A DNA stretch of 64,000 bases. It comes from an uncultured Pseudomonadales bacterium. Its GTDB lineage: Bacteria; Patescibacteriota; Microgenomatia; UBA1400; PJMF01. The stretch lies in the NCBI GenBank assembly GCA_964607285.1, contig CAZSJW010000001.1, positions 250,555 to 314,554 of the forward strand, written 5' to 3'. This document shows positions 1-64,000 of this stretch, in pieces. The translations under genes were made by a program, and so were the position numbers. The notes under the pieces are model-generated. The model ran no database searches. It had not been told where the DNA came from and saw nothing but the letters and a program-made list of their open reading frames with translations. Each line of letters begins with the position of its first letter. The stretch's first letter is position 1.

Positions 1-114
1 TCTGTAGACATGTCTGAACTGCAAGAACTTGAAGAACTGGTTGATACGGCAATGAAAACAAAAAGTGCCACTAAGAAAAAATCAACCAAAACCAAACGAA
101 CAATTAAAAAATAA
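1..114 (+). CDS. 3' end of an upstream gene; C-terminal fragment with a Lys-rich tail ...MSELQELEELVDTAMKTKSATKKKSTKTKRTIKK*. Product not recognisable.
   Basis: The frame is open from base 1 to a TAA at 112-114. It continues in from outside the window. Confidence 0.3.
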   Translation, partial: SVDMSELQELEELVDTAMKTKSATKKKSTKTKRTIKK

Positions 115-140
115 CTTGCTTCAACCCACACAAGGATTGT

Positions 141-1259
141 ATGCATATTGCGATTGATTGCCGGCTGGGTGGCATTGCTCACGCCGGCATTGGTCGATAC
201 ATCACTCACATTGTTCAGGAATTGATCGCACTATCAACCCCTGATGTTCATTGGAGCATCATCTGTAGAGACGCAGCGCAGGCAAGTGAAGTACTTGGAA
301 AGTTTCAGAAACACAAATCCGTTGCTGTAGTGTTTGTCCGTGCTAGACACTACACAATCAGAGAACAACTAGAACTTATTCCCGTGCTTTGGCGACTAAA
401 ACCAGATGTTTTTCACGTTCCGCATTTTAATGCGCCAGTTTTCTATTTTGGAAAAACCGTAGTAACCATCCATGATTTGCTGTGGCATGAAATGCGGGGC
501 AGTAGTGTTACCACACTTCCAGCTTGGCAATACTGGCTTAAGTACTACTTTTACAAGCTGATAACAAGTATAGGTATATCGCATGCATCAAAAGTCTTGG
601 TGCCCACGAAAGCCGTAAGTAATACTATTCTCTCATTTTACCCAAACGCAAAGCAAAAAATTCAAATTACTAAGGAAGGCGTTTCAGCTTCTTTCCTAAG
701 TAAAAAGCCAGCAACATACTCTTGGACTGCCCGCAGCCAAGCAGGCCTGCTATATGTTGGTTCTTTGTACCCTCATAAGAATGTAGAGCTTGTTCTCAAG
801 GCAGTACAGCGTATGTCTGATACAACCTTAAAAATTGTCGGTGCTCGTTCAGCATTTCTTCCTGAAGTACAGGCACTGGCAGCTCAATTGGGTATAGCGA
901 ATAGGGTAGAATTTACCGGAGCACTAAGTGACACTGAACTTGCAAAAGCGTATCAAACAGCCACTGCTCTTGTACAACCTTCTCGTTCAGAAGGATTTGG
1001 TCTTACTGGTATAGAAGCAATGGCAAGTGGAACACCTGTTCTTTGTTCTAACATACTAGTATTTAGGGAAGTGTACGCAGACAACGCTTTCTACTTCGAC
1101 CCAACCTCAGTTGACTCATTCATTGCTACCTACTCCCAACTGAAACAAAAGAAATCTGCTTCAAAAATTGCTGCTGCCTACTCGTATGCTAGCACTTTCT
1201 CGTGGAAGTCTACAGCAAGTGAAACAATGTCCGCATACACACAAGCAGCGTATGCATAA
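141..1259 (+). CDS. Glycosyltransferase family 4 (GT-B fold, group 1)
   Basis: 372-aa ORF. Its C-terminal region carries the GT4 signature ...SRSEGFGLTGIEAMASGTPVLCSN... Confidence 0.7.
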   Translation: MHIAIDCRLGGIAHAGIGRYITHIVQELIALSTPDVHWSIICRDAAQASEVLGKFQKHKSVAVVFVRARHYTIREQLELIPVLWRLKPDVFHVPHFNAPVFYFGKTVVTIHDLLWHEMRGSSVTTLPAWQYWLKYYFYKLITSIGISHASKVLVPTKAVSNTILSFYPNAKQKIQITKEGVSASFLSKKPATYSWTARSQAGLLYVGSLYPHKNVELVLKAVQRMSDTTLKIVGARSAFLPEVQALAAQLGIANRVEFTGALSDTELAKAYQTATALVQPSRSEGFGLTGIEAMASGTPVLCSNILVFREVYADNAFYFDPTSVDSFIATYSQLKQKKSASKIAAAYSYASTFSWKSTASETMSAYTQAAYA

Positions 1260-2493
1260 TCAAGTTCTGACAGATAGCGAGCTATCTAGAAACCCTACAG
1301 TTGCAATTGTATATGACAAGGCAAGTGTGTCTTTTGGTGGCGCGGAACGAGTACTGAGTGCACTTCACGAATTGTATCCTCAGGCACCATTATTTACCTC
1401 ACTTTTCTCTTCCATGGCCCAGCAGTGGAACAGAGATATGCCCGTTGTTCCTTCATTCCTGCAATTCTTGAACTGGATTCCTAACAGTTACCGCCTTCTT
1501 GTCCCATTCTTTCCCTTAGCGTTTGAATCTTTTTCACTAGCTGATTTTGACATAATTGTATCTGTAACCAGTGGTGAAGCCAAAGGTGTACTAACAAAGC
1601 CAGACCAGTTGCATATTTGTTATCTGCTTACCCCACCTAGATATCTATACAGCCATGCACATGAGTATGAGTCTCACCCATCTGTCTCAAGTCGGATGCT
1701 ACAACCCTTCATTCGGACAGCGACCAAATATCTGAGATGGTGGGATCAAGCAGCGATTCACCGACCAGACTATATAGTTCCTATTTCACAGCTAGTGGCG
1801 AAAAGAGTGACCACATACTACAAACTAGGTACAGAGAAGGTACTGTACCCACCCGTTGCAGCCACATCTATCGAAAAAGCTTACAGTTTACCGTACAAGT
1901 ATTTTCTCAGCGTTTCCCGTCTGGTACCGTATAAAAGAGTAGACCTGAGCATTGCTGCCTGTGTAAAGCACCAGAAAACCCTCATAATTGTAGGCAGTGG
2001 CATGGAATACCAAAGATTGTTTACACTCGCCGCCAGCAACGCTGCAGTCAGAAAAAAAGATCAAAACCTCTATACATTTCTCCTAAGCGCCAGTAAGCTG
2101 CAAGCAACTATTTTATTTGTTGGTAATGTCTCTGAGGATGAACTACAGAAGCTATACGCTGGAGCAATAGCTCTAGTGCTCCCAGGACTTGAAGATTTTG
2201 GTATAGCAGCACTAGAAGCTGCCCTGCAAGGTACTCCAACAATTATGCAAAAAAACAGTGGTGTTGCAGAGATACTGACTGCTCCAAAACTTAGTATTCC
2301 TTTGTTAGAATTGACTGTTGATGCTATGATAGACAGTATGAAAAAGCTGGAAAAAACAAAATTTTCATCTGGACCACTCCAAGCTGCGGCTAGAAATCAT
2401 ACAACTTCATACTTTAAAAAGAGCTTCGCCCGACTGGTGAATCAGTTATGGCGACATCACAATACTACAAAGGAAACCTATGTCTCATCTTGA
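1252..2493 (+). CDS. Glycosyltransferase, GT1/GT4-like
   Basis: The ORF track starts at 1168. I chose the in-frame ATG at 1252 (MHNQ...), which overlaps the upstream stop by only 8 nt. C-terminal motif LPGLEDFGIAALEAALQGTPTI is an E-x-F-G...E-A GT4-like motif. Confidence 0.55.
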   Translation: MHNQVLTDSELSRNPTVAIVYDKASVSFGGAERVLSALHELYPQAPLFTSLFSSMAQQWNRDMPVVPSFLQFLNWIPNSYRLLVPFFPLAFESFSLADFDIIVSVTSGEAKGVLTKPDQLHICYLLTPPRYLYSHAHEYESHPSVSSRMLQPFIRTATKYLRWWDQAAIHRPDYIVPISQLVAKRVTTYYKLGTEKVLYPPVAATSIEKAYSLPYKYFLSVSRLVPYKRVDLSIAACVKHQKTLIIVGSGMEYQRLFTLAASNAAVRKKDQNLYTFLLSASKLQATILFVGNVSEDELQKLYAGAIALVLPGLEDFGIAALEAALQGTPTIMQKNSGVAEILTAPKLSIPLLELTVDAMIDSMKKLEKTKFSSGPLQAAARNHTTSYFKKSFARLVNQLWRHHNTTKETYVSS

Positions 2494-3583
2494 CCATGTC
2501 TACGCAGTTGTACTAGCTGGAGGTGGTGGCACAAGACTGTGGCCCAAAAGCCGTAATACTTCACCAAAACAGTTTTTGAAGCTTGTCGGTGACGAGACAA
2601 TGATTCAGGTTTCTGCTGCTCGTATCACTAAACTCGTACCATGGGAACGGGTGATTGTTGTGACAAATGAGCTATACAAAAATGAAGTCCACGAGCAACT
2701 ACCACAGGTACCTGTGGAAAATATTATTGCGGAGCCTCAGAAACGAGATACCGCATTAGCTATGTTGGTTGGAACCCTATATGCGAAATCTCTGGACCCA
2801 AATGCCATTATCGTCAACCTAGCTTCTGACCACATTGTGACAGATACTAAAGAGTTTTTGCGTGTTATGACAGCAGCTACAAAAGTCGCATTTGAACAGG
2901 ATGTGCTTGTGACTGTGGGTATTCAACCAACGTTTCCATCTAGTGGGTTTGGATACATTAAGATCGGCAATGATCTACAAAAGCTTGATAAGGGATTATC
3001 ATTATTCACCGTAGATAGTTTTACAGAAAAACCAAATGTTGCTACTGCACAAGCTTTTATTTCTACTGGTAAGTACTTCTGGAATGCGAACATGTATGTC
3101 TGGTCAGCAAAGTCACTACTGGCAGCTTTTGAAAAGTACATGCCTTCACTGTATGAACTTACTAAAAACCTTAGCTCTGAATCAGCAGAATTATTTCATA
3201 GCAAACTTGCAGCGATTTACCAAAACTCTGAGAGCATCTCTATAGATTACGCAATTTCAGAAAAAGCGAACAATTTAGTGCTCATCCCTGGAGATTTCGG
3301 TTGGAATGATGTGGGGGACTGGAAAGTTGTCTATGACCTTGGCACTAAAGACTCGGCAGGAAACGTAATCATGGGTGAACATACAATTGTTCAAACACTT
3401 GCAATTAACTCTAAAAATAACCTCGTTCACACTAATGGCAGATTAGTGGCATTGTATGGTATGAGCGACATGATTGTCATTGATACAGAAGAAATCCTGA
3501 TGGTTATACCAAAAGCTATGAGCCAAGATGTCAAAAAACTTGTGGAACACCTTAAAGCAGAGAATAAAAATGAGTATTTGTGA
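2480..3583 (+). CDS. Mannose-1-phosphate guanylyltransferase-like sugar-1-phosphate nucleotidyltransferase
   Basis: N-terminal VYAVVLAGGGGTRLWPKSR is the nucleotidyltransferase G-rich loop. Length of 367 aa fits ManC/GDP-mannose pyrophosphorylase. Confidence 0.7.
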   Translation: MSHLDHVYAVVLAGGGGTRLWPKSRNTSPKQFLKLVGDETMIQVSAARITKLVPWERVIVVTNELYKNEVHEQLPQVPVENIIAEPQKRDTALAMLVGTLYAKSLDPNAIIVNLASDHIVTDTKEFLRVMTAATKVAFEQDVLVTVGIQPTFPSSGFGYIKIGNDLQKLDKGLSLFTVDSFTEKPNVATAQAFISTGKYFWNANMYVWSAKSLLAAFEKYMPSLYELTKNLSSESAELFHSKLAAIYQNSESISIDYAISEKANNLVLIPGDFGWNDVGDWKVVYDLGTKDSAGNVIMGEHTIVQTLAINSKNNLVHTNGRLVALYGMSDMIVIDTEEILMVIPKAMSQDVKKLVEHLKAENKNEYL

Positions 3584-4254
3584 TCAACGCATGTTATATA
3601 CTGATGGGGTTCTTTTCTAGTATACTGAGCATAATGTCATACGCAGAACAAAAACGATTACTTGATTTAGTGGTAGCAACTATACTTGCGGTCGTGTTTT
3701 TGCCAATATGGTTTCTGATCCCAATTTTAATTTATGTGGACTCAGGTTTTCCAATTATTTTCAAACATAGACGTGTTGGCAAAAATGGCATGGCATTTGA
3801 TCTATACAAGTTTCGTTCTATGGTGCCAGATGCTGATGAAATCTTGCATAAGCGAAATCCACAGCTCCTAGAACAGTTTAAAAATGGTGACTGGAAAATT
3901 CAAAATGATCCTAGAATTACTAGACTGGGTAGGGTTCTCCGTTCGCTAACCATAGATGAATTCCCTCAGCTATACAATGTCTTTCGTGGTGAGATGAGTA
4001 TGATTGGTCCAAGAGCCTACGTCCAAAAAGAGCTCGATGAACAAACTACAAGATACCCTGAGACTAAACAATACGTTAGTCATATTCTTTCTGTAAAACC
4101 AGGGATCACTGGCCCTTGGCAAACAAGCGGCAGAAACGAGGTCCCATTCAAAACTCGTGCCAAAATGGATGCACAATATGCAAAAAAACAGTCTATCTGG
4201 GAAGATATTCAGATCTTGCTCAAAACACCTCAAGCGATGATCTCAAAATGGTAA
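3580..4254 (+). CDS. Polyprenyl-phosphate sugar phosphotransferase (bacterial sugar transferase, WbaP/PglC-like C-terminal domain)
   Basis: GTG start at 3580 overlaps the upstream stop; an alternative ATG is at 3604. There is one N-terminal TM helix. Motifs present: KFRSM, DE(I/L)PQL, PGITGPWQ(T)SGR. Confidence 0.75.
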   Translation: MINACYILMGFFSSILSIMSYAEQKRLLDLVVATILAVVFLPIWFLIPILIYVDSGFPIIFKHRRVGKNGMAFDLYKFRSMVPDADEILHKRNPQLLEQFKNGDWKIQNDPRITRLGRVLRSLTIDEFPQLYNVFRGEMSMIGPRAYVQKELDEQTTRYPETKQYVSHILSVKPGITGPWQTSGRNEVPFKTRAKMDAQYAKKQSIWEDIQILLKTPQAMISKW

Positions 4255-4284
4255 ATCACAATACTTTTTGCTATACTTGCCCCT

Positions 4285-6291
4285 ATGCCCAACGCGCACA
4301 CTCCTAGTAACTCCGATACACACGAAACTATAGCTACTCGATTGTATGAGGATACGATTACGGGCGTTTCCTCAGACCCTGCTGCACCAACTACTCCTGT
4401 AAAAAGCCGACTAAAAAAAAGCTGGAGCAAACGGAGTAAGATACTGCTGATTTCATTGCTTTTACTGTTACTTAGCTTTATTAGTACCGCTAGTGTGCTT
4501 GGATTTTACAGTTATCGTGTTGTTCTGTCGCTACGCGAACAAGCAACGATTGGTGAAACACAAGCCCGAGAAGCATATCAATTATTCAAGGCACAAGATT
4601 TACCAGGAGCAAAAAGTAAAATTGCAGACTTACAAAAAACTGTAGATACCACTAACTCACTATACGGTAAATTGTCATTTGCACGGTACATGCCAATTGC
4701 GAGAGGCTACTACACTGATGGACAACATGGCATGAACGCCGCTCAGGCTGGTCTGCGTGCTGCAGAACAATCAATGGCAGCTGTTGAACCATACGCCGAT
4801 GTACTCGGCTTCACAGGTGAAGGTTCATTTACGGGCGGTACCACAGAAGACAGACTAAAAGTCATATTAGAAACACTAGATAAAGTAACGCCGCTGTTCG
4901 ACCAGATCACAGAAGAGATGCGTACAGTGGAAACTGAGCTGGCAGCAATTGACCCAAATAGATATCCAGAGGATTTTAAAGACAAACCTATTCGTTCATA
5001 CATCCTGCAAGTACAAGAGTTAAGCACTGGTGCTGTAAGTGCACTGACTGAGTACCGACCCGTGCTTGAACAGTTACCAGATGTAGCAGGAGGTAGAGGT
5101 GAAAGAAAAAAGTACCTGATTTTATTTCAGAACGATAATGAGCTCCGACCAACCGGCGGTTTCTTGACAGCCTATGCCATTATCAATGTAGAAAATGGCA
5201 AAGTGGAAGCAGAAAAATCAGATGACATCTATGAACTAGACCAGAAGTATAAAAAAACAGAAGCTATTCCACCTGAACTAGGCAGATATCTCACTACTGA
5301 GAAACTGTGGAATTTACGTGATATGAATGTTTCGCCAGATTTCAAAACGTCAATGGATCAATTTTACAGTGTGTACAAGAACATTCCTGGTGAACCAGAG
5401 AGCATTGATGGCATAATTGCAGTAGACACCCACTTCCTGACAAACCTGATGAAAGTGCTCGGCCCTGTGGAAGTTCCTGGATACGGCACATTTAGTGCTG
5501 AAAATGATCCTCGCTGTGACTGTCCGCAAATTATCTACGTCTTGTCAGAAATTATTACCAGACCAACTCCATACCTGCGTGAAGATCGAAAAGGAATTTT
5601 AGGTCCTCTCATGCGTTCACTGCTAACGAAAGCCTATACTGCACCAAAACAGCAATGGCCTCAGTTGTTCGAGACAGGATTCAAGAGTGTCATGGCTCGT
5701 CATGCACAGATGTACTTCCTTGATGAAAGTGCACAAGCAGCAGCTGAAACTGCACAAGCTGCTGGCAGAATGCAACCTGTAGAGAACAGTGACTTCCTAG
5801 GTATAGTCAATGCAAACCTTGGTGGTGCCAAATCCAACTTATTTGTCAGCTATGATGCAGTACAAACCGTCTCAGCGCCACGTGACGGTATGATCACTAA
5901 ATCAGTCGAAATTACCTACAAAAACTCCCGTAAAGGGGACAACTGCAATCTTGAAGCAGGTCTGCTATGTTTGAACTCAACACTTCGAGACTGGACAAGA
6001 ATTTATGTGCCTGCAGGCTCTGAGCTGGTAGAGGCACAAGGATTCACAGAGGAAGCTAAAATCTATGATGAAAACGGCTTTACCGTTTTTGACGGATTTT
6101 TTACGCTAGAACCACTCGGTACAGCCAAACTAAAACTCACCTATAAAGTTCCTTACAATGATATGGAAAAATATCGCATCACTGTTTGGAAACAAGGTGG
6201 CATTGAACGCTATGAGCTACTCTCCGATGTAGAGGGCGGACAAGAGAAAGTACTTGTAGAATCAGATCTCACATACGAAACTGAGTTCTAG
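4285..6291 (+). CDS. DUF4012-like envelope protein with an N-terminal TM anchor and a large extracytoplasmic domain
   Basis: 668 aa with a TM helix at residues ~55-75. Motif LFQNDNELRPTGGFLTAYAIINVENGKV resembles the conserved RPTGGF core I recall for DUF4012. It sits directly beside the sugar transferase, as is usual for that family. Confidence 0.5.
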   Translation: MPNAHTPSNSDTHETIATRLYEDTITGVSSDPAAPTTPVKSRLKKSWSKRSKILLISLLLLLLSFISTASVLGFYSYRVVLSLREQATIGETQAREAYQLFKAQDLPGAKSKIADLQKTVDTTNSLYGKLSFARYMPIARGYYTDGQHGMNAAQAGLRAAEQSMAAVEPYADVLGFTGEGSFTGGTTEDRLKVILETLDKVTPLFDQITEEMRTVETELAAIDPNRYPEDFKDKPIRSYILQVQELSTGAVSALTEYRPVLEQLPDVAGGRGERKKYLILFQNDNELRPTGGFLTAYAIINVENGKVEAEKSDDIYELDQKYKKTEAIPPELGRYLTTEKLWNLRDMNVSPDFKTSMDQFYSVYKNIPGEPESIDGIIAVDTHFLTNLMKVLGPVEVPGYGTFSAENDPRCDCPQIIYVLSEIITRPTPYLREDRKGILGPLMRSLLTKAYTAPKQQWPQLFETGFKSVMARHAQMYFLDESAQAAAETAQAAGRMQPVENSDFLGIVNANLGGAKSNLFVSYDAVQTVSAPRDGMITKSVEITYKNSRKGDNCNLEAGLLCLNSTLRDWTRIYVPAGSELVEAQGFTEEAKIYDENGFTVFDGFFTLEPLGTAKLKLTYKVPYNDMEKYRITVWKQGGIERYELLSDVEGGQEKVLVESDLTYETEF

Positions 6292-6305
6292 GCTACAATA
6301 CAGTC

Positions 6306-6848
6306 ATGGCATCTCGAACATTTTCAGCGCAAGGCATAATCTTGAAGCGCACTGATAGTGGTGAACAAGACCGTATTGTCCACATCCTTACTAAAGAGCG
6401 TGGGAAAATGATTTGCGTTGCTAAAGGAGTTCGCCGTATCACTTCCTCCAAAGCAAGCAGCTTAGAACCTGGCAACTTCATCTCTGGTTTTTTCGTTGAA
6501 ACAAAAAGCTGGCCACTACTGACTCAAGCAAAACTGATTGCAGACTGCGCAACCATGCCGAGAACACTACAAGCGTTTAGGCAACTTTCGCAAATATTAG
6601 AAATATTTGACCAAGTATTCGTGGAAGAAGAAATTGATACACCAATGTTTACTCTAATTACCAAGCTACGAAGCACCGTGACAAAGCCCGTCGTATCTAC
6701 TGCTCTCATTAGGGCTCAATTAAGTCTTCTTATCACACAGTTGGGCTTCCCTCACCCAGACACCCGACCAAACCTTACTATCAGTGACTATATTTCACAA
6801 CTCACCGAGCGACAAATAAAAAGTTATGACTACCTGAAAACTAAGTAG
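6306..6848 (+). CDS. recO: DNA repair protein RecO (short form, 180 aa)
   Basis: N-terminus SAQGIILKRTDSGEQDRIVHILTKERGKMICVAKGVRR matches the RecO OB-fold N-terminal domain pattern. It is shorter than typical RecO (~240 aa). Confidence 0.6.
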   Translation: MASRTFSAQGIILKRTDSGEQDRIVHILTKERGKMICVAKGVRRITSSKASSLEPGNFISGFFVETKSWPLLTQAKLIADCATMPRTLQAFRQLSQILEIFDQVFVEEEIDTPMFTLITKLRSTVTKPVVSTALIRAQLSLLITQLGFPHPDTRPNLTISDYISQLTERQIKSYDYLKTK

Positions 6849-6856
6849 CTCTCACA

Positions 6857-6865
6857 TGGTATACT
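6857..6865 (+). promoter_or_regulatory. Extended -10 promoter element (TGgTATACT) for the glyQS leader
   Basis: catgGTATACTaac sits directly after the recO stop, about 150 nt upstream of the glyQS ATG. Confidence 0.3.
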
Positions 6866-6871
6866 AACTAC

Positions 6872-7012
6872 TGTGTACTACTGAGTCTGTGGCAAGCTCA
6901 AAAAAAAGTAGGATCACACTGAAAGTGTTTCGCAGTTAGCGAGAAAAAAGGGTGGAACCGCCGAACATTGTTTGGTCCCTTTAGTAACAAATGTTGCACG
7001 GGAAAGGGTTTC
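6872..7012 (+). promoter_or_regulatory. Candidate T-box riboswitch leader (glycine-specific) upstream of glyQS
   Basis: T-box core AAAAAGGGTGGAACCGCCG at 6944-6963 (consensus AAUUAGGGUGGNACCGCG). The variable base gives UGGA, complementary to the ACCA end of a tRNA with discriminator U. The tRNA-Gly(CCC) in this window has discriminator U. Candidate specifier GGC-A at 6891-6894. Downstream, CCCTTT (6977-6982) can pair with the SD-like GGGAAAGGG (7000-7008), giving a possible SD-sequestering helix. Confidence 0.45.
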
Positions 7013-8404
7013 ATGCTAATTGCACAAAGTTCTCAACCATCTCTAGAGCAGATTACTTCTTTGGCAAAGCGCCGTGGTTTTGTGTACCAAACATCTAGCA
7101 TTTACGGTGGCTTGACTAGTTCGTATGATTTAGGTCCACTTGGGACTGAGCTTATGCGCAACATTCGTGCAGCCTGGTGGGAGTTCTTTATTTCCAGACG
7201 ACCAGATATGGTGGGCCTAGACTCACAAATCATGCTGCACCCACAGACTTGGGTTGCGTCAGGACATGTTGCCTCTTTTAGTGACCCGCTTGTTGAAGAT
7301 ACGGTGACAAAAAAAAGATATCGGGCAGATCACTTGATAGAGGCCTGGCTTAACAAGCATCCCGACAGCTCTATAGTTGTTGAGACAATGGATCTAACGG
7401 CTATGGCGGTTTTCTTGACAGAACACAATGTCCTGAGTCCTGATGGAAATGCCATCACCGAACCGAAGTCATTCAACCTCTTGTTTGAGACCGAAATTGG
7501 TTCTGTGGCGGGAGACAAAGCAAAAGTCTACCTGCGCGGAGAAACTGCACAAGGTATTTTCACTAACTTTAAAAATATCTTAGATTCAACCCGCGTCCAA
7601 CTGCCATTTGGTGTTGGTCAGATTGGAAAAAGCTTCCGCAATGAAATCACTACGGGACAGTTTGTCTTCCGCACACTAGAGTTTGAACAAGCCGAAATCG
7701 AGTACTTTTTCAACCCTCAACAGACGGACTGGAAAGTGCTCTTCAAAGAGTGGCAAGACTTGATGTGGGAATTTGTGACAGAAGTCATTGGGATACAGCC
7801 AAAAAATTTGCGCTGGCGCACACACACCGATACTGAGCGAAGCTTCTATAGCTTAGAAACAATGGACCTTGAGTATCTCTTCTCATTCGGCTGGAAAGAA
7901 CTGTGGGGCATTGCATACCGTACTGACTATGATCTCAAGCAACATGAAGTGTTAAGTGGCGAATCACTCCACTACACCGACCCTCATTCAGGCGAATCAT
8001 TCATTCCCCACGTTATCGAGCCCGCACTTGGCTTATCTAGGCTTTTCCTAATGCTACTAACTGATAGTTATATTGTGGACACTGAACGAAACCGCACTGT
8101 ATTGCGATTACCAAAATCCTTGGCCCCTACCAGAGCAGCAGTGTTTCCTCTGGTTCGCAACAAACCAGAACTGGTTGCTGCTGCTAAGGATATATGGCAG
8201 ACGCTTGCGCCTCATCATAGAGTCAGTTGGGATGACAGAGGTAACATTGGTAAACGATACTTATACCAAGATGAAGTGGGCACTCCATACTGCATAACAG
8301 TGGACTACCAAACACTGGAGGATCAAACAGTTACTATACGCGAACGTGACACAGCTACACAACAACGAATTGCTATCTCCAAACTCATAGAATTCTTGAG
8401 GTAA
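7013..8404 (+). CDS. glyQS: Glycine--tRNA ligase, single-chain alpha2 (class II) type
   Basis: The stretch LAKRRGFVYQTSSIYGGLTSSYDLGPLGTELMRNIRAAWW...HPQTWVASGHVASFSDPLVEDTVTKKRYRADHL is near-collinear with Thermus/archaeal-type GlyRS. The start at 7013 is supported by the SD GGAAAGGG 5 nt upstream; the ORF track starts at 6968. Confidence 0.9.
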   Translation: MLIAQSSQPSLEQITSLAKRRGFVYQTSSIYGGLTSSYDLGPLGTELMRNIRAAWWEFFISRRPDMVGLDSQIMLHPQTWVASGHVASFSDPLVEDTVTKKRYRADHLIEAWLNKHPDSSIVVETMDLTAMAVFLTEHNVLSPDGNAITEPKSFNLLFETEIGSVAGDKAKVYLRGETAQGIFTNFKNILDSTRVQLPFGVGQIGKSFRNEITTGQFVFRTLEFEQAEIEYFFNPQQTDWKVLFKEWQDLMWEFVTEVIGIQPKNLRWRTHTDTERSFYSLETMDLEYLFSFGWKELWGIAYRTDYDLKQHEVLSGESLHYTDPHSGESFIPHVIEPALGLSRLFLMLLTDSYIVDTERNRTVLRLPKSLAPTRAAVFPLVRNKPELVAAAKDIWQTLAPHHRVSWDDRGNIGKRYLYQDEVGTPYCITVDYQTLEDQTVTIRERDTATQQRIAISKLIEFLR

Positions 8405-8438
8405 GTGACAGTTTGCGACTCTAGTATTTTAGTATAGA

Positions 8439-9248
8439 ATGGCCTCTATGCAGAAAAAGCTCATTATCCCGATAGCTGTTGTTTTACTTATCATTGGCGG
8501 TGTCAGTGCATATTTTTTGACCAGAGAAAACAAAACCGATGTAGCTGATACTAGGAAACAAAAGAAGAAAGTTGAAGAGCCTGTGAATGTCATCCCCGTA
8601 GCAGAACGCCCCTACGTACAGATCTCACCAGTAGCTGATGGCAGAAATATTGAACTACTTGTTAAATCGCTCAACAAACCAGCAACAAGCGCAGAGTATG
8701 AGCTTGAGTACCAGTCAGGCACTTTACTGCAAGGAGCGTTTGGTTTACTTGAGCTATCACAAGTTCCTGCAAAGGAAACAATTTTACTAGGCAGCTGTAG
8801 CGCAGGTGGCAAGTGTACTTACCATGAAGATGTGAAAGGTGGAAGTCTCAAGCTTACATTTGATGGTGCGGAGCGGTACGCAGTTAAATCAGATTGGCGA
8901 TACTTTGAGAATACAGCTAAGGAAACAGCATTTTCTTCAAAGGATGCCAAGTTTCAAATTGAGTCAAAGTCATTTGCAACCCAACCATATGTGGTAATTT
9001 ACAATAGCCCAGGGTATCCAGAGGGAGTAGAGGGTGTCGTGTCTGAAAGTTACTCATTGGCTGTGAGTAAAACAATTACTGGAACAGCTACCTTGACCAT
9101 ACGTGCTGAGCAAGAGGGTAATCTCCAGATTATGGGTTGGAATGGCAGTGAGTGGCAGAGCTTTGAGAGTACTGTAGATGGAAAGATGGTTAGTGCTGAG
9201 GTGGATTTGATGGAGTTGTATGTGGTAAAAAACCTCTTGAGTAACTAA
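8439..9248 (+). CDS. Hypothetical membrane-anchored or secreted protein
   Basis: N-terminal hydrophobic helix (KKLIIPIAVVLLIIGGVSAYFL) followed by a Ser/Thr/Gly-rich beta-like domain. No recognisable catalytic motif. Confidence 0.4.
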   Translation: MASMQKKLIIPIAVVLLIIGGVSAYFLTRENKTDVADTRKQKKKVEEPVNVIPVAERPYVQISPVADGRNIELLVKSLNKPATSAEYELEYQSGTLLQGAFGLLELSQVPAKETILLGSCSAGGKCTYHEDVKGGSLKLTFDGAERYAVKSDWRYFENTAKETAFSSKDAKFQIESKSFATQPYVVIYNSPGYPEGVEGVVSESYSLAVSKTITGTATLTIRAEQEGNLQIMGWNGSEWQSFESTVDGKMVSAEVDLMELYVVKNLLSN

Positions 9249-9259
9249 CCTTTTACTGT

Positions 9260-9901
9260 ATGAAGGATCAAGTAAGAATATCGTATAATACAATTGCTGA
9301 ACGGTACGCACAAACTAGAAAGCAATTCAGCAAGAGCAACAATTTTCACTTAGAACTACTTAATACATATCTAAAAAGTGGATCTACTGTGTTAGATCTT
9401 GGCTGTGGGTCAGGATTTCCAGTTTCAGCTTTCTTTGCAAACAAAGGTCACAAAGTAATTGGTTTGGACATTTCAGAAAAGCAGATTGAGCTTGCAAAAA
9501 GTAACGTCCCAGATGGGCAGTTTGAGGTAGGAGATATTGAAACCTTACATGAGTCAGCGTTCAAAGTTGATGCTGTACTTGCGTTTTACTCTATCTTTCA
9601 TATTTCTAGAGATAAACATGCTGAGATCATAACTAGAATAGCTAGTTTTTTAAGTCCAGGTGGAATGCTTTTGATAACTATGGGTGCTGCAGAATGGGAA
9701 GGAAATGATAACTTCCTTGGAGTTAAGATGTTTTGGAGTCACTGGGGTCAGGAAAGAAATACTGCCATTGTACTTCGCGCTGGCTTTAAGATTATCATCA
9801 ATGTAATTGATCACTCTGGTGAAGAAGAACACCAAGTAATACTCGCACAGTTAAAAAGCATTCAATTAACCAGAAAACCAATGATTTTTTCAAAACAGTA
9901 G
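9260..9901 (+). CDS. Class I SAM-dependent methyltransferase
   Basis: Motif I VLDLGCGSGFP with an acidic post-I residue (GLDIS). 213 aa. Confidence 0.65.
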   Translation: MKDQVRISYNTIAERYAQTRKQFSKSNNFHLELLNTYLKSGSTVLDLGCGSGFPVSAFFANKGHKVIGLDISEKQIELAKSNVPDGQFEVGDIETLHESAFKVDAVLAFYSIFHISRDKHAEIITRIASFLSPGGMLLITMGAAEWEGNDNFLGVKMFWSHWGQERNTAIVLRAGFKIIINVIDHSGEEEHQVILAQLKSIQLTRKPMIFSKQ

Positions 9902-11124
9902 TATTTCCCTCTGTTAGGATTATTGAGCAGCTCTGTAAGGAAACTTGAATTATAGTATGTATCGCCCAATCCGATCCCTTTTGAAGGGATGTCCATAATA
10001 TAATACATAGATGCCCACTCAATGGGCAATGACTTTCGCAGTTCTGTTATGAATGCTTCCTTTTCCATATCTACTGCATGAAATGATGGATGGTTATCTG
10101 TTTTGCATTGGGCACTATATGACAATACTCCCATCTTTGGAATAATTGTCTTCAATGTACCTGAATACTCTGTCTTTTTGCTGAAATACCTGTTCGGTGC
10201 TAAGTTTAGCGCATTGTTGTTGATACTGCTAACAACGTGAGTTAGCTCGTCCTCCTTGAGTACTACACTTGTCGGCACAAAAATATCATCAACTGACACA
10301 TCCTCTTTGCCCATATACCCAACACCTCCAACAATTCCGATCTTTGAAATATTTGGATTCAGTAGTAACAATGCCTTGAATTGTTGAGTTGTCAACTCAA
10401 CACCCCATTGCAATTGCACGATACTTATTTTTTCACCCCGATATACAACATTTATAGCACGTACATATGCAGAATCTGAATCAAGTGACTCAACCTGTAA
10501 TTGAGTGTCAATAAAAACAAAAGTAAGACCAAAACTTTCTAAGTAAAATTTTTCAATCGAATCTAAATAATTTGGATCAAAATCTTTCAATCGAGCCGTT
10601 TCAACAGCAAGCAACATTGACTCAATCTTTTCCCAAGGCATTTCGGTGTTTTCTAACAACCAAATGGCGCGAAGATAAAAAAGCACACTTTCAACCCTCC
10701 CTATGAAAACCCTATCTGATATACCCCAATGAGCACAGATAGAGGAGTAATCTGAGACTTCATTTGTTATGCAAACATCAATTGCAGAAGAATGGTTTAG
10801 GTGCTTGAAAACAATTGCTAATGAACGCATGGTATGTACTAACACATCATTACTAGCAACTTCACAATACAGTTCATCAGCCTTACCATTACGAAAATAT
10901 TTCGGTTTGAATAAATGGTTATTTATACTGTTCTGAGTCCTCATTCGGACTAAGTACTGTGGAACTCTGTCAAATAATGTGGTTTTGAAGGTAATCTTTT
11001 TAACTTTTTTCAGCTCTTCCCATATTGGTGTGAGAGAACTATGGTAATCAATGTCACCAATACTCAAAACATGATCTGACGGTAGTGGGTACATGCTAGT
11101 TAAATCACTGTTTGTTTCAGACAT
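9862..11124 (-). CDS. Hypothetical protein with a C-terminal nucleoside phosphorylase / MTA-SAH nucleosidase-like (PNP_UDP_1) fold and an unknown N-terminal ~180 aa
   Basis: GEKISIVQLQWGVELTTQQFKALLLLNPNISKIGIVGGVGYMGKEDVSVDDIFVPTSVV parallels the MTAN core (SGIGKVAAA...LI..F.PD.VINTGSAGGL...GDVVVS). Later HAVDMEKEAF...YYIMDIPS parallels AVEMEA.A......VVRAISD. This is from memory of the family, not a search. Confidence 0.45.
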   Translation of the reverse strand: MSETNSDLTSMYPLPSDHVLSIGDIDYHSSLTPIWEELKKVKKITFKTTLFDRVPQYLVRMRTQNSINNHLFKPKYFRNGKADELYCEVASNDVLVHTMRSLAIVFKHLNHSSAIDVCITNEVSDYSSICAHWGISDRVFIGRVESVLFYLRAIWLLENTEMPWEKIESMLLAVETARLKDFDPNYLDSIEKFYLESFGLTFVFIDTQLQVESLDSDSAYVRAINVVYRGEKISIVQLQWGVELTTQQFKALLLLNPNISKIGIVGGVGYMGKEDVSVDDIFVPTSVVLKEDELTHVVSSINNNALNLAPNRYFSKKTEYSGTLKTIIPKMGVLSYSAQCKTDNHPSFHAVDMEKEAFITELRKSLPIEWASMYYIMDIPSKGIGLGDTYYNSSFLTELLNNPNRGKYYCFEKIIGFLVN

Positions 11125-11230
11125 TTTTACCCCTATATGTATGTATTAAAATATATATTACGGTATCATTTATACACACCCAGTGTGTATTATACAGTAT
11201 GATTTAAAATATGGTGAATATAGGTAAGAG

Positions 11231-12079
11231 CTACATTCTCTTTCTTGCAACTAGAATCATATTTGGTGTAGATGTAAAAATCCTAATTAGTTTTTGCTTC
11301 AAAGATGCTGGGTCATTAATGTTCTTATATACTTCCTTCTCATTCGTACTAAGAACAACGTCAAATCCAAACGAATTAAGCATAACTTCCATTCCTACCT
11401 TTGTATAGGTAATAACATGTCCCTCATCTTGTAAAAACGGCGTCTTTAAACCAGCTAATCGGGCACCAAATCCGCCGACATCACCCGTATCGATTAATAA
11501 AAAGCCACCAGGACTTAGTAGTTTATTTATATGCAGCAATGCTAACTTTGGATTGGCAATATGCTCAATCACATCAGTCATAGTGATAAGGTTGATATCT
11601 GTTTCAGAAAATGGGGCTAGGACGGCTGGATCACAAATGTCACCACAAACAACTTTATCTAGTCGATTTTGCGCAATCTGGCAATCAGCCTCCGAGATTT
11701 CAATACCTGAAGAAAATTGTAGATTCAGTTGCCGTGAGATGCGGGATGCTAACATACCGATTCCACAACCAATGTCTAGCATTGAATCAATTTTCGCACC
11801 AGAATTTAAAAACTTTTGAATTAATTTAATATAGAATTCTGTATGGGCATCTCTCATCTCTTCATACGAATCAATATCAGACCACCTACGCAAGCCACCC
11901 GCATAGAAACTTTTTAATTCTTCATTTGTCGGAAGTGGATTGGCATAAATGCTACCACAAGCCGCACATTTACTCATACTGAGACCCATATTTTTTTCAA
12001 CAACGCCAATATGACTACCAGATACCGAAGCACAAACTGGGCATGAGGATTTTTCTTGTTCTGTAAGTAATCTTTTCAT
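11231..12079 (-). CDS. SAM-dependent methyltransferase with an N-terminal Cys4 zinc-ribbon
   Basis: CPVCAS...CAACGS zinc ribbon. Motif I MLDIGCGIGML and motif LSPGGFLLIDTGD. Confidence 0.65.
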   Translation of the reverse strand: MKRLLTEQEKSSCPVCASVSGSHIGVVEKNMGLSMSKCAACGSIYANPLPTNEELKSFYAGGLRRWSDIDSYEEMRDAHTEFYIKLIQKFLNSGAKIDSMLDIGCGIGMLASRISRQLNLQFSSGIEISEADCQIAQNRLDKVVCGDICDPAVLAPFSETDINLITMTDVIEHIANPKLALLHINKLLSPGGFLLIDTGDVGGFGARLAGLKTPFLQDEGHVITYTKVGMEVMLNSFGFDVVLSTNEKEVYKNINDPASLKQKLIRIFTSTPNMILVARKRM

Positions 12080-12082
12080 CTT

Positions 12083-13489
12083 TTACTTTCTTAGTTGAAT
12101 GATAGTATACGAAATGTTGTCAACTGTAGTGGTAGAGTAGATCGTAAATCTCCCAAAAACTCTCTCGAAAATACCGATAAATTTTGTTTGGAATGATTGT
12201 TCAATTACACAAAAGCACTTTCCTTTGTTTTCAAGTTTTGACCTAATGCCTATAAAAAAGTCAAGTAAGACTGGTATATCCAAGTGATACGGTGGATTGC
12301 TTAAAATTAAATCATACTTGCCTGCTATGTCTTCTTTAATATTTCCGGCATTCAATACTTGAACTCTTTCTGATAAGCCGAGCTTTTGAACATTCTGTTC
12401 AGCAACGTCAATTGCTCGCCTACTACTATCAATCAAATCCACCTGAGCTGCAGGAAAGTATTGTGCTGCAGTACAACCGATGACTCCCCAGCCACAGCCA
12501 GCATCTAGTATTTTTTTTGGTGTATCATCATTATTTTTGAAGATTGGAAGAACAGTCTCTAAAAGATACCTAGAGCCAAGATCAAGATTATTTTTTGAAA
12601 ATAGACCATGTTCAGTCTGGTAATTTGATTCAAGTCCAAAGATAGAAACAGGAACTTGTGGAGCTGAAAGTGACTGCACCAAATCTTGATCAGATACAAT
12701 ACGTTCAGCAGCAAAAACTCTGTAACCGCCCCTACCTGTGAAAATATGTGAGAATTGCTCTGAGCCAAAAACCTCAGAAACTATTTTTGCATGACGCGGT
12801 GCCCCACTCTTATTATGGGTTACAACATACAGTTTACCCCCAATCTTTAGTGATGCATACGCCGTTAAAATATAGTCACGAATTGCATCTAATCCTACAT
12901 GGGAGGGTGGTCTGAGTATCACAACATCATACTCGCTTCCAAGTGTATTCCCAGCAACGCAAAATGCGTTGCAAATTGGCAAAGTTTCCATTGTGTCCAT
13001 ATTTGCATCTAGATTCCTCTCAATAAGCCTAGTGTTGGATTCATCATCATCATATAAATAGATGCTTGCCATAGGATTTCTAGCGGCCAACAAAATGCCC
13101 ATTGATCCATTCCCAGCGTTCAATACAAGTGCCTTGGATTTTTCAGGAATAGGGATGGTTTTTAATGCGACTTCAGTTGTTAAATCTCGACCAAAATCGG
13201 TACAGACTTTGTCTCCAGTTAAACAAGCATAAATTTTTGCTGATACATCTAATATTGAAAGTACTGGCAACTCTTTCTGCTTTCGATTAAAAATCTCGCC
13301 AGTGTTACGCTCAGTTTTATTTCTACCAGAAAACGTATCAATTGGATCAACATCAGCATCAGAACTAAAAGTGTCTTGTGTTAGCAATTCACCGTAAGTA
13401 GCATCACTAACAACCTTTTCAAAGTCGTCATCGTTCTCGAAACTCCATGTTCTACCTTTTTTTTTGTTTGTTTCAAAAAAAAGTGTCAT
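12083..13489 (-). CDS. Tandem-domain SAM-methyltransferase, RsmC/RlmG-like (methyltransferase small domain) with a ~110-aa N-terminal extension
   Basis: C-terminal domain has VLDAGCGWGVIG and DLILSNPPYH (the NPPY amino-methyltransferase motif). The N-terminal domain is a degenerate copy (LVLNAGNGSMG ... VVILRPPSH). This is the RsmC/RlmG active-plus-inactive architecture. Confidence 0.55.
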   Translation of the reverse strand: MTLFFETNKKKGRTWSFENDDDFEKVVSDATYGELLTQDTFSSDADVDPIDTFSGRNKTERNTGEIFNRKQKELPVLSILDVSAKIYACLTGDKVCTDFGRDLTTEVALKTIPIPEKSKALVLNAGNGSMGILLAARNPMASIYLYDDDESNTRLIERNLDANMDTMETLPICNAFCVAGNTLGSEYDVVILRPPSHVGLDAIRDYILTAYASLKIGGKLYVVTHNKSGAPRHAKIVSEVFGSEQFSHIFTGRGGYRVFAAERIVSDQDLVQSLSAPQVPVSIFGLESNYQTEHGLFSKNNLDLGSRYLLETVLPIFKNNDDTPKKILDAGCGWGVIGCTAAQYFPAAQVDLIDSSRRAIDVAEQNVQKLGLSERVQVLNAGNIKEDIAGKYDLILSNPPYHLDIPVLLDFFIGIRSKLENKGKCFCVIEQSFQTKFIGIFERVFGRFTIYSTTTVDNISYTIIQLRK

Positions 13490-13628
13490 ATTAAATCCTA
13501 ATTAGTTTTTATATAAGACTCGTTCATTATAGTTCACATCATGAATATGTCAATATAAATAATTATTGCGATATTAATTTATACGTATATAATACACACA
13601 GTATACACAGAATTCAGTAAGTCAAGCA

Positions 13629-14900
13629 ATGTCAATTGAAAAAAAAAGAAATCTGTTATTCGTAACTAGAGACTTTAGTTACCCTGGTGGAACTGAACGC
13701 TTTTTTATTGACTTAGTGATTCATGCATCTCGATTCTCAGATTTCACTGTTCACACGCTCGATACAGAAGGCACAGGAATCTTCAACCCTGACACACATC
13801 AAGAGATGGAAAGTGCTGGAGCAAAGGTAATACGCACAAGAAATCATGGAAATCAGTTTTGGGACATATACAGAGCAAAGCAACTAGTTGATATTATCGA
13901 AAAAAGAAACATCGATATTGTCCATTCAGCACTATTTAATCCAGATTTTATAGTACTTTTAGCAAAACTTGGTTCAAAACAAGTTCGTCCATTGCTTGAG
14001 AGTTTTAGTTGCTACAAGCGTCTCCTGCAGATTTGTCCCGAGATTACGGATGCAGATGAGAACACACCTTCAACAAAATTATTTAAGTGGGTCTCCACAA
14101 AGTTTTGCTCATTCTCAGTAGCACTTGAAGAAAATACTCCTGCGTGGACAGTTCGTAAAAAAATTATTGACCACAAGCTGGAACCAATAGTCTCTACCCA
14201 TGCTGATATAAGTCAGCTTGTCTCAAGCAACCAATTTAAAAAATGGCGCAATTGGTCTGAATCTACCGAACTAACTCCCTGTTGTTCACTTGGAGAAAAG
14301 GACCTGATCTACATTGAATCATTAAAAGAACAAAGAAACCAGCTAAGATTAGAACTACATCTATCAGATGCTTGTAAAGTATTTTGTACAGCATCGCGGC
14401 TAGTCCCCGGAAAAGGATTAGAACTTCTAGTGGAGTCTTTCTTAGAACACATTCGCAACCATCCTCAAGATATATTAATAATTGCAGGCTCGGGGCAGAT
14501 TGAAGAACAACTAAAGCAAATGGCTGGCAACCATCCCAATATATTTTTTACTGGGTTTATACCGAGAGAAGAGCTCTTTAAAATTTTCATAGCTTCAGAT
14601 GTAGGACTTTTACTTTCAGAATCTGAAGGATTACCTCTGTCCATACAAGAGATGATGGGATGCTCATTGCCTGTTATTGCTACAAATGTCGGAGGTATCC
14701 CAGAGCTAGTAAACTCAAAAAATGGAATTCTAGTTGAACCAAATAATACGATACAAATAAAGCATGCCTTTAATAAAATAGTGGCATATTCAGATGAACA
14801 ACTTGCAGAGCTTGGTTCAAACTCATTAAAAAAAATTGAGCGAAATTTCATCAAAGAGCGTGTTTTTACAAAAATATTACAGTCCTATGAACAAAGCTGA
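13629..14900 (+). CDS. Glycosyltransferase family 4
   Basis: SESEGLPLSIQEMMGCSLPVIATNVGGIPELV is the GT4 E-x7-E region. 423 aa. Confidence 0.7.
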   Translation: MSIEKKRNLLFVTRDFSYPGGTERFFIDLVIHASRFSDFTVHTLDTEGTGIFNPDTHQEMESAGAKVIRTRNHGNQFWDIYRAKQLVDIIEKRNIDIVHSALFNPDFIVLLAKLGSKQVRPLLESFSCYKRLLQICPEITDADENTPSTKLFKWVSTKFCSFSVALEENTPAWTVRKKIIDHKLEPIVSTHADISQLVSSNQFKKWRNWSESTELTPCCSLGEKDLIYIESLKEQRNQLRLELHLSDACKVFCTASRLVPGKGLELLVESFLEHIRNHPQDILIIAGSGQIEEQLKQMAGNHPNIFFTGFIPREELFKIFIASDVGLLLSESEGLPLSIQEMMGCSLPVIATNVGGIPELVNSKNGILVEPNNTIQIKHAFNKIVAYSDEQLAELGSNSLKKIERNFIKERVFTKILQSYEQS

Positions 14901-15807
14901 ATCAAAAAATCACATTTTCTTTGAACCGCACAGAGATGACTTACTATTGACGTTTGGTGGCAGACTTATTGAATTGCTTGAAAAAGGTGAAAGTGTCACG
15001 AATCACCTAATCTATGGTCGTGATGGTTTCATAAGACCAGCTTTTCTAAGGAAGTTGAGTGAAAGGGATGCGGAAACCCACGCATACCTAAAAAACATTT
15101 CTCAATACACTGGAAAAGAAGAAATATACGATTGGATCGTAACAAATCTGCAGAGCCAATCCATAGATCGGCTAGATTCTGAGTCTATTACTGATATAGG
15201 CATAGCCATTCGACTTATTGAAGAGCGGGCATGCATGCAGTACCTCGGGGTACATCTGATAGAGCACGATCAACCATGTGCATACCCACTCCGTGGATAT
15301 AAAACTTTCAATGAAGACAATCCAACTGACATAGCAACTCAAACCGAACTACAATTTCATCAAATTGTCTTGCCAGCTGTTTTATCTGGAAATCTTAACA
15401 GTCAATATTACTTCTTATCAGGAATTGGTGGCCACCCTGATCACAGAATCCTTGCTGCTTCGGGAACTAAGGTTGCTCAATACACAAACAAAGATCAGTC
15501 TGTTTCTTTTGGTCAGGATTTACCCTATGCCGCAGTACTTGAGTGGTTTAGAAGATCAGACCTTGCATTGGAACAATTCGATATACAATACACCGATATA
15601 TCACACACTTTATTACAAAAAATTGATTTGCTAGAACGCTTTTACAAGTCACAGCTATCACCAGAAGATCTTCGCGTAGTAGAAATGTTTCACAGATCAA
15701 TCGTAAACTTGATGAGCAGGGAGTACTGTACGGACATACTAGCAAAACAAGGCATAGAGATTGATAAGGTTACCGCAATTGAATGCAGATATGGAACACA
15801 TGCATAA
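14887..15807 (+). CDS. PIG-L/LmbE-like deacetylase (putative)
   Basis: FFEPHRDDLLL is a degenerate HPDDE motif, and GIGGHPDHRIL is the H-x-D-H motif. Start chosen at the ATG at 14887 (14-nt overlap); the ORF track starts at 14836. Confidence 0.4.
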   Translation: MNKAESKNHIFFEPHRDDLLLTFGGRLIELLEKGESVTNHLIYGRDGFIRPAFLRKLSERDAETHAYLKNISQYTGKEEIYDWIVTNLQSQSIDRLDSESITDIGIAIRLIEERACMQYLGVHLIEHDQPCAYPLRGYKTFNEDNPTDIATQTELQFHQIVLPAVLSGNLNSQYYFLSGIGGHPDHRILAASGTKVAQYTNKDQSVSFGQDLPYAAVLEWFRRSDLALEQFDIQYTDISHTLLQKIDLLERFYKSQLSPEDLRVVEMFHRSIVNLMSREYCTDILAKQGIEIDKVTAIECRYGTHA

Positions 15808-17059
15808 AGAACAACTTCACCTTGTGTTTCCAGGCCTGCATGCAGAGAACTTTAACAAAGATTCTGGTGGTATCCAACTGGCTGAGGTAAACTTCGCCCA
15901 ATCATACGCAGAAATGCAACTACCAATAACTACATATGTTGGTTCGAAAACTACAAGGAGTCGTAAACACTCAAGTGGTGTACAGATTGAACATGTTTCT
16001 CTTGGTCTTAACGAACCACAGGGAGGAATTACTGACTCTGAAACATTCTGCCTTTCCACTGTAACAAAGTTGGTTACAGCAACCTATGGCCAACCAGATA
16101 ACATAGTTCATTTTACAAGTGTTGGTGCCGCAATGAACTTTTTTACTGACCCAATTAATTACCTACGAAGAAAACAAGGTGGGCCCCAAACTGTATACAC
16201 GTTGCACAACTACCATTACGCAATCGCTAACAAACCATATGATGTTTTTGAGAGCTACCCAACTGAATGGCAATTTCTTCATGAACAGGAATCAAAAGTA
16301 ATATCCTCTGCAGATGCTGTCTGGGTAACAAATCCCACTATTGCTGCTGAACTGTCAAGGCGTTTCTCTCGTAATATACAGTACGCTCCAAACACCATAG
16401 GATCCATTGAAAATCATCACATAAAATCTGTAAAAACGGACTTTATGATATTCACTACTATGTGCCGTCTTGCTAAAGAAAAAAATATCAAACGAACCAT
16501 TGAAGCATTTTTATTGCACGCTAAACAACATCCCGATGCACGACTACTGGTCGCAGGTTCTGGAGAAGAAGATCAAGCACTCTGTGAGTATCTTGATTCA
16601 ATACATTGCGCTTTTACCAGGAGAGGGCAGGAATCAATCAAAAACACAATACAACTATTGAATCAATTCAAAATAATATTTTTGGGGCAAGTTAAGGCTG
16701 CTGAAAAAAGACAGGTATGGCAAGTTACTGACCAATTTATTCTTCCTTCTTTGAGAGAGGTAAGTCCCTTAGTAGGGTTAGAAGCAATGATGTATGGAAA
16801 ACCCATTATTGGCAGTGACATCCCAGGTTGGGCCGACTATAAAAATGAGGGAGCACCAGTAGCCACACCTGATCCAGCATCAACTGAATCCATTGCTGCA
16901 GCAATGGATATCATGAGTCATCTTACAACAAAAGAATTTGAAAAAACTGCTAATACTGCTAGAAGCACCTATGATAAATATCATGCCCCAAATGTTGTGG
17001 TCCCAAAAAGGCTCGAACTCTACAAACTGGTAAAAAATAATTCGCAAGCAGAATTATGA
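15791..17059 (+). CDS. Glycosyltransferase, GT4-like
   Basis: VSPLVGLEAMMYGKPIIGSDIPGWADY. Start chosen at the in-frame ATG at 15791; the track starts at 15761 and 15800 is another candidate. Confidence 0.55.
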   Translation: MEHMHKEQLHLVFPGLHAENFNKDSGGIQLAEVNFAQSYAEMQLPITTYVGSKTTRSRKHSSGVQIEHVSLGLNEPQGGITDSETFCLSTVTKLVTATYGQPDNIVHFTSVGAAMNFFTDPINYLRRKQGGPQTVYTLHNYHYAIANKPYDVFESYPTEWQFLHEQESKVISSADAVWVTNPTIAAELSRRFSRNIQYAPNTIGSIENHHIKSVKTDFMIFTTMCRLAKEKNIKRTIEAFLLHAKQHPDARLLVAGSGEEDQALCEYLDSIHCAFTRRGQESIKNTIQLLNQFKIIFLGQVKAAEKRQVWQVTDQFILPSLREVSPLVGLEAMMYGKPIIGSDIPGWADYKNEGAPVATPDPASTESIAAAMDIMSHLTTKEFEKTANTARSTYDKYHAPNVVVPKRLELYKLVKNNSQAEL

Positions 17060-18186
17060 CGGAGAAGAAATATTTAAACATGAACCTAATGGCTGTTTGT
17101 GGGACAGTGTATCGCAGGGCATCTGATGAAGCTAGTTCATCAGGCTCAGATGTAGCCCTGGAACAACAATTAGATGATTTTTCACAGCATGTTGGCCAGA
17201 TATCTGCTGTATCGCTTGAAAAGACTGGTTTACCTCAAGTTGAAAAAATTGCCAAAAATATAACCGTCTATAGAGTGGCTGATGAATTGATCCCCCAAGC
17301 AATGCGCACAGTTCATGATTTACTTCACAAAGGTAGAACTGATGCAGTAATCGCTCAAGTTATGCACATGGACGTTGCCCTCAAAACTGCAAAAGATTTA
17401 CAAATCAAGACAATTTTCAATCAGCATGACTTTGACGTTTTGCCGAGCATGGGAAAGGGCGGTGAAATTGAACCTACTTTATTTCTGGCTCCAAGCCGTG
17501 CTGTTGCGGAGAGAATAGCAGAAGTGGCTGGCAAAGAAGCAATAATTTATCCAAACAGATTTGCAAATTTGCATGAAATCATAGGAAGTGACACTATTCA
17601 ACAAAAATATGACGTTCTAATGTTTAACCCAAATACGCTAAAGGGTGGCAATATATTTGTTGAACTTGCGAAACGTTTTCCTGAACTTCAGTTTGCCGCA
17701 GTTGAAGGATGGACCGATCTCAAAACCGGTGGAGTTTTTGATCTTCCTCTTATGCAAATCATGGCTCGGTCTTATAGTGGTGATGCTACTGCTGTCCAAA
17801 TCCCAGAAGAACCATCCTTTACTGACATAAAAAATCTAACTGTTTTGCAACCTCAAAAAAGGGTTGGTGACTTGATAAAGGCAGCGAGGCTGGTGCTAGC
17901 CCCTTCTCAATGGGAAGAGGCGTTCGGAAGAGTGATTGTGGATGCAGGTTTAAACAACAGACATATTATTGCTAGTAATATTGGTGGAATACCAGAGGCA
18001 ATGACTGTTGCGGGAATGCCAATTGAGACTCACCCACAACTTTTAGTGGACGATTACACAAACATTGAAGCATGGATTACCGCACTACGCTTCTTTTTAC
18101 AAAATGAGACTAAACTGCCTAAACCAGAGCCAAAATTACCAACACCAAATATTACAGCAGTCTTAGATTACCTAGTAAATAACTAA
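17056..18186 (+). CDS. Glycosyltransferase, GT1-fold (GT4-like)
   Basis: EEAFGRVIVDAGLNNRHIIASNIGGIPEAM. Start overlaps the upstream stop by 4 nt. Confidence 0.5.
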   Translation: MTEKKYLNMNLMAVCGTVYRRASDEASSSGSDVALEQQLDDFSQHVGQISAVSLEKTGLPQVEKIAKNITVYRVADELIPQAMRTVHDLLHKGRTDAVIAQVMHMDVALKTAKDLQIKTIFNQHDFDVLPSMGKGGEIEPTLFLAPSRAVAERIAEVAGKEAIIYPNRFANLHEIIGSDTIQQKYDVLMFNPNTLKGGNIFVELAKRFPELQFAAVEGWTDLKTGGVFDLPLMQIMARSYSGDATAVQIPEEPSFTDIKNLTVLQPQKRVGDLIKAARLVLAPSQWEEAFGRVIVDAGLNNRHIIASNIGGIPEAMTVAGMPIETHPQLLVDDYTNIEAWITALRFFLQNETKLPKPEPKLPTPNITAVLDYLVNN

Positions 18187-19265
18187 TGCAAGAAAAAATT
18201 AAGATTGGGTACGACCCAATCTACAATTACTATCCAACGCACCACGGCGAAATTATTAGAAGTACTCAAAATGACTTCGAGTGGAAGAGTATACCTGGAA
18301 TGGTTCAAAATCATTATGAGGAATCACTTCTATCCGACTCAGCAGATGAAAGAGTGCGTTTCATTAGCGGTGGGACACTTGCCGCTGATGCGTGCGATTG
18401 GGTTTTCTCACCACACATTTTGCCTCTAAATCCTGAACAAAATAATAAAGTTGCTATGGAGATAGAGGCAATTGGCTGGCTGTTTGGCGATACGTATGAG
18501 GAAGTTTCTCAACCAGTTCCACAATGGAAGATCGATATATTTTGTAGAGCTATCATGAATCCATCACTTGTAAAAATATGCTGGCAAAGCCAGTCTGCAT
18601 ACGCTCAATTTACTGAGTTTCAGGTAATCTACAAATTGCCTACTGATGTCACAGAAAAAATTATGAGTATCAGCTCGGTGTTGCTACCAGGCTCAGCCAT
18701 CACTGAGAAAAAGACACCTGACACTTCTGGTAATCACCTGCTTGCCACATGTACCACTGATAATTTCTTTAGAAAGGGGGGTGATGTTTTAGTTACACTT
18801 GTAGAGCTATTAACAAAATTGAATGTACCTCCCTGGAGTCTATCAATAGTCGGTAGCATGCCTAATGAGTTTATTAAGCGTATTTCAGCTGATAACGTAC
18901 ACATCTATCAATCAACCGATTTTAAAGGATTTCAAAAAAGACTTGATTCTGCAGATGTTTTTCTATTCCCTTCCCGTGCTGATTCATTTGGTTTAACTGC
19001 GATGGAAGCAATGAACCATGGTCTGTACGTACTATCAACAAGTGGAAAAGCCGTATTAGCTACAAAAGAGTTCCTATCAGACTATCCAAATCATCAAATT
19101 ATTGAAAGTAAGGGTCATGACGGCACTTACGATATTCTAGACGAGCAGCTTTTCTGTACTGCTGTAATTTCCTTACTTCAAAATCCTATCAAGTTGCAAA
19201 GCTTCGACTCTCCATGCAACCTTGCGAGGTTGCGAAAAGATGTGCTCTCCGTTTTTAGTAGTTGA
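18186..19265 (+). CDS. Glycosyltransferase, GT4-like
   Basis: PSRADSFGLTAMEAMNHGLYVLSTSG. Confidence 0.55.
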   Translation: MQEKIKIGYDPIYNYYPTHHGEIIRSTQNDFEWKSIPGMVQNHYEESLLSDSADERVRFISGGTLAADACDWVFSPHILPLNPEQNNKVAMEIEAIGWLFGDTYEEVSQPVPQWKIDIFCRAIMNPSLVKICWQSQSAYAQFTEFQVIYKLPTDVTEKIMSISSVLLPGSAITEKKTPDTSGNHLLATCTTDNFFRKGGDVLVTLVELLTKLNVPPWSLSIVGSMPNEFIKRISADNVHIYQSTDFKGFQKRLDSADVFLFPSRADSFGLTAMEAMNHGLYVLSTSGKAVLATKEFLSDYPNHQIIESKGHDGTYDILDEQLFCTAVISLLQNPIKLQSFDSPCNLARLRKDVLSVFSS

Positions 19266-19334
19266 TTGTTTTATCAATCATTCTTTTACCCTCTTTACAG
19301 AGGTTGTTTTTTTTGCCATACTCCATCTATTAAC

Positions 19335-19353
19335 AAAATGGTAAAAAATGGTA
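19335..19353 (+). promoter_or_regulatory. Tandem direct repeat AAAATGGTA / AAAAATGGTA with 10-bp period; putative MraZ operator
   Basis: caAAATGGTAaAAAATGGTAttcc lies 17-35 nt upstream of the mraZ ATG. MraZ is known to autoregulate via short direct repeats at its own promoter. Confidence 0.3.
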
Positions 19354-19369
19354 TTCCAGCCTAATAAAT

Positions 19370-19801
19370 ATGCTTATCGGGACTTACTATCACACCCTAG
19401 AAGCACATGGCCGAGTATCGTTACCCAAGTCTTTTCGCCAAACTCACTTACAGTGGGTGGTAACAAGAGGACTTGATGGAGGCTTGTTTCTTTTCCCAGC
19501 CGAGCAGTTTACTGCAGAGCTTCAGAAACTAAACAGTCGCTCCTTCACAACGAAACGCAACCGTGACTTTGTTCGCCTGATGACAAACGAAGCCATGGCA
19601 GTGACACCAGATAAGAACGGTCGAGTACAACTGCCCGAGTACTTGATTGAGTTCGCCAAACTCAACAAAAACCTTGTTGTAGTGGGAAGCTTGTCCCGAG
19701 CAGAAATCTGGGATCGAGATGCCTACCACACCTATATGCAAGCCACCGAATCGGAAGCAGAAGCAATCGCCGAAAGCCTAGCAGAAACAAAGCATGATTA
19801 A
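19370..19801 (+). CDS. mraZ: Transcriptional regulator MraZ
   Basis: MLIGTYYHTLEAHGRVSLPKSFR ... DKNGRVQLPEYL shows the two MraZ/SpoVT-AbrB repeats. First gene of the dcw cluster. Confidence 0.85.
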   Translation: MLIGTYYHTLEAHGRVSLPKSFRQTHLQWVVTRGLDGGLFLFPAEQFTAELQKLNSRSFTTKRNRDFVRLMTNEAMAVTPDKNGRVQLPEYLIEFAKLNKNLVVVGSLSRAEIWDRDAYHTYMQATESEAEAIAESLAETKHD

Positions 19802-20687
19802 GCTTGATAGACAACACAAATCAGTCCTCTTAGCAGAAAGCGTTGCCGCGCTGCAGATCCAGCCAAATCAGTGGTACGTAGATGCTACCTTTGGACGCGG
19901 CGGACACACGCAAGCAATTCTCAAAGCAGGGGGCAACGTATTAGCCTTCGACTGGGATGCAGAAGCAGTTGCATATGGCCAAACCATGTTCGTTCGCGAA
20001 CTTGAAGAACAGCGCTTGCTGCTAATTCACTCGAACTTCGAGTACTTGAGCAAAGAGCTACAAAACCTAGCTCCAGAGCAAAAAAGACCCAGCGGCTTCC
20101 TCTTTGACTTTGGCACCAGCACCGAGCAACTTACATCTAGCGAGCGAGGCTTCAGCGTCCATGATGACGGTCCATTGGACATGCGCATGGACACTCGCCT
20201 AGGAGTACAAGCCAAAGACCTGCTAGCAGCTGTTCCCGAAGTCCAGCTGGCCGATCTTTTTTTCAAGTTTGGTGGAGAAGAGGAGTCCAGAGGAGTCGCC
20301 AAAGCAATCAAGCGACACAAAGAGCCAATCACCACCACCAGGCAACTAACTGACATCATCAGCAAAGCAAAAAAGCGGCACGGAGGACACCTACATCCTG
20401 CAACAAAAGTCTTTCAAGCGCTAAGAATTGCAGTCAACAGCGAACTCACCGCAATCGAGCAAGCCTTACCAGAGGCACTCACCGCAGTTTTACCAGAAGG
20501 AAGAATCGTCACAATCGCGTTTCATGACGGAGAAGACCGCCTAGTTAAATTTGCTTTCCGAGACTGGGAAGCCAAAAACATGGGCAAAAGTATAACAAGT
20601 AAACCAATTACAGCATCAGCAGATGAGCTCAACCATAACCCCAGAGCTCGCAGTGCAAAACTACGTATTTTTGAAAAAAGTAAGTGA
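19794..20687 (+). CDS. rsmH: 16S rRNA (cytosine1402-N4)-methyltransferase RsmH (MraW)
   Basis: YVDATFGRGGHTQAIL. Position directly after mraZ. Confidence 0.9.
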   Translation: MIKLDRQHKSVLLAESVAALQIQPNQWYVDATFGRGGHTQAILKAGGNVLAFDWDAEAVAYGQTMFVRELEEQRLLLIHSNFEYLSKELQNLAPEQKRPSGFLFDFGTSTEQLTSSERGFSVHDDGPLDMRMDTRLGVQAKDLLAAVPEVQLADLFFKFGGEEESRGVAKAIKRHKEPITTTRQLTDIISKAKKRHGGHLHPATKVFQALRIAVNSELTAIEQALPEALTAVLPEGRIVTIAFHDGEDRLVKFAFRDWEAKNMGKSITSKPITASADELNHNPRARSAKLRIFEKSK

Positions 20688-20980
20688 ACATGACACATCG
20701 AACTATCGGAATTTACTACACTATTATCGGCATCATTGTACTGTCGCAAACAGTAGTAACCGTTATTTCTGGAGGAAGCATAGTGCTAAACAGTACAGCA
20801 CTAGCGGAACTAAAAAAGGAAAGACAAACACTCTTGCAAACGCGCCAAGTTTTTGAAACTGAACTAACAAAACAAAGTGCCCTAACCGCCTTGCCTGAAG
20901 ACGCGACTTTGCAGTATATTGCCATTACACACCCAATTGTGCTACCCAGCAGCAATACAGTGGCAAGTACACAACCCTAA
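20684..20980 (+). CDS. ftsL: FtsL-like division protein (small bitopic, coiled coil)
   Basis: 98 aa with a single TM (IGIYYTIIGIIVLSQTVVTVI) followed by a helical segment. Canonical position between rsmH and ftsI. Confidence 0.45.
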   Translation: MNMTHRTIGIYYTIIGIIVLSQTVVTVISGGSIVLNSTALAELKKERQTLLQTRQVFETELTKQSALTALPEDATLQYIAITHPIVLPSSNTVASTQP

Positions 20981-20989
20981 GCATCTCGT

Positions 20990-22789
20990 ATGACCTCCTC
21001 AGACCAGCCTGGATTACTTCCTGAAATAGTGGCACTTCGTGGTCGATGGTTTTTTGCTTTGCTGTGCATGATCTACATTGCTATTTTTTTTCGTTTAGGA
21101 TATTGGCAAGTAGTAGAGGGAGCAGAACTGAGCTCAGCAGCAGACGATCAATACTCTAGGTCAGTCACAAAAACTGGCAAACGAGGTGACATACTTACCG
21201 CCGATGGCTACACTCTTGTGACAAACGAAGTCATGTATCGATTGTTTGCACAACCCAAGCAACTGAAAGATGAACCATTGGATATTGCCACCCTGTTGGC
21301 TCCACTACTTGTATCGCAAACAGCTAGCTCTGCAGCAGAACGTACCGATGAACTAGCACAAATCAAGCTAGACCTCACGGAAAAACTTTCCAAAGACCGC
21401 TCTTGGATCAACTTGCAGTATTCGGTCTCAGCACCCGTCAAAAGTCAGATTGAAGATTTAAACATTCATGGCATCGGATTTGATCCTTACGACCGCAGAT
21501 ACTATCCAGAAGCTTCAATGGCTGCGCACATACTTGGCTTCGTTGGAAAGACTGAAAACGGTGACGAAGTTGGGTACTTTGGATTAGAAGGTTCACTAGA
21601 TAAAGAGCTAAAAGCACGTACAATAACTAACACAGTTTTGACCGATGCATTAGGTTCCTTAGTACAGTCTGATGGTATATTTTCAACGGCAATTTTAGAC
21701 GGTCGGCGTGTTACGACAACCATCCGCCGTGACATACAACATGTGGCAGAAACTCAACTCAAGTTAGGTATGGAACAATACGGTGCCAAAGCTGGTGAAA
21801 TCATCATTATGGAACCAAAGACAGGTAAAATTCTTGCTATGGCAAGCTTTCCCAACTATGAACCTGATCATTTTTATGACACGGACCCTCAGTTGTATAA
21901 AAATCCAAGCATCACAGATATTTATGAACCTGGATCTACTTTTAAGGTTTTGACTGTTTCCGCAGGCATCGACTCGGGGGTTATCAACCCAAGCACGGAG
22001 TGTCCAAAATGTGCGACTCCAAGGGTATTCGGACAATATACCATCCGAACTTGGAATGATGTGTATAACCCCAATATCATAATGGAGCAAGCACTTGCCA
22101 AATCTGACAACACCGCAATGATGTACATAACAGATTTGCTTGGTGCTGATCGCTTTAAAACATATGTGCAAAAGTTTGGAATAGGCCACACATTGGGGAT
22201 TGAACTACAAGAAGATACGAGCACGCCATTTCCACAAAAGTGGGGTCCTGTAGAGTTAGCAACTATCTCTTTCGGCCAGGGCATTAGCACAAATAGTTTG
22301 CAAATCACTAATGCCGTAGCTGCAATTGCTAATGGAGGCTCTCTCATGCGCCCCATGCTAGTTTCATCTGTAGAAGATACTGTTTCAAACGAAAGCATTG
22401 AAATAAAGCCGCAAACTATTCGACAGGTTGTTTCCCCCCAAACTGCAAGTACAGTCACTAACATGATGATCACAGCAGCGCAAAGTGGTGAGGCTCAGTG
22501 GACCTCATCCAAATCCCACACTATTGCTGGAAAAACTGGCACATCACAGGTAGCAAATGCTGGAGGATATGACGAGAATAAAACTATCGCAAGTTTTATA
22601 GGATTTGCACCTCCAGAAAATCCGAAATTTATTATGTTAGTCAAACTGACCGAACCAACAACTTCCCCATGGGCAGCGGAAACTGCTGCACCCCTGTGGT
22701 ACAAGATTGCAAGTAAATTGTTTTTGCTTTTGCAAATACAACCTGATAGAACTACGGGAACACCTGCTACAATTAGTACTAGTTTATGA
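20990..22789 (+). CDS. ftsI: Peptidoglycan D,D-transpeptidase FtsI (class B PBP)
   Basis: N-terminal TM. Motifs STFK (EPGSTFKV), SDN (KSDNTAM) and KTGT (AGKTGTSQ). Confidence 0.85.
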   Translation: MTSSDQPGLLPEIVALRGRWFFALLCMIYIAIFFRLGYWQVVEGAELSSAADDQYSRSVTKTGKRGDILTADGYTLVTNEVMYRLFAQPKQLKDEPLDIATLLAPLLVSQTASSAAERTDELAQIKLDLTEKLSKDRSWINLQYSVSAPVKSQIEDLNIHGIGFDPYDRRYYPEASMAAHILGFVGKTENGDEVGYFGLEGSLDKELKARTITNTVLTDALGSLVQSDGIFSTAILDGRRVTTTIRRDIQHVAETQLKLGMEQYGAKAGEIIIMEPKTGKILAMASFPNYEPDHFYDTDPQLYKNPSITDIYEPGSTFKVLTVSAGIDSGVINPSTECPKCATPRVFGQYTIRTWNDVYNPNIIMEQALAKSDNTAMMYITDLLGADRFKTYVQKFGIGHTLGIELQEDTSTPFPQKWGPVELATISFGQGISTNSLQITNAVAAIANGGSLMRPMLVSSVEDTVSNESIEIKPQTIRQVVSPQTASTVTNMMITAAQSGEAQWTSSKSHTIAGKTGTSQVANAGGYDENKTIASFIGFAPPENPKFIMLVKLTEPTTSPWAAETAAPLWYKIASKLFLLLQIQPDRTTGTPATISTSL

Positions 22790-24003
22790 TCAAAGAACTT
22801 ATTTATAAAATCAAGCGACCGTATCACTTTTTGAAAACAGGAATTCTAAACGGATTGATTTCCGAAGTTGCAAATGGTTTTCCAGCTAGAAAACTTAGCG
22901 TGTTAGCAATTACGGGTACGGACGGCAAAACCACATCAGCAACCCTACTGTACTTTGCTCTCAAGCAAGCTGGTTTTAAAGTAGCACTGCTTTCAACTGT
23001 TGCCGCATTCAAGGGTGAAACCGTCATTGACACTGGTTTTCACGTAACTAGTCCTCAGCCATCAGATGTTCAAAAGTTCATGGCAGAGTTAGTTCAAGAT
23101 GGGTTTACGCATTTAGTTCTAGAAGTAACGTCTCATGGTGCATACCAATACCGTACCTGGGGCATTAATCCCAGCATTGCAGGCATAACAAACATAAACC
23201 AAGAACACCTTGACTACCATCTTTCGTACGACAGATACGTTGCTGCCAAGACACTTGTACTAAAACAGGCCCCAACAGTTGTGCTTAACGAAGATGACAT
23301 TTCCTATTATCGTTTAAGAAAAATACTAAGCAACCAGGATATATCAATCCTGGCATACAGCATGAGTGACCGACTACCAACAGTTGTTTCCAAGGCAATT
23401 AGCGAAAGATTTCCCGAACAATACAATCGAATGAACGCACGATTAGTATACAAAATTGCCAAAGAGTACGGTATATCCAATAGTGACTTTGCAACTGCTG
23501 TGCAAAACTTCCCTGGCATACCTGGCAGAATGGAGAGCATCCCAAATAAACTAGGCATCTCCATTATTGTGGACTTTGCTCACACACCCCAAGGTCTGGA
23601 AGCCGCGCTCACTGCATTACGAAAACAACTGAACCAACAAAAGAACCCTGGGAAACTCATTGCAGTTTTCGGCTGTGCGGGACTTAGAGATAGCGGTAAA
23701 CGTCCTATCATGGGAGCAATCGGTGCGGAACTTGCTGACTTCGCAGTATTTACAGCTGAAGACCCTCGAACTGAAAATCTTTGGTCTATACTGAACCAAA
23801 TGAAGAGCTCACTTGGTACTCACCATACTTCCGTCACCTCAATTGCAGATAGAGGAGAAGCTATTGCTTTCGCACTATTTTCTATAGCTAAGCGTGGTGA
23901 CACAGTTGTGATTCTCGGCAAGGGTCACGAACAAAGTATGTGCTTTGGCACAATTGAGTACCCATGGAGTGACCAGAAAGCTGTACTTGAACTGCTCACA
24001 TAG
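22786..24003 (+). CDS. murE: UDP-MurNAc-L-Ala-D-Glu--2,6-diaminopimelate (or L-Lys) ligase MurE, lacking the usual N-terminal domain
   Basis: ITGTDGKTTSA is the P-loop. LEVTSHGAYQYRTWGI, NINQEHLDYHLSYDRYVAAK, IVDFAHTPQGLEAAL (MurE-specific DYAHTPDAL), VFGCAGLRDSGKRPIMG and GKGHEQ are collinear with E. coli MurE. Only ~40 aa precede the P-loop, versus ~110 in E. coli. Confidence 0.8.
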   Translation: MIKELIYKIKRPYHFLKTGILNGLISEVANGFPARKLSVLAITGTDGKTTSATLLYFALKQAGFKVALLSTVAAFKGETVIDTGFHVTSPQPSDVQKFMAELVQDGFTHLVLEVTSHGAYQYRTWGINPSIAGITNINQEHLDYHLSYDRYVAAKTLVLKQAPTVVLNEDDISYYRLRKILSNQDISILAYSMSDRLPTVVSKAISERFPEQYNRMNARLVYKIAKEYGISNSDFATAVQNFPGIPGRMESIPNKLGISIIVDFAHTPQGLEAALTALRKQLNQQKNPGKLIAVFGCAGLRDSGKRPIMGAIGAELADFAVFTAEDPRTENLWSILNQMKSSLGTHHTSVTSIADRGEAIAFALFSIAKRGDTVVILGKGHEQSMCFGTIEYPWSDQKAVLELLT

Positions 24004-24009
24004 TAACCT

Positions 24010-25005
24010 ATGAGGAAAAAAACAAACATCCCACATGTGGTCGTCATGGGAGGCGGCACGGGCACCTTTGCGGTCACCAGTGCATTGAAGCGACTTCCTT
24101 GCACAATTAGTGCCATTATTGCCGTTTCTGATTCTGGTGGATCAACAGGAAGAATCAGAGACGAGTTCGGGTTTCAGCCTGTTGGTGACTTGCGGCAATC
24201 ATTAGCAGCACTAGCTGATCTCTCAAGCCAGCAATGGATTCAAAAAATTCTCTTGTATCGTTTTGATAAGGGCAGCGGACTGCAAGGTCACAATCTTGGG
24301 AATCTTATTCTCACCGCACTTCAAGATATGAGCGGTAGCACAGGTAAAGCACTAGAGATTGCAGAAAAGATCTTCAACTTGCACGGGAAGGTTATTCCCG
24401 TCACAAACCAAACTGTGGACCTTAAAATTTTTTACCAAGATGGGTCTACAGTGATTGGGGAGCATATCTTAGATGAGTCTGATGAAAACCCCAAAAGCAT
24501 TGATCGAGTAGAACTGACCCCCGAATGCACACTAAATCCAGTCGCGCATGAAGAAATTCTTACAGCTGATTTTATTTGTATTGGTCCAGGGGACTTATAC
24601 GCGAGTTTACTTGCTACATTGGTAGTACCAGGGATCTCTGAAGCTTTTGCGCAAACCAAGGCAAAGATTGTGTATATACCAAACTTGATGACTAGACGAA
24701 CGCAAACTCACAATATGACAGCTCGTCAACACGTTGATAAAATTGCCGAGGTGTTAGGTCGTAATGTAGACATCATTCTCATAAATAACACTACTATTCC
24801 TCAAGCTATTTTGAAAGCCTATGCTGCCGAACAAGAGTTTCCAGTAACAGACACTCTAGCTGCTGATACTAGAGTGATTCGAGCAGACTTTCTCAAAGAG
24901 CAGCCCGTACCAAAAACCGCAACAGATACTGCATATCGGTCGTTACTTAGACACGACCCAGAAAAACTTTGTGCTGTATTTAGAACGATACTTTTCAAGG
25001 CATGA
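24010..25005 (+). CDS. yvcK: YvcK/CofD-family protein (UPF0052; gluconeogenesis factor / UDP-sugar-binding)
   Basis: VVVMGGGTGTFAVTSALKRL...IIAVSDSGGSTGRIRDEFG matches the YvcK GGGTG / DDGGSSGRLR motifs. Confidence 0.7.
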   Translation: MRKKTNIPHVVVMGGGTGTFAVTSALKRLPCTISAIIAVSDSGGSTGRIRDEFGFQPVGDLRQSLAALADLSSQQWIQKILLYRFDKGSGLQGHNLGNLILTALQDMSGSTGKALEIAEKIFNLHGKVIPVTNQTVDLKIFYQDGSTVIGEHILDESDENPKSIDRVELTPECTLNPVAHEEILTADFICIGPGDLYASLLATLVVPGISEAFAQTKAKIVYIPNLMTRRTQTHNMTARQHVDKIAEVLGRNVDIILINNTTIPQAILKAYAAEQEFPVTDTLAADTRVIRADFLKEQPVPKTATDTAYRSLLRHDPEKLCAVFRTILFKA

Positions 25006-26420
25006 AAAAAATATTTCACTTCAACCACGCACATTTAGTCGGTATCAAGGGCGTTGCTATGACCTCGCTGGCTCAAATACTCACTGATGCCGAAATTTCA
25101 GTTACTGGATCAGATGTACCAGAAAACTATGTGACAAAGCAGCAACTTGATCGTCTTGCAGTTGATGTCCAGTCTAGTTTCCATGAACCATTACCGCCCT
25201 TGACAGATGTAGTTATTTACACAGCAGCTCATCAGGGAGAAAACAACCCTCAGGTCCAAGCTGCGCAAAAACAAGGGATACCTTGTTATTCTCAGGCAGA
25301 GGCTATCAGTTTTTTTGCAAATGCAAAAGAGGTGATTGCTGTCTGTGGCGTAGGTGGAAAATCTACTGTGAGTGCAATGATTACCTGGATTTTAGAATGG
25401 AATCAACGCCACCCTTCCTTTTCAGTTGGCGTTGGCAATATTCCAGGACTCGAAAAAACTGGAGCGTGGAGAGCTAGTGGGCATCATTTTGTTGTCGAAG
25501 CAGATGAGTACGTCACAAACCCTACTGCTGTACTGGCAGGTGAGTTTGGCACCCCTAGGTTTTCATACCTCAAACCTAACTGTATTGTTGCCACAAACAT
25601 TACCTTTGATCACCCTGACGTGTACGCGGACTTCGAGCACACAAAGTCCACTTTTGCGGGGTTCTTTTCTAAACTGCCGCAGAATGGTCACTTAATTGCA
25701 ACCGAGCAAATATTACAACTTGGACTTCCTTTGCCAAACTGTGCAGTAGTTTCTGTATCAGATAGAGCGAATGCTACATATAGATATGAATATCTACCCC
25801 AAAAGAGCAAAGCGGGAACATCAGTCAGCCGCCTTATCATATCAAACTCAACCTTTACTGTTACCTTAGGACTGCCTGGAGAGTACAACATGCAAAATGC
25901 CGTGTGCGCAATTGCTGCCACCTCTACCGTAGGTGTTTCCGTACCAGATGCTATTGCTGCCTTGAGTACCTTTCGTTCCACTCAAAGACGATTTGAACTT
26001 CGGAAAACACGACTAAATAGTATTTTTTATGATGACTACGCACATCATCCGAGTGAAATTGAGGCAGTGATCAAAGCACTGAAGGAGTGGTATCCCGAGA
26101 AAAACGTGGTCGTTGCATTTCAGCCACATACATTTTCTAGAACACGTGCACTACTACAACAGTTTGCAGAGAGCTTGCAGCTTGCTGATAGGGTTCTCAT
26201 CTTAGACATTTTTGCATCTGCACGTGAGGCATACGACCCTAGTATCACAGCTGCAACCCTGGCAGATTCTGTCCGCACCATAAATCCTCACATACCAACA
26301 ACTGTCATTCCCGACACCCATGCGTTAAGTCAATACTTTTTGCACAAATTACCAGTCAATGCCGTTGTTCTCACTGCAGGAGCAGGCAATATTTATCAAG
26401 TGTATGATGAACTTCAATAG
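25002..26420 (+). CDS. murC: UDP-N-acetylmuramate--L-alanine ligase MurC
   Basis: N-terminal HLVGIKGVAMTSLAQIL...GSD. MurC-specific motif DDYAHHPSEIEAV. Confidence 0.85.
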   Translation: MKKIFHFNHAHLVGIKGVAMTSLAQILTDAEISVTGSDVPENYVTKQQLDRLAVDVQSSFHEPLPPLTDVVIYTAAHQGENNPQVQAAQKQGIPCYSQAEAISFFANAKEVIAVCGVGGKSTVSAMITWILEWNQRHPSFSVGVGNIPGLEKTGAWRASGHHFVVEADEYVTNPTAVLAGEFGTPRFSYLKPNCIVATNITFDHPDVYADFEHTKSTFAGFFSKLPQNGHLIATEQILQLGLPLPNCAVVSVSDRANATYRYEYLPQKSKAGTSVSRLIISNSTFTVTLGLPGEYNMQNAVCAIAATSTVGVSVPDAIAALSTFRSTQRRFELRKTRLNSIFYDDYAHHPSEIEAVIKALKEWYPEKNVVVAFQPHTFSRTRALLQQFAESLQLADRVLILDIFASAREAYDPSITAATLADSVRTINPHIPTTVIPDTHALSQYFLHKLPVNAVVLTAGAGNIYQVYDELQ

Positions 26421-27423
26421 TACTGAATCTATGACACCACTGCAAAAGCAACTACTAGCATCGTTTCCCAACTACACCTGGTTGTTTGACGAGCCTCTCT
26501 CACCCCTAACGTATGCAAAAATTGGTGGTGCTGCAGAAGCATTGCTAAAAGTGACTGATCCTGAAATTGCGGCAAGCGTTATTAAATTTTGCACCCAGTC
26601 AAACATACGGTGTACCTATCTTGGTGGCGCAAGTAATGTCCTCATAGACGATGCTGGTATTTCGGGTGTGGTGCTTCAATATCAGGATACTACCGTGCGT
26701 GTGATCCAAAGTGTTCCTTCGAAACAAACTATTGTCTTTATTGCGAGTGGAACAAAAACAGCACTTGCAGTATCAAAAACGGTTGCGTTGGGATTGACAG
26801 GTTTAGAGTATTTTCTGGGGGTACCTGGAACTATCGGCGGAGCAATTTATAACAATGCTCATTACTTGAGCGACTTGATTGACAAACACATTCTTCGAGT
26901 CCAGGCTATAACAGAACATGGAGACATTGTTTGGTATACACATGATGCCTGTGCATTCGACTATGAACAATCTAGGTTTCAATCCAATCATGAACTTATC
27001 GTTGGCGCAGAGTTTGCGCTGACCGCTGGCGATCCTGAAACGTCAAAAGCAAAAATTGCCCAAGCTACTCAATATCGTGCTGCTTCACAACCGCTTGGCA
27101 TACCTAGCTCGGGATGCATGTTTCGCAATCCAGCAAATACCCCAACACTTCGCCAACTGTTTCCACAATTTGCAGATAAGGATTACATTCCAGCAGGTTA
27201 CCTTATTGATCAAGCAGGGCTGAAAGGTGAGCGGGTGGGTGCAGTTAGTGTGAGTAAAAAGCATGCGGCATGGATTATCAATGGAGGTAATGGCACAAGT
27301 GCTGACGTAAAGAAATTAGTGAGCAATATTCAAAAGAAAATTGTAGAAAAGTATGGTGTTCAGTTAGAAACTGAAGTTTTTTTCTTGTCAGATAACACTG
27401 ACGAGAGTAGAAAGAACATATGA
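26404..27423 (+). CDS. murB: UDP-N-acetylenolpyruvoylglucosamine reductase MurB
   Basis: KIGGAAEALLKV...YLGGASNVLIDDAGISGVV is the FAD-binding domain. Start chosen at the ATG at 26404; the track starts at 26359 and 26431 is another candidate. Confidence 0.8.
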   Translation: MMNFNSTESMTPLQKQLLASFPNYTWLFDEPLSPLTYAKIGGAAEALLKVTDPEIAASVIKFCTQSNIRCTYLGGASNVLIDDAGISGVVLQYQDTTVRVIQSVPSKQTIVFIASGTKTALAVSKTVALGLTGLEYFLGVPGTIGGAIYNNAHYLSDLIDKHILRVQAITEHGDIVWYTHDACAFDYEQSRFQSNHELIVGAEFALTAGDPETSKAKIAQATQYRAASQPLGIPSSGCMFRNPANTPTLRQLFPQFADKDYIPAGYLIDQAGLKGERVGAVSVSKKHAAWIINGGNGTSADVKKLVSNIQKKIVEKYGVQLETEVFFLSDNTDESRKNI

Positions 27424-28751
27424 TGAGTTTACAAGTCACAGGAGGAACACCACTGCATGGATCTGTCAGGATTGGTGGAGCAAAAAATGCATCATTCAAA
27501 TTGATGATCGCAGCACTTTTAGGAGATACCGAGTCTAGGTTATTGAATTTTTCCCACATCAGTGACGTATCACTTGTTTCCAACATCATTGAATATCTGG
27601 GTGGTACAGTAACCCATGCAGGAGAGAGAGCCCTGTTTATAGACCCAACGCACCTAAACTCAGCCATCATAAACCCAGAACATGGTGAACAAGGTCGTTT
27701 TTCAACTATGTTTATTCCTGCATTGCTGGCAAAATTTGGCAGGGCAGAAGTTCCAACTCCTGGCGGTGACAAAATTGGCGTGAGACCACTGGATCGTCAC
27801 TTCGATGGTCTTGAGGCTATGGGTGTAGTGATTACCCATAAAGATGGCATGTTCATTGCTGAGGCAAAAGAACTACATGGTGCTAAGTATCGCTTCTCAA
27901 AAAACACTCACACAGGTACAGAGACACTTATTATGGCTGCCGTGAAAGCCAAAGGAACGACTGTGCTTGAAAATGCGGCAGTTGAACCAGAAATTGATGA
28001 TTTGATTACATTCTTGAACTCCATGGGAGCAAAAATCAAGCGAACAAAACCGCGAACCATTGAAATTTTTGGCGTACCATCTTTACATGGTGCTATACAC
28101 AAACTATTACCAGATCGTAACGAGGCAGTGAGTTATGCCTGTGCCGCGTTGGTTACTAAGGGTGACGTTGTGATAGAAAATGCTATTCCACAACATCTCA
28201 CCTCTTTCCTAGAGAAACTTGATGTAATCGGTGCTGGTTACGAAATAGGTAGCTATGGCATTCGTTTTTACTACAAAGGTCCTTTGCGTGCCACAGATGT
28301 AACAACTGCAATTGAACCTGGCTTCATGACAGACTGGCAGCCACTTTGGGGGACTGTGCTTACGCAATGTGAAGGGATAAGTACAATCCATGAGACAATT
28401 CACCCTTACCGATTTCACTATGTTGATGCTTTGCAAGCAATGGGAGCGCAGATAGAAAAATTCAACCCCAAAGTTTCAAATCCTGAATCAGTGTATAATT
28501 TCGATTTGGCCAATGACCAACCAGAACACTATCATGCTATTCGAGTCAAAGGGAGCACACAGTTACGTAGTGGCACATTCACTGTTAAAGACCTAAGACA
28601 TGGTGCTACCCTCATCTGTGCTGCCATGGCAGCACAAGGTACATCCACTATAACGGGTATAGAGCACATCGACAGAGGTTATGAAGCCCTGGATGATCGC
28701 TTGCGCTCAATGGGTGCTGCTATTGAACGAGTGAAAATCAATGACAAATGA
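27420..28751 (+). CDS. murA: UDP-N-acetylglucosamine 1-carboxyvinyltransferase MurA
   Basis: LQVTGGTPLHGSVRIGGAKNASFKLMIAALL. 443 aa. Confidence 0.9.
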   Translation: MMSLQVTGGTPLHGSVRIGGAKNASFKLMIAALLGDTESRLLNFSHISDVSLVSNIIEYLGGTVTHAGERALFIDPTHLNSAIINPEHGEQGRFSTMFIPALLAKFGRAEVPTPGGDKIGVRPLDRHFDGLEAMGVVITHKDGMFIAEAKELHGAKYRFSKNTHTGTETLIMAAVKAKGTTVLENAAVEPEIDDLITFLNSMGAKIKRTKPRTIEIFGVPSLHGAIHKLLPDRNEAVSYACAALVTKGDVVIENAIPQHLTSFLEKLDVIGAGYEIGSYGIRFYYKGPLRATDVTTAIEPGFMTDWQPLWGTVLTQCEGISTIHETIHPYRFHYVDALQAMGAQIEKFNPKVSNPESVYNFDLANDQPEHYHAIRVKGSTQLRSGTFTVKDLRHGATLICAAMAAQGTSTITGIEHIDRGYEALDDRLRSMGAAIERVKINDK

Positions 28752-28792
28752 ACTATAGTATTGAGTACTAGAAGACGAATAAGGTAACACGT

Positions 28793-29836
28793 ATGGGATC
28801 ACTTGCATTGTTTTTAAGCGTTTTAATTCTCTCATTTATTGTCATGAGTGTAGCTATCATCCCTTTTATAAATTTGCTCTATAAACTCAAGTTCCAAAGA
28901 GCCCAGCAAGAAACACGCGATGTATTTGGTGTTCTAACACCAATATTTAACATGTTTCATCAATCCAAAGCTGGAGTCCCTGTTGGCGGTGGTTTACTCA
29001 TCATCACGGTAGTGTCTTTGCTATTTGCAGGTCTACTACCCCTGCTACACTCTGCAGGAGTCACAATCACCAGTATTCATAGAAATGCCCAAGCAGAAGT
29101 AAACATTCTTTTTTTCACCTTTTTGTCTTTCGGACTATTGGGGTTAGTCGATGACGTGAAGAAGTTTTTTAAGCTAAAAAATGCAGGTTTGTTCGGGTTA
29201 CGAATGAAACACAAGCTAGTACTTGAACTTATTTTAGGAACTGCAATAAGTTACCTGTTGTACAGCTCACTTGGGATTTCAATTCTACATGTGCCGTTCA
29301 TTGGTACGTTTGAGTTAGGGTTTTTCTTTGTTCCATTTGCTACTTTCACTATCGTAGCATTTGCTAATGCCATCAATGTTACTGATGGACTTGATGGTCT
29401 AGCATCGGGGTCGCTGATGATTTCTCTCTTTGGTTTGTGGTTCTTATCTGCACACATTTTGGATGTACCGATTTCATTGTTTCTAGCACTATTGATAGGA
29501 GCACTTATATCATTTCTTTACTTCAACGTTTTCCCCGCTCGACTTTTTATGGGAGATGTTGGATCACTGGCTTTTGGTGCGACCCTTGCAGTAGTTGGGT
29601 TGCTTCTTGGAAAAACAATTGCCTTGGTTGTCATCGGTTTTATCTTTGTCTTTGAAATTAGTAGTACTTTGATCCAATTGCTGGCAAAAAGATTTTTAAA
29701 ACGCAAAGTTTTTCCCGCAGCTCCATTTCACCTGACATTACAGCAATATGGCTGGGAAGAACCAAAAATTGTGCAACGCGCGTGGTTAGTACAAATCATG
29801 CTCACCTTGTTTGGCGTATGGCTAGCCGTCCTTTAA
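28793..29836 (+). CDS. mraY: Phospho-N-acetylmuramoyl-pentapeptide transferase MraY
   Basis: NAINVTDGLDGLASG and FMGDVGSLAFGATLA. Ten TM segments. Confidence 0.9.
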   Translation: MGSLALFLSVLILSFIVMSVAIIPFINLLYKLKFQRAQQETRDVFGVLTPIFNMFHQSKAGVPVGGGLLIITVVSLLFAGLLPLLHSAGVTITSIHRNAQAEVNILFFTFLSFGLLGLVDDVKKFFKLKNAGLFGLRMKHKLVLELILGTAISYLLYSSLGISILHVPFIGTFELGFFFVPFATFTIVAFANAINVTDGLDGLASGSLMISLFGLWFLSAHILDVPISLFLALLIGALISFLYFNVFPARLFMGDVGSLAFGATLAVVGLLLGKTIALVVIGFIFVFEISSTLIQLLAKRFLKRKVFPAAPFHLTLQQYGWEEPKIVQRAWLVQIMLTLFGVWLAVL

Positions 29837-29843
29837 AACTCAT

Positions 29844-30941
29844 ATGCGATCACTTGTCCGATCTACAACATGGGTTCAACTTAGTCCTGTACAAATCTTC
29901 GTACTTTTTGCAGTCCTATTTTGCGTCTTGGGTGTACTTTTTGTGTTTGAAGCATCAGTTGCAGAAAGCCAGGCTATAGTTGGACATCCATACCTTTTTG
30001 TTCGTCAACACCTTTTAGGATTAGGTATCGGTGCGATAGCTGCAGTTATCGGGTATCTGGTTCCCACAAAATTTTGGATTACCTGGAGTCATATTATTTT
30101 CTTTTTTTCAGTGCTATTACTCTGTTTAGTGCTTGTACCTGGAATTGGACTTGAATTGAATGGAGCACAACGCTGGCTATCCATTGGTCCACTCACATTC
30201 CAACCCGTTGAGCTTGCAAAGTTTGGAGTTGTAGCCTTCTATTCAGCATGGCTGAGCAAACACCAGAGAATTCAGCCGTTCATTGTCATTACAGGTCTAC
30301 TAGCAGTGCTTGTCATGCTTCAGCCAGATTTAGGTTCATTGTTAGTACTTGGTGGCATAGCTTGTAGTATGTATTTTTTAGCAGGTGGCCAAATAAAGTA
30401 CCTACTTGGTACAGCTGCGGGCATTGTTCCTGCATTAGGACTACTTATTTTCTTCTCACCATACAGATGGCAACGAGTCCAAACGTTTATAAATCCCGAT
30501 TCAGATCCACTCGGCGCGAGTTACCATTTTAGACAAATCACCATTGCCCTCGGGCGTGGCGGTATATTTGGACAGGGTATAGGCAACTCCAGACAACGCT
30601 TCTCATTTATTCCTGAGGCAAGTACCGACTCCATATTTGCAATTATTGCTGAAGAAATTGGATATGTAGGATCGGGCATGTTACTCCTATTTTTTGTAGC
30701 CTTTTTTTGGGTAGGGTATAAAGCAGTGCTTCGCTCTTCAGTAACTGAGCCTGAGCGACTACTAGGACTGGGACTACTCGCATGGCTTAGTCTTCAAAGT
30801 GTGCTAAACCTTAGTGCAGTTGTTGGGTTGGTCCCTCTCACAGGGATACCTTTGCCATTTTTCTCATATGGAAGAACCTCACAAGTCATGATATTGTTTG
30901 CCACAGGCATACTTGCTCGTGTAGCAAAAAAACAACGGTAA
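29844..30941 (+). CDS. ftsW: SEDS-family peptidoglycan glycosyltransferase FtsW
   Basis: Polytopic membrane protein with PEASTDSIFAIIAEEIGYVGSG. Position between mraY and murG. Confidence 0.8.
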   Translation: MRSLVRSTTWVQLSPVQIFVLFAVLFCVLGVLFVFEASVAESQAIVGHPYLFVRQHLLGLGIGAIAAVIGYLVPTKFWITWSHIIFFFSVLLLCLVLVPGIGLELNGAQRWLSIGPLTFQPVELAKFGVVAFYSAWLSKHQRIQPFIVITGLLAVLVMLQPDLGSLLVLGGIACSMYFLAGGQIKYLLGTAAGIVPALGLLIFFSPYRWQRVQTFINPDSDPLGASYHFRQITIALGRGGIFGQGIGNSRQRFSFIPEASTDSIFAIIAEEIGYVGSGMLLLFFVAFFWVGYKAVLRSSVTEPERLLGLGLLAWLSLQSVLNLSAVVGLVPLTGIPLPFFSYGRTSQVMILFATGILARVAKKQR

Positions 30942-30955
30942 CTGTGTGATGCATT

Positions 30956-32071
30956 ATGAAAATCTTACTAACTGGTGGTCATCTGACTCCTGCTTTAGCA
31001 CTCATTGATTACCTCAAGGTACATCTCCCTGAAGCTGAGTTGGTTTTCGTGGGAAGGGAGTACGCTCAATCAAATCGACAAAAAGCACATGAGAGAACGG
31101 AAGTACAAGAACGAAATGTGCCGTTTTTCCCCATTCATTCAGGTAAGTTGGGATTTGCCAACCCAGTCCAATTAATTGGGCAAAGCTTTAGAATAATAGC
31201 TGCAACAATAACATCATTTGTAATCCTGCTAAAACTTAAACCAGACATCTGCGTATCATTCGGAAGTTATTTAGCAGTACCCGTAACACTTGCTGCTTGG
31301 GTCTTAAGAATTCCAGTCCTTACTCATGAACAAACCAAAACAGCTGGTTTCGCAAATCGAGTAATTGGACTCATGGCAAAAAAAATTGCCATAGCGTATC
31401 CTGAAAGCGTACCATTTTTCCCAAGAAAAAAAACTCTACTTACGGGTAATTTGGTACGAGAGCGAGTACTAACACAGTCAAACACAAAACCTGAATGGAT
31501 AACCAATAAAACAGTACTCCCAATCCTGTATATTACTGGTGGAAGTCAAGGGTCAGAAATTATTAATAGCACAATATCACAGTCGCTCAAACGCTTACTG
31601 AAGGGGTGGTGTATCATCCATCAGTGTGGAAACCCCAGTGCGCACCGGGATTATGCTGCCGAATTACGCTTATCTGCAGCCCAACTGCCCAGCAGCTTGC
31701 AACAAAGGTACTATGTGAGAGAGTGGATTTCTGATAGTGACTTAGCTTGGATTTACACCCACGCTACAGCAATAATCTCGCGTGCAGGTGCGAACTCGGT
31801 AGAAGAAATAGCTTTACGAGGAATTCCTGCAATACTAATTCCACTTCCATTCTCTTTACGTGATGAGCAGCTACATAATGCTTTGGCACTGAGTGAAAAG
31901 GGGCAAGCCATGTTACTTCCACAAAAAGATTTGAATCCTGAGACATTGCTTTTGACTATTAGTCAGCTTACAAAAAAAAGTAGGAGCATTAAAGAATCTT
32001 TGAGCGATTATGTAAGTGATTCTAAGACAGCCTTACCAACTGTGACTAAACTGATAACTGAGATTGTGTAA
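30956..32071 (+). CDS. murG: UDP-GlcNAc:lipid I N-acetylglucosaminyltransferase MurG
   Basis: MKILLTGGHLTPALAL and ITGGSQGSEIIN. Confidence 0.85.
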   Translation: MKILLTGGHLTPALALIDYLKVHLPEAELVFVGREYAQSNRQKAHERTEVQERNVPFFPIHSGKLGFANPVQLIGQSFRIIAATITSFVILLKLKPDICVSFGSYLAVPVTLAAWVLRIPVLTHEQTKTAGFANRVIGLMAKKIAIAYPESVPFFPRKKTLLTGNLVRERVLTQSNTKPEWITNKTVLPILYITGGSQGSEIINSTISQSLKRLLKGWCIIHQCGNPSAHRDYAAELRLSAAQLPSSLQQRYYVREWISDSDLAWIYTHATAIISRAGANSVEEIALRGIPAILIPLPFSLRDEQLHNALALSEKGQAMLLPQKDLNPETLLLTISQLTKKSRSIKESLSDYVSDSKTALPTVTKLITEIV

Positions 32072-32094
32072 GTAGCCTTTATAAACTAGTACGC

Positions 32095-32802
32095 ATGAAA
32101 ACTATCATAAGTAAGATTTTTATTATTTGTATTGCTGTCACTTTTTTGTTTTGCATGCTTCGATACGTTGTTGTTGTCCACACAATTACTTGTTCAGTAA
32201 CAGACACAAGCGAACCTTGTCCAAACGAAGTAGTCTCAGATCTTCAAGTGTTGCTTGGAAACCCATTACTTTTTTCAAATCTTCCCACTGCAATTGAGTC
32301 GAGTATTTCAACTCAAGCATATGTATTGAACGGTTACAACCGACAACTACCTAACACCCTTGAAGTGCAACTGCACACAGCTGAGTATGAATTCGGAATC
32401 TCTACTGCAAAACGCAGTTTTACAGTCACCACAACTGGCAACATCCTTGAGAGACCAATCCCCTCCGAATTGCCTACTATTCATATGGAAAACAACTCTA
32501 TCTCAGAGCACACTCTTCCTTCAAATGAAATTATCACAATAGGGGAAACAGCGCTTAGCACATTATCTGCAATTAACCTCCCTTACAAATCAATACGGTA
32601 TGTATCTGACCAAGAAATGAAAATCGAATTGCAGGATACACCGATAACAGTTATAGTAGATCCCACAAGTGCTGAAGAGCAAATCAAATCTGTCCCACTT
32701 ATTCTGCAAAGTACTCAGGTTCAAACAATACCAGAGAAAATAATTGAACTTGATTTGCGATTTAACTTGCCCGTCATTCGTACCTCAGTACTAACAGAAT
32801 GA
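32095..32802 (+). CDS. ftsQ: FtsQ/DivIB-like division protein (TM plus POTRA)
   Basis: N-terminal TM, then a POTRA-like pattern (VTDTSEPCPNEVVSDLQVLLGNPLLFSNLP...RQLPNTLEVQLHTAE). Position between murG and ftsA. Confidence 0.5.
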   Translation: MKTIISKIFIICIAVTFLFCMLRYVVVVHTITCSVTDTSEPCPNEVVSDLQVLLGNPLLFSNLPTAIESSISTQAYVLNGYNRQLPNTLEVQLHTAEYEFGISTAKRSFTVTTTGNILERPIPSELPTIHMENNSISEHTLPSNEIITIGETALSTLSAINLPYKSIRYVSDQEMKIELQDTPITVIVDPTSAEEQIKSVPLILQSTQVQTIPEKIIELDLRFNLPVIRTSVLTE

Positions 32803-32874
32803 CAAGTGATGCAACATCTCAGACTGCAGTTTCCCAAACTGCGGCAACTCTGATATGCTTAGCAGACTGAAACT

Positions 32875-34200
32875 ATGGCTCAAACTTCTGTAATTACCGC
32901 GATTGATGTTGGGACTGATAAGTGCGTCACACTGATTGCATCTTTAGTACCCAACACGAACGAACTGCGAGTCTTGGGGGTCTCTGCCGTACCTTCCAAA
33001 GGCATGCGTAAAAGTCAGATCATTGACTTAGAACAAGTTCTCTCCACCATTACCGAAAGCTTGGATGGCGCAGAGCGTATGGCAGGCATGGATATAAAGA
33101 GTGCCTATGTATCAGTTTCAGGAGCACACATTGGTTCTTTGAACTCTAAAGGAGTTGTTGCTGTTGCTGCACCAGACCAGGAAATTATTCAAGAAGATGT
33201 AAACCGTGTTATTGAGGCAGCAAGAGCAATTTCGCTGTCTTCTGACAGAGAAATAATTCATGTCATTCCTAAGAATTTCAAAGTAGATTCACAGGATGGC
33301 ATAAAGGACCCCGTCGGCATGACGGGAGTACGGCTTGAGTCTGAAGCCCACATAATCACTGGTATGTCTACAGCCCTCCGCAATTTAGAAAAGTGCATGC
33401 ATGATCTTGGTCTGACCGTGGATGGTTTTGTGTTTGCTGGGCTTGCTGCAGCTGAAGTTGTACTCTCGGATACAGAGAAAGAACTAGGAATTGCAGTGAT
33501 CGATATTGGGGCGGGCAGCACTTCGCTTTGTGTATATGTGGATGGATCACTTGAGTTTACTACTTGCCTACCTGTAGGGGCACGGCACATAACACAAGAT
33601 ATAGCCCTTGGTTGCCGCGTAAGTATTGATACAGCTGAAAAAATAAAGATAGCGCTTTCAGCGGAAGTTCAGAAACCACTACTACCACATGCTGGAGAGT
33701 CCAAAGCAGAGTTTAATAAAAGGCGCAAAAAAGCTGATGAACTTAAACTGGCTGACATTGAGCAATCGGAGAGCACAGAAGTTCTCTCAAAACGTGATAT
33801 TCTTGAGGGAATTATGCTTCCTCGGATGCAAGAGATATTTTCTCTGGTTTCTGAAAAGCTCAAAGCACAGAATTTGCTATCCTCCATTCCTGCTGGTGTA
33901 GTAATCTCTGGTGGTGGGGCTGAAACTGCTCAAATTGCAGAAGTTGCAAAACGGGAACTCAATTTACCTGCTCGAATAGGGAAACCTGTAGAGCTGCAAG
34001 GATTAATCACAGACATTCATAAACCATCATACGCAGCAAGTGTCGGTCTGCTCATGCATGGTAAAAAACGAGGCAGCAGTGTGCCACCAAGTACATTGGG
34101 AGGCATTTCTGCTTTTTTCAAAGCCTCTCAACATACTGGTGGGGCTAATGGTTCTCTAGTACAAAAAATCATTTCATTTGCCAAGTCATTTTTGCCGTAA
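32875..34200 (+). CDS. ftsA: Cell division protein FtsA
   Basis: Actin-like ATPase: ITAIDVGTDKCV, IDIGAGSTSL, VISGGGAETAQIAEV. C-terminal amphipathic helix LVQKIISFAKSFL. Confidence 0.85.
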   Translation: MAQTSVITAIDVGTDKCVTLIASLVPNTNELRVLGVSAVPSKGMRKSQIIDLEQVLSTITESLDGAERMAGMDIKSAYVSVSGAHIGSLNSKGVVAVAAPDQEIIQEDVNRVIEAARAISLSSDREIIHVIPKNFKVDSQDGIKDPVGMTGVRLESEAHIITGMSTALRNLEKCMHDLGLTVDGFVFAGLAAAEVVLSDTEKELGIAVIDIGAGSTSLCVYVDGSLEFTTCLPVGARHITQDIALGCRVSIDTAEKIKIALSAEVQKPLLPHAGESKAEFNKRRKKADELKLADIEQSESTEVLSKRDILEGIMLPRMQEIFSLVSEKLKAQNLLSSIPAGVVISGGGAETAQIAEVAKRELNLPARIGKPVELQGLITDIHKPSYAASVGLLMHGKKRGSSVPPSTLGGISAFFKASQHTGGANGSLVQKIISFAKSFLP

Positions 34201-34326
34201 AACGTACAAGCTATATACACAGATAACTTTGTTCCAAGGTGTTTAAACCGAAAGCAAGCTTTGCAATCCTCACGAAACAGTGATACACTTTGAGCCGAAT
34301 AGTAGATAGTATTTTTAAGCGATGTT

Positions 34327-35649
34327 ATGGCATTAGTCAAACCTTCAAACACAACCTTCGCAAAGATAAAAGTTATAGGTGTTGGGGGTGGTGGTGGTAA
34401 TGCGGTTAACTCAATGATTTCTTCAAACCAAATTCAAGGTGTGGAGTTTATTACAGTAAACACTGATGCTCAGGCTTTACTGACGTCAAAAGCAGACACC
34501 AAGCTGCAAATCGGCTCAAACTTCACTAAAGGTTTGGGTTCAGGAGCAGACCCAGAGGTTGGGCGGACAGCAGCCGAGGAATCATATGAGAAATTGAAAG
34601 ATCTTCTTTACGACACAGACATGATTTTCATCACAGCAGGTATGGGTGGTGGCACAGGAACTGGTGCTTCTCCTATTATTGCTGAAATTGCCAAAGAGAG
34701 TGGAGCACTGACAGTAGCAGTGGTCACCAAACCATTTGCCTTCGAGGGTGTCCGACGTATGCGCACCGCAGAAGATGGCATCGCTTCACTAAAAGAAACT
34801 GTAGACACTCTCATTGTTATCCCTAATCAACGTTTGATGGATGTAGTTGATAAAAAAATGACCTTACTAGATGCATTTCGCCTTGCGGACAACGTTCTTG
34901 GTCAAGGAGTACAAGGCATTTCTGACCTTATTACTGTACCAGGTCTGATCAACGTAGACTTTGCAGACGTCAAAACTATCATGACTGAGTCGGGATCAGC
35001 TCTGATGGGAATAGGAGAAGCTAGCGGTGAAAATAGAGCTGCAACCGCAGCTCGTATGGCAATCGCCTCACCACTTCTGGAAGTCTCTATTGATGGTGCA
35101 AAGGGCATTCTCTACAACATCATTGGTGGTGAAGATATGACTATGACAGAAGTTTCAGATGCTTCAGCAATTATAGCTAATGCTGCTGATCCAGATGCAA
35201 ACATAATTTTTGGTGCAACCATAAACGAGAACATGGGTACTAACATCAAAATTAGCGTCATTGCCACTGGATTTGACGACCGACAAATGGGATATGCAAA
35301 TTCCAACCGACCTCTATTTGGAGCATACAGCAGAGACTCCAGGAGTCGATTAGGAGCACAGCGTGCGGATCAGCAACCACCTGAACCAACAGAGCCCACA
35401 CAACCTAGGATAGACAGAGCTCCTTCTGGTTTTACACAACCTCTCACAACTTCACAAATTTCTTCTCAAAATTTATCTATGGCAACATCTGACCCTTTCG
35501 TAAGATCTCAAGCTTTTGGTGATCAAGTAGGAAATCAAACTCAACAAAAATCATCTGCTGTAGATACCAACCAAGATGAGGATTCTGATACAGATTCCAC
35601 AGCGTTTGATGACGAGTTTGAGATTCCAGCCTTCTTGAGAAAGAAGTAG
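34327..35649 (+). CDS. ftsZ: Cell division GTPase FtsZ
   Basis: [11 protein letters not shown] and the tubulin signature [10 protein letters not shown]. Long disordered linker, then the conserved C-terminal peptide [13 protein letters not shown]. Confidence 0.95.
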
Positions 35650-35674
35650 CGTACAAAGTTGAAAAAACTACTAT

Positions 35675-36250
35675 ATGGCAGTACCCACAGAGTTATTTGG
35701 TAAAGGTGAGTGTGCATTCGATTTTTATACCTGGGCTAAAAATGATGGTTCGTTTTCATGGGTTTCCTATGCAGTTCTGGTTGGCATTCTCAATGGATGC
35801 CCACGACCAAGAACTAATGTCGAAAAAAAAGTCACACATACTTTTGGACCTGAAAGTTCTGCCAAAGCATATGTAAAAGACCATCTGCCACAAAATTTTT
35901 GGTGGGGGTGGTTGTTAGATACTATGAAACAACATAACCCCGTGTTGCATACTGCCTGGATTGAGTACAGCGAACCAGTTCCATCTGACATCAAGTATGA
36001 GCCTGAAAATGTGCCCGCAAACTTCTTGAATAATCCTATTCGATTATTAGCTACAGATGCAGCTTACTCACTGATTCTGGGCATACATCAAAGACTAACG
36101 AGCGAAAAACATGTTCTATATGAGTTTACTGACATCATGGATGTGGTGTATCAAGAGCTACTGGTTGCTACCACCGTTGAGACATTTGTTGCGAACGTCA
36201 CACACATACTGAATGACAAGTTTCCTGTTCACCCTGAAGCGTCATCTTAA
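35675..36250 (+). CDS. Hypothetical protein (191 aa)
   Basis: Intact ORF immediately after ftsZ. No motif recognised. Confidence 0.4.
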   Translation: MAVPTELFGKGECAFDFYTWAKNDGSFSWVSYAVLVGILNGCPRPRTNVEKKVTHTFGPESSAKAYVKDHLPQNFWWGWLLDTMKQHNPVLHTAWIEYSEPVPSDIKYEPENVPANFLNNPIRLLATDAAYSLILGIHQRLTSEKHVLYEFTDIMDVVYQELLVATTVETFVANVTHILNDKFPVHPEASS

Positions 36251-36361
36251 AACGATTGATCAACATTTTTTGTTGCAATTTATGCAGTCATCTGCAGTTT
36301 GCATATCCCAATAGTTTTGTTATAATCAGCTCAGAAATAGTAGTAACTACTCATATCAACT

Positions 36362-37206
36362 ATGCGCTTCATCGAATCCATTCGCTTATACCTCAATAGG
36401 AAAGAAAATAGCCAACAGGCTCCTGATGATTCTGGTGCTACAGATCTAGGAGTGCAGCTATTTCAAGATATGGCAAGTAAGTTACAGGCTGACAATCAAG
36501 GTTTAAAAGATGAGGTAGCTCAGCGAAATGCAGCAATTTCACAACTCAAGCTGGAGTATGCAGTAAAATTGCCGAACTTGAATCACTTCTTGCACAAAGT
36601 GTGCAATATCCACAGCAACCTAACGAATTTGGAACTGTCATTGCTCTGACAGAATCACAATCCAATCTGAATCTTGCTGTACAAATCGCTCATGAACAGC
36701 AAGAAACACCTGCAAAGTATGAAACGCTTCTCAAACAGTTCATTGCAGAAGTAGAGCAGTTGCCAACTGACACTGACAGCTGGTTTTCATACTTTATCAA
36801 TATTTGGTCAAAAGAGTTTCCTGTCAGTATATCTTTTCGATTTAGAAATCAAAATGGACTGGAGCAGCTGGATTTTCTGGTGGTGGGAAACAGTGGTGCT
36901 GAACAAAAAGTGCTCACTTGCTCAAGAATTATTGGAGCGAAAACAGCTGAATTTACTGTTACTGAACATAGTAAACACCAACTTGAAAAAGTTGTTGCCT
37001 TTTGCGTGGGGCTTGCGGAACAGTGTGCGAGTACTCAAACCTCCGCGATCTCAATTTTGCAACATTTCGATCATACAAAAACTACCACCCTCATGGGGTA
37101 TTCAGCCGATAAACCAGGAATACTGGCCGTTGAGCAACCAGCTACTAGAATGAACAACCAACTGAATCTAATGCACCTACTGCATGAATTTGGGAAAAAT
37201 TTGTAG
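36362..37206 (+). pseudogene. Coiled-coil protein gene split by an apparent single-base frameshift at an A4 run near 36564-36567. The two ORFs 36362-36649 and 36601-37206 read through as one ~282-aa product.
   Basis: Frame 2 reads ...ISQLKLEYAVK and frame 1 continues IAELESLLAQSVQYPQQ... The second frame is open from 36514 and the second ORF starts only with GTG. One extra A in gtAAAAtt would fuse them. Confidence 0.4.
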
Positions 37207-37227
37207 CTGCAGTGCTATACTTTCCCT

Positions 37228-37977
37228 ATGGAAACTGAACAATATACCCCGTTACGCTTGCCAGAGCTGGCAGCGAAACTGCTAAAAGAACTTGGTCCCG
37301 CCAGTGAAATACTCTGTGATATCAATGATCAAGGTTTTGTCACACTTACGACTAATCATGGAGTGGTATTAAATTCTTTACTTACTCCAAAATCCAAAAT
37401 TAAACAGGATGAGAAAAGAAATTCATATACGGGATGGTGGTTTGGAGATACACTTCATATAAATGCTAGGGATGCGGTCAAACATACAGTTGGTAAAGCA
37501 ATTCTTGCACATGAATTCGGTCATAATGATATATGGTTACAGAGATATGATCATGATGAAGTCTTAGAAATGCAACTATTAAATAGCTATTCAAGGTCGG
37601 GTGAACCACTAGAAAATTTGGTTTCACAAATTAGCAAAGTAGCACGTATTGTAATTACGACAGAGTTAGAAGCATGGGAAAGCGGTATTCCTGTAGCAAA
37701 ACTGATCGGCGTACCTGAGCGAGTTTTTGAAAGTGTTCGCGCGAAAGCCTTAGAGCTGTCATTTCTGACAACACTTGAGACACTTGCTGAGAGGTTAGAA
37801 TTTTTTGTTCTCAGTAACAATCAATTTCATAGCGATTTTTTGACACAATCAATGGAAATCTTTCATCCTTTCGAGGGGGAGCAAGTTAAGTCAATTGGTG
37901 AACTCATTGATACAAAGCTTACAAAAAAAATGATTGAGGACGGCGAGCATCAACTGCAATTGTTACTCGAGAAATAA
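37228..37977 (+). CDS. Hypothetical protein with an HExxH motif (possible zinc metallopeptidase-like)
   Basis: AILAHEFGHNDIWLQRYDHDE has an HEFGH zincin-type motif, with acidic residues 12-16 aa downstream as a possible third ligand. No other similarity recognised. Confidence 0.35.
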   Translation: METEQYTPLRLPELAAKLLKELGPASEILCDINDQGFVTLTTNHGVVLNSLLTPKSKIKQDEKRNSYTGWWFGDTLHINARDAVKHTVGKAILAHEFGHNDIWLQRYDHDEVLEMQLLNSYSRSGEPLENLVSQISKVARIVITTELEAWESGIPVAKLIGVPERVFESVRAKALELSFLTTLETLAERLEFFVLSNNQFHSDFLTQSMEIFHPFEGEQVKSIGELIDTKLTKKMIEDGEHQLQLLLEK

Positions 37978-38082
37978 TCAGGGACACTTTCTGAGTGTAT
38001 GTTGGAATCTATCTACTCAGTCAGCAATCTAGTGCAATACTTCTGTTGATCTTAATACAATGAGTAGATACCGACACTTCAG

Positions 38083-39687
38083 CTAGCGTGCCTCTGCAAT
38101 CAAGTCCGGATGTTCTTTATCGATATACCAGTAATAAATAATTTCTAGCAATCTTCCAAAGTATTTTTCTGCATAACTGTCTTCTGCATCATCTGGATCT
38201 GGGTAGTATGTTCTCAAGAACTGCATAGCCATTGTGATTAGTACTTCCCTGTTCTGATCTTCGAGTGGCAACCGCAACACTGCCTCGGCAAACGCACCTA
38301 CGTTTCTCAGTTTAAGTCTGTTAAGGACAACACCAATCAGTAAACAATGATTAAAATTGTCTTCTCTCAATTCAAAGCTTAAAGCTCTGTACAATCCCAA
38401 CAACGTTGAGAACTCACTCGGTTTTCCTTGATCGTGCTCAACAACCTCAAGAGCATTGTTCATACTTCGCAAGGTAACGTCTGAAATTGCATTATTGTGG
38501 GCTCTCAAAGCTGCTTTTGTGGTTGCATCCACAAATGGTAACAACGGAACCACAAAGGCTGGATTGTGATCCGAAATTGAAGGGTCAATAGCTATTAGAT
38601 CTTTGAAAACCTGCATCAGTTCAACCAGTTCACTGGAGTTTAGTTGGAGAATGTTTTTTGAATCTTTGCACACTTCCAAGAAACCATTAAAAATAATTCC
38701 TGCATACTTAGGTAGGTTAAATCGATCTCGCTGTAACATAGCTCGTACCTCTTGAGGATCCAGTACTGCTACAATATCAGATACAGTTGCTTCAGACTGA
38801 TCATCTGTCCCAAGGGTATCAGCAAACTTGCTGAGGAGGGTGTTCCTGATCGCAAGTATTGCACTTTTCATTTCTGCAAAAATCACAGGGAAGGCGAGAT
38901 CGTTTACTCCAGGTTTTAGTTCTGTTCTATCCAAATATTTATGAATTCCTGGAATTGGCTTATCTTCATTCCTAGCTAATCGAACCAAGTGCTTGTAGTC
39001 AGAGAGCAACTCAAAAAAATTTTCAGCTCGTTTTTCATTTGTAAAGCGTGACAAACTACAGTCTTCAAAGGCCCTGATAATCAAGGCGGCTTGTTGCTCC
39101 GTAGTCAACTCTTCCCGTGCGCAAAGAGAGATGACCCTATACGAATCTTCCTCTTGCCATGAGTGCTTGGTCATTCTTAGGGAGACTGCAACTAAATCAG
39201 AAAATAATTGAAAAACACTGTCGTCATTCTGCTTTGTGTTTCTGGGAAACTTAACTTCGCCCGCAATATACTCTATCCATGCTTCAATCTTTTCACGGAG
39301 AGCACGGGTAATCAAGGCATCTGATCTACAGAGTGCAGCCAGTGCATGTGCAAGTCCTTTTGAGAAAGTGTTCACGTATCGATTTTTATCTTTCTCAGAC
39401 CAATCAACCCAGTCTGTAAACGACTCTTTAAACTGAATTATAAGAGTTTCTAAGTCTACCGTGAATGAGGCGCCACTAGATTCACGACCTCCACCCTGCA
39501 TTTCCATAATCTGTCCAATGGTTTCAAAATCCTGAAGAAATTTTTTTTCAATCCTTGCTACATCACCACGATTTGCTCGCACTTTTCCAGTCAGATGTTG
39601 GTGCAGTTCCTGCAATTCATTCCGCAATTGTGGTAGTACCCGCTTATAAATGAATGAAGGATGCTCTGTATACTCTGGTGATTTCAT
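38083..39687 (-). CDS. Hypothetical protein (534 aa, predicted all-alpha, cytoplasmic)
   Basis: Long intact minus-strand ORF. Divergent from the ileS leader. No recognisable domain. Confidence 0.5.
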   Translation of the reverse strand: MKSPEYTEHPSFIYKRVLPQLRNELQELHQHLTGKVRANRGDVARIEKKFLQDFETIGQIMEMQGGGRESSGASFTVDLETLIIQFKESFTDWVDWSEKDKNRYVNTFSKGLAHALAALCRSDALITRALREKIEAWIEYIAGEVKFPRNTKQNDDSVFQLFSDLVAVSLRMTKHSWQEEDSYRVISLCAREELTTEQQAALIIRAFEDCSLSRFTNEKRAENFFELLSDYKHLVRLARNEDKPIPGIHKYLDRTELKPGVNDLAFPVIFAEMKSAILAIRNTLLSKFADTLGTDDQSEATVSDIVAVLDPQEVRAMLQRDRFNLPKYAGIIFNGFLEVCKDSKNILQLNSSELVELMQVFKDLIAIDPSISDHNPAFVVPLLPFVDATTKAALRAHNNAISDVTLRSMNNALEVVEHDQGKPSEFSTLLGLYRALSFELREDNFNHCLLIGVVLNRLKLRNVGAFAEAVLRLPLEDQNREVLITMAMQFLRTYYPDPDDAEDSYAEKYFGRLLEIIYYWYIDKEHPDLIAEAR

Positions 39688-39741
39688 GCGACATTTCTCT
39701 ATTTAAAACTTAATAGCTGAATTATACTGACGTTTTTTTGG

Positions 39742-39770
39742 TTGACAACAGGTGTTTATCATGTGACAAT
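39742..39770 (+). promoter_or_regulatory. Sigma70-type promoter: TTGACA, 17-bp spacer, extended -10 TGtGACAAT
   Basis: gTTGACAacaggtgtttatcaTGtGACAATacg, about 225 nt upstream of the ileS ATG. Confidence 0.45.
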
Positions 39771-39776
39771 ACGAAC

Positions 39777-39994
39777 ACGCCATCATCCGCCATCAACGGA
39801 GAGCCTCGCAGCATGCGGGGTGCGCAGACCAAAGAACTCGCCACAATGCGACACTAGACTGGTCCGGGTAAGCCCGTAATCGCTGGAATAAGTCTCGCCA
39901 AAGGCGGGAGAACAGAGGTGGTACCACCACATAGTTGGTCCTCTTGCAAACGTATATACGTGCAAGGGGATTTTTTTGTCCCCAGAAAGTAACA
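39777..39994 (+). promoter_or_regulatory. Candidate T-box riboswitch leader (isoleucine-specific) upstream of ileS
   Basis: GC-rich structured leader in an AT-rich genome. T-box-like core AACAGAGGTGGTACCACCAC at 39911-39930 (GGUGGUACC core). The variable base gives UGGU, complementary to ACCA with discriminator A as in tRNA-Ile. ATC-A candidates for the specifier are at ~39782-39795. Downstream are a long hairpin (39943-39966), a T7 tract (39971-39977) and a GGGGA/TCCCC hairpin. Confidence 0.4.
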
Positions 39995-42817
39995 ATGCCA
40001 ACCAAACAACCACTACCAGCCCAACCTAGCTTTCCACAAATGGAGGAAGAAGTCTTGGCATACTGGCAAAAAACCAAAGCTTTTGAGAAGTCAGTGGAGA
40101 TGCGCTCCGCTGATAAAGCGTACATTTTTTATGATGGACCTCCATTCGCCACTGGCCTGCCACACTACGGACACCTCCTCGGCTCAACATCTAAAGACGT
40201 CATCCCTCGCTACTGGACTATGAAGGGCTACCGTGTGGAACGCATCTGGGGCTGGGACTGCCATGGCTTGCCAATTGAGCACATGATAGAAAAAAAACTC
40301 AAGATAACTGGCGGCAAAAAAGGCATCGAGAAACTAGGTATCCACAAGTTCAACGAAGCCTGTCGCTCCGAAGTGCTACGCCTAGATACCGAGTGGGAGA
40401 AAATCATCGCTAGACTAGGACGTTGGGTAGACTTCAAGAACAACTACAAAACCATGGATACATCATATATGGAGTCTGTTTGGTGGGGCTTTAAGCAGCT
40501 GTTTGACAAGGGTTTGGTCTATGAAGGCAAGAAAGTGATTCTCTACTGTCCACGCTGTGCCACCCCACTCTCAAACTTTGAGATCGCCATGGATAACAGC
40601 TACCAAACCGTCACTGAACCTTCTAACACCTACAAGTACAAGCTCAAGGCAGAAGAAAATACCTACATCCTGGCTTGGTCTACAACTCCATGGAACAAGC
40701 TGGCAACTCCAGCTTTAGCAGTTCACCCAACACTCAAGTACGTCAAAGTCAAACAAGGTACAGAGTTCTACGTCTTGGCAGAGAGCACTCTCAAAATTCT
40801 TAGCGATGAATCATACGAAATTGTCAAAACCTATTCGGGCAAAGACCTAGAAAAGTTTGAGTTCGAGCTTCACTACGATTTCTATCCGCGTTCTCAAGGT
40901 CAAAAAGCAGGCGTGATAGTGGCAGATGAGTTCGTCACAGCTGAGGAGGGCACGGGTGTTGTTACCCTAGCCGTCTACGGCGAAGATGACTATCGTGTTA
41001 TGAAAGCCCACAACATTCAGATGGTGGAGCATGTTGATGATGAAGGCAAGCTCAAACCAGAGGTTACACAGTGGGCTGGTATGAACATCCAAGCCGTTAA
41101 TCCCTTAGTCAATGCTGATCTTGCGGAGAGAGGCCTACTGTACTCCGAAGAACCACACACCCACAGTGTGGCCGAGTGTTATCGCTGTAGCACTAGGCTG
41201 TACTACGCACCAATGCCAGCTTGGTTTATCAATGTGCAAGAACTCAAACAGGATTTACTCGAACACAACGAGAGTATCAACTGGTTCCCCAAACATCTCA
41301 AACATGGTCGCTTCAAACATGGCTTAGAAACAGCACCAGACTGGAATATCTCCCGCTCCCGCTACTGGGGCACTCCAATGCCAATCTGGGAAAGTGCAGA
41401 CAAAAAACTGCGCAGAATTGTTGGTTCTGTAGCAGAGCTGCAAGAATGGGCTGTTGATCCAGCCAAGGCTGCTGCAGTAACCGATATTCATCCCGAGTTC
41501 TTGAGTGATATCGAGCTTTGGGTTGATGCTGAGCGCACAGTCAAAGGTACCCGAATCAGTGAAGTCTTCGACTGCTGGGTCGAGTCGGGCTCCATGCCGT
41601 TTGCCCATCGTCACTATCCGTTTGCAAACAAAAAGCAGTTTGAGGCAACTTATCCTGCACAGTTCATCAGCGAGTACATTGCCCAGACCCGAGCCTGGTT
41701 CTACACCATGCACGTTATGTCAGTGGGTGTGTTTGGCAAACCCGCTTTTGAGAACGTTCTCACCACGGGCACAATCTTAGCTGAGGATGGCAGTAAAATG
41801 AGTAAGTCTAAAAATAACTACCCAGATCCCATGGTCTTGATTGACAAATATGGCGTAGATAGCTTGAGGCTGTATTTGATGAGCTCAACGGTCATGAAAT
41901 CGGAAAATCTGAACTTTTCTGAAAAAGAAGTTGGAGACATTCGCAAGAAAGTCTTCCTGATCTGGTGGAATATGTATGCGTTTTACCATCTGTATGCGCC
42001 ATTTGAGGCACAGGAAGTAGCTGAGTTGCCACCGCTCGAAGAAGTCACTGATGTCATGGATCGCTGGGTGCTGAGTCGTTTGGCAACAGTTACGCTGGAA
42101 GTCACCAAGGCATTTGATTCGTACAATACTATCAAGGCGTCTCGGCCGCTGATGGAGTTTGTGAATGAACTTTCTACCTGGTACTTGCGTAGAAGTCGTG
42201 AGCGGTTGAAGGACAACCAGACATCGCTACGGGTGTTTGGGCATGTTTTGTATCGACTGGCACAGTTGTTTGCGCCGCTTGCACCTTTTTTTAGTGAGAA
42301 TATCTACCAGCGAGTGCTAAACACAGATCTTAGTGTGCACCACACGGATTGGCCAGTGCTGGATGCTAGCTTGAGGCATCCAAAGCTAGAAACTAACATG
42401 ACACTCATCCGCTCCGTTGTTGAACGAGTGCATGCTGCTCGCTCTGAGGCTGGAATCAAAGTTCGGCAGCCACTGGCAAATGTGGCAGTTACTGCACCAT
42501 CCAAACCTGAAGATAATCTGCTTGCGGTATTGTTGGAAGAGGTCAATGTTAAGACTGTTAAGTGGACAGTGGGAAGCGACTTAACGGTTAATCTCAACAC
42601 AGAGCTTACTCCTGAATTAGAAGCTGAGGGCAAAGCGCGGGAGCTAATCCGAAGCATTCAGAAGTTGCGGAAGGAAGCGGGGTTGCAGGTTGGAATGCAC
42701 GCTACTGTTACTGTGCCGATGAATACAATTTCAGAAGAGTGGCAGAATCGGGTAGCTGAAATCACGTGCTCAACCATTTTGGTTGGTGACGATTTAAAAA
42801 TCAGTACCGAATCTTGA
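39995..42817 (+). CDS. ileS: Isoleucine--tRNA ligase
   Basis: HIGH motif (PPFATGLPHYGHLL) and KMSKS (GSKMSKSKNN). 941 aa from the ATG at 39995 (MPTKQPL...); the ORF track starts at 39935 inside the leader. Confidence 0.9.
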   Translation: MPTKQPLPAQPSFPQMEEEVLAYWQKTKAFEKSVEMRSADKAYIFYDGPPFATGLPHYGHLLGSTSKDVIPRYWTMKGYRVERIWGWDCHGLPIEHMIEKKLKITGGKKGIEKLGIHKFNEACRSEVLRLDTEWEKIIARLGRWVDFKNNYKTMDTSYMESVWWGFKQLFDKGLVYEGKKVILYCPRCATPLSNFEIAMDNSYQTVTEPSNTYKYKLKAEENTYILAWSTTPWNKLATPALAVHPTLKYVKVKQGTEFYVLAESTLKILSDESYEIVKTYSGKDLEKFEFELHYDFYPRSQGQKAGVIVADEFVTAEEGTGVVTLAVYGEDDYRVMKAHNIQMVEHVDDEGKLKPEVTQWAGMNIQAVNPLVNADLAERGLLYSEEPHTHSVAECYRCSTRLYYAPMPAWFINVQELKQDLLEHNESINWFPKHLKHGRFKHGLETAPDWNISRSRYWGTPMPIWESADKKLRRIVGSVAELQEWAVDPAKAAAVTDIHPEFLSDIELWVDAERTVKGTRISEVFDCWVESGSMPFAHRHYPFANKKQFEATYPAQFISEYIAQTRAWFYTMHVMSVGVFGKPAFENVLTTGTILAEDGSKMSKSKNNYPDPMVLIDKYGVDSLRLYLMSSTVMKSENLNFSEKEVGDIRKKVFLIWWNMYAFYHLYAPFEAQEVAELPPLEEVTDVMDRWVLSRLATVTLEVTKAFDSYNTIKASRPLMEFVNELSTWYLRRSRERLKDNQTSLRVFGHVLYRLAQLFAPLAPFFSENIYQRVLNTDLSVHHTDWPVLDASLRHPKLETNMTLIRSVVERVHAARSEAGIKVRQPLANVAVTAPSKPEDNLLAVLLEEVNVKTVKWTVGSDLTVNLNTELTPELEAEGKARELIRSIQKLRKEAGLQVGMHATVTVPMNTISEEWQNRVAEITCSTILVGDDLKISTES

Positions 42818-42848
42818 TCATAGCTCAGCAACAACCAGGGTACACTAT

Positions 42849-44147
42849 TTAACTTCTTAGAATTAGATACGTAGCATCATCAGTGACTCGGTCAGCCAGT
42901 TGAGCAAGTACTTGCACAGGATTCGATGTCCTCCCGATTTCAAATGCAAGCTTTAGCATCTCTTCCGGCGTGCGTTCTCTAGTACCTATCGGAAGTTTGT
43001 CCAGTCCGTCTGTCCTCACAGTAATTGTAAACTGCATTTCAGGCTCACGAATAAATTCATGCGCTGAAATTTTCTCTCTGTATTGGGACGCGTCTTGCGT
43101 TCCTGCTCCATAGTTTATTTGAGCTGGAGCTGCACCTGATTTGTATGCTATTTCACTGTGATAATTGTCATAGTCTGGTCCTGCAGTGACACCAATCCCT
43201 CCATCACCACCATCTAAATATAAAATCTTCAGAGGATCTGTCTTCGCATCATCATCTATCACGGCAAGACCTAATAAAGTCGAGCTCGCTATTGTTTGAG
43301 GATTACTCATGCCTGCTAGGTAACCCTCTCTTTGCAACTGAGGTAGTGATGCAGATCTCTTAACTGCAATCTGCTCTAACGTGTCCTTCCCAATTGAATG
43401 AAGGTATGCATCCGCGTAGGCAGCAGCTTGACTCATAACCTCAGCAACTCCATCAGCGTCTTTGATATCTCCATTTTTAACTGCTTTGATGCAATACTCT
43501 TGCGCTTTATTTACCAATACTCGAGCCGCAACATCTCCCAGAATAGTACTGCCAACTCCGTCTGCAACGAAAACCACCCTTACGGTGTGACTATTACCAC
43601 TTCCATTTTCGATCCTGAAGGCAAAGACAGTAAGTGCATCAGCACATACCGATAGATCCCTTCCAGCCTCTGAGGCTCTAATACCTATCAAACCTAAATC
43701 GGGGGCATCAATAGTTTCTAGTAAAAATGCAGTAGTATCCTGTGTTGTTGCCTTAATTAAATTTGTATCAGTTTTAGACTCGCCACCCTTTCCAATAGAT
43801 GTAATTCTTGACTTATCCTGGGTTAGAGCATGCAGCTCTGATAGGCTCGGTGCAGAATCCTGATGTTCTTGAGCTGGAACTATAGGTCTAAGAGCAGTAA
43901 TTACTTTATCTGCAGCCACCTCAGGAACTGAGCTCGCACCTGTAATCGGCACCCATGATGTCACGAAACTTGGAGACTGCCGAGCTTCAATCTGCGCAAC
44001 GAGCTCAACTAACTCATTGTCCTGGGGAGGAATCGTTTTTTTCTCGAATCTGAAGGGTAATGCTTTTTCAATTCTTTCTTTTGCCCTATAAAAAACTTCC
44101 ATTATTCTCATGGGTGCAATTTTAAATGATTTTTTACATTTTTGCAT
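42849..44147 (-). CDS. Hypothetical protein with a possible PP2C/SpoIIE-like phosphatase core
   Basis: VRVVFVADGVGSTILGDVAARV resembles the PPM motif lfaVaDGmGGhaaGevAs. SEAGRDLSVCADAL resembles G.R...ED. A later acidic cluster is LAVIDDD / YLDGGDGG. 432 aa with a ~140-aa N-terminal extension. Confidence 0.35.
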   Translation of the reverse strand: MQKCKKSFKIAPMRIMEVFYRAKERIEKALPFRFEKKTIPPQDNELVELVAQIEARQSPSFVTSWVPITGASSVPEVAADKVITALRPIVPAQEHQDSAPSLSELHALTQDKSRITSIGKGGESKTDTNLIKATTQDTTAFLLETIDAPDLGLIGIRASEAGRDLSVCADALTVFAFRIENGSGNSHTVRVVFVADGVGSTILGDVAARVLVNKAQEYCIKAVKNGDIKDADGVAEVMSQAAAYADAYLHSIGKDTLEQIAVKRSASLPQLQREGYLAGMSNPQTIASSTLLGLAVIDDDAKTDPLKILYLDGGDGGIGVTAGPDYDNYHSEIAYKSGAAPAQINYGAGTQDASQYREKISAHEFIREPEMQFTITVRTDGLDKLPIGTRERTPEEMLKLAFEIGRTSNPVQVLAQLADRVTDDATYLILRS

Positions 44148-44243
44148 TAGTTGCGATATAGCAAGTTATAAAATAACTGTATACGCAAACCAAAACACGC
44201 CCAATTTTTGGATTTTGCGAAGAAGTGAGCACCTAGAGCCTTC

Positions 44244-45356
44244 ATGCCTCGACGAGCTACAAAATTCCAAAAAATAAACTGCTACAATGACACCATGAGA
44301 ACCTGGATCCTACCAGCAACTATCATGGTTTTGGCGCTACTCAGCCTGGTGGTACTGTCTAGCATTGCACCGACCTTAGCACCCCGACAGGCAGTCTTTT
44401 TCTTGTTGGGGGGTGCTGTTTTCTATGCCGCAAGCTCAATTTCGTTCTCCCGATATCAACAGTCGCATTGGCTGGGTTTTTGGACGACCATAGCATTACT
44501 AATCCTGACGCAGGTACTCGGTCAGGTGACACGAAGCACAACTAGTTGGTTTACCATAGGTGGTTTATTTGCCGTACAACCCTCTCAGCTGGCGGTTCCG
44601 CTGGTTGGACTGAGTGCTGCCGTGACTGCCGCCCGCTTACACATGAGCGCCTTGCTATCAGTTGGAAAATATTTATTGCTGATTGGCGTCCCAACCCTTT
44701 TAATTCTCACTGAGCCAGACCTAGGAACCACAGTCATTTTTGTCGGGGGCATGCTGAGTATTCTCTGGCTGGCACCCACTCGCTTGGCCCATCTGCTCGG
44801 CTTAGTTGCTGCAGGTCTGATATTGATCTTCATCAGCTGGCAGTTTTTAGCTCCGTATCAACAAGCGCGCATTTCTTCTTTCGTCAGCTCGGAAGATCCT
44901 AGAGGAGCTGGGTATAACGCGCGGCAATCGTTAATCGCTGTCGGGTCAGGTGGGGTATGGGGAAGGGGACTAGGTCAGGGAGTACAATCACACCTACGAT
45001 TCTTACCTGAACGCCAAACTGACTTTATATTTGCATCTCTGGCTGAAGAGTTTGGACTGCTTGGTTCACTGTTAGTGCTCTCGCTGTACGCTGCAGTTGT
45101 GTTCACTCTAGTAAGGACGGGTGTGTACAGTGACCACCCTGCAGCACAGTACTTTTGCTTAGCTATGGCCACAGCATTGTTTTTGCAGATTATGGTCAAT
45201 ATTGGGATGAATACTGGCATCATGCCAATTACTGGTATCACCCTGCCACTACTGTCTTATGGGGGAAGTTCTGTGATTGCTACCTGTGGGATGTTGGGGA
45301 TTGTACAAGGTATTGTGCGGCAGATGCCTAAAAGCCAAGCAGTACTAATTTCATAG
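44244..45356 (+). CDS. rodA: SEDS-family protein RodA/FtsW paralog
   Basis: Polytopic protein with PERQTDFIFASLAEEFGLLGS. This is a second SEDS gene, outside the dcw cluster. The start could instead be the ATG at 44295. Confidence 0.75.
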   Translation: MPRRATKFQKINCYNDTMRTWILPATIMVLALLSLVVLSSIAPTLAPRQAVFFLLGGAVFYAASSISFSRYQQSHWLGFWTTIALLILTQVLGQVTRSTTSWFTIGGLFAVQPSQLAVPLVGLSAAVTAARLHMSALLSVGKYLLLIGVPTLLILTEPDLGTTVIFVGGMLSILWLAPTRLAHLLGLVAAGLILIFISWQFLAPYQQARISSFVSSEDPRGAGYNARQSLIAVGSGGVWGRGLGQGVQSHLRFLPERQTDFIFASLAEEFGLLGSLLVLSLYAAVVFTLVRTGVYSDHPAAQYFCLAMATALFLQIMVNIGMNTGIMPITGITLPLLSYGGSSVIATCGMLGIVQGIVRQMPKSQAVLIS

Positions 45357-45413
45357 CGTATCTAAATTAAAACACATCTACAGACGTATCCTTCTGCCAT
45401 CAACACATATTTG

Positions 45414-45422
45414 TGGTATAAT
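45414..45422 (+). promoter_or_regulatory. Extended -10 promoter element TGgTATAAT upstream of rplU
   Basis: tttgTGgTATAATcac, 43 nt upstream of the rplU ATG. SD AAAGGG precedes the ATG at 45465. Confidence 0.35.
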
Positions 45423-45464
45423 CACTCTTCTAACGAAACTTCTCGAATTAGTCTGAAAGGGAAT

Positions 45465-45794
45465 ATGTCAGCAGTTGCAGTTATTCAACTCGCCGGAAAG
45501 CAGTATGTTGTCACTGAAGGGGAAACCATTAGTGTAAACAAACTCGAAGTAGCAGAAGGTGAAACCGTAAAGGTCACCGATGTTCTTTTGGCAAACAACG
45601 GTACAAATACACTAGTAGGTGCGCCGATCGTGGCAGGTGCAACTGTAACCCTCAAAGCAACTGAGAACCTAAAGGGTGAAAAAATTAGAGTTTTTAAGTA
45701 TAAATCAAAGTCTCGCTACCGAAAAACTAAAGGTCACAGACAACTTCTGACCAAGCTCGTAGTTGAGTCTATTAAGCTCCCGAAAGCCAGTTAA
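45465..45794 (+). CDS. rplU: 50S ribosomal protein L21
   Basis: MSAVAVIQLAGKQYVVTEGETI... is the typical L21 N-terminus. SD-supported ATG at 45465; the track starts at 45411. Confidence 0.9.
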   Translation: MSAVAVIQLAGKQYVVTEGETISVNKLEVAEGETVKVTDVLLANNGTNTLVGAPIVAGATVTLKATENLKGEKIRVFKYKSKSRYRKTKGHRQLLTKLVVESIKLPKAS

Positions 45795-45832
45795 ACTCGT
45801 ACTGGATAAGAGTAGAGTACCGTGGGGGTCAT

Positions 45833-46981
45833 ATGCAAGAATATTTATTCCTTCTCGGCAATACTCCTACACTTTCCTTGGCGGAAATTAATTCTGTATT
45901 TCCTGATTTAAACTGCTCACTTATTCATCCTCAAGTAGCCTTTGGAAGTAGTGCTTCCTTCGATCCCCACACTGCAATACGTAGACTTGGCGGCACAATA
46001 AAAATATTGAAGCCAATCGAGCAACACTCCCTGCTAAGCACAGAGGAAGCTGAAGAAAAACTCTTGGAAATCCTCCGAGTTCACCCAAAAGCAATCTCCA
46101 AACTACAGTTTGGCATCGGTGAAATTGGACGAGATCACCTACAACCTATTGAAGAAGCTGTCATTAAAGCCGCATTACAAAAAGAAGGTATCCCTGCACG
46201 ATACCTCTTAGACAGTCGAGCTGGACTCTCTGCTGCAATCCTCTCACATAAAAAAGCCATTATTGAGTTTCTACTCATCAACAACGAAACAGCAACTTTC
46301 ATTGCTGAAACTTTGGCTGTCCAAGATGTAGACAACTGGACAAATCGAGATCGAAATAAGCCATACGCAGATAGTAAAAAAGGCATGCTTCCACCAAAAG
46401 TCGCTCGCATGATGGTCAACTTGGCACTGAGTACAACAGAACCAAACTCAACAATCGTGTGCGATCCATTCTGTGGTTCAGGAACCGTACTACTTGAAGC
46501 AAGTGTGCTTGGTTGTTCTATCATGGGCAGTGATGCTGACCCAGTAGCTATCGATGGCACTGCTAAAAACCTGCGTTGGCTCAACTCGGAGTACAATTTA
46601 GAAAAAGAGTACACACTTCGTAATGCAGACGTTACAAAAGTACAGTTCCCAGCAAACAGTGTTTCACATTTAGTTACAGAACCATTCTTGGGTAAACCAG
46701 GTCCTAGAGAGCACCAGCTTCCAGGAATTTTTAAAGGCCTGCAAAAGCTGTATCTAGGAGCATTTAAGCACTGGAGGAACTTCTTGCAAGATGGTGCCAC
46801 AGTTGTCATTGTTATGCCACTGGTCACAGATTTTGCAGAAACATTTAGTTTGAGATCTTTTATTGACGGTCTAACCGTGTTGGGGTATACTACTTCCTCT
46901 GAGCCGATCGTCTACGCACGTCCAAATGCAACTGTCCAACGCGAGATCTATCAACTCAAGTACACTAAACAAAGTAAGTAA
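45833..46981 (+). CDS. Putative RNA (guanine-N2)-methyltransferase, UPF0020/Trm11-like SAM-MTase
   Basis: Motif I VCDPFCGSGTVLLEA (DPxCGSGT) and motif IV LVTEPFLGKP (a DPPYG variant). Inserted between rplU and rpmA. Confidence 0.55.
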   Translation: MQEYLFLLGNTPTLSLAEINSVFPDLNCSLIHPQVAFGSSASFDPHTAIRRLGGTIKILKPIEQHSLLSTEEAEEKLLEILRVHPKAISKLQFGIGEIGRDHLQPIEEAVIKAALQKEGIPARYLLDSRAGLSAAILSHKKAIIEFLLINNETATFIAETLAVQDVDNWTNRDRNKPYADSKKGMLPPKVARMMVNLALSTTEPNSTIVCDPFCGSGTVLLEASVLGCSIMGSDADPVAIDGTAKNLRWLNSEYNLEKEYTLRNADVTKVQFPANSVSHLVTEPFLGKPGPREHQLPGIFKGLQKLYLGAFKHWRNFLQDGATVVIVMPLVTDFAETFSLRSFIDGLTVLGYTTSSEPIVYARPNATVQREIYQLKYTKQSK

Positions 46982-46987
46982 CATACT

Positions 46988-47245
46988 ATGTCACACGTTA
47001 AAGCTTCAGGTAGCGTCCGCCAACACAAACAAGGCAAAAGAGAAGGTAAACGTCTCGGTGTCAAGTTATTTGGTGGCCAAGCTGTGAAAACTGGCATGAT
47101 TATTCTTCGCCAACGCGGTGAACAGTACAAACCAGGCAAAGGTGTTGGGTTGGGCAGAGATCACACAATTTTCGCAATGATGGATGGTGTAGTGGCTTTC
47201 GGCAAGCGTTTCGGGCGCACCGTCGTCAATGTTGTAGCACAGTAA
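46988..47245 (+). CDS. rpmA: 50S ribosomal protein L27
   Basis: [31 protein letters not shown]... 85 aa. Confidence 0.9.
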
Positions 47246-47586
47246 CTACCTCCTCCGTTTCTTTAATTGCGTTCAAATCGATGACACTTCTTTGAGATTT
47301 ATTGTACACTTATTTCATGTAAATGACATTTCAACTCAGTGGCTGGTTTTTGCAAACTGTAACGCAATCAGCTGGAGAAACCGAAGCTGCAACTTTTACT
47401 CGAGGCACATCAGTATTTAAGCCCGCCAAAATCACCTATCAAGATTAAGTTTGGAAGATTTACGAAAGAGGCTTAATCAAAACAGATTTGAAGTAGTGGA
47501 TCAGACCAGCAAGCAAGTCATTGGATATTCAACTAAAACTTATTTCCTTAGTTAAGCAACTATCCAAGTGATGCTATACTACTCGT

Positions 47587-48411
47587 ATGGCAGAAACCGT
47601 TCAATTGCTGGCAGTCAACTTGCTGCAGCCAAACCCATTCCAACCTCGCAACAAAATAGTCAAGGATGAGCTTGATGAGCTGGCAGACTCAATCAAAAAG
47701 CACGGTATTTTGGAACCTTTGATCGTGGCACACACTCCTGCAGGATACCAAATAATAGCGGGGGAGCGCAGATGGCGTGCTGCACAGCTTGCTGGACTCA
47801 CAGAAGTCCCAGCTTTGATCCGAAAAACCACTCCAAAGGGTATGTTGGAGATGGCGCTTATTGAAAATGTCCAGCGCATAAACCTTAGTGCACTTGAGCG
47901 TGCACAAGCCTTTCAGCAACTCATGCGAGAGTTTAGCTACTCCGTTAGTGAAATTGCCGACCGCATCAGCAAATCAGGATCATACATCAGTAATTCACTG
48001 AAGTTATTGCAACTTCCTGATGCTATCAAAGATGGGTTGCTAGGAAAAATGATATCAGAAGGTCATGCTCGAGCAATTGCGGGCATCTCTGATGCCAAAG
48101 AGATGGTTGAAGTTTACAAACAAATTCTCAAAGAAAACGCATCGGTCCGCAGAGCAGAAGAGTTAGCACGTCTCACCAAACAAAAAATTGGCCAAGGTCC
48201 TGTAAGACCAATTCAGCCCAAACGTTTATATCAAGTAAACGACCCTCGAATTGCAGATTGGGAGGAGAGACTTAAAAAAATTCTTCATGCACAATCTAAA
48301 ATAAAACTAAATCGAACCTATAAGCAAACACAGATCACCATCACTTTAAAAGGTGACCCCGAAGAGACACAGCGCGATCTAGAAACAATTATGAAGCTTG
48401 TGGAAAAGTAA
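47587..48411 (+). CDS. parB: ParB/Spo0J-family partition protein
   Basis: ParB box GILEPLIVAHTPAGYQIIAGERRWRAAQLAGL and an HTH region. No parA gene adjacent. Confidence 0.85.
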   Translation: MAETVQLLAVNLLQPNPFQPRNKIVKDELDELADSIKKHGILEPLIVAHTPAGYQIIAGERRWRAAQLAGLTEVPALIRKTTPKGMLEMALIENVQRINLSALERAQAFQQLMREFSYSVSEIADRISKSGSYISNSLKLLQLPDAIKDGLLGKMISEGHARAIAGISDAKEMVEVYKQILKENASVRRAEELARLTKQKIGQGPVRPIQPKRLYQVNDPRIADWEERLKKILHAQSKIKLNRTYKQTQITITLKGDPEETQRDLETIMKLVEK

Positions 48412-48473
48412 CTGTTTGTCTCTGCTGAAACGCATGACAGCGTAGATGCCCAGGTAGTATCACTGTTTTCTAA

Positions 48474-49049
48474 TTAGTAATTCACTGCTGGAATTGTACC
48501 AATTGTATCTACTGGCCAGTAGCGGAAAAACGCCTTGCCGACAATTTCTGATTTCTGCACTGGTCCCCAAGCCCTTGAGTCACTCGAGTATGGTCTGTTA
48601 TCACCTACCATAAAGTACTCATCTGGTCCTAGAGTCACAATCCGATCCTTGGTGTATGCACCTGGCAAAGTTTCGTACTCTTCAGGAATATACGGTTCCG
48701 TTAAAGGTGAGCCGTTTACAATGACTGAGTCATTTCTTACTTCAATGGTATCCCCAGGTAGTCCTAAAACCCGCTTAATGAAGTCACAGCCAGTACCTGC
48801 TGGACACTGTGCTCCTTCAGGAGCATGAAAAACTGCCACATCACCACGTTCTGGGTTGCCCACACGATAACTTACTTTGTCTGTTAGAACATACTCACCA
48901 CTTAAAAAGCTTGGAACCATAGACTGCCCATTCACCTGATGCGGCTGCATAAAAAATAAGTACACAACTAAAAAGATTGACAGTCCAATGACTATTGTTT
49001 CAGTTAAATCTAAAAACAAACTACTAAATGAGCGAAAAATCTTAAACAT
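48474..49049 (-). CDS. lepB: Signal peptidase I (S26)
   Basis: N-terminal TM; catalytic Ser box GQSMVPSF; box E GDNRPYSSDSRAWGPV. Confidence 0.85.
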   Translation of the reverse strand: MFKIFRSFSSLFLDLTETIVIGLSIFLVVYLFFMQPHQVNGQSMVPSFLSGEYVLTDKVSYRVGNPERGDVAVFHAPEGAQCPAGTGCDFIKRVLGLPGDTIEVRNDSVIVNGSPLTEPYIPEEYETLPGAYTKDRIVTLGPDEYFMVGDNRPYSSDSRAWGPVQKSEIVGKAFFRYWPVDTIGTIPAVNY

Positions 49050-49170
49050 ACTCGGCCAATTATGGATGCTCGGACTAAGAGTTTCAAGCGGTAAATATGA
49101 GTAGACATGCAGGCATATCTATACACTATTGAGAATGGAGTTTTCCCAATAATTCAGTAATAATACAGAT

Positions 49171-50391
49171 GTGGGATATACAAATGCAGCAATTAGCGGA
49201 TTTAGTTGGCAGACAGTGCTTAAGGTAGCCACAGCAGGTATCACACTTGCTAAGATAGCGGTACTAGCTAGACTGCTTACCCCAGACCAATTTGGTCAAT
49301 TCTCACTGGTGAGTATTGCGCTTGGCCTGTCTGAGGCCGTCACCGAAACAGGCATCAATGTAACCATCCTCCAATCAAAGCACTCAATTGAGTACTTTGT
49401 AAATACTGCATGGGTTGTTGCAATCTGTCGAGGACTACTTATAGGGTGTTTGATGGTACTGCTTGGCATTGGGATGAGTGAGTACTACGCAGACTCAACA
49501 CTTGCCCTGCTCGTGGCTGTAGCAGCTCTTATCCCTGTAATAAAGGGATTTATTAATCCCGCCATTATTCATCTACGCAAAGAGCTCAGATTTTTTGCTG
49601 ACAGTAGCTTTCGTTTCTCGCTAATAGTTGTAGATGCCGTGCTAGCAATTATATTATCCCTAGTAATGCCTTCTGTCGCCGCTCTAATTTTGTCTATGAT
49701 TGGCGCAGCACTCTTTGAGGTAGCATTATCATTCATAGCTCTGGGGCTACGACCAAAGTTTGTAGTTGTGCCATCGAGACTCAAAGAAATACTAGTGAAT
49801 GGCAAAAACTTGACCCTAGCAACTGCACTCACATACTTGAATGAGAATATGGATAACTTAATTGTCGGCAAATTGCTTGGCACCTACAACTTAGGGCTCT
49901 ATCACAACGGATATCGCCTAGGACATAAACCAAACGCTGAGCTGGCGAGTGCGGCAAATCATGGCATCTTTCCAGTTTTTACCAAAATCGGGGAGGACGC
50001 AGTTCGCTTGCGCAGAGCCTTCTATCGCACGGGCATACTAATTTCACTGTTAGCACTGGTGGCTTCACTCCCATTACTCATCCACCCAGAATTCTTTGTG
50101 CAACTTGTCCTCGGTGATCAATGGCTGGCTGTGGCACCAGCACTACCATGGTTTACACTTGCAGGTTTTATGCAAGCACTACATGTAGTTGGCTACTCTG
50201 TCCTCATTACTAAAAAGAGGTATTCCATGCTCAACTGGCATCAGCTAGGCACTGTCTTGGCTACTACTGCTGCACTCGTAGTATTGTGTCCTCTCTACGG
50301 TGTGGTAGGTGCTGGCATAGCTGTGTTCTTGGGGAGGCTGCTGTTTTCACCCCTCTTAGGGTATGGAGTGTACAAAAGCCTGCACACATGA
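49171..50391 (+). CDS. Polysaccharide biosynthesis protein / Wzx-like oligosaccharide flippase (polytopic)
   Basis: 406 aa with ~12 hydrophobic segments. N-terminal region typical of the PST family, and adjacent to glycan genes. This is a family-level call from topology. Confidence 0.5.
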   Translation: MGYTNAAISGFSWQTVLKVATAGITLAKIAVLARLLTPDQFGQFSLVSIALGLSEAVTETGINVTILQSKHSIEYFVNTAWVVAICRGLLIGCLMVLLGIGMSEYYADSTLALLVAVAALIPVIKGFINPAIIHLRKELRFFADSSFRFSLIVVDAVLAIILSLVMPSVAALILSMIGAALFEVALSFIALGLRPKFVVVPSRLKEILVNGKNLTLATALTYLNENMDNLIVGKLLGTYNLGLYHNGYRLGHKPNAELASAANHGIFPVFTKIGEDAVRLRRAFYRTGILISLLALVASLPLLIHPEFFVQLVLGDQWLAVAPALPWFTLAGFMQALHVVGYSVLITKKRYSMLNWHQLGTVLATTAALVVLCPLYGVVGAGIAVFLGRLLFSPLLGYGVYKSLHT

Positions 50392-51149
50392 AACATACAG
50401 AACACTCAATCACAGTCTGCATTCTTACCCACAGGTCTGACTCACTATTCCTACAATCACTTGAATCTTCCCAATTTGCCCCTGAAGTACTCATCTTGGA
50501 TCACGCAAGTAATAATGACTGGCAAGCCTTAGCAAAAAGGTTCAGATTCACAGTAAAAAAACTGGACTCTACATCCATCAGCAACTTTGGAGCAGTGCGA
50601 AATCTAGCATTGGAGGTTGTGACCACGGATTGGATTTTTTTTCTTGATAGTGATGAGTCTGTCTCGCCAAATCAAGCAGCTGTTCTCCTCACACTACTGG
50701 ATAACCCCAAAGCTGCAGGATACACAATAACAAGGAATGATACTTTTTTAGGTCAACCCATTCGCCACGCTGAGGGTACAATCCGATTGACTAGGCTTAT
50801 GAGAAAAAAGCGAGCCAAATTTGTAGGCAAGGTGCATGAAAAACCGACCATTTCTGGCGGTGTCTTTCACAGTTCGGTGCACATAGCACATCATCCACAC
50901 ATTTCTATTACTTCATTCATTAACAAAGTTAGTTGGTACTCACGGCTAGCTGCAGCTGAAAAACAATCAAGTGCTGCACAAAATTTCTTGGAATTACTCT
51001 GGTATCCTCTTGGCAAGTTTACATACAATTACTTTGTAAGAGCAGGATGGCGAGATGGTTGGGCAGGGCTATCCTACTGTTATATCATGAGTCTGCACTC
51101 ACTTTTTGTAAGAATAAATTGGTATGAAAAAAATATTGTACAAAACTAA
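50388..51149 (+). CDS. Glycosyltransferase family 2
   Basis: ICILTHRSDSLF..., acidic motifs LILDHASNND and FFLDSDE (DxD). Start at the ATG at 50388, overlapping the upstream stop; the track starts at 50286. Confidence 0.6.
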   Translation: MKHTEHSITVCILTHRSDSLFLQSLESSQFAPEVLILDHASNNDWQALAKRFRFTVKKLDSTSISNFGAVRNLALEVVTTDWIFFLDSDESVSPNQAAVLLTLLDNPKAAGYTITRNDTFLGQPIRHAEGTIRLTRLMRKKRAKFVGKVHEKPTISGGVFHSSVHIAHHPHISITSFINKVSWYSRLAAAEKQSSAAQNFLELLWYPLGKFTYNYFVRAGWRDGWAGLSYCYIMSLHSLFVRINWYEKNIVQN

Positions 51150-52341
51150 TGCTCAAAACACTGTGCTGGTGCACCATAAAGTACTACTCTGGCTGCTCAT
51201 TGGACTACTTGCTCTAGGACAGCTGCAGCGCATACAGCTAACCACCACTGTTGCTGGTTATATGCATGAAATCATACTGGCAGCAATGCTAGCTATCTTT
51301 CTAATTGAAAATCGAACCAATCGCTCAAATCTTTTTTCTATGTTTTCTCATGTAGCACATTCCCCTTTGATCTGGTTTATAGGCTGGATCGGTATTTGGA
51401 CTAGCATCAATGCCATTCTTCAGGCAGATATTGTTCCCTTGCTGTATTTGGGTAGACTTGGGTTACTGGCTATGAGTGCAGTAAGTATTCACCTAACGTT
51501 TCAGTCAAATCGAACGTACTTACACTACTCGTTACTAGCGCTGGGTTGCATATGGGCAGTGTTGGGTGTGCTTCAGTATCTATTTATTCCAGATACCCGT
51601 TTCCTTCTGATTCTAGGCTGGGATGAGCATTACTACAGACTTATTGGCACAGTTTTTGACCCTGCCTACATGGGCATACTTATGGTACTTGTAAGTATTT
51701 TTTTATTTTCTGTACTCTCTAAAAAACCTACTCTACAAAAAACAATGCTAGTTTGCCTGTTCTCAGCGGTTTGCGCACTAACATATTCAAGAGCAAGCTA
51801 CGGTGCACTCGCAATAGCGTATCTTGGCGTCTTGATCGTACAAAGAAAAACTGCTGTCTTTCCTGTGCTTGTCAGCGCGGTAATAGCTGTTGTCATAGTT
51901 TTTGTAGCACCAAAACCTGGTGGGGAGGGAGTGATCCTGACCAGAACCGCAAGCATCACTGCACGAACAGGACAAGCACAACAGCTTTTGCAAAACTTGC
52001 AACCAATGCAAGTACTCTGGGGTGAAGGTCTATTTTCAAAGCTAACAATAGAAGAATCCAAACAGGCAACCGTATTAGGTATTCCACAACACGCACGTGT
52101 GCCTGACAACATCTTATTGTTGCTTTTCAGAGGCACTGGTTTGGTGGGCTGCACATTCTTACTGTACGGTATCTGGAAACAATTTCACCAATTAGTAGAA
52201 TCATTGCCATACCTTACCATTGCACTCGCCAGCACCATCTGGCATAGCCAATTTAACAATACGCTGCTACAACCCTTTGTGCTGTTATTTTTGTTGCTTG
52301 GATTTATGCCCACACTTGAAAAATTTACAAACGGAAAGTGA
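51124..52341 (+). CDS. O-antigen ligase/polymerase-like polytopic membrane protein (Wzy_C-like)
   Basis: About 10-12 TM segments with a large loop containing ...YSRASYGALAIAYLGVLIV... Follows the flippase and GT2. Confidence 0.4.
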   Translation: MKKILYKTNAQNTVLVHHKVLLWLLIGLLALGQLQRIQLTTTVAGYMHEIILAAMLAIFLIENRTNRSNLFSMFSHVAHSPLIWFIGWIGIWTSINAILQADIVPLLYLGRLGLLAMSAVSIHLTFQSNRTYLHYSLLALGCIWAVLGVLQYLFIPDTRFLLILGWDEHYYRLIGTVFDPAYMGILMVLVSIFLFSVLSKKPTLQKTMLVCLFSAVCALTYSRASYGALAIAYLGVLIVQRKTAVFPVLVSAVIAVVIVFVAPKPGGEGVILTRTASITARTGQAQQLLQNLQPMQVLWGEGLFSKLTIEESKQATVLGIPQHARVPDNILLLLFRGTGLVGCTFLLYGIWKQFHQLVESLPYLTIALASTIWHSQFNNTLLQPFVLLFLLLGFMPTLEKFTNGK

Positions 52342-53050
52342 CTTTGTATTCCTGTTCCAAAACGTTTCCACCCTGATCGGTAACAGTAAACTTCAAGTTG
52401 TTCTCACCCTCAGATAATCGTATTCTATGAGTAAATGCTCCCTCGCTATCAGGAAAGACTAAGCGATCATTGATAAGAATTCTTGATTTAGGCTCTGTTT
52501 TCCCCGTAATGGTGAGGTCTTGGTTAGCTCTACCCTGAATTTCTTGTCCTTCAGATGGATTCGTAATTTGGATGGAAGGTTTCTCTGTGTCTAGCAACAC
52601 CAAATATGATTTACTGACAGCTGACTCATTTTTTGCTGCATCAATGGCATACGCTGAGACTGTGTTTTCACCCTCTAGTAAAGTGGCATCTATCTCGAAA
52701 TCGCCAGTGTCTTGTATAGTAATCTCCTGATCTCTATTACCATTCAGTAAAAATACTAGCGTACTACCAGCTTCACCAAACCCTGTGATTAGTAATTGAG
52801 CACTGTTTGTGGCTTGGACAGGAGCAGAAACTATTGGTACTTGCGGTGGTAAGGTATCGATGGGGTTGAGAGAACTGGCATCGCTTAGAAATGCATTGAT
52901 TATTCTGATAAACCCAGGAATTACAACAAAAATAAAGCCGAATAGAATCAGTATCGAAGCAATAATCAACAAAAAGGTTTGCTTTACAAGTTTTTGTCGT
53001 TCTTTGCGAACAAGTCGAGACGATGCATATTCGGGTCTTGGGGTTGCCAT
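52325..53050 (-). CDS. Membrane-anchored protein with two tandem Ig-like (Big-type) domains
   Basis: N-terminal TM (LLIIASILILFGFIFVVIPGFI). Two ~90-aa beta-rich repeats ending ...GENTVSAYAIDAAKNES and ...GENNLKFTVTDQGGNVLE. Confidence 0.4.
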   Translation of the reverse strand: MATPRPEYASSRLVRKERQKLVKQTFLLIIASILILFGFIFVVIPGFIRIINAFLSDASSLNPIDTLPPQVPIVSAPVQATNSAQLLITGFGEAGSTLVFLLNGNRDQEITIQDTGDFEIDATLLEGENTVSAYAIDAAKNESAVSKSYLVLLDTEKPSIQITNPSEGQEIQGRANQDLTITGKTEPKSRILINDRLVFPDSEGAFTHRIRLSEGENNLKFTVTDQGGNVLEQEYKVTFRL

Positions 53051-53116
53051 ACTGCGCCAGTATAACTGTTGACCTTGCCAGACGCAAGCGGGGGTACATC
53101 TAGTTGGAGCAAGTGG

Positions 53117-53878
53117 CTATTTATCTTTTTTCGCCCGAATAGCTAGAAACAGCGGAAACTCACTCCTTGCCCTGTTTTCCATCCGTGCCGCTGAACCAGA
53201 GCTACTTTTGTTTGAGATCCATTCTTCAAGTGCGGTCACCGCAAACCCTCGATCTGTAAGCAACCCGACAATCTCCTGCATCGATCTATGAAATGACCAA
53301 GTCACGCTAGAATTTGGTTGCCCAGGGCTCATGGTTATTGGCACTTCTAGCGGGGAGATATATCTGTTCATCCATCGGTACTGCTGTTTAGTGTTTTCAT
53401 CTACCCCCCATCCAGATTGTCTGGGCACTCTAAAGCAAGGGTGATTTAACACAAGCACGATAGTTCCATTCTCGTCTAACATGCGTGTAGCATTGTTTAA
53501 AGCTCCATCCCAATTTCGCATATTCTGCAATGACAGCAAGAACACTGCATGGCTAAAGTGCGATGCATTGGTGAGAAGGGGCTTTGTGACGTCCTTACAT
53601 ACAAATGTGTAATTTTGCTTCTTACAATGCGTACATGCATACTTGATTAATTCAGCTGAAGCATCTATTCCTAGGTACCCAGCAATCTGTGGCAATGCTT
53701 GTGTCAGAATTCCCTGTCCACAACCGAAATCTACCAAGGAGCTAGAAGGAGAAAGTTGCAGCAAGCGTAAAAGACCAGGCAAAATGACCTGCTGGTGGTA
53801 GTAGTGACCATCAGTTCCAACCAACTTGTCATACCAGGAGTTGACTGAGTTCCACGATGTGTTTGGCGGTGCTTTCAT
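53117..53878 (-). CDS. Class I SAM-dependent methyltransferase
   Basis: Motif I LVDFGCGQGILTQAL. 253 aa. Confidence 0.65.
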   Translation of the reverse strand: MKAPPNTSWNSVNSWYDKLVGTDGHYYHQQVILPGLLRLLQLSPSSSLVDFGCGQGILTQALPQIAGYLGIDASAELIKYACTHCKKQNYTFVCKDVTKPLLTNASHFSHAVFLLSLQNMRNWDGALNNATRMLDENGTIVLVLNHPCFRVPRQSGWGVDENTKQQYRWMNRYISPLEVPITMSPGQPNSSVTWSFHRSMQEIVGLLTDRGFAVTALEEWISNKSSSGSAARMENRARSEFPLFLAIRAKKDK

Positions 53879-53915
53879 GCGATTTTTATTCTATATGCAG
53901 CTACACTGAACGGTG

Positions 53916-53988
53916 AGCCTGCGACCGGAATTGAACCGATGACCCGCGGTTTACGATACCGCTGCTCTACCATCTGAGCTACGCAGGC
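53916..53988 (-). tRNA. tRNA-Thr (anticodon CGT)
   Basis: The reverse complement folds as a cloverleaf: acceptor GCCTGCG/CGCAGGC, D-arm GCTC-AGATGGTA-GAGC, anticodon arm GCGGT-ATCGTAA-ACCGC (U33, CGT, A37), T-arm ATCGG-TTCAATT-CCGGT, discriminator U. CCA is not encoded. Confidence 0.8.
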
Positions 53989-54193
53989 AAGAAAAGAGAA
54001 GCTGATATATTGTACCGCATTTTTATATCTTACGACTTGTATCTATCATGAAGAGATTAAATTTGTTTTAGTGACCAGACTTGGCAACATTTCACTGGAA
54101 AAGATATGCCACTTAATTCGGACAGTTTTGTCCTTTATTCATACTCAGTTTTAATGAATTTCTCACAAACCAAACTTAGAATGAACTCAGAAT

Positions 54194-54766
54194 ATGCTTG
54201 ATACTCTAAAGCAAACCGACGCAAACAGTCAGTTTCGAACTAGAAACATGGCTTTTTTTGCTTTAACTGAAGTTGCAGTACTCACTGTATTGCTTCTCAT
54301 TGCAGTAACTTGGTCACGACCCGATGCTGATAAACAAACTGTAGTAGTTTCACCATCAGCGAGTCCGATTGAACTGCAAGAACCATCAGCAACAACTTAC
54401 ATCGATGATGACCGCACTACTCCAACAGCAAAAGAAGCACTCCTAGAAAATATTATTGAAGACCCAGAGGCATATACTGGTCAACAGGTGACAGTCACCG
54501 GTGTTGTGAATGTTGTCTATACAGATAGAGCATTTTTACTTGATGGACCAGGGCTGATAAATGATACTATCTTGGTGATCAGTAAGACCGCATACAATGT
54601 AGAGTCTTTTGAATCTGTTGCAGACACCACTAAAACAAGTATTACTATTTCTGGTACAGTAGGGGTATTCGACCTGGCAACTGTTGAGTCGATGCTGAAT
54701 TCAACTCTATCTTCTGCCCAGCTTGACACTTTTGCGAGAAAACTTTTATCCTTGTTGATTCTGTAG
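54194..54766 (+). CDS. Hypothetical membrane-anchored protein (190 aa)
   Basis: N-terminal TM (MAFFALTEVAVLTVLLLIAV), then a Thr/Ser-rich extracytoplasmic region. Confidence 0.4.
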   Translation: MLDTLKQTDANSQFRTRNMAFFALTEVAVLTVLLLIAVTWSRPDADKQTVVVSPSASPIELQEPSATTYIDDDRTTPTAKEALLENIIEDPEAYTGQQVTVTGVVNVVYTDRAFLLDGPGLINDTILVISKTAYNVESFESVADTTKTSITISGTVGVFDLATVESMLNSTLSSAQLDTFARKLLSLLIL

Positions 54767-54816
54767 TAGCGAATTCCGAATGATACAGACTGCATATTCG
54801 TACTGAGATATGAATG

Positions 54817-56136
54817 CTACTCAACAAGATGTCTTTCAGAAGGTAAGTAAGCAGTGATTGCAGGTCCGTTTGGTTGCCTTAAAAAAACGGTTGAGAGTTT
54901 TTTTCCCACAAGTAACTTACTTCCACCCTCTACCTTCCATACCCGCTCAATCCTCATCTCTTTTTCAATAATTTTTCGTGATCTTTCCAGTTCAGCTTCA
55001 CGAGATTGGTGGGAATCTTCCTTTTCTGTTGCTCCCGTATCGTTATTTATATATACGCCTTTTTCATCAAGCAGAGCAATTAGTAACGCCAGGTGCAAAC
55101 TTGGAATTCTACTATGCAGAGAAATTGCATTCATGTCGCATATGACAGCCACGTTACGTAGCAGATTCGTACCTTTAATATTCAATGTAAGCAAGTCTAT
55201 CAAATCCATTTTAACTGAAACAACGAGGTGTTTATTATCTTCAATGAATTTCAGTTCGTCATATTCTAGGTATGGTGGTTTTTCTTCGCTCTCTGGGTCA
55301 ACCACTCTGCTAGTGTACGGTCCAGTACTATAGTAGTAGCCCTTTATTCTCTGGATACATTCATCAACATCCGCTCCCAGACTAGTAGTAACGAAAAGTA
55401 CATTGCCATCTTGAACAGCATGTTCAAAGTGCTTTGCCAATCTAATCCAACTAACACTCAACATACCTCCCACATCTAGCATGATAAGCGGAAAGTCTGT
55501 CAGTTTTTTCTCTTTTAATCGTTGTTGGATAATGCTTGCAATCGTGAGCTCTTCGCCAATGAGCTCACCAAACTCTACATCCTCTGGCAATTCCTGTGCC
55601 TGCAGCCAAAATTTTCTTTCTAGGCTCGCTGAAGTATTGTCATTCGGTATCCAAACTGCTTTAGCGCTACCATATTCTCTCCCATAATCTCCGTCACCCA
55701 GTGGCCAATCTAGCTCTACTTTTTTCATTTCCAGCTCAAACTCATGATTTTTCTTAGCACGTTCCTCAAATGCGGATAGTTGATGCAAATGAGCAAAACC
55801 CGCAACTGTTTGCTTTCCTGCTAACACAAATGCTATTTCTTCTTCCGATAAATTAATTTTTTTGAGTAGCTTGATATCAGCGCTACTCAGTGGGCAAACT
55901 GTTCTCATACCCTCGTCATCAACCACAGATTTTTGCAGGCTTTCTACAAGTTTAATTTCAGATGAACTAAGATGTACTGCAGTTTGCGTGTTCAAGTTTG
56001 GCATGATTTCATTCCTATCAGCAAAGAATGAAAAGCTCTCAACCTGATTCAGTTCCTGTTCACTCAGCTGTGATCTTCCATACGTTTGATCACTAGCTAA
56101 GTATTGTTTACCTAACAAACTCATTTCGTTTTTCAT
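54817..56136 (-). CDS. Hypothetical protein (439 aa) with short N-terminal internal repeats
   Basis: Repeats LSSSEIKLVESL / LSSADIKLLKKINLSEEEI. Central Rossmann-like stretch LIMLDVGGMLSVSW...VLFVTTSLGADVDE. No family recognised. Confidence 0.45.
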   Translation of the reverse strand: MKNEMSLLGKQYLASDQTYGRSQLSEQELNQVESFSFFADRNEIMPNLNTQTAVHLSSSEIKLVESLQKSVVDDEGMRTVCPLSSADIKLLKKINLSEEEIAFVLAGKQTVAGFAHLHQLSAFEERAKKNHEFELEMKKVELDWPLGDGDYGREYGSAKAVWIPNDNTSASLERKFWLQAQELPEDVEFGELIGEELTIASIIQQRLKEKKLTDFPLIMLDVGGMLSVSWIRLAKHFEHAVQDGNVLFVTTSLGADVDECIQRIKGYYYSTGPYTSRVVDPESEEKPPYLEYDELKFIEDNKHLVVSVKMDLIDLLTLNIKGTNLLRNVAVICDMNAISLHSRIPSLHLALLIALLDEKGVYINNDTGATEKEDSHQSREAELERSRKIIEKEMRIERVWKVEGGSKLLVGKKLSTVFLRQPNGPAITAYLPSERHLVE

Positions 56137-56236
56137 ATAATTATGGTATCACTCATTTTTCGTTCAGATGCTAGAACAGAGCTGGGTGAAGAATAAGGGC
56201 GCAAATCAGAATTGAGAAAGTTGAATAGCAACAGTA

Positions 56237-56310
56237 TGGAGCGGGATACGGGAATCGAACCCGCTTCTTATCCTTGGGAAGGATACATACTACCAGTGTA
56301 CTAATCCCGC
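56237..56310 (-). tRNA. tRNA-Gly (anticodon CCC), CCA encoded
   Basis: The reverse complement is GCGGGAT-TA-GTAC-ACTGGTA-GTAT-G-TATCC-TTCCCAA-GGATA-AGAA-GCGGG-TTCGATT-CCCGT-ATCCCGC-T-CCA. Anticodon loop U33-CCC-A37; discriminator U. Confidence 0.8.
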
Positions 56311-56397
56311 TAGAAATCACGTCTATTGTAACACTGCTCACTGCAACCAACAATTTTTACAGTACCGTTTTCCCTATTCTAGAAATGGGAGAAGTGT

Positions 56398-58440
56398 TTG
56401 TATACTGAGTGCATGAGTGAAAGCCCACCAAAGATATTGGGTCGTTCTTTTGAGGCTTCCCAAAAAATCTCCACTGCTAGTAGAGAAGGGAGTACCTTGG
56501 CGCAGCTCGCAAGACAAGAGGGCTTACCAAGCAGCGAGGCGACAGAGCTGACATATAGAAAAGAGCTACTCAAGCAAGAACATTTGCAAGAGATTTGTTT
56601 GATGCAAGCGCGAGCCTTACAGTTTGTATTCGATGTCGCAATAGAAAATCCTCACATCACTAAGCAGGAGCTTATTGACCTGCTGAAAAACTCAGCAGAC
56701 GTAGTACAACCACGATTCCTGGAGCAATTGGCTGAAACTGTTACAACATGTGCTGCATCTATTGAATCACTGCGTAGGGAAGTCATTCATGACGACACAG
56801 AAATTCAAGACAATCAGCGATTCACTGAAGAGGTTTTTACTAGTTTGGTAACTCCAGCGTATGTCACCAAAAAGGGTTTGTCCTCTGAGGATGTACTAAG
56901 CCTGACCAAGTTACCTCATACAGTAGTGTTTACTAGCTTTGGACTTATCTTGCATGTATACAATGAAGAGGCTTTCTCAATTTTATGGCAACCACCTATC
57001 GCTGGTGTAGTTATTGCATCGCATACGCTTACTTACAAAGCGAGACAATCACAGAATGAAAAAACACTCATTCTACCGATCACTGTAATTAGTGGTCAAA
57101 ATCAAACCATGGTCATTGACCATGAGCAAGCGCACTCTGAGTACAACGCACTTGTTGACACCCAAAAGATACTAGATGTAGAAAAGAAGAGTTCAAGTTC
57201 TAGTGAAACAAAAGTAGCTGCAGAGATGGTTGTGAGTCAAGAAACTGATGTTACATCACTGACTGCAGAACTTGCACAATTAGTAGAACTACTCAGATCA
57301 GATCCAAATAATATATACAGTGTGCGAAAACAACCAGCTTTTCTTGCGGCTATAACATATGCATTACACAGAGCCAAAGATGAGTACATAGCAGACATGA
57401 AGCCAAAGGAAGGAGATGCAAATGGCAGATATAACATCTTGACTGATGAGTTTGGACCCTACAATTTTTTTTCATCTGCACTCAAAGTCGGTTCACGAAC
57501 ACCCTTGATGACAGAACTTTGGGATGTATATGCCCCACTGCTAGAGGAATACACAGCATCTGCCCGTTCTCTATATCGCTTTTACTCATCAGATTCAACT
57601 TGGGCACAACGAAAAGAACTCTTCCGCTTAGTGCTTGTTCAGTTCCCGATTGATCAGTGGGAAAGTCAGCTAGACCGCCTTGGTTTCATGAGAGAACGTG
57701 AATTAGCAACCTGTGCTGAGGCCGCTTCATTTGCCTTCAACATGGAGCTTTCTGCTCTAAATGGACTAACTGATGAGCATTTGATCTATCAGAAATTTTT
57801 CAGGCCCCACCTACAGCGATTTGATCAGATTTCGGAAGAAAATACACATGCGATAACCAAGAACCAATCGTATTCACGGCTGTCTGTTCTTTCTCAATCA
57901 AAAGAGAAAGTTAGAGCAGTACAAAATGAAATTAGGCAAACCCCAGAATACCGTTTTCTAAACAGACTGCAAGCATTCAGGAACATGGCACATGAAATTG
58001 AAAACAATATACATGAACTTTCAAACAGCATCCCCAGAAACTTTGCAAACATACAGGAGCTCGATCATCAGCTACAAATCCTTATCCAAAAACTGAATCA
58101 AACTGTCAAGTTTTCTGCTGATAGTACTCAGATGGAAGCTGCACTCATTCCCATAGTTGAGGAAATCCTACCACTCCATCAAAAATGTAAATCTATTGCT
58201 GATGCTATAACAACAATGCAAAATGCGGAACTGCTTGCTGAAGAGAAAGCTGCTGAATGGAGTATCACTCTGCCTAGAAAAGAACGACATATCCGAGAGA
58301 GTATTTTTTTTGCACACTTGCGAAAGTTGGAAGACAGCTTTTACGACAGAATCAAAGATCTTCCAGATTCAGAAGGCCTTATTCCAGAAGTGGCAAAGTT
58401 TGTCTCAGAGGTAGAGTCATACTTGGATACTGCTGGTTAG
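56398..58440 (+). CDS. Hypothetical protein (680 aa, helical, no recognisable domain)
   Basis: TTG start at 56398 preceded by the SD GGGAGAAG; first ATG at 56413. Divergent from tRNA-Gly. Confidence 0.45.
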   Translation: MYTECMSESPPKILGRSFEASQKISTASREGSTLAQLARQEGLPSSEATELTYRKELLKQEHLQEICLMQARALQFVFDVAIENPHITKQELIDLLKNSADVVQPRFLEQLAETVTTCAASIESLRREVIHDDTEIQDNQRFTEEVFTSLVTPAYVTKKGLSSEDVLSLTKLPHTVVFTSFGLILHVYNEEAFSILWQPPIAGVVIASHTLTYKARQSQNEKTLILPITVISGQNQTMVIDHEQAHSEYNALVDTQKILDVEKKSSSSSETKVAAEMVVSQETDVTSLTAELAQLVELLRSDPNNIYSVRKQPAFLAAITYALHRAKDEYIADMKPKEGDANGRYNILTDEFGPYNFFSSALKVGSRTPLMTELWDVYAPLLEEYTASARSLYRFYSSDSTWAQRKELFRLVLVQFPIDQWESQLDRLGFMRERELATCAEAASFAFNMELSALNGLTDEHLIYQKFFRPHLQRFDQISEENTHAITKNQSYSRLSVLSQSKEKVRAVQNEIRQTPEYRFLNRLQAFRNMAHEIENNIHELSNSIPRNFANIQELDHQLQILIQKLNQTVKFSADSTQMEAALIPIVEEILPLHQKCKSIADAITTMQNAELLAEEKAAEWSITLPRKERHIRESIFFAHLRKLEDSFYDRIKDLPDSEGLIPEVAKFVSEVESYLDTAG

Positions 58441-58515
58441 TTCGCTGCTGCACTACTACATTTTATTTGTAGCAAAATCAGTGAAAGAGTACTCTCTGCT
58501 TAGAGAGCACAGTCT

Positions 58516-58900
58516 CTAACTGTCTGTATTAGTACGTTCAGCTTGATAGTACTTAATCAATTCTTTATCGTAGGCGATACGATTGCCTTGATACAGCACC
58601 TCTTTTGCAGAAGCTAAATCAGGAAACGATATGCGAAAAGTAGTGAGTGTCCATTTTATTAACTCGAATACCAATCTGTTCTTTTTACTTCGAGAATCTT
58701 CAGTACTACCATAACGGTTGATATCAGCATCAATATGTGCCAACTCTCCAACTGTTCTTACTATTTCAGGTTGTTGTAAGCCAAGATCAGTAATTAAGGT
58801 TACTAAATATCCGCACCTCGCAGCGCATCATACCGTAAACTTCCTGAGAGTGTCACAGTTCCTTGATATTGTTCAGTACCTATACCAGTCTCTTTAACCA
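58516..58900 (-). pseudogene. Decayed gene remnant: two short minus-strand reading frames (about 32 aa MVKETGIGTEQYQGTVTLSGSLRYDALRGADI*, then 75+ aa ...LAHIDADINRYG...) that join with a 1-nt shift
   Basis: A stop closes one frame 6 codons before the other opens. The downstream frame starts only with TTG. The region sits in ~0.9 kb of otherwise non-coding DNA. Confidence 0.25.
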
Positions 58901-59332
58901 TAGAATGCCTTTGATTTGTAAGTACTGAGAACAAGTATAGCAAACTACAAGATCAGTATATTGCACCTATTGATGCTTTTACTTAAGAAGATTCTGGTAA
59001 ATTTTTCACTATATAGCCTTCATAATTGTTATTGTTTCTTTCTTTACAAGAGGTGGGATTAACAAACCCATCATTGCCATTGCATCCGTAGCAGTGGGAG
59101 CAGCAGCGACTGCGTTGCTATTCATTCCACTTCCCATCGGATTTCAATGGCATTACATTTGGGGTATTGCGGCAATCGCTGCTCTCTTTGGTCACAGATA
59201 CATAGAGTAGCGAAAAAGCATCAAACCAAATCACAAAGCCGACTCAGAAATGGGTCGGTTTTTACTTCTCTAATTTTTTACTGAAAAAATCTAAAAATTA
59301 ACTGCAGACGTAGCAAAAAAAGACTGTCTCTA

Positions 59333-59866
59333 CTATCTCACGTAGTAGTAAAATGCACCATTCTTATGTTCCACGATTATTCTATCTTTGTCCTGATAAA
59401 CATTGGTTACATGCCCTGGCACATACCAAGGACCTACGCTAGCAGAAACAATCTGGACTAAAAGCTTTTTTGCGTTGTCAGTTAACCTGTCATTGTTCTC
59501 AACAAAATCAGTAATAAAACGAGTCTCAAATGCAACCTGAGCTACAAATTCATCTATCACCATTTGTAAATACTCACGAGGATTCTTGGATTCCTTGTCT
59601 GCAGGACGGATATAACGTCTTGCTGATACTGAGTTTGGTTCAAAACTGCCTGTTGAAGCAGGGTATTTACCTCGTTTTTTTCTATCTATAGAATCTAATA
59701 TAACTTTCACAGCTTCTGCTTTGAAGTAGCTATAACCCCATCTATCTTGCATGTCTTTCACCCGCTCAATAATTGTCTCAGGCTTTTCTCCTACATTTAA
59801 CAAGCCTCTCTCTAAACCCCAATCCACAACATCTTGTCTTGTTTCAAATGGTGATTCTACAAACAT
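59333..59866 (-). CDS. Hypothetical protein (177 aa)
   Basis: Intact minus-strand ORF adjacent to tRNA-Asp. No motif recognised. Confidence 0.4.
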   Translation of the reverse strand: MFVESPFETRQDVVDWGLERGLLNVGEKPETIIERVKDMQDRWGYSYFKAEAVKVILDSIDRKKRGKYPASTGSFEPNSVSARRYIRPADKESKNPREYLQMVIDEFVAQVAFETRFITDFVENNDRLTDNAKKLLVQIVSASVGPWYVPGHVTNVYQDKDRIIVEHKNGAFYYYVR

Positions 59867-59973
59867 ACGAAACTTTCTTAGTCATTTGTAAAGATAGGCA
59901 AATTAATATACATCAAATGCAAGTAACAAGTAAGTACAACAACAAATTTTAATTTAATTTTTGTTTACAATTG

Positions 59974-60046
59974 CGAGCCCGACCAGATTCGAACTGGCGA
60001 TCTCTTCCGTGACAGGGAAGCATGTTAACCGCTACACCACGGGCCC
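59974..60046 (-). tRNA. tRNA-Asp (anticodon GTC)
   Basis: The reverse complement is GGGCCCG-TG-GTGT-AGCGGTTA-ACAT-G-CTTCC-CTGTCAC-GGAAG-AGAT-CGCCAG/TTCGAAT/CTGGT-CGGGCTC-G. Anticodon loop U33-GTC-A37. Discriminator G, as expected for tRNA-Asp. Confidence 0.8.
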
Positions 60047-60388
60047 ATTTGTGTCATTAGCTGATCCTTTGTTGGGACGGATGGCACCTTCACCATCCTC
60101 ATGAGCCGTCTCCAGATAAGCGTGCGGTACAACAAGGTACCAATTGTCTACGGTTCAAAGCCGCAACATAGGCTCATCTAATGACAAAGTATCAGCAAAT
60201 GTATTTGTTTATTAAAGCTCTCACTATTCAGTCTATCACTATTCCAACAGCCAGAGCAGAGCGATATTATACGCTACCTTCCGCAGGTTTGCCAAGCCTA
60301 AACAATACCCTGAACACTGAGCAAAAAACTCATTACCTCTACAGTTTTTGTCAGGATGAGGTATGATAATACAGAAAGTGAGAAACCT

Positions 60389-60973
60389 ATGCCAACACTC
60401 ATCATACTTGCCGTTATTGTCGGAGTCGCTTTGTACGTAGTTTCTATTTACAACGCTCTGCAACGCCTGAAAACCCAAATAGCAGCCAGCATCCAAGAAA
60501 TTGGCAACCAGCTGAAACGCCAAGCTTCATTGATTCCTAACCTTGAGACAGCAGTCAAAGGCTTTCTCAAACATGAAAAAGGTATTTTCGAGATGCTCAC
60601 TGCAGCCCGCAAGTCTGTGGCACATGCCCAAGAAACAGGTGCAACCGCAGACATTGAAACAGCAATCACTAAGGTTCAGCAAATGGTTCCTCAACTTAGC
60701 ATAGCGGTTGAAGACAATCCAGAGCTTAAAAGTGATGCCACTGTCACCAAGTTTATGTCAGAACTAACAGACACCGCTGACAAACTCACCTACGCCCGCC
60801 GTGCTGTTATTGATTTATCACAAAGATATAATGAAAAACTAGTTACAGTTCCTTCTAGTTTGATTGCAAACATGTTCGGCTTTAAACCTGAGCAAGGTTT
60901 AGAGATGCCAACTAGCGGCTCACATTTATCCGTTTCTGGCAAAGAAATGGAAGACCACCGCGTTAGTTTGTAG
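60389..60973 (+). CDS. lemA: LemA-family protein
   Basis: N-terminal TM then YNALQRLKTQIAASIQEIGNQLKRQASLIPNL is the LemA signature region. Start at the ATG at 60389 (MPTLII...). Followed by htpX, a common pairing. Confidence 0.75.
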   Translation: MPTLIILAVIVGVALYVVSIYNALQRLKTQIAASIQEIGNQLKRQASLIPNLETAVKGFLKHEKGIFEMLTAARKSVAHAQETGATADIETAITKVQQMVPQLSIAVEDNPELKSDATVTKFMSELTDTADKLTYARRAVIDLSQRYNEKLVTVPSSLIANMFGFKPEQGLEMPTSGSHLSVSGKEMEDHRVSL

Positions 60974-61001
60974 TCTCCACAGCTACCTTTCAGAAAAAAC
61001 C

Positions 61002-61907
61002 ATGACACACTACGATTTGGTTTCCAGCAACAAAAACAAGTCTCTGGTCATCATCACACTTTTCATGACTTTTATAGTCGGAGCGGTGTATATCATGTCC
61101 GTTGGACTTGGATATGGATTAGACATAGTGGGGATTGCACTGATCATATCTGGAGTCATGTCATTCGCCTCCTACTGGTGGTCTGACAAAATTATCCTAG
61201 GTATGTCTGGTGCACGTCCTGCTACCCGAGAAGAATTCTTTGATTACTACACTGTAACCGAAAACATAGTGCTCGGGCAGCGTATGCCCATGCCAAAACT
61301 CTATGTTATTGATGACACTGCGATGAATGCATTTGCGACAGGTCGTGATCCTGACCACGCCGTAGTGTGCGCAACGACAGGATTACTCACTAGGTTGAAT
61401 AGAGCAGAGATTGAAGGAGTTGTGGCTCATGAATTAGCACATGTTCAAAATTACGATATTCGATTGATGTCGATTGTGACCATCCTAGTAGGATTCATTG
61501 CACTTCTATCAGACTGGATGCTGCGTATGTCCTTCTATGGCGGGGGTAAGCGTGACAAAAATAGTGGGGGACAACTGCAAGTTGTGTTTATGGTGGCAGG
61601 CATTTTGCTAGCGCTGCTTTCGCCAATCATTGCACAGTTAATTCAGCTTGCTATCTCTCGTAGACGAGAGTTCCTGGCAGATGCCACCGGGGTAGGGATG
61701 ACCAAAAACCCTGAGGGCTTAGCTAAAGCTTTGGAGAAAATTAGTCAAGATCGTGAGCCTCTAGAGGCTGCTAATAAAGCGACAGCACATTTATATATTT
61801 CCAACCCACTGAAAAATGTTCATGGAGCAGTTGGAACTTTTGCCTCGATGTTTCAGACTCATCCTCCTGTCAAAGATAGACTGGACGCTCTAAGGGGATT
61901 ACAATAA
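61002..61907 (+). CDS. htpX: Protease HtpX homolog (M48 zinc metalloprotease)
   Basis: Two TMs, HELAHVQNYD (HExxH) and a downstream EFLAD glutamate. Four TM segments overall. Confidence 0.85.
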   Translation: MTHYDLVSSNKNKSLVIITLFMTFIVGAVYIMSVGLGYGLDIVGIALIISGVMSFASYWWSDKIILGMSGARPATREEFFDYYTVTENIVLGQRMPMPKLYVIDDTAMNAFATGRDPDHAVVCATTGLLTRLNRAEIEGVVAHELAHVQNYDIRLMSIVTILVGFIALLSDWMLRMSFYGGGKRDKNSGGQLQVVFMVAGILLALLSPIIAQLIQLAISRRREFLADATGVGMTKNPEGLAKALEKISQDREPLEAANKATAHLYISNPLKNVHGAVGTFASMFQTHPPVKDRLDALRGLQ

Positions 61908-61908
61908 T

Positions 61909-62394
61909 ATGATGGAACATTCAAGCAGTCTTAAACCAGCTGCAACACTACCCTTGGTAATCAATAAAATTATGTCTCCAGATGGCCTAGGCTTCAGCGT
62001 AGTTGCCTTTCTGCTAAGCAGTATGCTGTTTGGTGTGTTAGTACCCATCATAAGGATGAGTCCACTTTCAGTAACAATCAGTGAGGTTTTTTTATATAGT
62101 CTCATGACCGCACTAGCAGTCATCTTACTACAAGTAGTTTCAACGGTACTGTACGTACAGAGCACAATTATAGAGAGAAAAACAGCAACAATTGAAGTGT
62201 TGATCGGTGGATTCAGACATACCACGCTCTCCATCCCGCTCAATCAGCTGCAAAACGTACTGGTTCACCAATCAATACTTGAGAGAGCATTTGGGCTAGT
62301 TACCATTCAGATTTCTCAGCTTTCAGGATTCATTTCTGTTTGGGGTTTTCCCATCACCCGCGCTCAAAAATTTGTACAACAATTACAACAATAG
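61909..62394 (+). CDS. Small membrane protein, YdbS/bPH_2-like (bacterial PH domain)
   Basis: Two TM helices, then a ~80-aa domain ending ERAFGLVTIQISQLSGFISVWGF, typical of bPH_2. Confidence 0.4.
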   Translation: MMEHSSSLKPAATLPLVINKIMSPDGLGFSVVAFLLSSMLFGVLVPIIRMSPLSVTISEVFLYSLMTALAVILLQVVSTVLYVQSTIIERKTATIEVLIGGFRHTTLSIPLNQLQNVLVHQSILERAFGLVTIQISQLSGFISVWGFPITRAQKFVQQLQQ

Positions 62395-62445
62395 ATTTCA
62401 ACTTGTCCTCGAGTTACCTTACGTGTATACTCGAGCGTTAGTAGT

Positions 62446-62772
62446 ATGCCAAAAAAGCACACCGCAACTCACCAGTTTACCCCACAGTTTGTTACTTCCG
62501 TTGCTGCGTTAGCCAACATCCCCATCACAGATGAGGAGGCAGCAGCATATGGCGGCTCTTTTGCAGATACCATGCAAGTTGTCAACCAACTACAGTCAGT
62601 GGACATTTCAAATGTAGAACCCACTAATCAGGTAACGGGCCTAGAAAACGTCTGGCGTGAAGATGAACTTTGGCCAGAGTATATGTTCAGCCAAGAACAG
62701 GCACTTGCCAACGCAACACATACCCACAATGGATATATAGTAGTCAATCAAATAATTGATCAAGAAGATTAG
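62446..62772 (+). CDS. gatC: Asp/Glu-tRNA(Asn/Gln) amidotransferase subunit C
   Basis: 108 aa; ...ALANIPITDEEAAAYGGSFADTMQVVNQLQSVD... Immediately precedes gatA. Confidence 0.8.
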   Translation: MPKKHTATHQFTPQFVTSVAALANIPITDEEAAAYGGSFADTMQVVNQLQSVDISNVEPTNQVTGLENVWREDELWPEYMFSQEQALANATHTHNGYIVVNQIIDQED

Positions 62773-62773
62773 T

Positions 62774-64000
62774 ATGGCTGATCTTAATACACAGACGCTA
62801 GCTACCACAATCAAACAGCTGCGAGCCAAGGAAATTTTGCACGCTGAACTTTCTGCTGCACTAGAAACTGCAGTAAACAATGAAAATAAGCATCTCAATA
62901 TTTTCCTAACACTGAATGATAATCAGAGAGAAGAATCCGCAAAAGCAGATCTGATGAGCCCACTTGCGGGTGTTCCAATTGCCCTAAAAGATAATATCTC
63001 CACCAAGGGTATGCGAACAACAGCTTCATCAACTGTACTGGATACTTACATACCAGTTTTTGACGCCAAAGTAACGGCAAACCTCAAATCTGCAGGAGGC
63101 GTTATTCAGGGTAAAACTAATCTTGACGCCTGGGCACACGGTTCATCAACTGAAACATCCCAATATGGCAGAACTCTAAACCCTCGCAACCCTGAGCACC
63201 TTCCTGGGGGCTCATCTGGAGGCAGTGCTGCAGCTGTAGCAGCGAATATGTGTATCGCAGCTATCGGCACTGAAACCGCAGGCTCAATTCGCCAGCCTGC
63301 TGCTTGGTGCGGAGTGGTGGGCGTCAAACCCACCTATGGCAGGGTAAGCAGAGCAGGCATTGCTGCCATGGCTTCATCTACCGACTCCCCAGGACCAATG
63401 ACAAAAACGGTAGAGGACGGCGCGTACCTCCTAAACTACCTTGCAGGTAAAGATCCTCATGATGCTACAACTTCGGCACAGAAGGTTCCAGACTTTACAA
63501 AAGCTCTGCACAAAGACATCAAAGGTCTGAAAGTGGGGTATATGTACCACGACTTAGATGGCATGGAGTCTACAAACAACCTATTTTCTACAGAACTGAA
63601 AGTGCTGGAACGCTTGGGTGCTCATGTTGAACTGACTGATGCTATGGATCCTCGCCATGCTGTAGGTGTTTATACTGTTGTACAACGTGGAGAAGTGAGT
63701 AGTAATCTTGCTCGGTACGATGGGATTAGGCTTGGCAAAGATCGATCTTTTTTTGGAGCTGAAGCCAAGAGACGTATTATGCTGGGTACGTTTACACTCA
63801 GCAAAGGGTTTTCGGATCAGTATTACGTATTGGCACAAAAGGTGCGAACTTTGTTTATCCAAGACTTCGAGCGATTATTCAAAAAATATGATGTTCTAGT
63901 TGGACTCTCTTCACCTGGTTTTGCTAAAAAAATTGGTGCCACTGAAGGTGCTGCAATGTTTGGTGAGCTTGAAGACATGTTACTCGAGCCAAGTTCTATC
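62774..64000 (+). CDS. gatA: Asp/Glu-tRNA(Asn/Gln) amidotransferase subunit A (5' partial; runs off the window end)
   Basis: The ATG at 62774 is 1 nt after the gatC stop. Amidase signature GGSSGGSAAAVAA, and PIALKDNISTKGMRTTASS. It is absent from the ORF track because no stop lies in the window. Confidence 0.85.
   Translation, partial: MADLNTQTLATTIKQLRAKEILHAELSAALETAVNNENKHLNIFLTLNDNQREESAKADLMSPLAGVPIALKDNISTKGMRTTASSTVLDTYIPVFDAKVTANLKSAGGVIQGKTNLDAWAHGSSTETSQYGRTLNPRNPEHLPGGSSGGSAAAVAANMCIAAIGTETAGSIRQPAAWCGVVGVKPTYGRVSRAGIAAMASSTDSPGPMTKTVEDGAYLLNYLAGKDPHDATTSAQKVPDFTKALHKDIKGLKVGYMYHDLDGMESTNNLFSTELKVLERLGAHVELTDAMDPRHAVGVYTVVQRGEVSSNLARYDGIRLGKDRSFFGAEAKRRIMLGTFTLSKGFSDQYYVLAQKVRTLFIQDFERLFKKYDVLVGLSSPGFAKKIGATEGAAMFGELEDMLLEPSSI

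Follow-up and report, generated by a model that had tools for sequence, protein, structure and literature searches.

A probable T-box riboswitch with an ultrashort Stem I and an intrinsic terminator in the ileS leader of a Patescibacteria genome

Described ileS T-boxes and the ileS locus

The T-box mechanism itself is already well known, and one of its described forms, the ultrashort Stem I (US) class, is translational and exclusive to ileS (bioRxiv 10.1101/2023.02.28.530422). US ileS T-boxes, treated as an actinobacterial feature, include those of M. smegmatis, M. tuberculosis (PDB 6UFG) and the related N. farcinica (PDB 6UFM) (PMC7583486, 10.1101/2023.02.28.530422), and in the solved actinobacterial ileS T-boxes Stem II and the IIA/B pseudoknot clamp the codon-anticodon helix. 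Transcriptional T-boxes generally need the elbow-binding platform in the distal part of Stem I, and a K-turn is essential for binding by a short Stem I-Stem II module (PMC7583486). The TBDB class II model has been run only on Actinobacteria, and we found no literature linking T-boxes to Patescibacteria/CPR.

In the window, by which we mean the whole 64,000-nucleotide stretch analysed here, a first-pass annotation had proposed that ileS is preceded by a strong promoter and by a GC-rich leader with a T-box-like core, and each sequence feature that it listed is present where it had been placed. A full-length alignment to the Rfam T-box model, conservation and covariation among relatives, an isoleucine specifier, and competition between a terminator and an antiterminator together bear out the proposal of a T-box leader. 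We consider it very probable that the ileS leader is a T-box riboswitch which couples ileS transcription to tRNA-Ile charging.

The ileS gene (39995-42817, + strand) encodes a protein of 940 aa that matches TIGR00392 with 777 bits. Its best PDB matches are cytoplasmic IleRS and IleRS2 (640-686 bits), and S. aureus IleRS (1ffy) scores 276 bits. With the type 1 and type 2 labels that we take the matched structures to bear, the product would be a type 2, 'eukaryote-like' IleRS; mycobacterial IleRS is also of the eukaryote-like type. The divergent neighbour of ileS is an open reading frame of 534 aa (38083-39687, − strand) with no family match, and the gap of 307 bp between the two genes holds the leader.

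The ileS promoter is of sigma-70 type (39742-39770, + strand) and, as had been noted, combines a perfect TTGACA −35 (39742-39747), a 17-bp spacer and an extended −10, TGT-GACAAT (39762-39770), giving the full string TTGACA-17-TGTGACAAT. The −10 hexamer agrees with the consensus at 4 of 6 positions and the promoter, which has the TG, at 10 of 12. Chance would give 1.1 sites this good in the region, where two occur, and by itself the match to a promoter therefore carries little weight. In the comparison with relatives, TGCTATAAT stands at an equal distance from the leader in L001 and L002, two of the loci described below. Transcription is predicted to start near A39777, and from there to the ileS ATG at 39995 the leader spans about 218 nt, the length first given for it. 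Its GC content (0.53-0.57) does exceed that of the upstream flank (0.38-0.44), as the first-pass annotation had remarked; the contrast is moderate, because ileS itself ranges from 0.41 to 0.54. On the − strand, a promoter-like site, TTGTCA-16-TATAAT (39721-39748; 11 of 12, a consensus match only), faces the 534-aa gene, and its −35 overlaps the ileS −35. We also considered attenuation by a leader peptide and rejected it: the sole small ORF in the leader (AUG at 39813) has neither Ile codons nor a ribosome-binding site.

Conservation of the leader and its decoding domain

At curated thresholds, Rfam models identify only three tRNAs in the window and no T-box. Under permissive settings, the T-box model RF00230, which had been suggested as a check, aligns from end to end (model positions 1-219) with 39773-39946, at a score of 29.6 bits that lies below the gathering cut-off of 93 (E=8e-5 when 501 nt are searched and 0.01 for the whole window). 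Roughly 78 Stem I positions of the model are replaced by 26 nt in the window. None of 20 relatives tested with RF00230 reaches the cut-off either, their scores being 26-37 bits where there is a match at all, and the curated threshold therefore misses all 21 leaders tested, the window's included. The score below the gathering cut-off is among the observations that we count against the T-box reading.

For comparison we used 80 loci that encode relatives of the window's IleRS (numbered with the prefix L); their credibly named members belong to Patescibacteria/CPR (Pacebacteria, Woesebacteria and Microgenomates), which places the source of the window in CPR as well. A covariance model reaching from Stem II to the antiterminator (R1), with the window among its seeds, matches 50 of the 80 ileS loci, in every case on the ileS strand and upstream of the gene. 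Forty-eight of these score 45-120 bits, and the copies in L056 and L008, with about 25 bits, seem to have degenerated; the remaining 30 loci give at most 12.3 bits with filters off. The window scores 111.5 bits. For a second model (R2) we took 16 of the matched leaders and left out the window, L001 and L002; it finds the window's leader at 39824-39946 with 79.6 bits (E~1e-17, filters off). The next best R2 match in the window is the glyQS leader (15.7 bits), and all else falls below 9 bits. By both models the window's leader scores among the best of all loci. The first-pass annotation had named the absence of a covariance-model match, together with loss of the element from homologous leaders, as telling against a T-box. 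Neither occurred: 50 of the 80 loci keep the GGUGGNACC element ahead of ileS, and the helices that flank it covary.

Across 10 leaders aligned with MAFFT, pairing in the five core helices amounts to 96.7%, with double changes at 9 pairs, and it drops to 26-59% when the partner is slid by 1-3 columns. A 52-sequence model-fitted alignment, which leans towards the model, gives 95.8% pairing with double changes at 19 of 21 pairs. The folding z-score of the whole leader is unremarkable. Both the minimum free energy (MFE) fold of the whole leader and a three-sequence RNAalifold consensus pair the 5′ arm of Stem I with the 3′ arm of Stem III and leave the T-box as a small hairpin. As the functional structure we rejected this long-range fold, which is seen only among three near-identical sequences, in favour of the local helices, which covary across 50. 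That the whole-leader MFE prefers a different long-range pairing is nonetheless counted against the T-box reading.

Stem II (39827-39864) consists of a lower helix, GACCA/UGGUC (39827-31 with 39860-64), and an upper helix (39838-41 with 39848-51), and between them lie the two strands of an S-turn, AGAA (39833-36) and UAGA (39855-58), both of which are invariant columns. Double changes are present in 8 of the 9 Stem II pairs (MAFFT alignment A4), and its helices are 97.6% and 90.7% paired in alignment A5 (52 sequences). Directly downstream is the Stem IIA hairpin CGGG UAAG CCCG (39865-39876), which contains the F-box-like CCCGUAA and forms the most conserved block after the T-box. The invariant blocks are AGAA, UAGA, the IIA hairpin CGGGUAAGCCCG with the subsequent UAA-N-GC, and AGGUGGNACC. 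The IIA loop AGC (39871-73) can potentially pair with GCU at 39882-39884, the IIB partner, to make a pseudoknot. The pair 39872-83 is GC in 50 of 51 leaders and 39873-82 is CG in 47 of 51; 39871-84 is AU, UA or CG in 24 of 51, and L030 carries compensatory changes. Covariation of the pseudoknot is sparse. The three potential pairs match the three-pair pseudoknot described for the M. tuberculosis ileS T-box (PMC11297988).

Next comes the RAG motif, here AAG (39890-39892), one of the RAG and AA motifs of T-boxes (PMC11297988, PMC7778990). It stands upstream of Stem III, UCUCGCC AAA GGCGGGA (39893-39909), which is followed by the purine linker GAAC, the block ending at 39913. Stem III is changed yet still paired in L001 (UUUCCCGCC/GGCGGGAAA) and L002 (CCUCCG/CGGAGG); its length is variable, and it is missing in some relatives.

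Upstream of Stem II, only 47 nt (39778-39824) are available from the 5′ end, and they are predicted to fold into a decoding domain built as a three-way junction of a basal helix P1, a specifier hairpin and an extra hairpin, Ib. In the window P1 (39778-80 with 39822-24) has just 3 bp, and we hold this modelled fold with moderate confidence. When the isolated 5′ domain is folded with RNAfold, P1, the specifier hairpin and a second hairpin are recovered in most of about 20 relatives, with P1 helices that differ in sequence (GCGU/ACGC, CCCU/AGGG, GUG/CAC, UCCGU/ACGGA). The specifier hairpin is an ultrashort Stem I (39786-39800), with a UCCG/CGGA stem and a 7-nt apical loop, CCAUCAA, that holds the isoleucine codon AUC (39792-39794) followed by A39795.

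Full-leader MAFFT misaligned the Stem I region across architectural subtypes, and Stem I was analysed separately in ATC-anchored alignments. A hairpin of 4-8 bp with an apical loop of 5-8 nt that ends in AUC and one or two further bases is present in 42 of 51 leaders. AUC is followed by A in 35 of these and by G in 4, hence by a purine in 39 of the 42. ATC is the only invariant block among 36 anchored hairpins, and the arms are 98.7% paired in one group of 25 sequences and 92.7% paired in another of 11 that includes the window, with many double changes. None of 500 shuffles reaches these values, and slid registers give 11-45%. Since the hairpins had been picked by a stem search, we added a control: 71% of leaders contain a hairpin of at least 5 bp with ATC in the loop, whereas only 4-5% of the coding windows or shuffles do, a 15-fold enrichment, and ATC ranks first of the 64 trinucleotides. 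The specifier, AUC-A for Ile, agrees with the regulated gene, ileS being downstream. Two ATC-A candidates had been noted (39782-39787 and 39792-39795), of which only the second is conserved in relatives; the first was rejected as the specifier, the corresponding sequence being ACAAUC in L001 and L002.

Hairpin Ib (39803-39821), formed by GCCUCGCA and UGCGGGGU around a GCA loop, lies between Stem I and Stem II. It carries compensatory changes in L001 and L002 (CG to UA), and a counterpart of unrelated sequence exists in about 20 of 50 relatives. A K-turn-like CC-NNN-UGA...RAGG flanks the specifier hairpin in about 30 leaders. In seven, the loop itself contains a small distal hairpin, making an 'intermediate' Stem I. 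About 20 leaders, the window's among them, have instead a short basal helix around the specifier hairpin and another hairpin. Beside the window's specifier hairpin no GA motif of a K-turn is evident, and a long Stem I with K-turn, specifier internal loop and distal platform is absent from the window's leader. That a K-turn is not evident here, though seen in most relatives, and that Stem I has no distal elbow-binding platform are two further observations counted against the T-box reading; a long Stem I and an elbow platform are absent from accepted actinobacterial T-boxes, too.

Antiterminator, terminator and the regulated step

The antiterminator (39914-39944) bears the T-box sequence, whose core is GAGGTGGTACCACCAC at 39915-39930. 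It is composed of helix A1, AGAGG/CCUCU (39914-18 with 39940-44), and helix A2, ACC/GGU (39926-28 with 39937-39), on either side of a 7-nt bulge, UGGUACC (39919-39925). A2 covaries (GC, AU, UA). The T-box consensus, AGGGUGGNACCGCG with UGGN in a 7-nt bulge, is matched by AGAGG-UGGUACC-ACC at 39914-39928, and the departures from it fall at paired positions whose partners have changed to match. The bulge reads UGGUACC in 42 of 51 ileS leaders; UGGC is found in L001 and L041, and UGGA in L063 and L023. [quoted passage not shown] Scans of the window and of 60 loci gave no tRNA-Ile gene, a result that also counts against the T-box reading, and both this match and that of AUC with the anticodon are based on a tRNA-Ile which we presume to have the anticodon GAU and the discriminator A73. 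UGGC in L001, the closest relative, would be a mismatch to A73 and is counted against the T-box reading.

Part of this region, GGTGGTACCACC, is a perfect 12-bp palindrome in the window, and the first-pass annotation had itself raised a simple hairpin or operator as an alternative. Were GGTGGTACCACC the DNA operator of a dimeric repressor or a plain RNA hairpin, its likeness to a T-box would be coincidental; the perfection of the palindrome, and a 'terminator-like' match on the minus strand that covers it, would suit this explanation. The palindrome is not conserved, however, most relatives having GGTGGTACCGCC and L001 GGTGGCACCACC, and GGUACC comes with any T-box whose variable base is U. Folded in full as RNA, the palindrome would be left with a 2-nt loop, and the surrounding 170 nt fit the T-box architecture with covariation. 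We regard an operator or plain hairpin as scarcely credible. The palindrome is incidental: it needs A2 to be ACC/GGU, as in this lineage, in place of the GCC/GGC of others, and L001 has lost it.

Downstream, an AT-rich hairpin followed by a T7 tract had been noted, and these now take on a role as the predicted terminator of the switch. The intrinsic terminator (39940-39977) pairs a 5′ arm, CCUCUUGCA (39940-48), with a 3′ arm, UGCAAGGGG (39961-69), encloses an inner helix (39951-53 with 39958-60) and is followed, after one A, by U7 (39971-77), the hairpin itself spanning 39940-39969. CCUCU (39940-44) is common to A1 and to the 5′ arm of the terminator, and the two folds are mutually exclusive. 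The structural alternatives which had been suggested as a check are both predicted, and the 9+3-bp terminator hairpin, at −14.6 to −15.7 kcal/mol, is more stable than the antiterminator helices alone (−5.8 kcal/mol). A consensus terminator scanner misses this terminator, which has a 2-nt bulge and a 12-nt inner segment, and the same scanner gives no enrichment of terminators over shuffles in 30-50 kb. In its place we ranked hairpin stability before T-runs across the window, and the leader's hairpin is in the top 4 by stability before the 152 runs of at least six T. The design recurs in about 40 of 50 relatives: their hairpins, of −12 to −36 kcal/mol, begin in the 3′ strand of A1 and run directly into U6-8, with 12-47 nt between the U-run and the start codon.

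A further hairpin noted just before the start codon can also form: GGGGA (39966-70), from the 3′ arm of the terminator, may pair instead with UCCCC (39979-83), spanning 39966-39983, at −8.4 kcal/mol. Its counterparts are GCGGAG/CUCCGC in L001 and GCGGGGGA/UCCCCGC in L002, and it is restricted to these three close relatives.

Most likely the mechanism is tRNA-Ile-dependent transcription antitermination. After a start near 39777, the nascent leader would fold its decoding module, in which the very short Stem I presents AUC and the following A in its apical loop, with Stem II (including its S-turn) and the IIA/B pseudoknot flanking the specifier loop. [quoted passage not shown] With tRNA-Ile charged or absent, the stronger terminator would capture CCUCU of A1, and transcription would stop at U7. 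We infer the start site, tRNA binding, the sensing of aminoacylation and termination, not translation, as the regulated step from the arrangement of these elements. In the window the ATG lies 18 nt beyond U7, and neither fold takes in AGAAAG (39984-89), the likely ribosome-binding stretch; transcription attenuation is therefore the most likely mode of action.

A T-box that acts on translation through a sequestrator and anti-sequestrator, or at both levels, with an incidental U-tract, is in our judgement unlikely. Its Stem I is of the type whose class has been described as translational, and the purine-rich 3′ arm of the terminator (AAGGGGA) has an alternative downstream partner. In L007, L008, L015 and L050 the ATG abuts the hairpin or U-run and a GGAGG-like site lies inside the 3′ arm; these four leaders may act on translation, or at both levels. 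Against this explanation for the window's leader, its hairpin runs at once into U7, the spacing to the ATG and the placement of AGAAAG keep the start region clear of both alternative helices, and the U6-8 run and the distance to the start codon are kept in about 40 of 50 relatives.

The leader could also be a decayed relic that no longer senses tRNA, a constitutive leader with a leaky terminator and no tRNA binding. A minimal Stem I without the K-turn motif would be in keeping with decay, as would the seemingly degenerate copies of L008 and L056 at 25 bits and the 30 of 80 relatives that have lost the element or never had one. In the window, by contrast, the specifier, the S-turn, IIA/B, the RAG motif, the UGGU bulge, A1 and A2, and the terminator are all intact, and the leader is among the top scores both as a seed of R1 (111.5 bits) and independently with R2 (79.6 bits). 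Selection still at work is implied by the compensatory changes that separate the window from L001 and L002, and we find a relic very improbable.

Relation to T-box classes and the glyQS leader

Compared by published description, the window's leader shares with the actinobacterial US ileS T-boxes the ileS target and the AUC specifier, the position of that specifier in the apical loop of a short Stem I without a distal double-T-loop platform, Stem II with an S-turn, the IIA/B pseudoknot, Stem III and the UGGN bulge. It differs from them in its expression platform, a hairpin with a U7 terminator in place of a Shine-Dalgarno sequestrator; in its host, which belongs to Patescibacteria/CPR and not to Actinobacteria; and in the addition of a hairpin and a basal helix, which make a three-way junction, with no evident K-turn. 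With canonical transcriptional T-boxes (RF00230; B. subtilis tyrS, Firmicutes ileS) it has in common the competition between a terminator and a weaker antiterminator, UGGN beside helix A1, a specifier followed by a purine, the Stem II, IIA/B and Stem III elements and a place upstream of an aminoacyl-tRNA synthetase gene. Here the difference lies in Stem I, which has about 15 nt and not about 90, and which has no specifier internal loop, AG bulge or distal loop. Lacking a distal loop, the window's Stem I can make no contact with the tRNA elbow.

The leader is thus an architectural variant, an ultrashort Stem I set in a three-way junction and joined to an intrinsic terminator, in a CPR bacterium. 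Judged from reviews and later papers, the combination of a short Stem I with a terminator may be undescribed, and a prior mention is possible. Whether the ileS leaders of Patescibacteria/CPR make up an undescribed T-box class, with the specifier in an apical loop, no elbow contact, co-transcriptional termination and, in about 40% of members including the window, a three-way junction replacing the K-turn, is a question on which we are evenly divided. If they do, the members whose start codon abuts the terminator look like intermediates between transcriptional and translational T-boxes, and the class would bear on which T-box type came first and on whether T-boxes were already present in the ancestor that CPR shared with the Gram-positive/Chloroflexi lineages.

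CPR bacteria are regarded as poor in regulators. With the element at 50 of 80 ileS loci, at least one large CPR lineage seems to have kept the feedback by which tRNA charging acts on aminoacyl-tRNA synthetases. A family that joins an ultrashort Stem I to an intrinsic terminator offers a direct experimental test of the need, stated in the literature, for a long Stem I with its elbow-binding platform in fast co-transcriptional tRNA capture. It also spans K-turn, three-way-junction and intermediate forms of Stem I, and both terminator and sequestrator platforms, and so bears on the evolution of T-box classes.

The window holds a second candidate, the leader of glyQS (6817-6983), whose product matches glycine-tRNA ligase with 576 bits. 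Like the ileS leader it matches the T-box model below threshold (32.3 bits) and has a shortened Stem I, and its bulge reads UGGA. In the tRNA-Gly(CCC) gene at 56237-56310, U73 precedes a CCA that the gene itself encodes, and the agreement of UGGA with U73 would serve, at the level of sequence, as an internal check on the pairing rule between bulge and discriminator. The glyQS leader is without Stem II and IIA/B, whereas the ileS leader has both; glycine T-boxes are the only T-boxes that lack these elements. The alternative helix of the glyQS leader ends in AAAGGG-UUUC-AUG. It is followed by no more than U3, with the ATG 4 nt on, and this platform resembles a sequestrator acting on translation more than it does a terminator.

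Stem I and bulge variants among relatives' ileS leaders

Among the 80 loci that we fetched as encoding relatives of the window's IleRS, a third form of Stem I was found in seven (L036, L037, L038, L063, L055, L027 and L029), approximately 45–80 nt upstream of the match to the core of R1, our covariance model of the ileS leader from Stem II to the antiterminator. In this form the specifier loop encloses a small distal hairpin, as in UUCUG-CCACAUAAUGUGG-AUAUCA-CAGAA, and the topology is thus the canonical one: a distal stem, here truncated, followed on its 3′ side by the codon. The same seven leaders carry long Stem III insertions and very long terminators (−33 to −36 kcal/mol).

Four ileS leaders have a base other than U at the variable position of the bulge, which would face the tRNA discriminator. 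The bulge reads UGGC in L001 (1412–1423) and L041 (1399–1410), and UGGA in L063 (1359–1370) and L023, and the specifier remains AUC in all four despite this change. The IleRS of L001 is 92% identical to that of the window. Either the discriminator of tRNA-Ile is altered in these organisms or the mismatch is tolerated.

Sequence between the terminator and the ileS start codon

In L007 (1376–1500), L008 (1366–1500), L015 (1153–1300) and L050 (1303–1500), the ileS ATG directly follows a terminator-like hairpin or U-run, for example ...AUGGAGGUUUUUUUAUG, and the ribosome-binding site therefore lies inside the 3′ arm. These platforms may serve as terminator and sequestrator at once, or the leaders may stand midway between the transcriptional and the translational type of T-box.

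We also observed that the 3′ arm of the window's ileS terminator can pair with a stretch just 3′ of the U-tract (39966–39983, GGGGA/UCCCC). This pairing was found only in the window and its two close relatives, L001 (GCGGAG/CUCCGC) and L002 (GCGGGGGA/UCCCCGC), at ~1462–1494 in both, where GGAG/CUCC versus GGGG/CCCC is a compensatory difference. The partner segment is transcribed later than the termination decision.

A second T-box upstream of glyQS

The window contains a second T-box, below the Rfam cut-off, in the leader of glyQS (leader 6817–7015; CDS 7013–8404). It scores 32.3 bits with the Rfam model, 18 bits with R1 and 15.7 bits with R2, a second such model built from 16 other leaders. 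Its bulge, UGGAACC, matches the U73-CCA end of tRNA-Gly(CCC), encoded at 56237–56310 of the window. Stem II is absent, Stem I is shortened, 42 nt standing in place of 87 model positions, and UCUGUGGCAAGCUC (~6880–6893) contains a possible GGC-A specifier. Because an alternative helix, CCCUUU...AAAGGG, ends in GGGUUUCAUG, it resembles a Shine-Dalgarno sequestrator, suggesting a translational platform, in contrast to that of the ileS leader in the same window. A glycine T-box with a short Stem I would not fit the account of the ultrashort class, known from actinobacteria, as 'ileS only'.

Surroundings of ileS and names of related records

Promoter-like sites lie back to back at 39721–39748 (minus strand) and 39742–39747 (plus strand). 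The former (TTGTCA-16-TATAAT, 11/12) faces a 534-aa ORF (38083–39687, minus strand), and its −35 shares 5 bp with the ileS −35 (TTGACAA). Neither this ORF nor a nearby 249-aa ORF (37228–37977, plus strand) matched a family in Pfam or NCBIfam. Convergent with ileS is a gene (42849–44147, minus strand) with a weak PP2C phosphatase domain.

Among L001–L080, many MAG records with close relatives of the window's CPR IleRS bear the title 'uncultured Pseudomonadales bacterium', 'Gammaproteobacteria', 'Vitreimonas' or 'Methylococcaceae'. Such titles look like placeholders or mislabels, since Pacebacteria, Woesebacteria and Patescibacteria records carry the same gene and leader family.

Follow-up and report, generated by a model that had tools for sequence, protein, structure and literature searches.

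Genes and tRNAs at the locus

The analyzed window, a 64,000-nucleotide stretch of DNA, belongs to a Microgenomates/"Pacebacteria"-type bacterium of the Patescibacteria (CPR), whose genome is reduced, as the initial annotation had supposed. Three minus-strand tRNA genes, with Rfam scores of 62–63 bits, are located between a gene for an Ig-domain protein and the LemA and HtpX genes (Table 1). The tRNAs define four spacers, hereafter slot 1 (Ig-protein/tRNA-Thr), slot 2 (tRNA-Thr/tRNA-Gly), slot 3 (tRNA-Gly/tRNA-Asp), and slot 4 (tRNA-Asp/LemA). The layout reported initially, with three tRNAs, ORFs of 190, 439, 680, and 177 aa, and a gap of about 890 bp, was reproduced at the same positions; the gap (58441–59332) measured 892 bp and had a GC content of 0.38.

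Table 1. Features of the tRNA locus and its flanks (positions counted from the first nucleotide of the window)
Feature	Position	Strand	Location and remarks
Membrane-anchored protein with Ig-like domains	52325..53050	-	Left core flank; Pfam Big_6 / Glucodextran_B
Class I SAM-dependent methyltransferase	53117..53878	-	Slot 1 cargo; Pfam Methyltransf_11/25, E = 3e-11
tRNA-Thr (CGT)	53915-53988	-	ARAGORN and Rfam; ancestral cluster member
190-aa single-pass membrane protein	54194-54766	+	Slot 2 cargo; no family in curated libraries
439-aa protein	54817-56136	-	Slot 2 cargo; four N-terminal LSxxE(I/L)xx(V/L) repeats
tRNA-Gly (CCC)	56237-56310	-	ARAGORN and Rfam; ancestral cluster member
675-aa helical protein	56413..58440	+	Slot 3 cargo; uncharacterized family, putative zinc metallopeptidase
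Two adjacent ORF fragments, different frames (about 32 and 97 aa)	58516..58910	-	Possible frameshifted gene remnant
Small hydrophobic reading frame	59001..59210	+	Read from sequence; putative
177-aa soluble protein	59333-59866	-	Slot 3 cargo; no family in curated libraries
tRNA-Asp (GTC)	59973-60046	-	ARAGORN and Rfam; ancestral cluster member
135-nt strongly structured element	60052..60186	.	Slot 4; 23-nt inverted-repeat arms
LemA (60356-60973) and HtpX M48 peptidase (61002-61907)	60356..61907	+	Right core flank; Pfam

The window was compared with 80 related loci on MAG contigs, including 22 canonical loci with the full backbone. The order and strands of the genes for the Ig-protein, tRNA-Thr, tRNA-Gly, tRNA-Asp, LemA, and HtpX were identical in these 22 loci, and the arrangement holds down to 56% HtpX identity. 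LemA and HtpX were adjacent in 79 of the 80 loci, and the Ig-domain protein adjoined tRNA-Thr in 28. The distance between the Thr and Gly tRNAs was only 0–10 bp in 7 of the 22 relatives. Thr-CGT, Gly-CCC, and Asp-GTC form an ancestral tRNA cluster, flanked on both sides by core genes that are conserved in Patescibacteria of the Microgenomates type. The genomes whose contigs span the slots have HtpX identities of at most about 79%; in the two closest genomes (91% and 89% identity), the contigs end at the slot edge.

Proteins and other elements filling the spacers

The four block proteins (190, 439, 675, and 177 aa) matched no family in Pfam, PHROGs, PADLOC, NCBIfam, or PDB sequences. The initial statement that none has a recognizable family thus applies to curated libraries but not more widely, since exhaustive HMMER searches revealed 60 distant, uncharacterized relatives of the 680-aa protein, which is therefore not an orphan, and the 439-aa protein has one homologue. 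The 190-aa protein, a singleton in 90% identity clustering, contains one strong hydrophobic (transmembrane) segment at residues 20–38 (Kyte-Doolittle score 2.5), in agreement with its earlier description as a membrane protein, while membrane or signal-like segments were missing in the other three. The block proteins were put forward initially as candidate effectors or host-interaction proteins. The 177-aa protein also forms a singleton cluster and has host-typical codon usage (z = +1.9).

The short N-terminal repeats noticed earlier in the 439-aa protein proved real: four copies of L[ST]xx[ED][ILV]xx[ILV] were found, against a mean of 0.06 in shuffled sequences, none of which reached four (0/2,000). 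Its C-terminal alpha/beta region is conserved. The sole homologue, P0003 on L081, shares 55%–60% identity over both halves, and the family thus has two members. The AlphaFold model had a pLDDT of 37 and shows only an alternating beta/alpha pattern. Assignment of the C-terminal half to class I SAM-dependent methyltransferases was considered and rejected, as there was no match in Pfam, NCBIfam, or PDB, hhalign against two methyltransferase-type proteins gave probabilities of no more than 0.5%, and the position of motif I reads DVGGMLS rather than GxGxG.

In the 892-bp gap, two ORF fragments lying in different frames (58803–58910 and 58516 to about 58800) would together encode roughly 130 aa. The joined product has no known intact homologue, and the fragments are plausibly a frameshifted gene remnant. 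The small hydrophobic frame comprises 38 aa from a GTG at 59094, or 69 aa from stop to stop, and is followed by a hairpin with a T5 run at about 59238–59263.

The methyltransferase gene of slot 1 was absent from all 80 related loci and is mildly atypical in composition (GC3 z = +2.0). The 135-nt element of slot 4 has a minimum free energy of -54 kcal/mol (z = -5.2), gave no match in Rfam, and is not conserved in relatives, being lineage-specific.

The largest ORF of the block encodes 680 aa when read from a TTG at 56398 and 675 aa from the ATG at 56413, which is the start in the NCBI-derived copy P0001. Identity among members of its family is about 20%, and the family is sparsely distributed. 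Elsewhere its genes sit among housekeeping genes, with synteny between two organisms, and two of 13 other loci have a family member within 60–200 bp of a tRNA. In the 42 aligned members, residues H237, E238, and H241 of an HExxH motif are invariant, as is E324, which occurs 87 residues downstream in the context AKDE(I/L)LA(E/D), of the ExxA[DE] form, inside a predicted helix (308–328). M48 peptidases of the HtpX/Ste24 type carry HExxH followed by ExxAD, and thermolysin-like enzymes HExxH followed by ExxxD. The family resembles gluzincins in that its HExxH opens a predicted helix and follows a conserved hydrophobic strand, FPLIVV, and the position of the invariant glutamate recalls HtpX: the window's own HtpX has HELAH at 143–147 and EFLAD at 223–227, similar in both spacing and motif form. 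Unlike M48 and other gluzincins, however, the family has no significant similarity to M48 in sequence or profile (hhalign probability 0.6%); none of the 42 members matched Pfam, NCBIfam gave nothing, and a profile search of PDB returned only coiled-coil noise. The protein also lacks transmembrane segments and has long N-terminal helical and C-terminal coiled-coil regions. The AlphaFold model was poor (pLDDT 45). Judged by its motifs alone, the invariant HExxH with the downstream glutamate suggests an undescribed zinc-metallopeptidase-like family. The 675-aa protein would bind zinc via H237, H241, and E324, is probably a cytoplasmic peptidase, and may be regarded as a member of a sparse, fast-evolving chromosomal family.

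Spacer variability and origin of the cargo

The lengths of the spacers in canonical loci range over three orders of magnitude. In the 22 related genomes, slot 2 varied from 0 to 4,941 bp and slot 3 from 17 to 4,950 bp, and slot 4 ranged from 108 to 1,951 bp in related loci. Slot 1 was 24–196 bp long in 17 of 20 relatives versus 864 bp in the window. At least four spacers at the locus vary independently. With gene ends estimated from tblastn matches, which makes the following values approximate, the whole interval from the Ig-protein to LemA had a median of 2,950 bp, and 89% of loci exceeded 1.5 kb; the interval in the window, 7,305 bp long, is close to the maximum of 7,697 bp. At control junctions of the backbone, the median gap lay between -100 and +90 bp, and 1.5 kb was exceeded in 0%–6% of loci at six neighboring junctions and in 21% at the HtpX/GatC junction. 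The interval is therefore more variable than the other junctions of the same genomes, as expected of a hotspot. Contigs of relatives ended within 2.5 kb of HtpX in 28 cases on the slot side and in 10 on the other side, an excess that fits population-level variability in the slots.

The content of the spacers was also changeable. Among 81 cargo ORFs, only two families recurred widely, LysM (13 of 22 loci) and PolX (9 of 22 loci), and both are probably ancestral slot genes. Two further families were each common to just two loci, and the remaining ORFs were singletons of unrelated families or had no family. The singletons included an R-M system, NUDIX, HAD, histidine phosphatase, IMPase, MetK, FkbM methyltransferase, GT2, an ABC transporter, and MoxR with VWA. 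Searches by tblastn, phmmer, and HMMs found none of the cargo genes of the window in the 80 related loci. The synteny comparison proposed in the initial annotation thus showed that the block is not conserved in relatives, and the lineage-specific content suggested there was borne out, since the backbone and tRNAs are kept where the cargo is not.

The locus combines a conserved backbone, variable spacers, genome-unique cargo, and missing hallmarks of mobile elements. We consider it most probable, at roughly 0.7, that the block is a multi-slot gene-turnover hotspot whose 6-kb filling is unique to the present genome. The initial view of a single islet bracketed by tRNAs did not hold: the tRNAs form an ancestral cluster, whose Thr and Gly members may nearly touch, and the spacers differ in length and content separately from one another, which argues for a hotspot with several slots instead of one islet.

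Insertion of one or several classical genomic islands at tRNA 3' ends by a tyrosine integrase, followed by decay of the integrase and att sites with the cargo left behind, is unlikely. Such islands would agree with cargo lying directly beside tRNA genes and absent from relatives, with signs suggestive of erosion in the form of a decaying gene fragment and sparse coding, with the proximity of the 675-aa family to tRNAs at two other loci, and with the R-M system in the slot of one relative, a typical island cargo. The traces of integration were nevertheless missing. A search for att remnants in the form of tRNA-derived repeats found not one exact 11-mer of the three tRNAs elsewhere in 45–64 kb and no significant direct repeats bracketing the block. 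No integrase or transposase was detected in the cargo of the window, in 30 cargo proteins of relatives scanned singly, or among the 25 listed of the 63 families matched by all 81 cargo ORFs. The comparison with host composition placed the four block genes within the host range in GC (z from -0.2 to -1.4), GC3, and codon usage (synonymous-codon log-likelihood z from 0.0 to +1.9), and the cargo had no similarity to phages, plasmids, or IMG/VR sequences. Moreover, the insertions are spread over several distinct spacers and lie on either side of the tRNAs. The integrase-mediated origin proposed initially therefore lost its support.

Still less probable is an origin in place, with slot genes that are ancestral or arose de novo and evolve too fast, or that moved within the genome, so that homology is no longer detectable: host-like composition, the many family-less slot ORFs of relatives, the divergence and chromosomal location of the 675-aa family, and the mere 57% identity of the only homologue of the 439-aa protein would suit it, but spacers as short as 0–17 bp show that the genes are truly missing from some genomes, the occupied slots hold unrelated and well-known families (MetK, IMPase, NUDIX, the R-M system, the ABC transporter), which are therefore not diverged copies of one another, and no trace of the probably ancestral LysM and PolX genes is left in the window.

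Probable gene turnover at the locus and its significance

In the preferred reading of a gene-turnover hotspot, the spacers beside and between the tRNAs would be permissive, with accessory genes entering, disappearing, and being exchanged time and again. The current filling consists of the SAM methyltransferase, the membrane-anchored protein, the 439-aa repeat protein, the 675-aa putative zinc metallopeptidase, the decaying gene fragment, the 177-aa protein, and the 135-nt hairpin element. Turnover probably proceeds with no resident integrase. Its likely routes are illegitimate insertion and deletion in DNA free of operon constraint, and homologous recombination of close relatives within the conserved flanking sequences, as has been suggested for hotspots free of mobile elements. 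Exact runs common to the tRNAs of relatives have a median of 12–22 nt at the sampled phylogenetic depth, and anchoring of recombination by the tRNAs could be feasible only between close relatives. The cargo may have been resident long enough, or its donors similar enough, to match the composition of the host.

A bolder joint proposal is that the 675-aa protein founds an undescribed zinc metallopeptidase family and that the Thr-Gly-Asp array serves as an integrase-independent multi-site landing pad; we hold it tentatively and would sooner doubt than accept the two together. The family would be distinguished by a putative active site HExGHaEN ... AKDEiLAE, a helical N-domain, and a coiled-coil tail, would be known only from uncultured bacteria, and would be represented in no curated library. 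The array would be a site where lineage-specific genes of Microgenomates are tried and discarded.

Hotspots between persistent core genes have fast content turnover; about half of them lack mobile elements, 27% lack any mobility protein, tRNA or tmRNA genes occur in 29%, and recombination is elevated in the core genes on either side (Oliveira, Touchon, Cury & Rocha 2017, PMC5635113). The present locus resembles them in its conserved syntenic core bounds, genome-specific content, tRNA genes, and lack of a recognizable mobile element or integrase. In contrast to them, three tRNA genes divide it into four or more spacers that vary independently, and its host is a reduced-genome CPR bacterium; furthermore, those hotspots were defined within species from complete genomes, while our comparison involves MAG contigs of species representatives and deeper lineages. 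With tRNA-associated integrative islands, the locus shares accessory DNA beside tRNA genes and a sporadic distribution, but it differs from tyrosine-integrase islands, in which attL and attR derive from the tRNA 3' end, in having no integrase, att duplication, or compositional signature and in the spread of insertions over several spacers and both tRNA sides. The literature searched contained no description of the region in reduced-genome CPR bacteria. Read in this way, the locus is a hotspot of the ordinary kind, with genes gained and lost, and given how familiar such hotspots are from cultivated bacteria, it offers a modest conceptual advance.

Members of the CPR/Patescibacteria have small genomes of high synteny, in which as many as half of the genes lack a known function. 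Mapping the sites of gene entry in these genomes helps to find the lineage-specific genes that are likeliest to shape the episymbiotic lifestyle. The series Ig-protein, tRNA-Thr, tRNA-Gly, tRNA-Asp, LemA, and HtpX is a clean marker for harvesting accessory genes across Microgenomates MAGs, and the uncharacterized family, with 60 or more members and an invariant zincin motif, is a tangible object for structure prediction and biochemical work.

Conserved backbone and variable spacers

Anchoring on HtpX with one genome per species yielded 80 related loci with HtpX identities of 56–91%. Since nearly all of them carry labels such as Patescibacteria, "Pacebacteria", Paceibacterota or Collierbacteria, the source organism is a Microgenomates-type CPR bacterium. 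Its own proteins form singleton clusters that derive from a single NCBI contig of 317,779 bp. ARAGORN found exactly three tRNA genes in the 64 kb, all on the minus strand, with Rfam scores of 62–63 bits; together with the ORF positions these results bear out the initial annotation, which had described three minus-strand tRNAs, four ORFs and a gap. The gap carries two adjoining minus-strand fragments in different frames (about 130 aa when joined) and a small hydrophobic plus-strand frame up to 59210, followed by a hairpin and a T-run. With this possible gene remnant and a low coding density, the block appears to be undergoing erosion. The rest of the window consists of ordinary chromosomal core genes, including those for MraW, a PBP, Mur ligases, FtsW, GatC, LemA, HtpX and a class I aminoacyl-tRNA synthetase.

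Features of the tRNA cluster and its borders
Feature	Coordinates	Strand	Remarks
Class I SAM methyltransferase	53117-53878	-	left of tRNA-Thr, in the fourth slot
tRNA-Thr(CGT)	53915-53988	-	ARAGORN, Rfam
190-aa ORF	54194-54766	+	
439-aa ORF	54817-56136	-	
tRNA-Gly(CCC)	56237-56310	-	ARAGORN, Rfam
680-aa ORF	56398-58440	+	675 aa from ATG 56413, the start of the NCBI-derived copy
Gap	58441-59332		892 bp, GC 0.38
177-aa ORF	59333-59866	-	
tRNA-Asp(GTC)	59973-60046	-	ARAGORN, Rfam
Structured element	60052-60186		135 nt, 23-nt inverted-repeat arms, between tRNA-Asp and LemA
Sigma-70-like promoter	60290-60355		TTGACA ... TATGAT, upstream of LemA

The proteins and tRNAs of the window were mapped onto the 80 loci, of which 22 were fully covered. 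The order Ig-domain protein(-)/tRNA-Thr(-)/tRNA-Gly(-)/tRNA-Asp(-)/LemA(+)/HtpX(+) was kept in these 22 loci, down to 56% HtpX identity, and the three tRNAs therefore represent an ancestral cluster and not the borders of an insertion. The length of the spacers (slots) varied widely, and the Thr/Gly spacer was no longer than 10 bp in seven loci scattered over the whole identity range. The interval from the Ig-domain protein to LemA exceeded 1.5 kb in 89% of loci (median 2950 bp) and reached 7305 bp in the window, near the maximum of 7697. Neighbouring backbone junctions, used as a control, had median gaps of -100 to +90 bp and exceeded 1.5 kb in 0–6% of loci, with the exception of the HtpX/GatC junction (21%).

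Spacer lengths in the window and in 22 relatives
Spacer	Range in relatives, bp	Median, bp	Window, bp
Ig-domain protein/tRNA-Thr	24-924	92	864
tRNA-Thr/tRNA-Gly	0-4941	542	2248
tRNA-Gly/tRNA-Asp	17-4950	766	3662
tRNA-Asp/LemA	108-1951	264.5	309

Among the 80 related loci, contigs ended within 2.5 kb of HtpX on the slot side in 28 cases and on the other side in 10, and those of the nearest two, CAZBMX01 (91% HtpX identity) and CAZBTU01 (89%), both stop on the slot side. This suggests strain-level heterogeneity disrupting metagenome assembly. The sigma-70-like promoter is conserved in the window and in these two relatives (L001 and L002), and the variable zone has its true right-hand limit there. 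At the left side, the gap between the Ig-domain protein and tRNA-Thr is 24–196 bp in 17 of 20 relatives, and the methyltransferase gene was not found near the locus in any relative. The methyltransferase gene is itself a lineage-specific insertion, so the variable zone begins at about 53051, outside the coordinates initially reported for the block.

In the slots of the 22 loci there were 81 ORFs with a length of 60 aa or more, among which only two cargo families recur widely. A LysM protein adjoins tRNA-Gly in 13 loci, the deepest branches included (for example, in the Gly/Asp slot of L003, L016, L025 and L026), while PolX, with or without a PHP domain, precedes LemA in nine (for example, in the Asp/LemA slot of L003, L017 and L065). 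Both are probably ancestral backbone genes; the window contains neither of them nor any trace. The possible gene remnant in the gap showed no similarity to LysM or PolX genes, and its origin by decay of either was rejected. Likewise, the 534-aa ORF at 38083-39687 (minus strand), located amid core genes and without a Pfam family, was rejected as a relocated PolX, since its weak tblastn match (E = 0.04) to the PolX of relatives was not borne out by Pfam.

Two further cargo families were each common to just two loci, and the remainder were singletons. The latter included a C5 DNA methylase with an EcoO109I-like restriction enzyme, a MoxR-type ATPase with a VWA protein, an ABC-2 transporter pair, MetK, inositol monophosphatase, EEP nuclease, histidine phosphatase, HAD and NUDIX proteins, an FkbM methyltransferase, a GT2 glycosyltransferase, and DUF2975 with an HTH partner; many singletons belonged to no family. 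Defence-like cargo occupies the Thr/Gly slot of some relatives (L028:1952-3980 and L041:3963-8421). In L028 the C5 DNA methylase is fused to a MerR-type HTH, and the restriction enzyme appears to belong to the adjacent ORF, as judged from the summary scan and not from a per-protein result; L041 encodes a MoxR-type AAA_5 ATPase and a VWA/CobT_C protein. No relative of the window cargo was found in any related locus by tblastn, phmmer or profile search.

Tests for an integrated element

The initial annotation proposed either an old genomic islet that had entered at a tRNA gene and lost its integrase or a lineage-specific effector patch. Three defining features of tRNA-targeted integrative islands, namely an integrase, att repeats and atypical composition, are absent here. 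Partial copies of the three tRNAs, expected as att remnants of their 3' halves, were not found in the 45–64 kb region, where not one exact 11-mer recurred, and the best direct repeats were short matches at chance level. Neither an integrase nor a transposase was detected in the window cargo, in the 30 cargo proteins of relatives that were scanned one by one, or among the 25 listed of 63 families matched in a summary scan covering the 81 cargo ORFs. For the four block genes, GC content, GC3 and the use of synonymous codons stayed inside the range shown by the other 48 genes, with GC z values between -0.2 and -1.4 and codon log-likelihood z values between 0 and +1.9; the only mildly atypical cargo gene was that of the methyltransferase (GC3 z = +2.0). 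Because the repeat, integrase, composition, and phage and plasmid tests were all negative, nothing except its position speaks for an island at a tRNA with a lost integrase.

Phage or plasmid origin was rejected, since only the tRNAs matched at the DNA level among 50,697 phage and 72,556 plasmid records, and protein-level phage and IMG/VR searches gave no match. A defence system was rejected because no orphan protein had a PADLOC match, and the mad2 match of the methyltransferase reflects generic methyltransferase similarity.

The structured element is present in one copy in the window. Its predicted fold is a highly stable multibranch hairpin (-54 kcal/mol with z = -5.2 for the plus strand; z = -3.4 for the minus strand). 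A known or conserved RNA was rejected, as there was no Rfam match and no conservation in relatives. Relatives with a 64–82 bp gap have too little space for it, and in the closest one, L001, whose contig begins inside the element, only part of the 3' half is recognizable. A small RNA is one possible reading of the element, and a decayed miniature mobile element is another.

A 10-kb stretch at about 9000-19300 of the window has a lower GC content of 0.35–0.40 (gene GC z down to -1.9). Among its products are a GT1 glycosyltransferase, an MTS-type methyltransferase, and one or more large proteins without a family (420 aa at 9862-11124). This stretch may be another variable region, perhaps concerned with surface glycans.

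Proteins encoded in the block

The 190-, 439-, 675- and 177-aa proteins and the repaired fragment had no match in Pfam, PHROGs, PADLOC, NCBIfam or PDB sequences. Their description as orphans without a family thus stands for curated libraries, but the 675-aa protein has 60 relatives and the 439-aa protein has one. The 190-aa and 177-aa proteins are both singleton clusters, with no homologue in IMG/VR or 94 loci either, and tblastn of the 177-aa protein against phage genomes was also without a match. One strong transmembrane segment was predicted in the 190-aa protein and none in the other three.

The 439-aa protein has four N-terminal copies of the motif L[ST]xx[ED][ILV]xx[ILV], against 0.06 expected. 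Its homologue, encoded on a 1.5-kb Logan contig, keeps three of the four repeats and is 55–60% identical over both halves, and the two therefore form a real gene family. The homologous sequence (L081:3-1340) is split by an in-frame TAG with an ATG one codon later (GTG TAG AGT ATG), the explanation being a pseudogene, a split into two genes, or an error of assembly. No support was found for a degenerate Rossmann methyltransferase in the C-terminal half, and AlphaFold2 without a deep alignment gave a pLDDT of 37.

A word-indexed search with the 675-aa protein returned only the protein itself, and its relatives were identified by an exhaustive HMMER search of 1.84 billion representatives; 21 had E ≤1e-10, and two were full-length at 27% identity. 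In the alignment of 42 members, H237, E238 and H241 (HExxH) are invariant, as are E324, A327, Y350, P412 and E428. The conserved blocks are FPLIVV...HExGHaEN, YAL..AKDE(I/L)LA(E/D), GGvYDYF and LFRWVLAQIPi..W..QL. The family has the layout typical of gluzincin-type zinc peptidases, with a hydrophobic strand, then a helix that begins with HExxH and, 87 residues on, an invariant Glu within ExxA[DE] in another predicted helix. The M48 peptidase HtpX (HELAH ... EFLAD), encoded 2.5 kb away, has a similar motif form and spacing, a likeness of motif layout in which homology is not demonstrable. Membership in M48 was rejected after hhalign, where the single alignment to the HtpX profile places both motifs in register with a probability of 0.6%. 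No family member matched Pfam, the family profile gave only coiled-coil noise against PDB, and the AlphaFold2 model without a deep alignment was unreliable (pLDDT 45). Judging from the conserved motifs, the protein is probably a cytoplasmic metallopeptidase.

A metagenome scan with a 14-sequence subset of the alignment yielded 13 loci of family members. Their neighbours are housekeeping genes (FtsH, 5'-3' exonuclease, a GT4, FBP aldolase, release factor), the syntenic position is the same in two organisms, and no conserved partner gene was found. This is a fast-evolving chromosomal family and not a mobile-element gene. In two of the 13 loci the gene lies 60–200 bp from tRNA genes, which seems more than chance would give, with numbers too small to judge; it starts about 196 bp after tRNA-Ser in L085:1071-2718 and about 60 bp after tRNA-Cys/tRNA-Leu in L088:1430-2715. 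The uncharacterized HExxH family is the most interesting by-product of the study of this locus.

Turnover of spacer content

The initial interpretation was correct in that the cargo is peculiar to this genome, but not in treating the tRNAs as borders of an islet, the hallmarks of which are lacking. As in gene-turnover hotspots, the locus has core flanks, differing content, and variability above that of neighbouring junctions. Lying between separately transcribed genes in convergent or divergent orientations, the spacers would tolerate insertions with no operon disrupted. Illegitimate recombination could replace their content, and close relatives could in addition exchange it through homologous recombination at the conserved flanks. 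For bacterial hotspots without mobile elements, which make up roughly half of the total, a model of homologous recombination at the flanks has been proposed (PMC5635113). Exact runs shared by the tRNAs of the available species-level relatives have medians of only 12–22 nt, so any recombination anchored in the tRNAs would be limited to much closer populations.

A literature search found no description of such a region in Patescibacteria. With a probability of about 70%, we consider the locus a hotspot with several slots that is situated at an ancestral tRNA cluster, and it is a new example of an already known kind of region. Content has changed independently and repeatedly in at least four spacers of this cluster between core genes, with a unique filling, devoid of mobile-element hallmarks, in the genome studied here.
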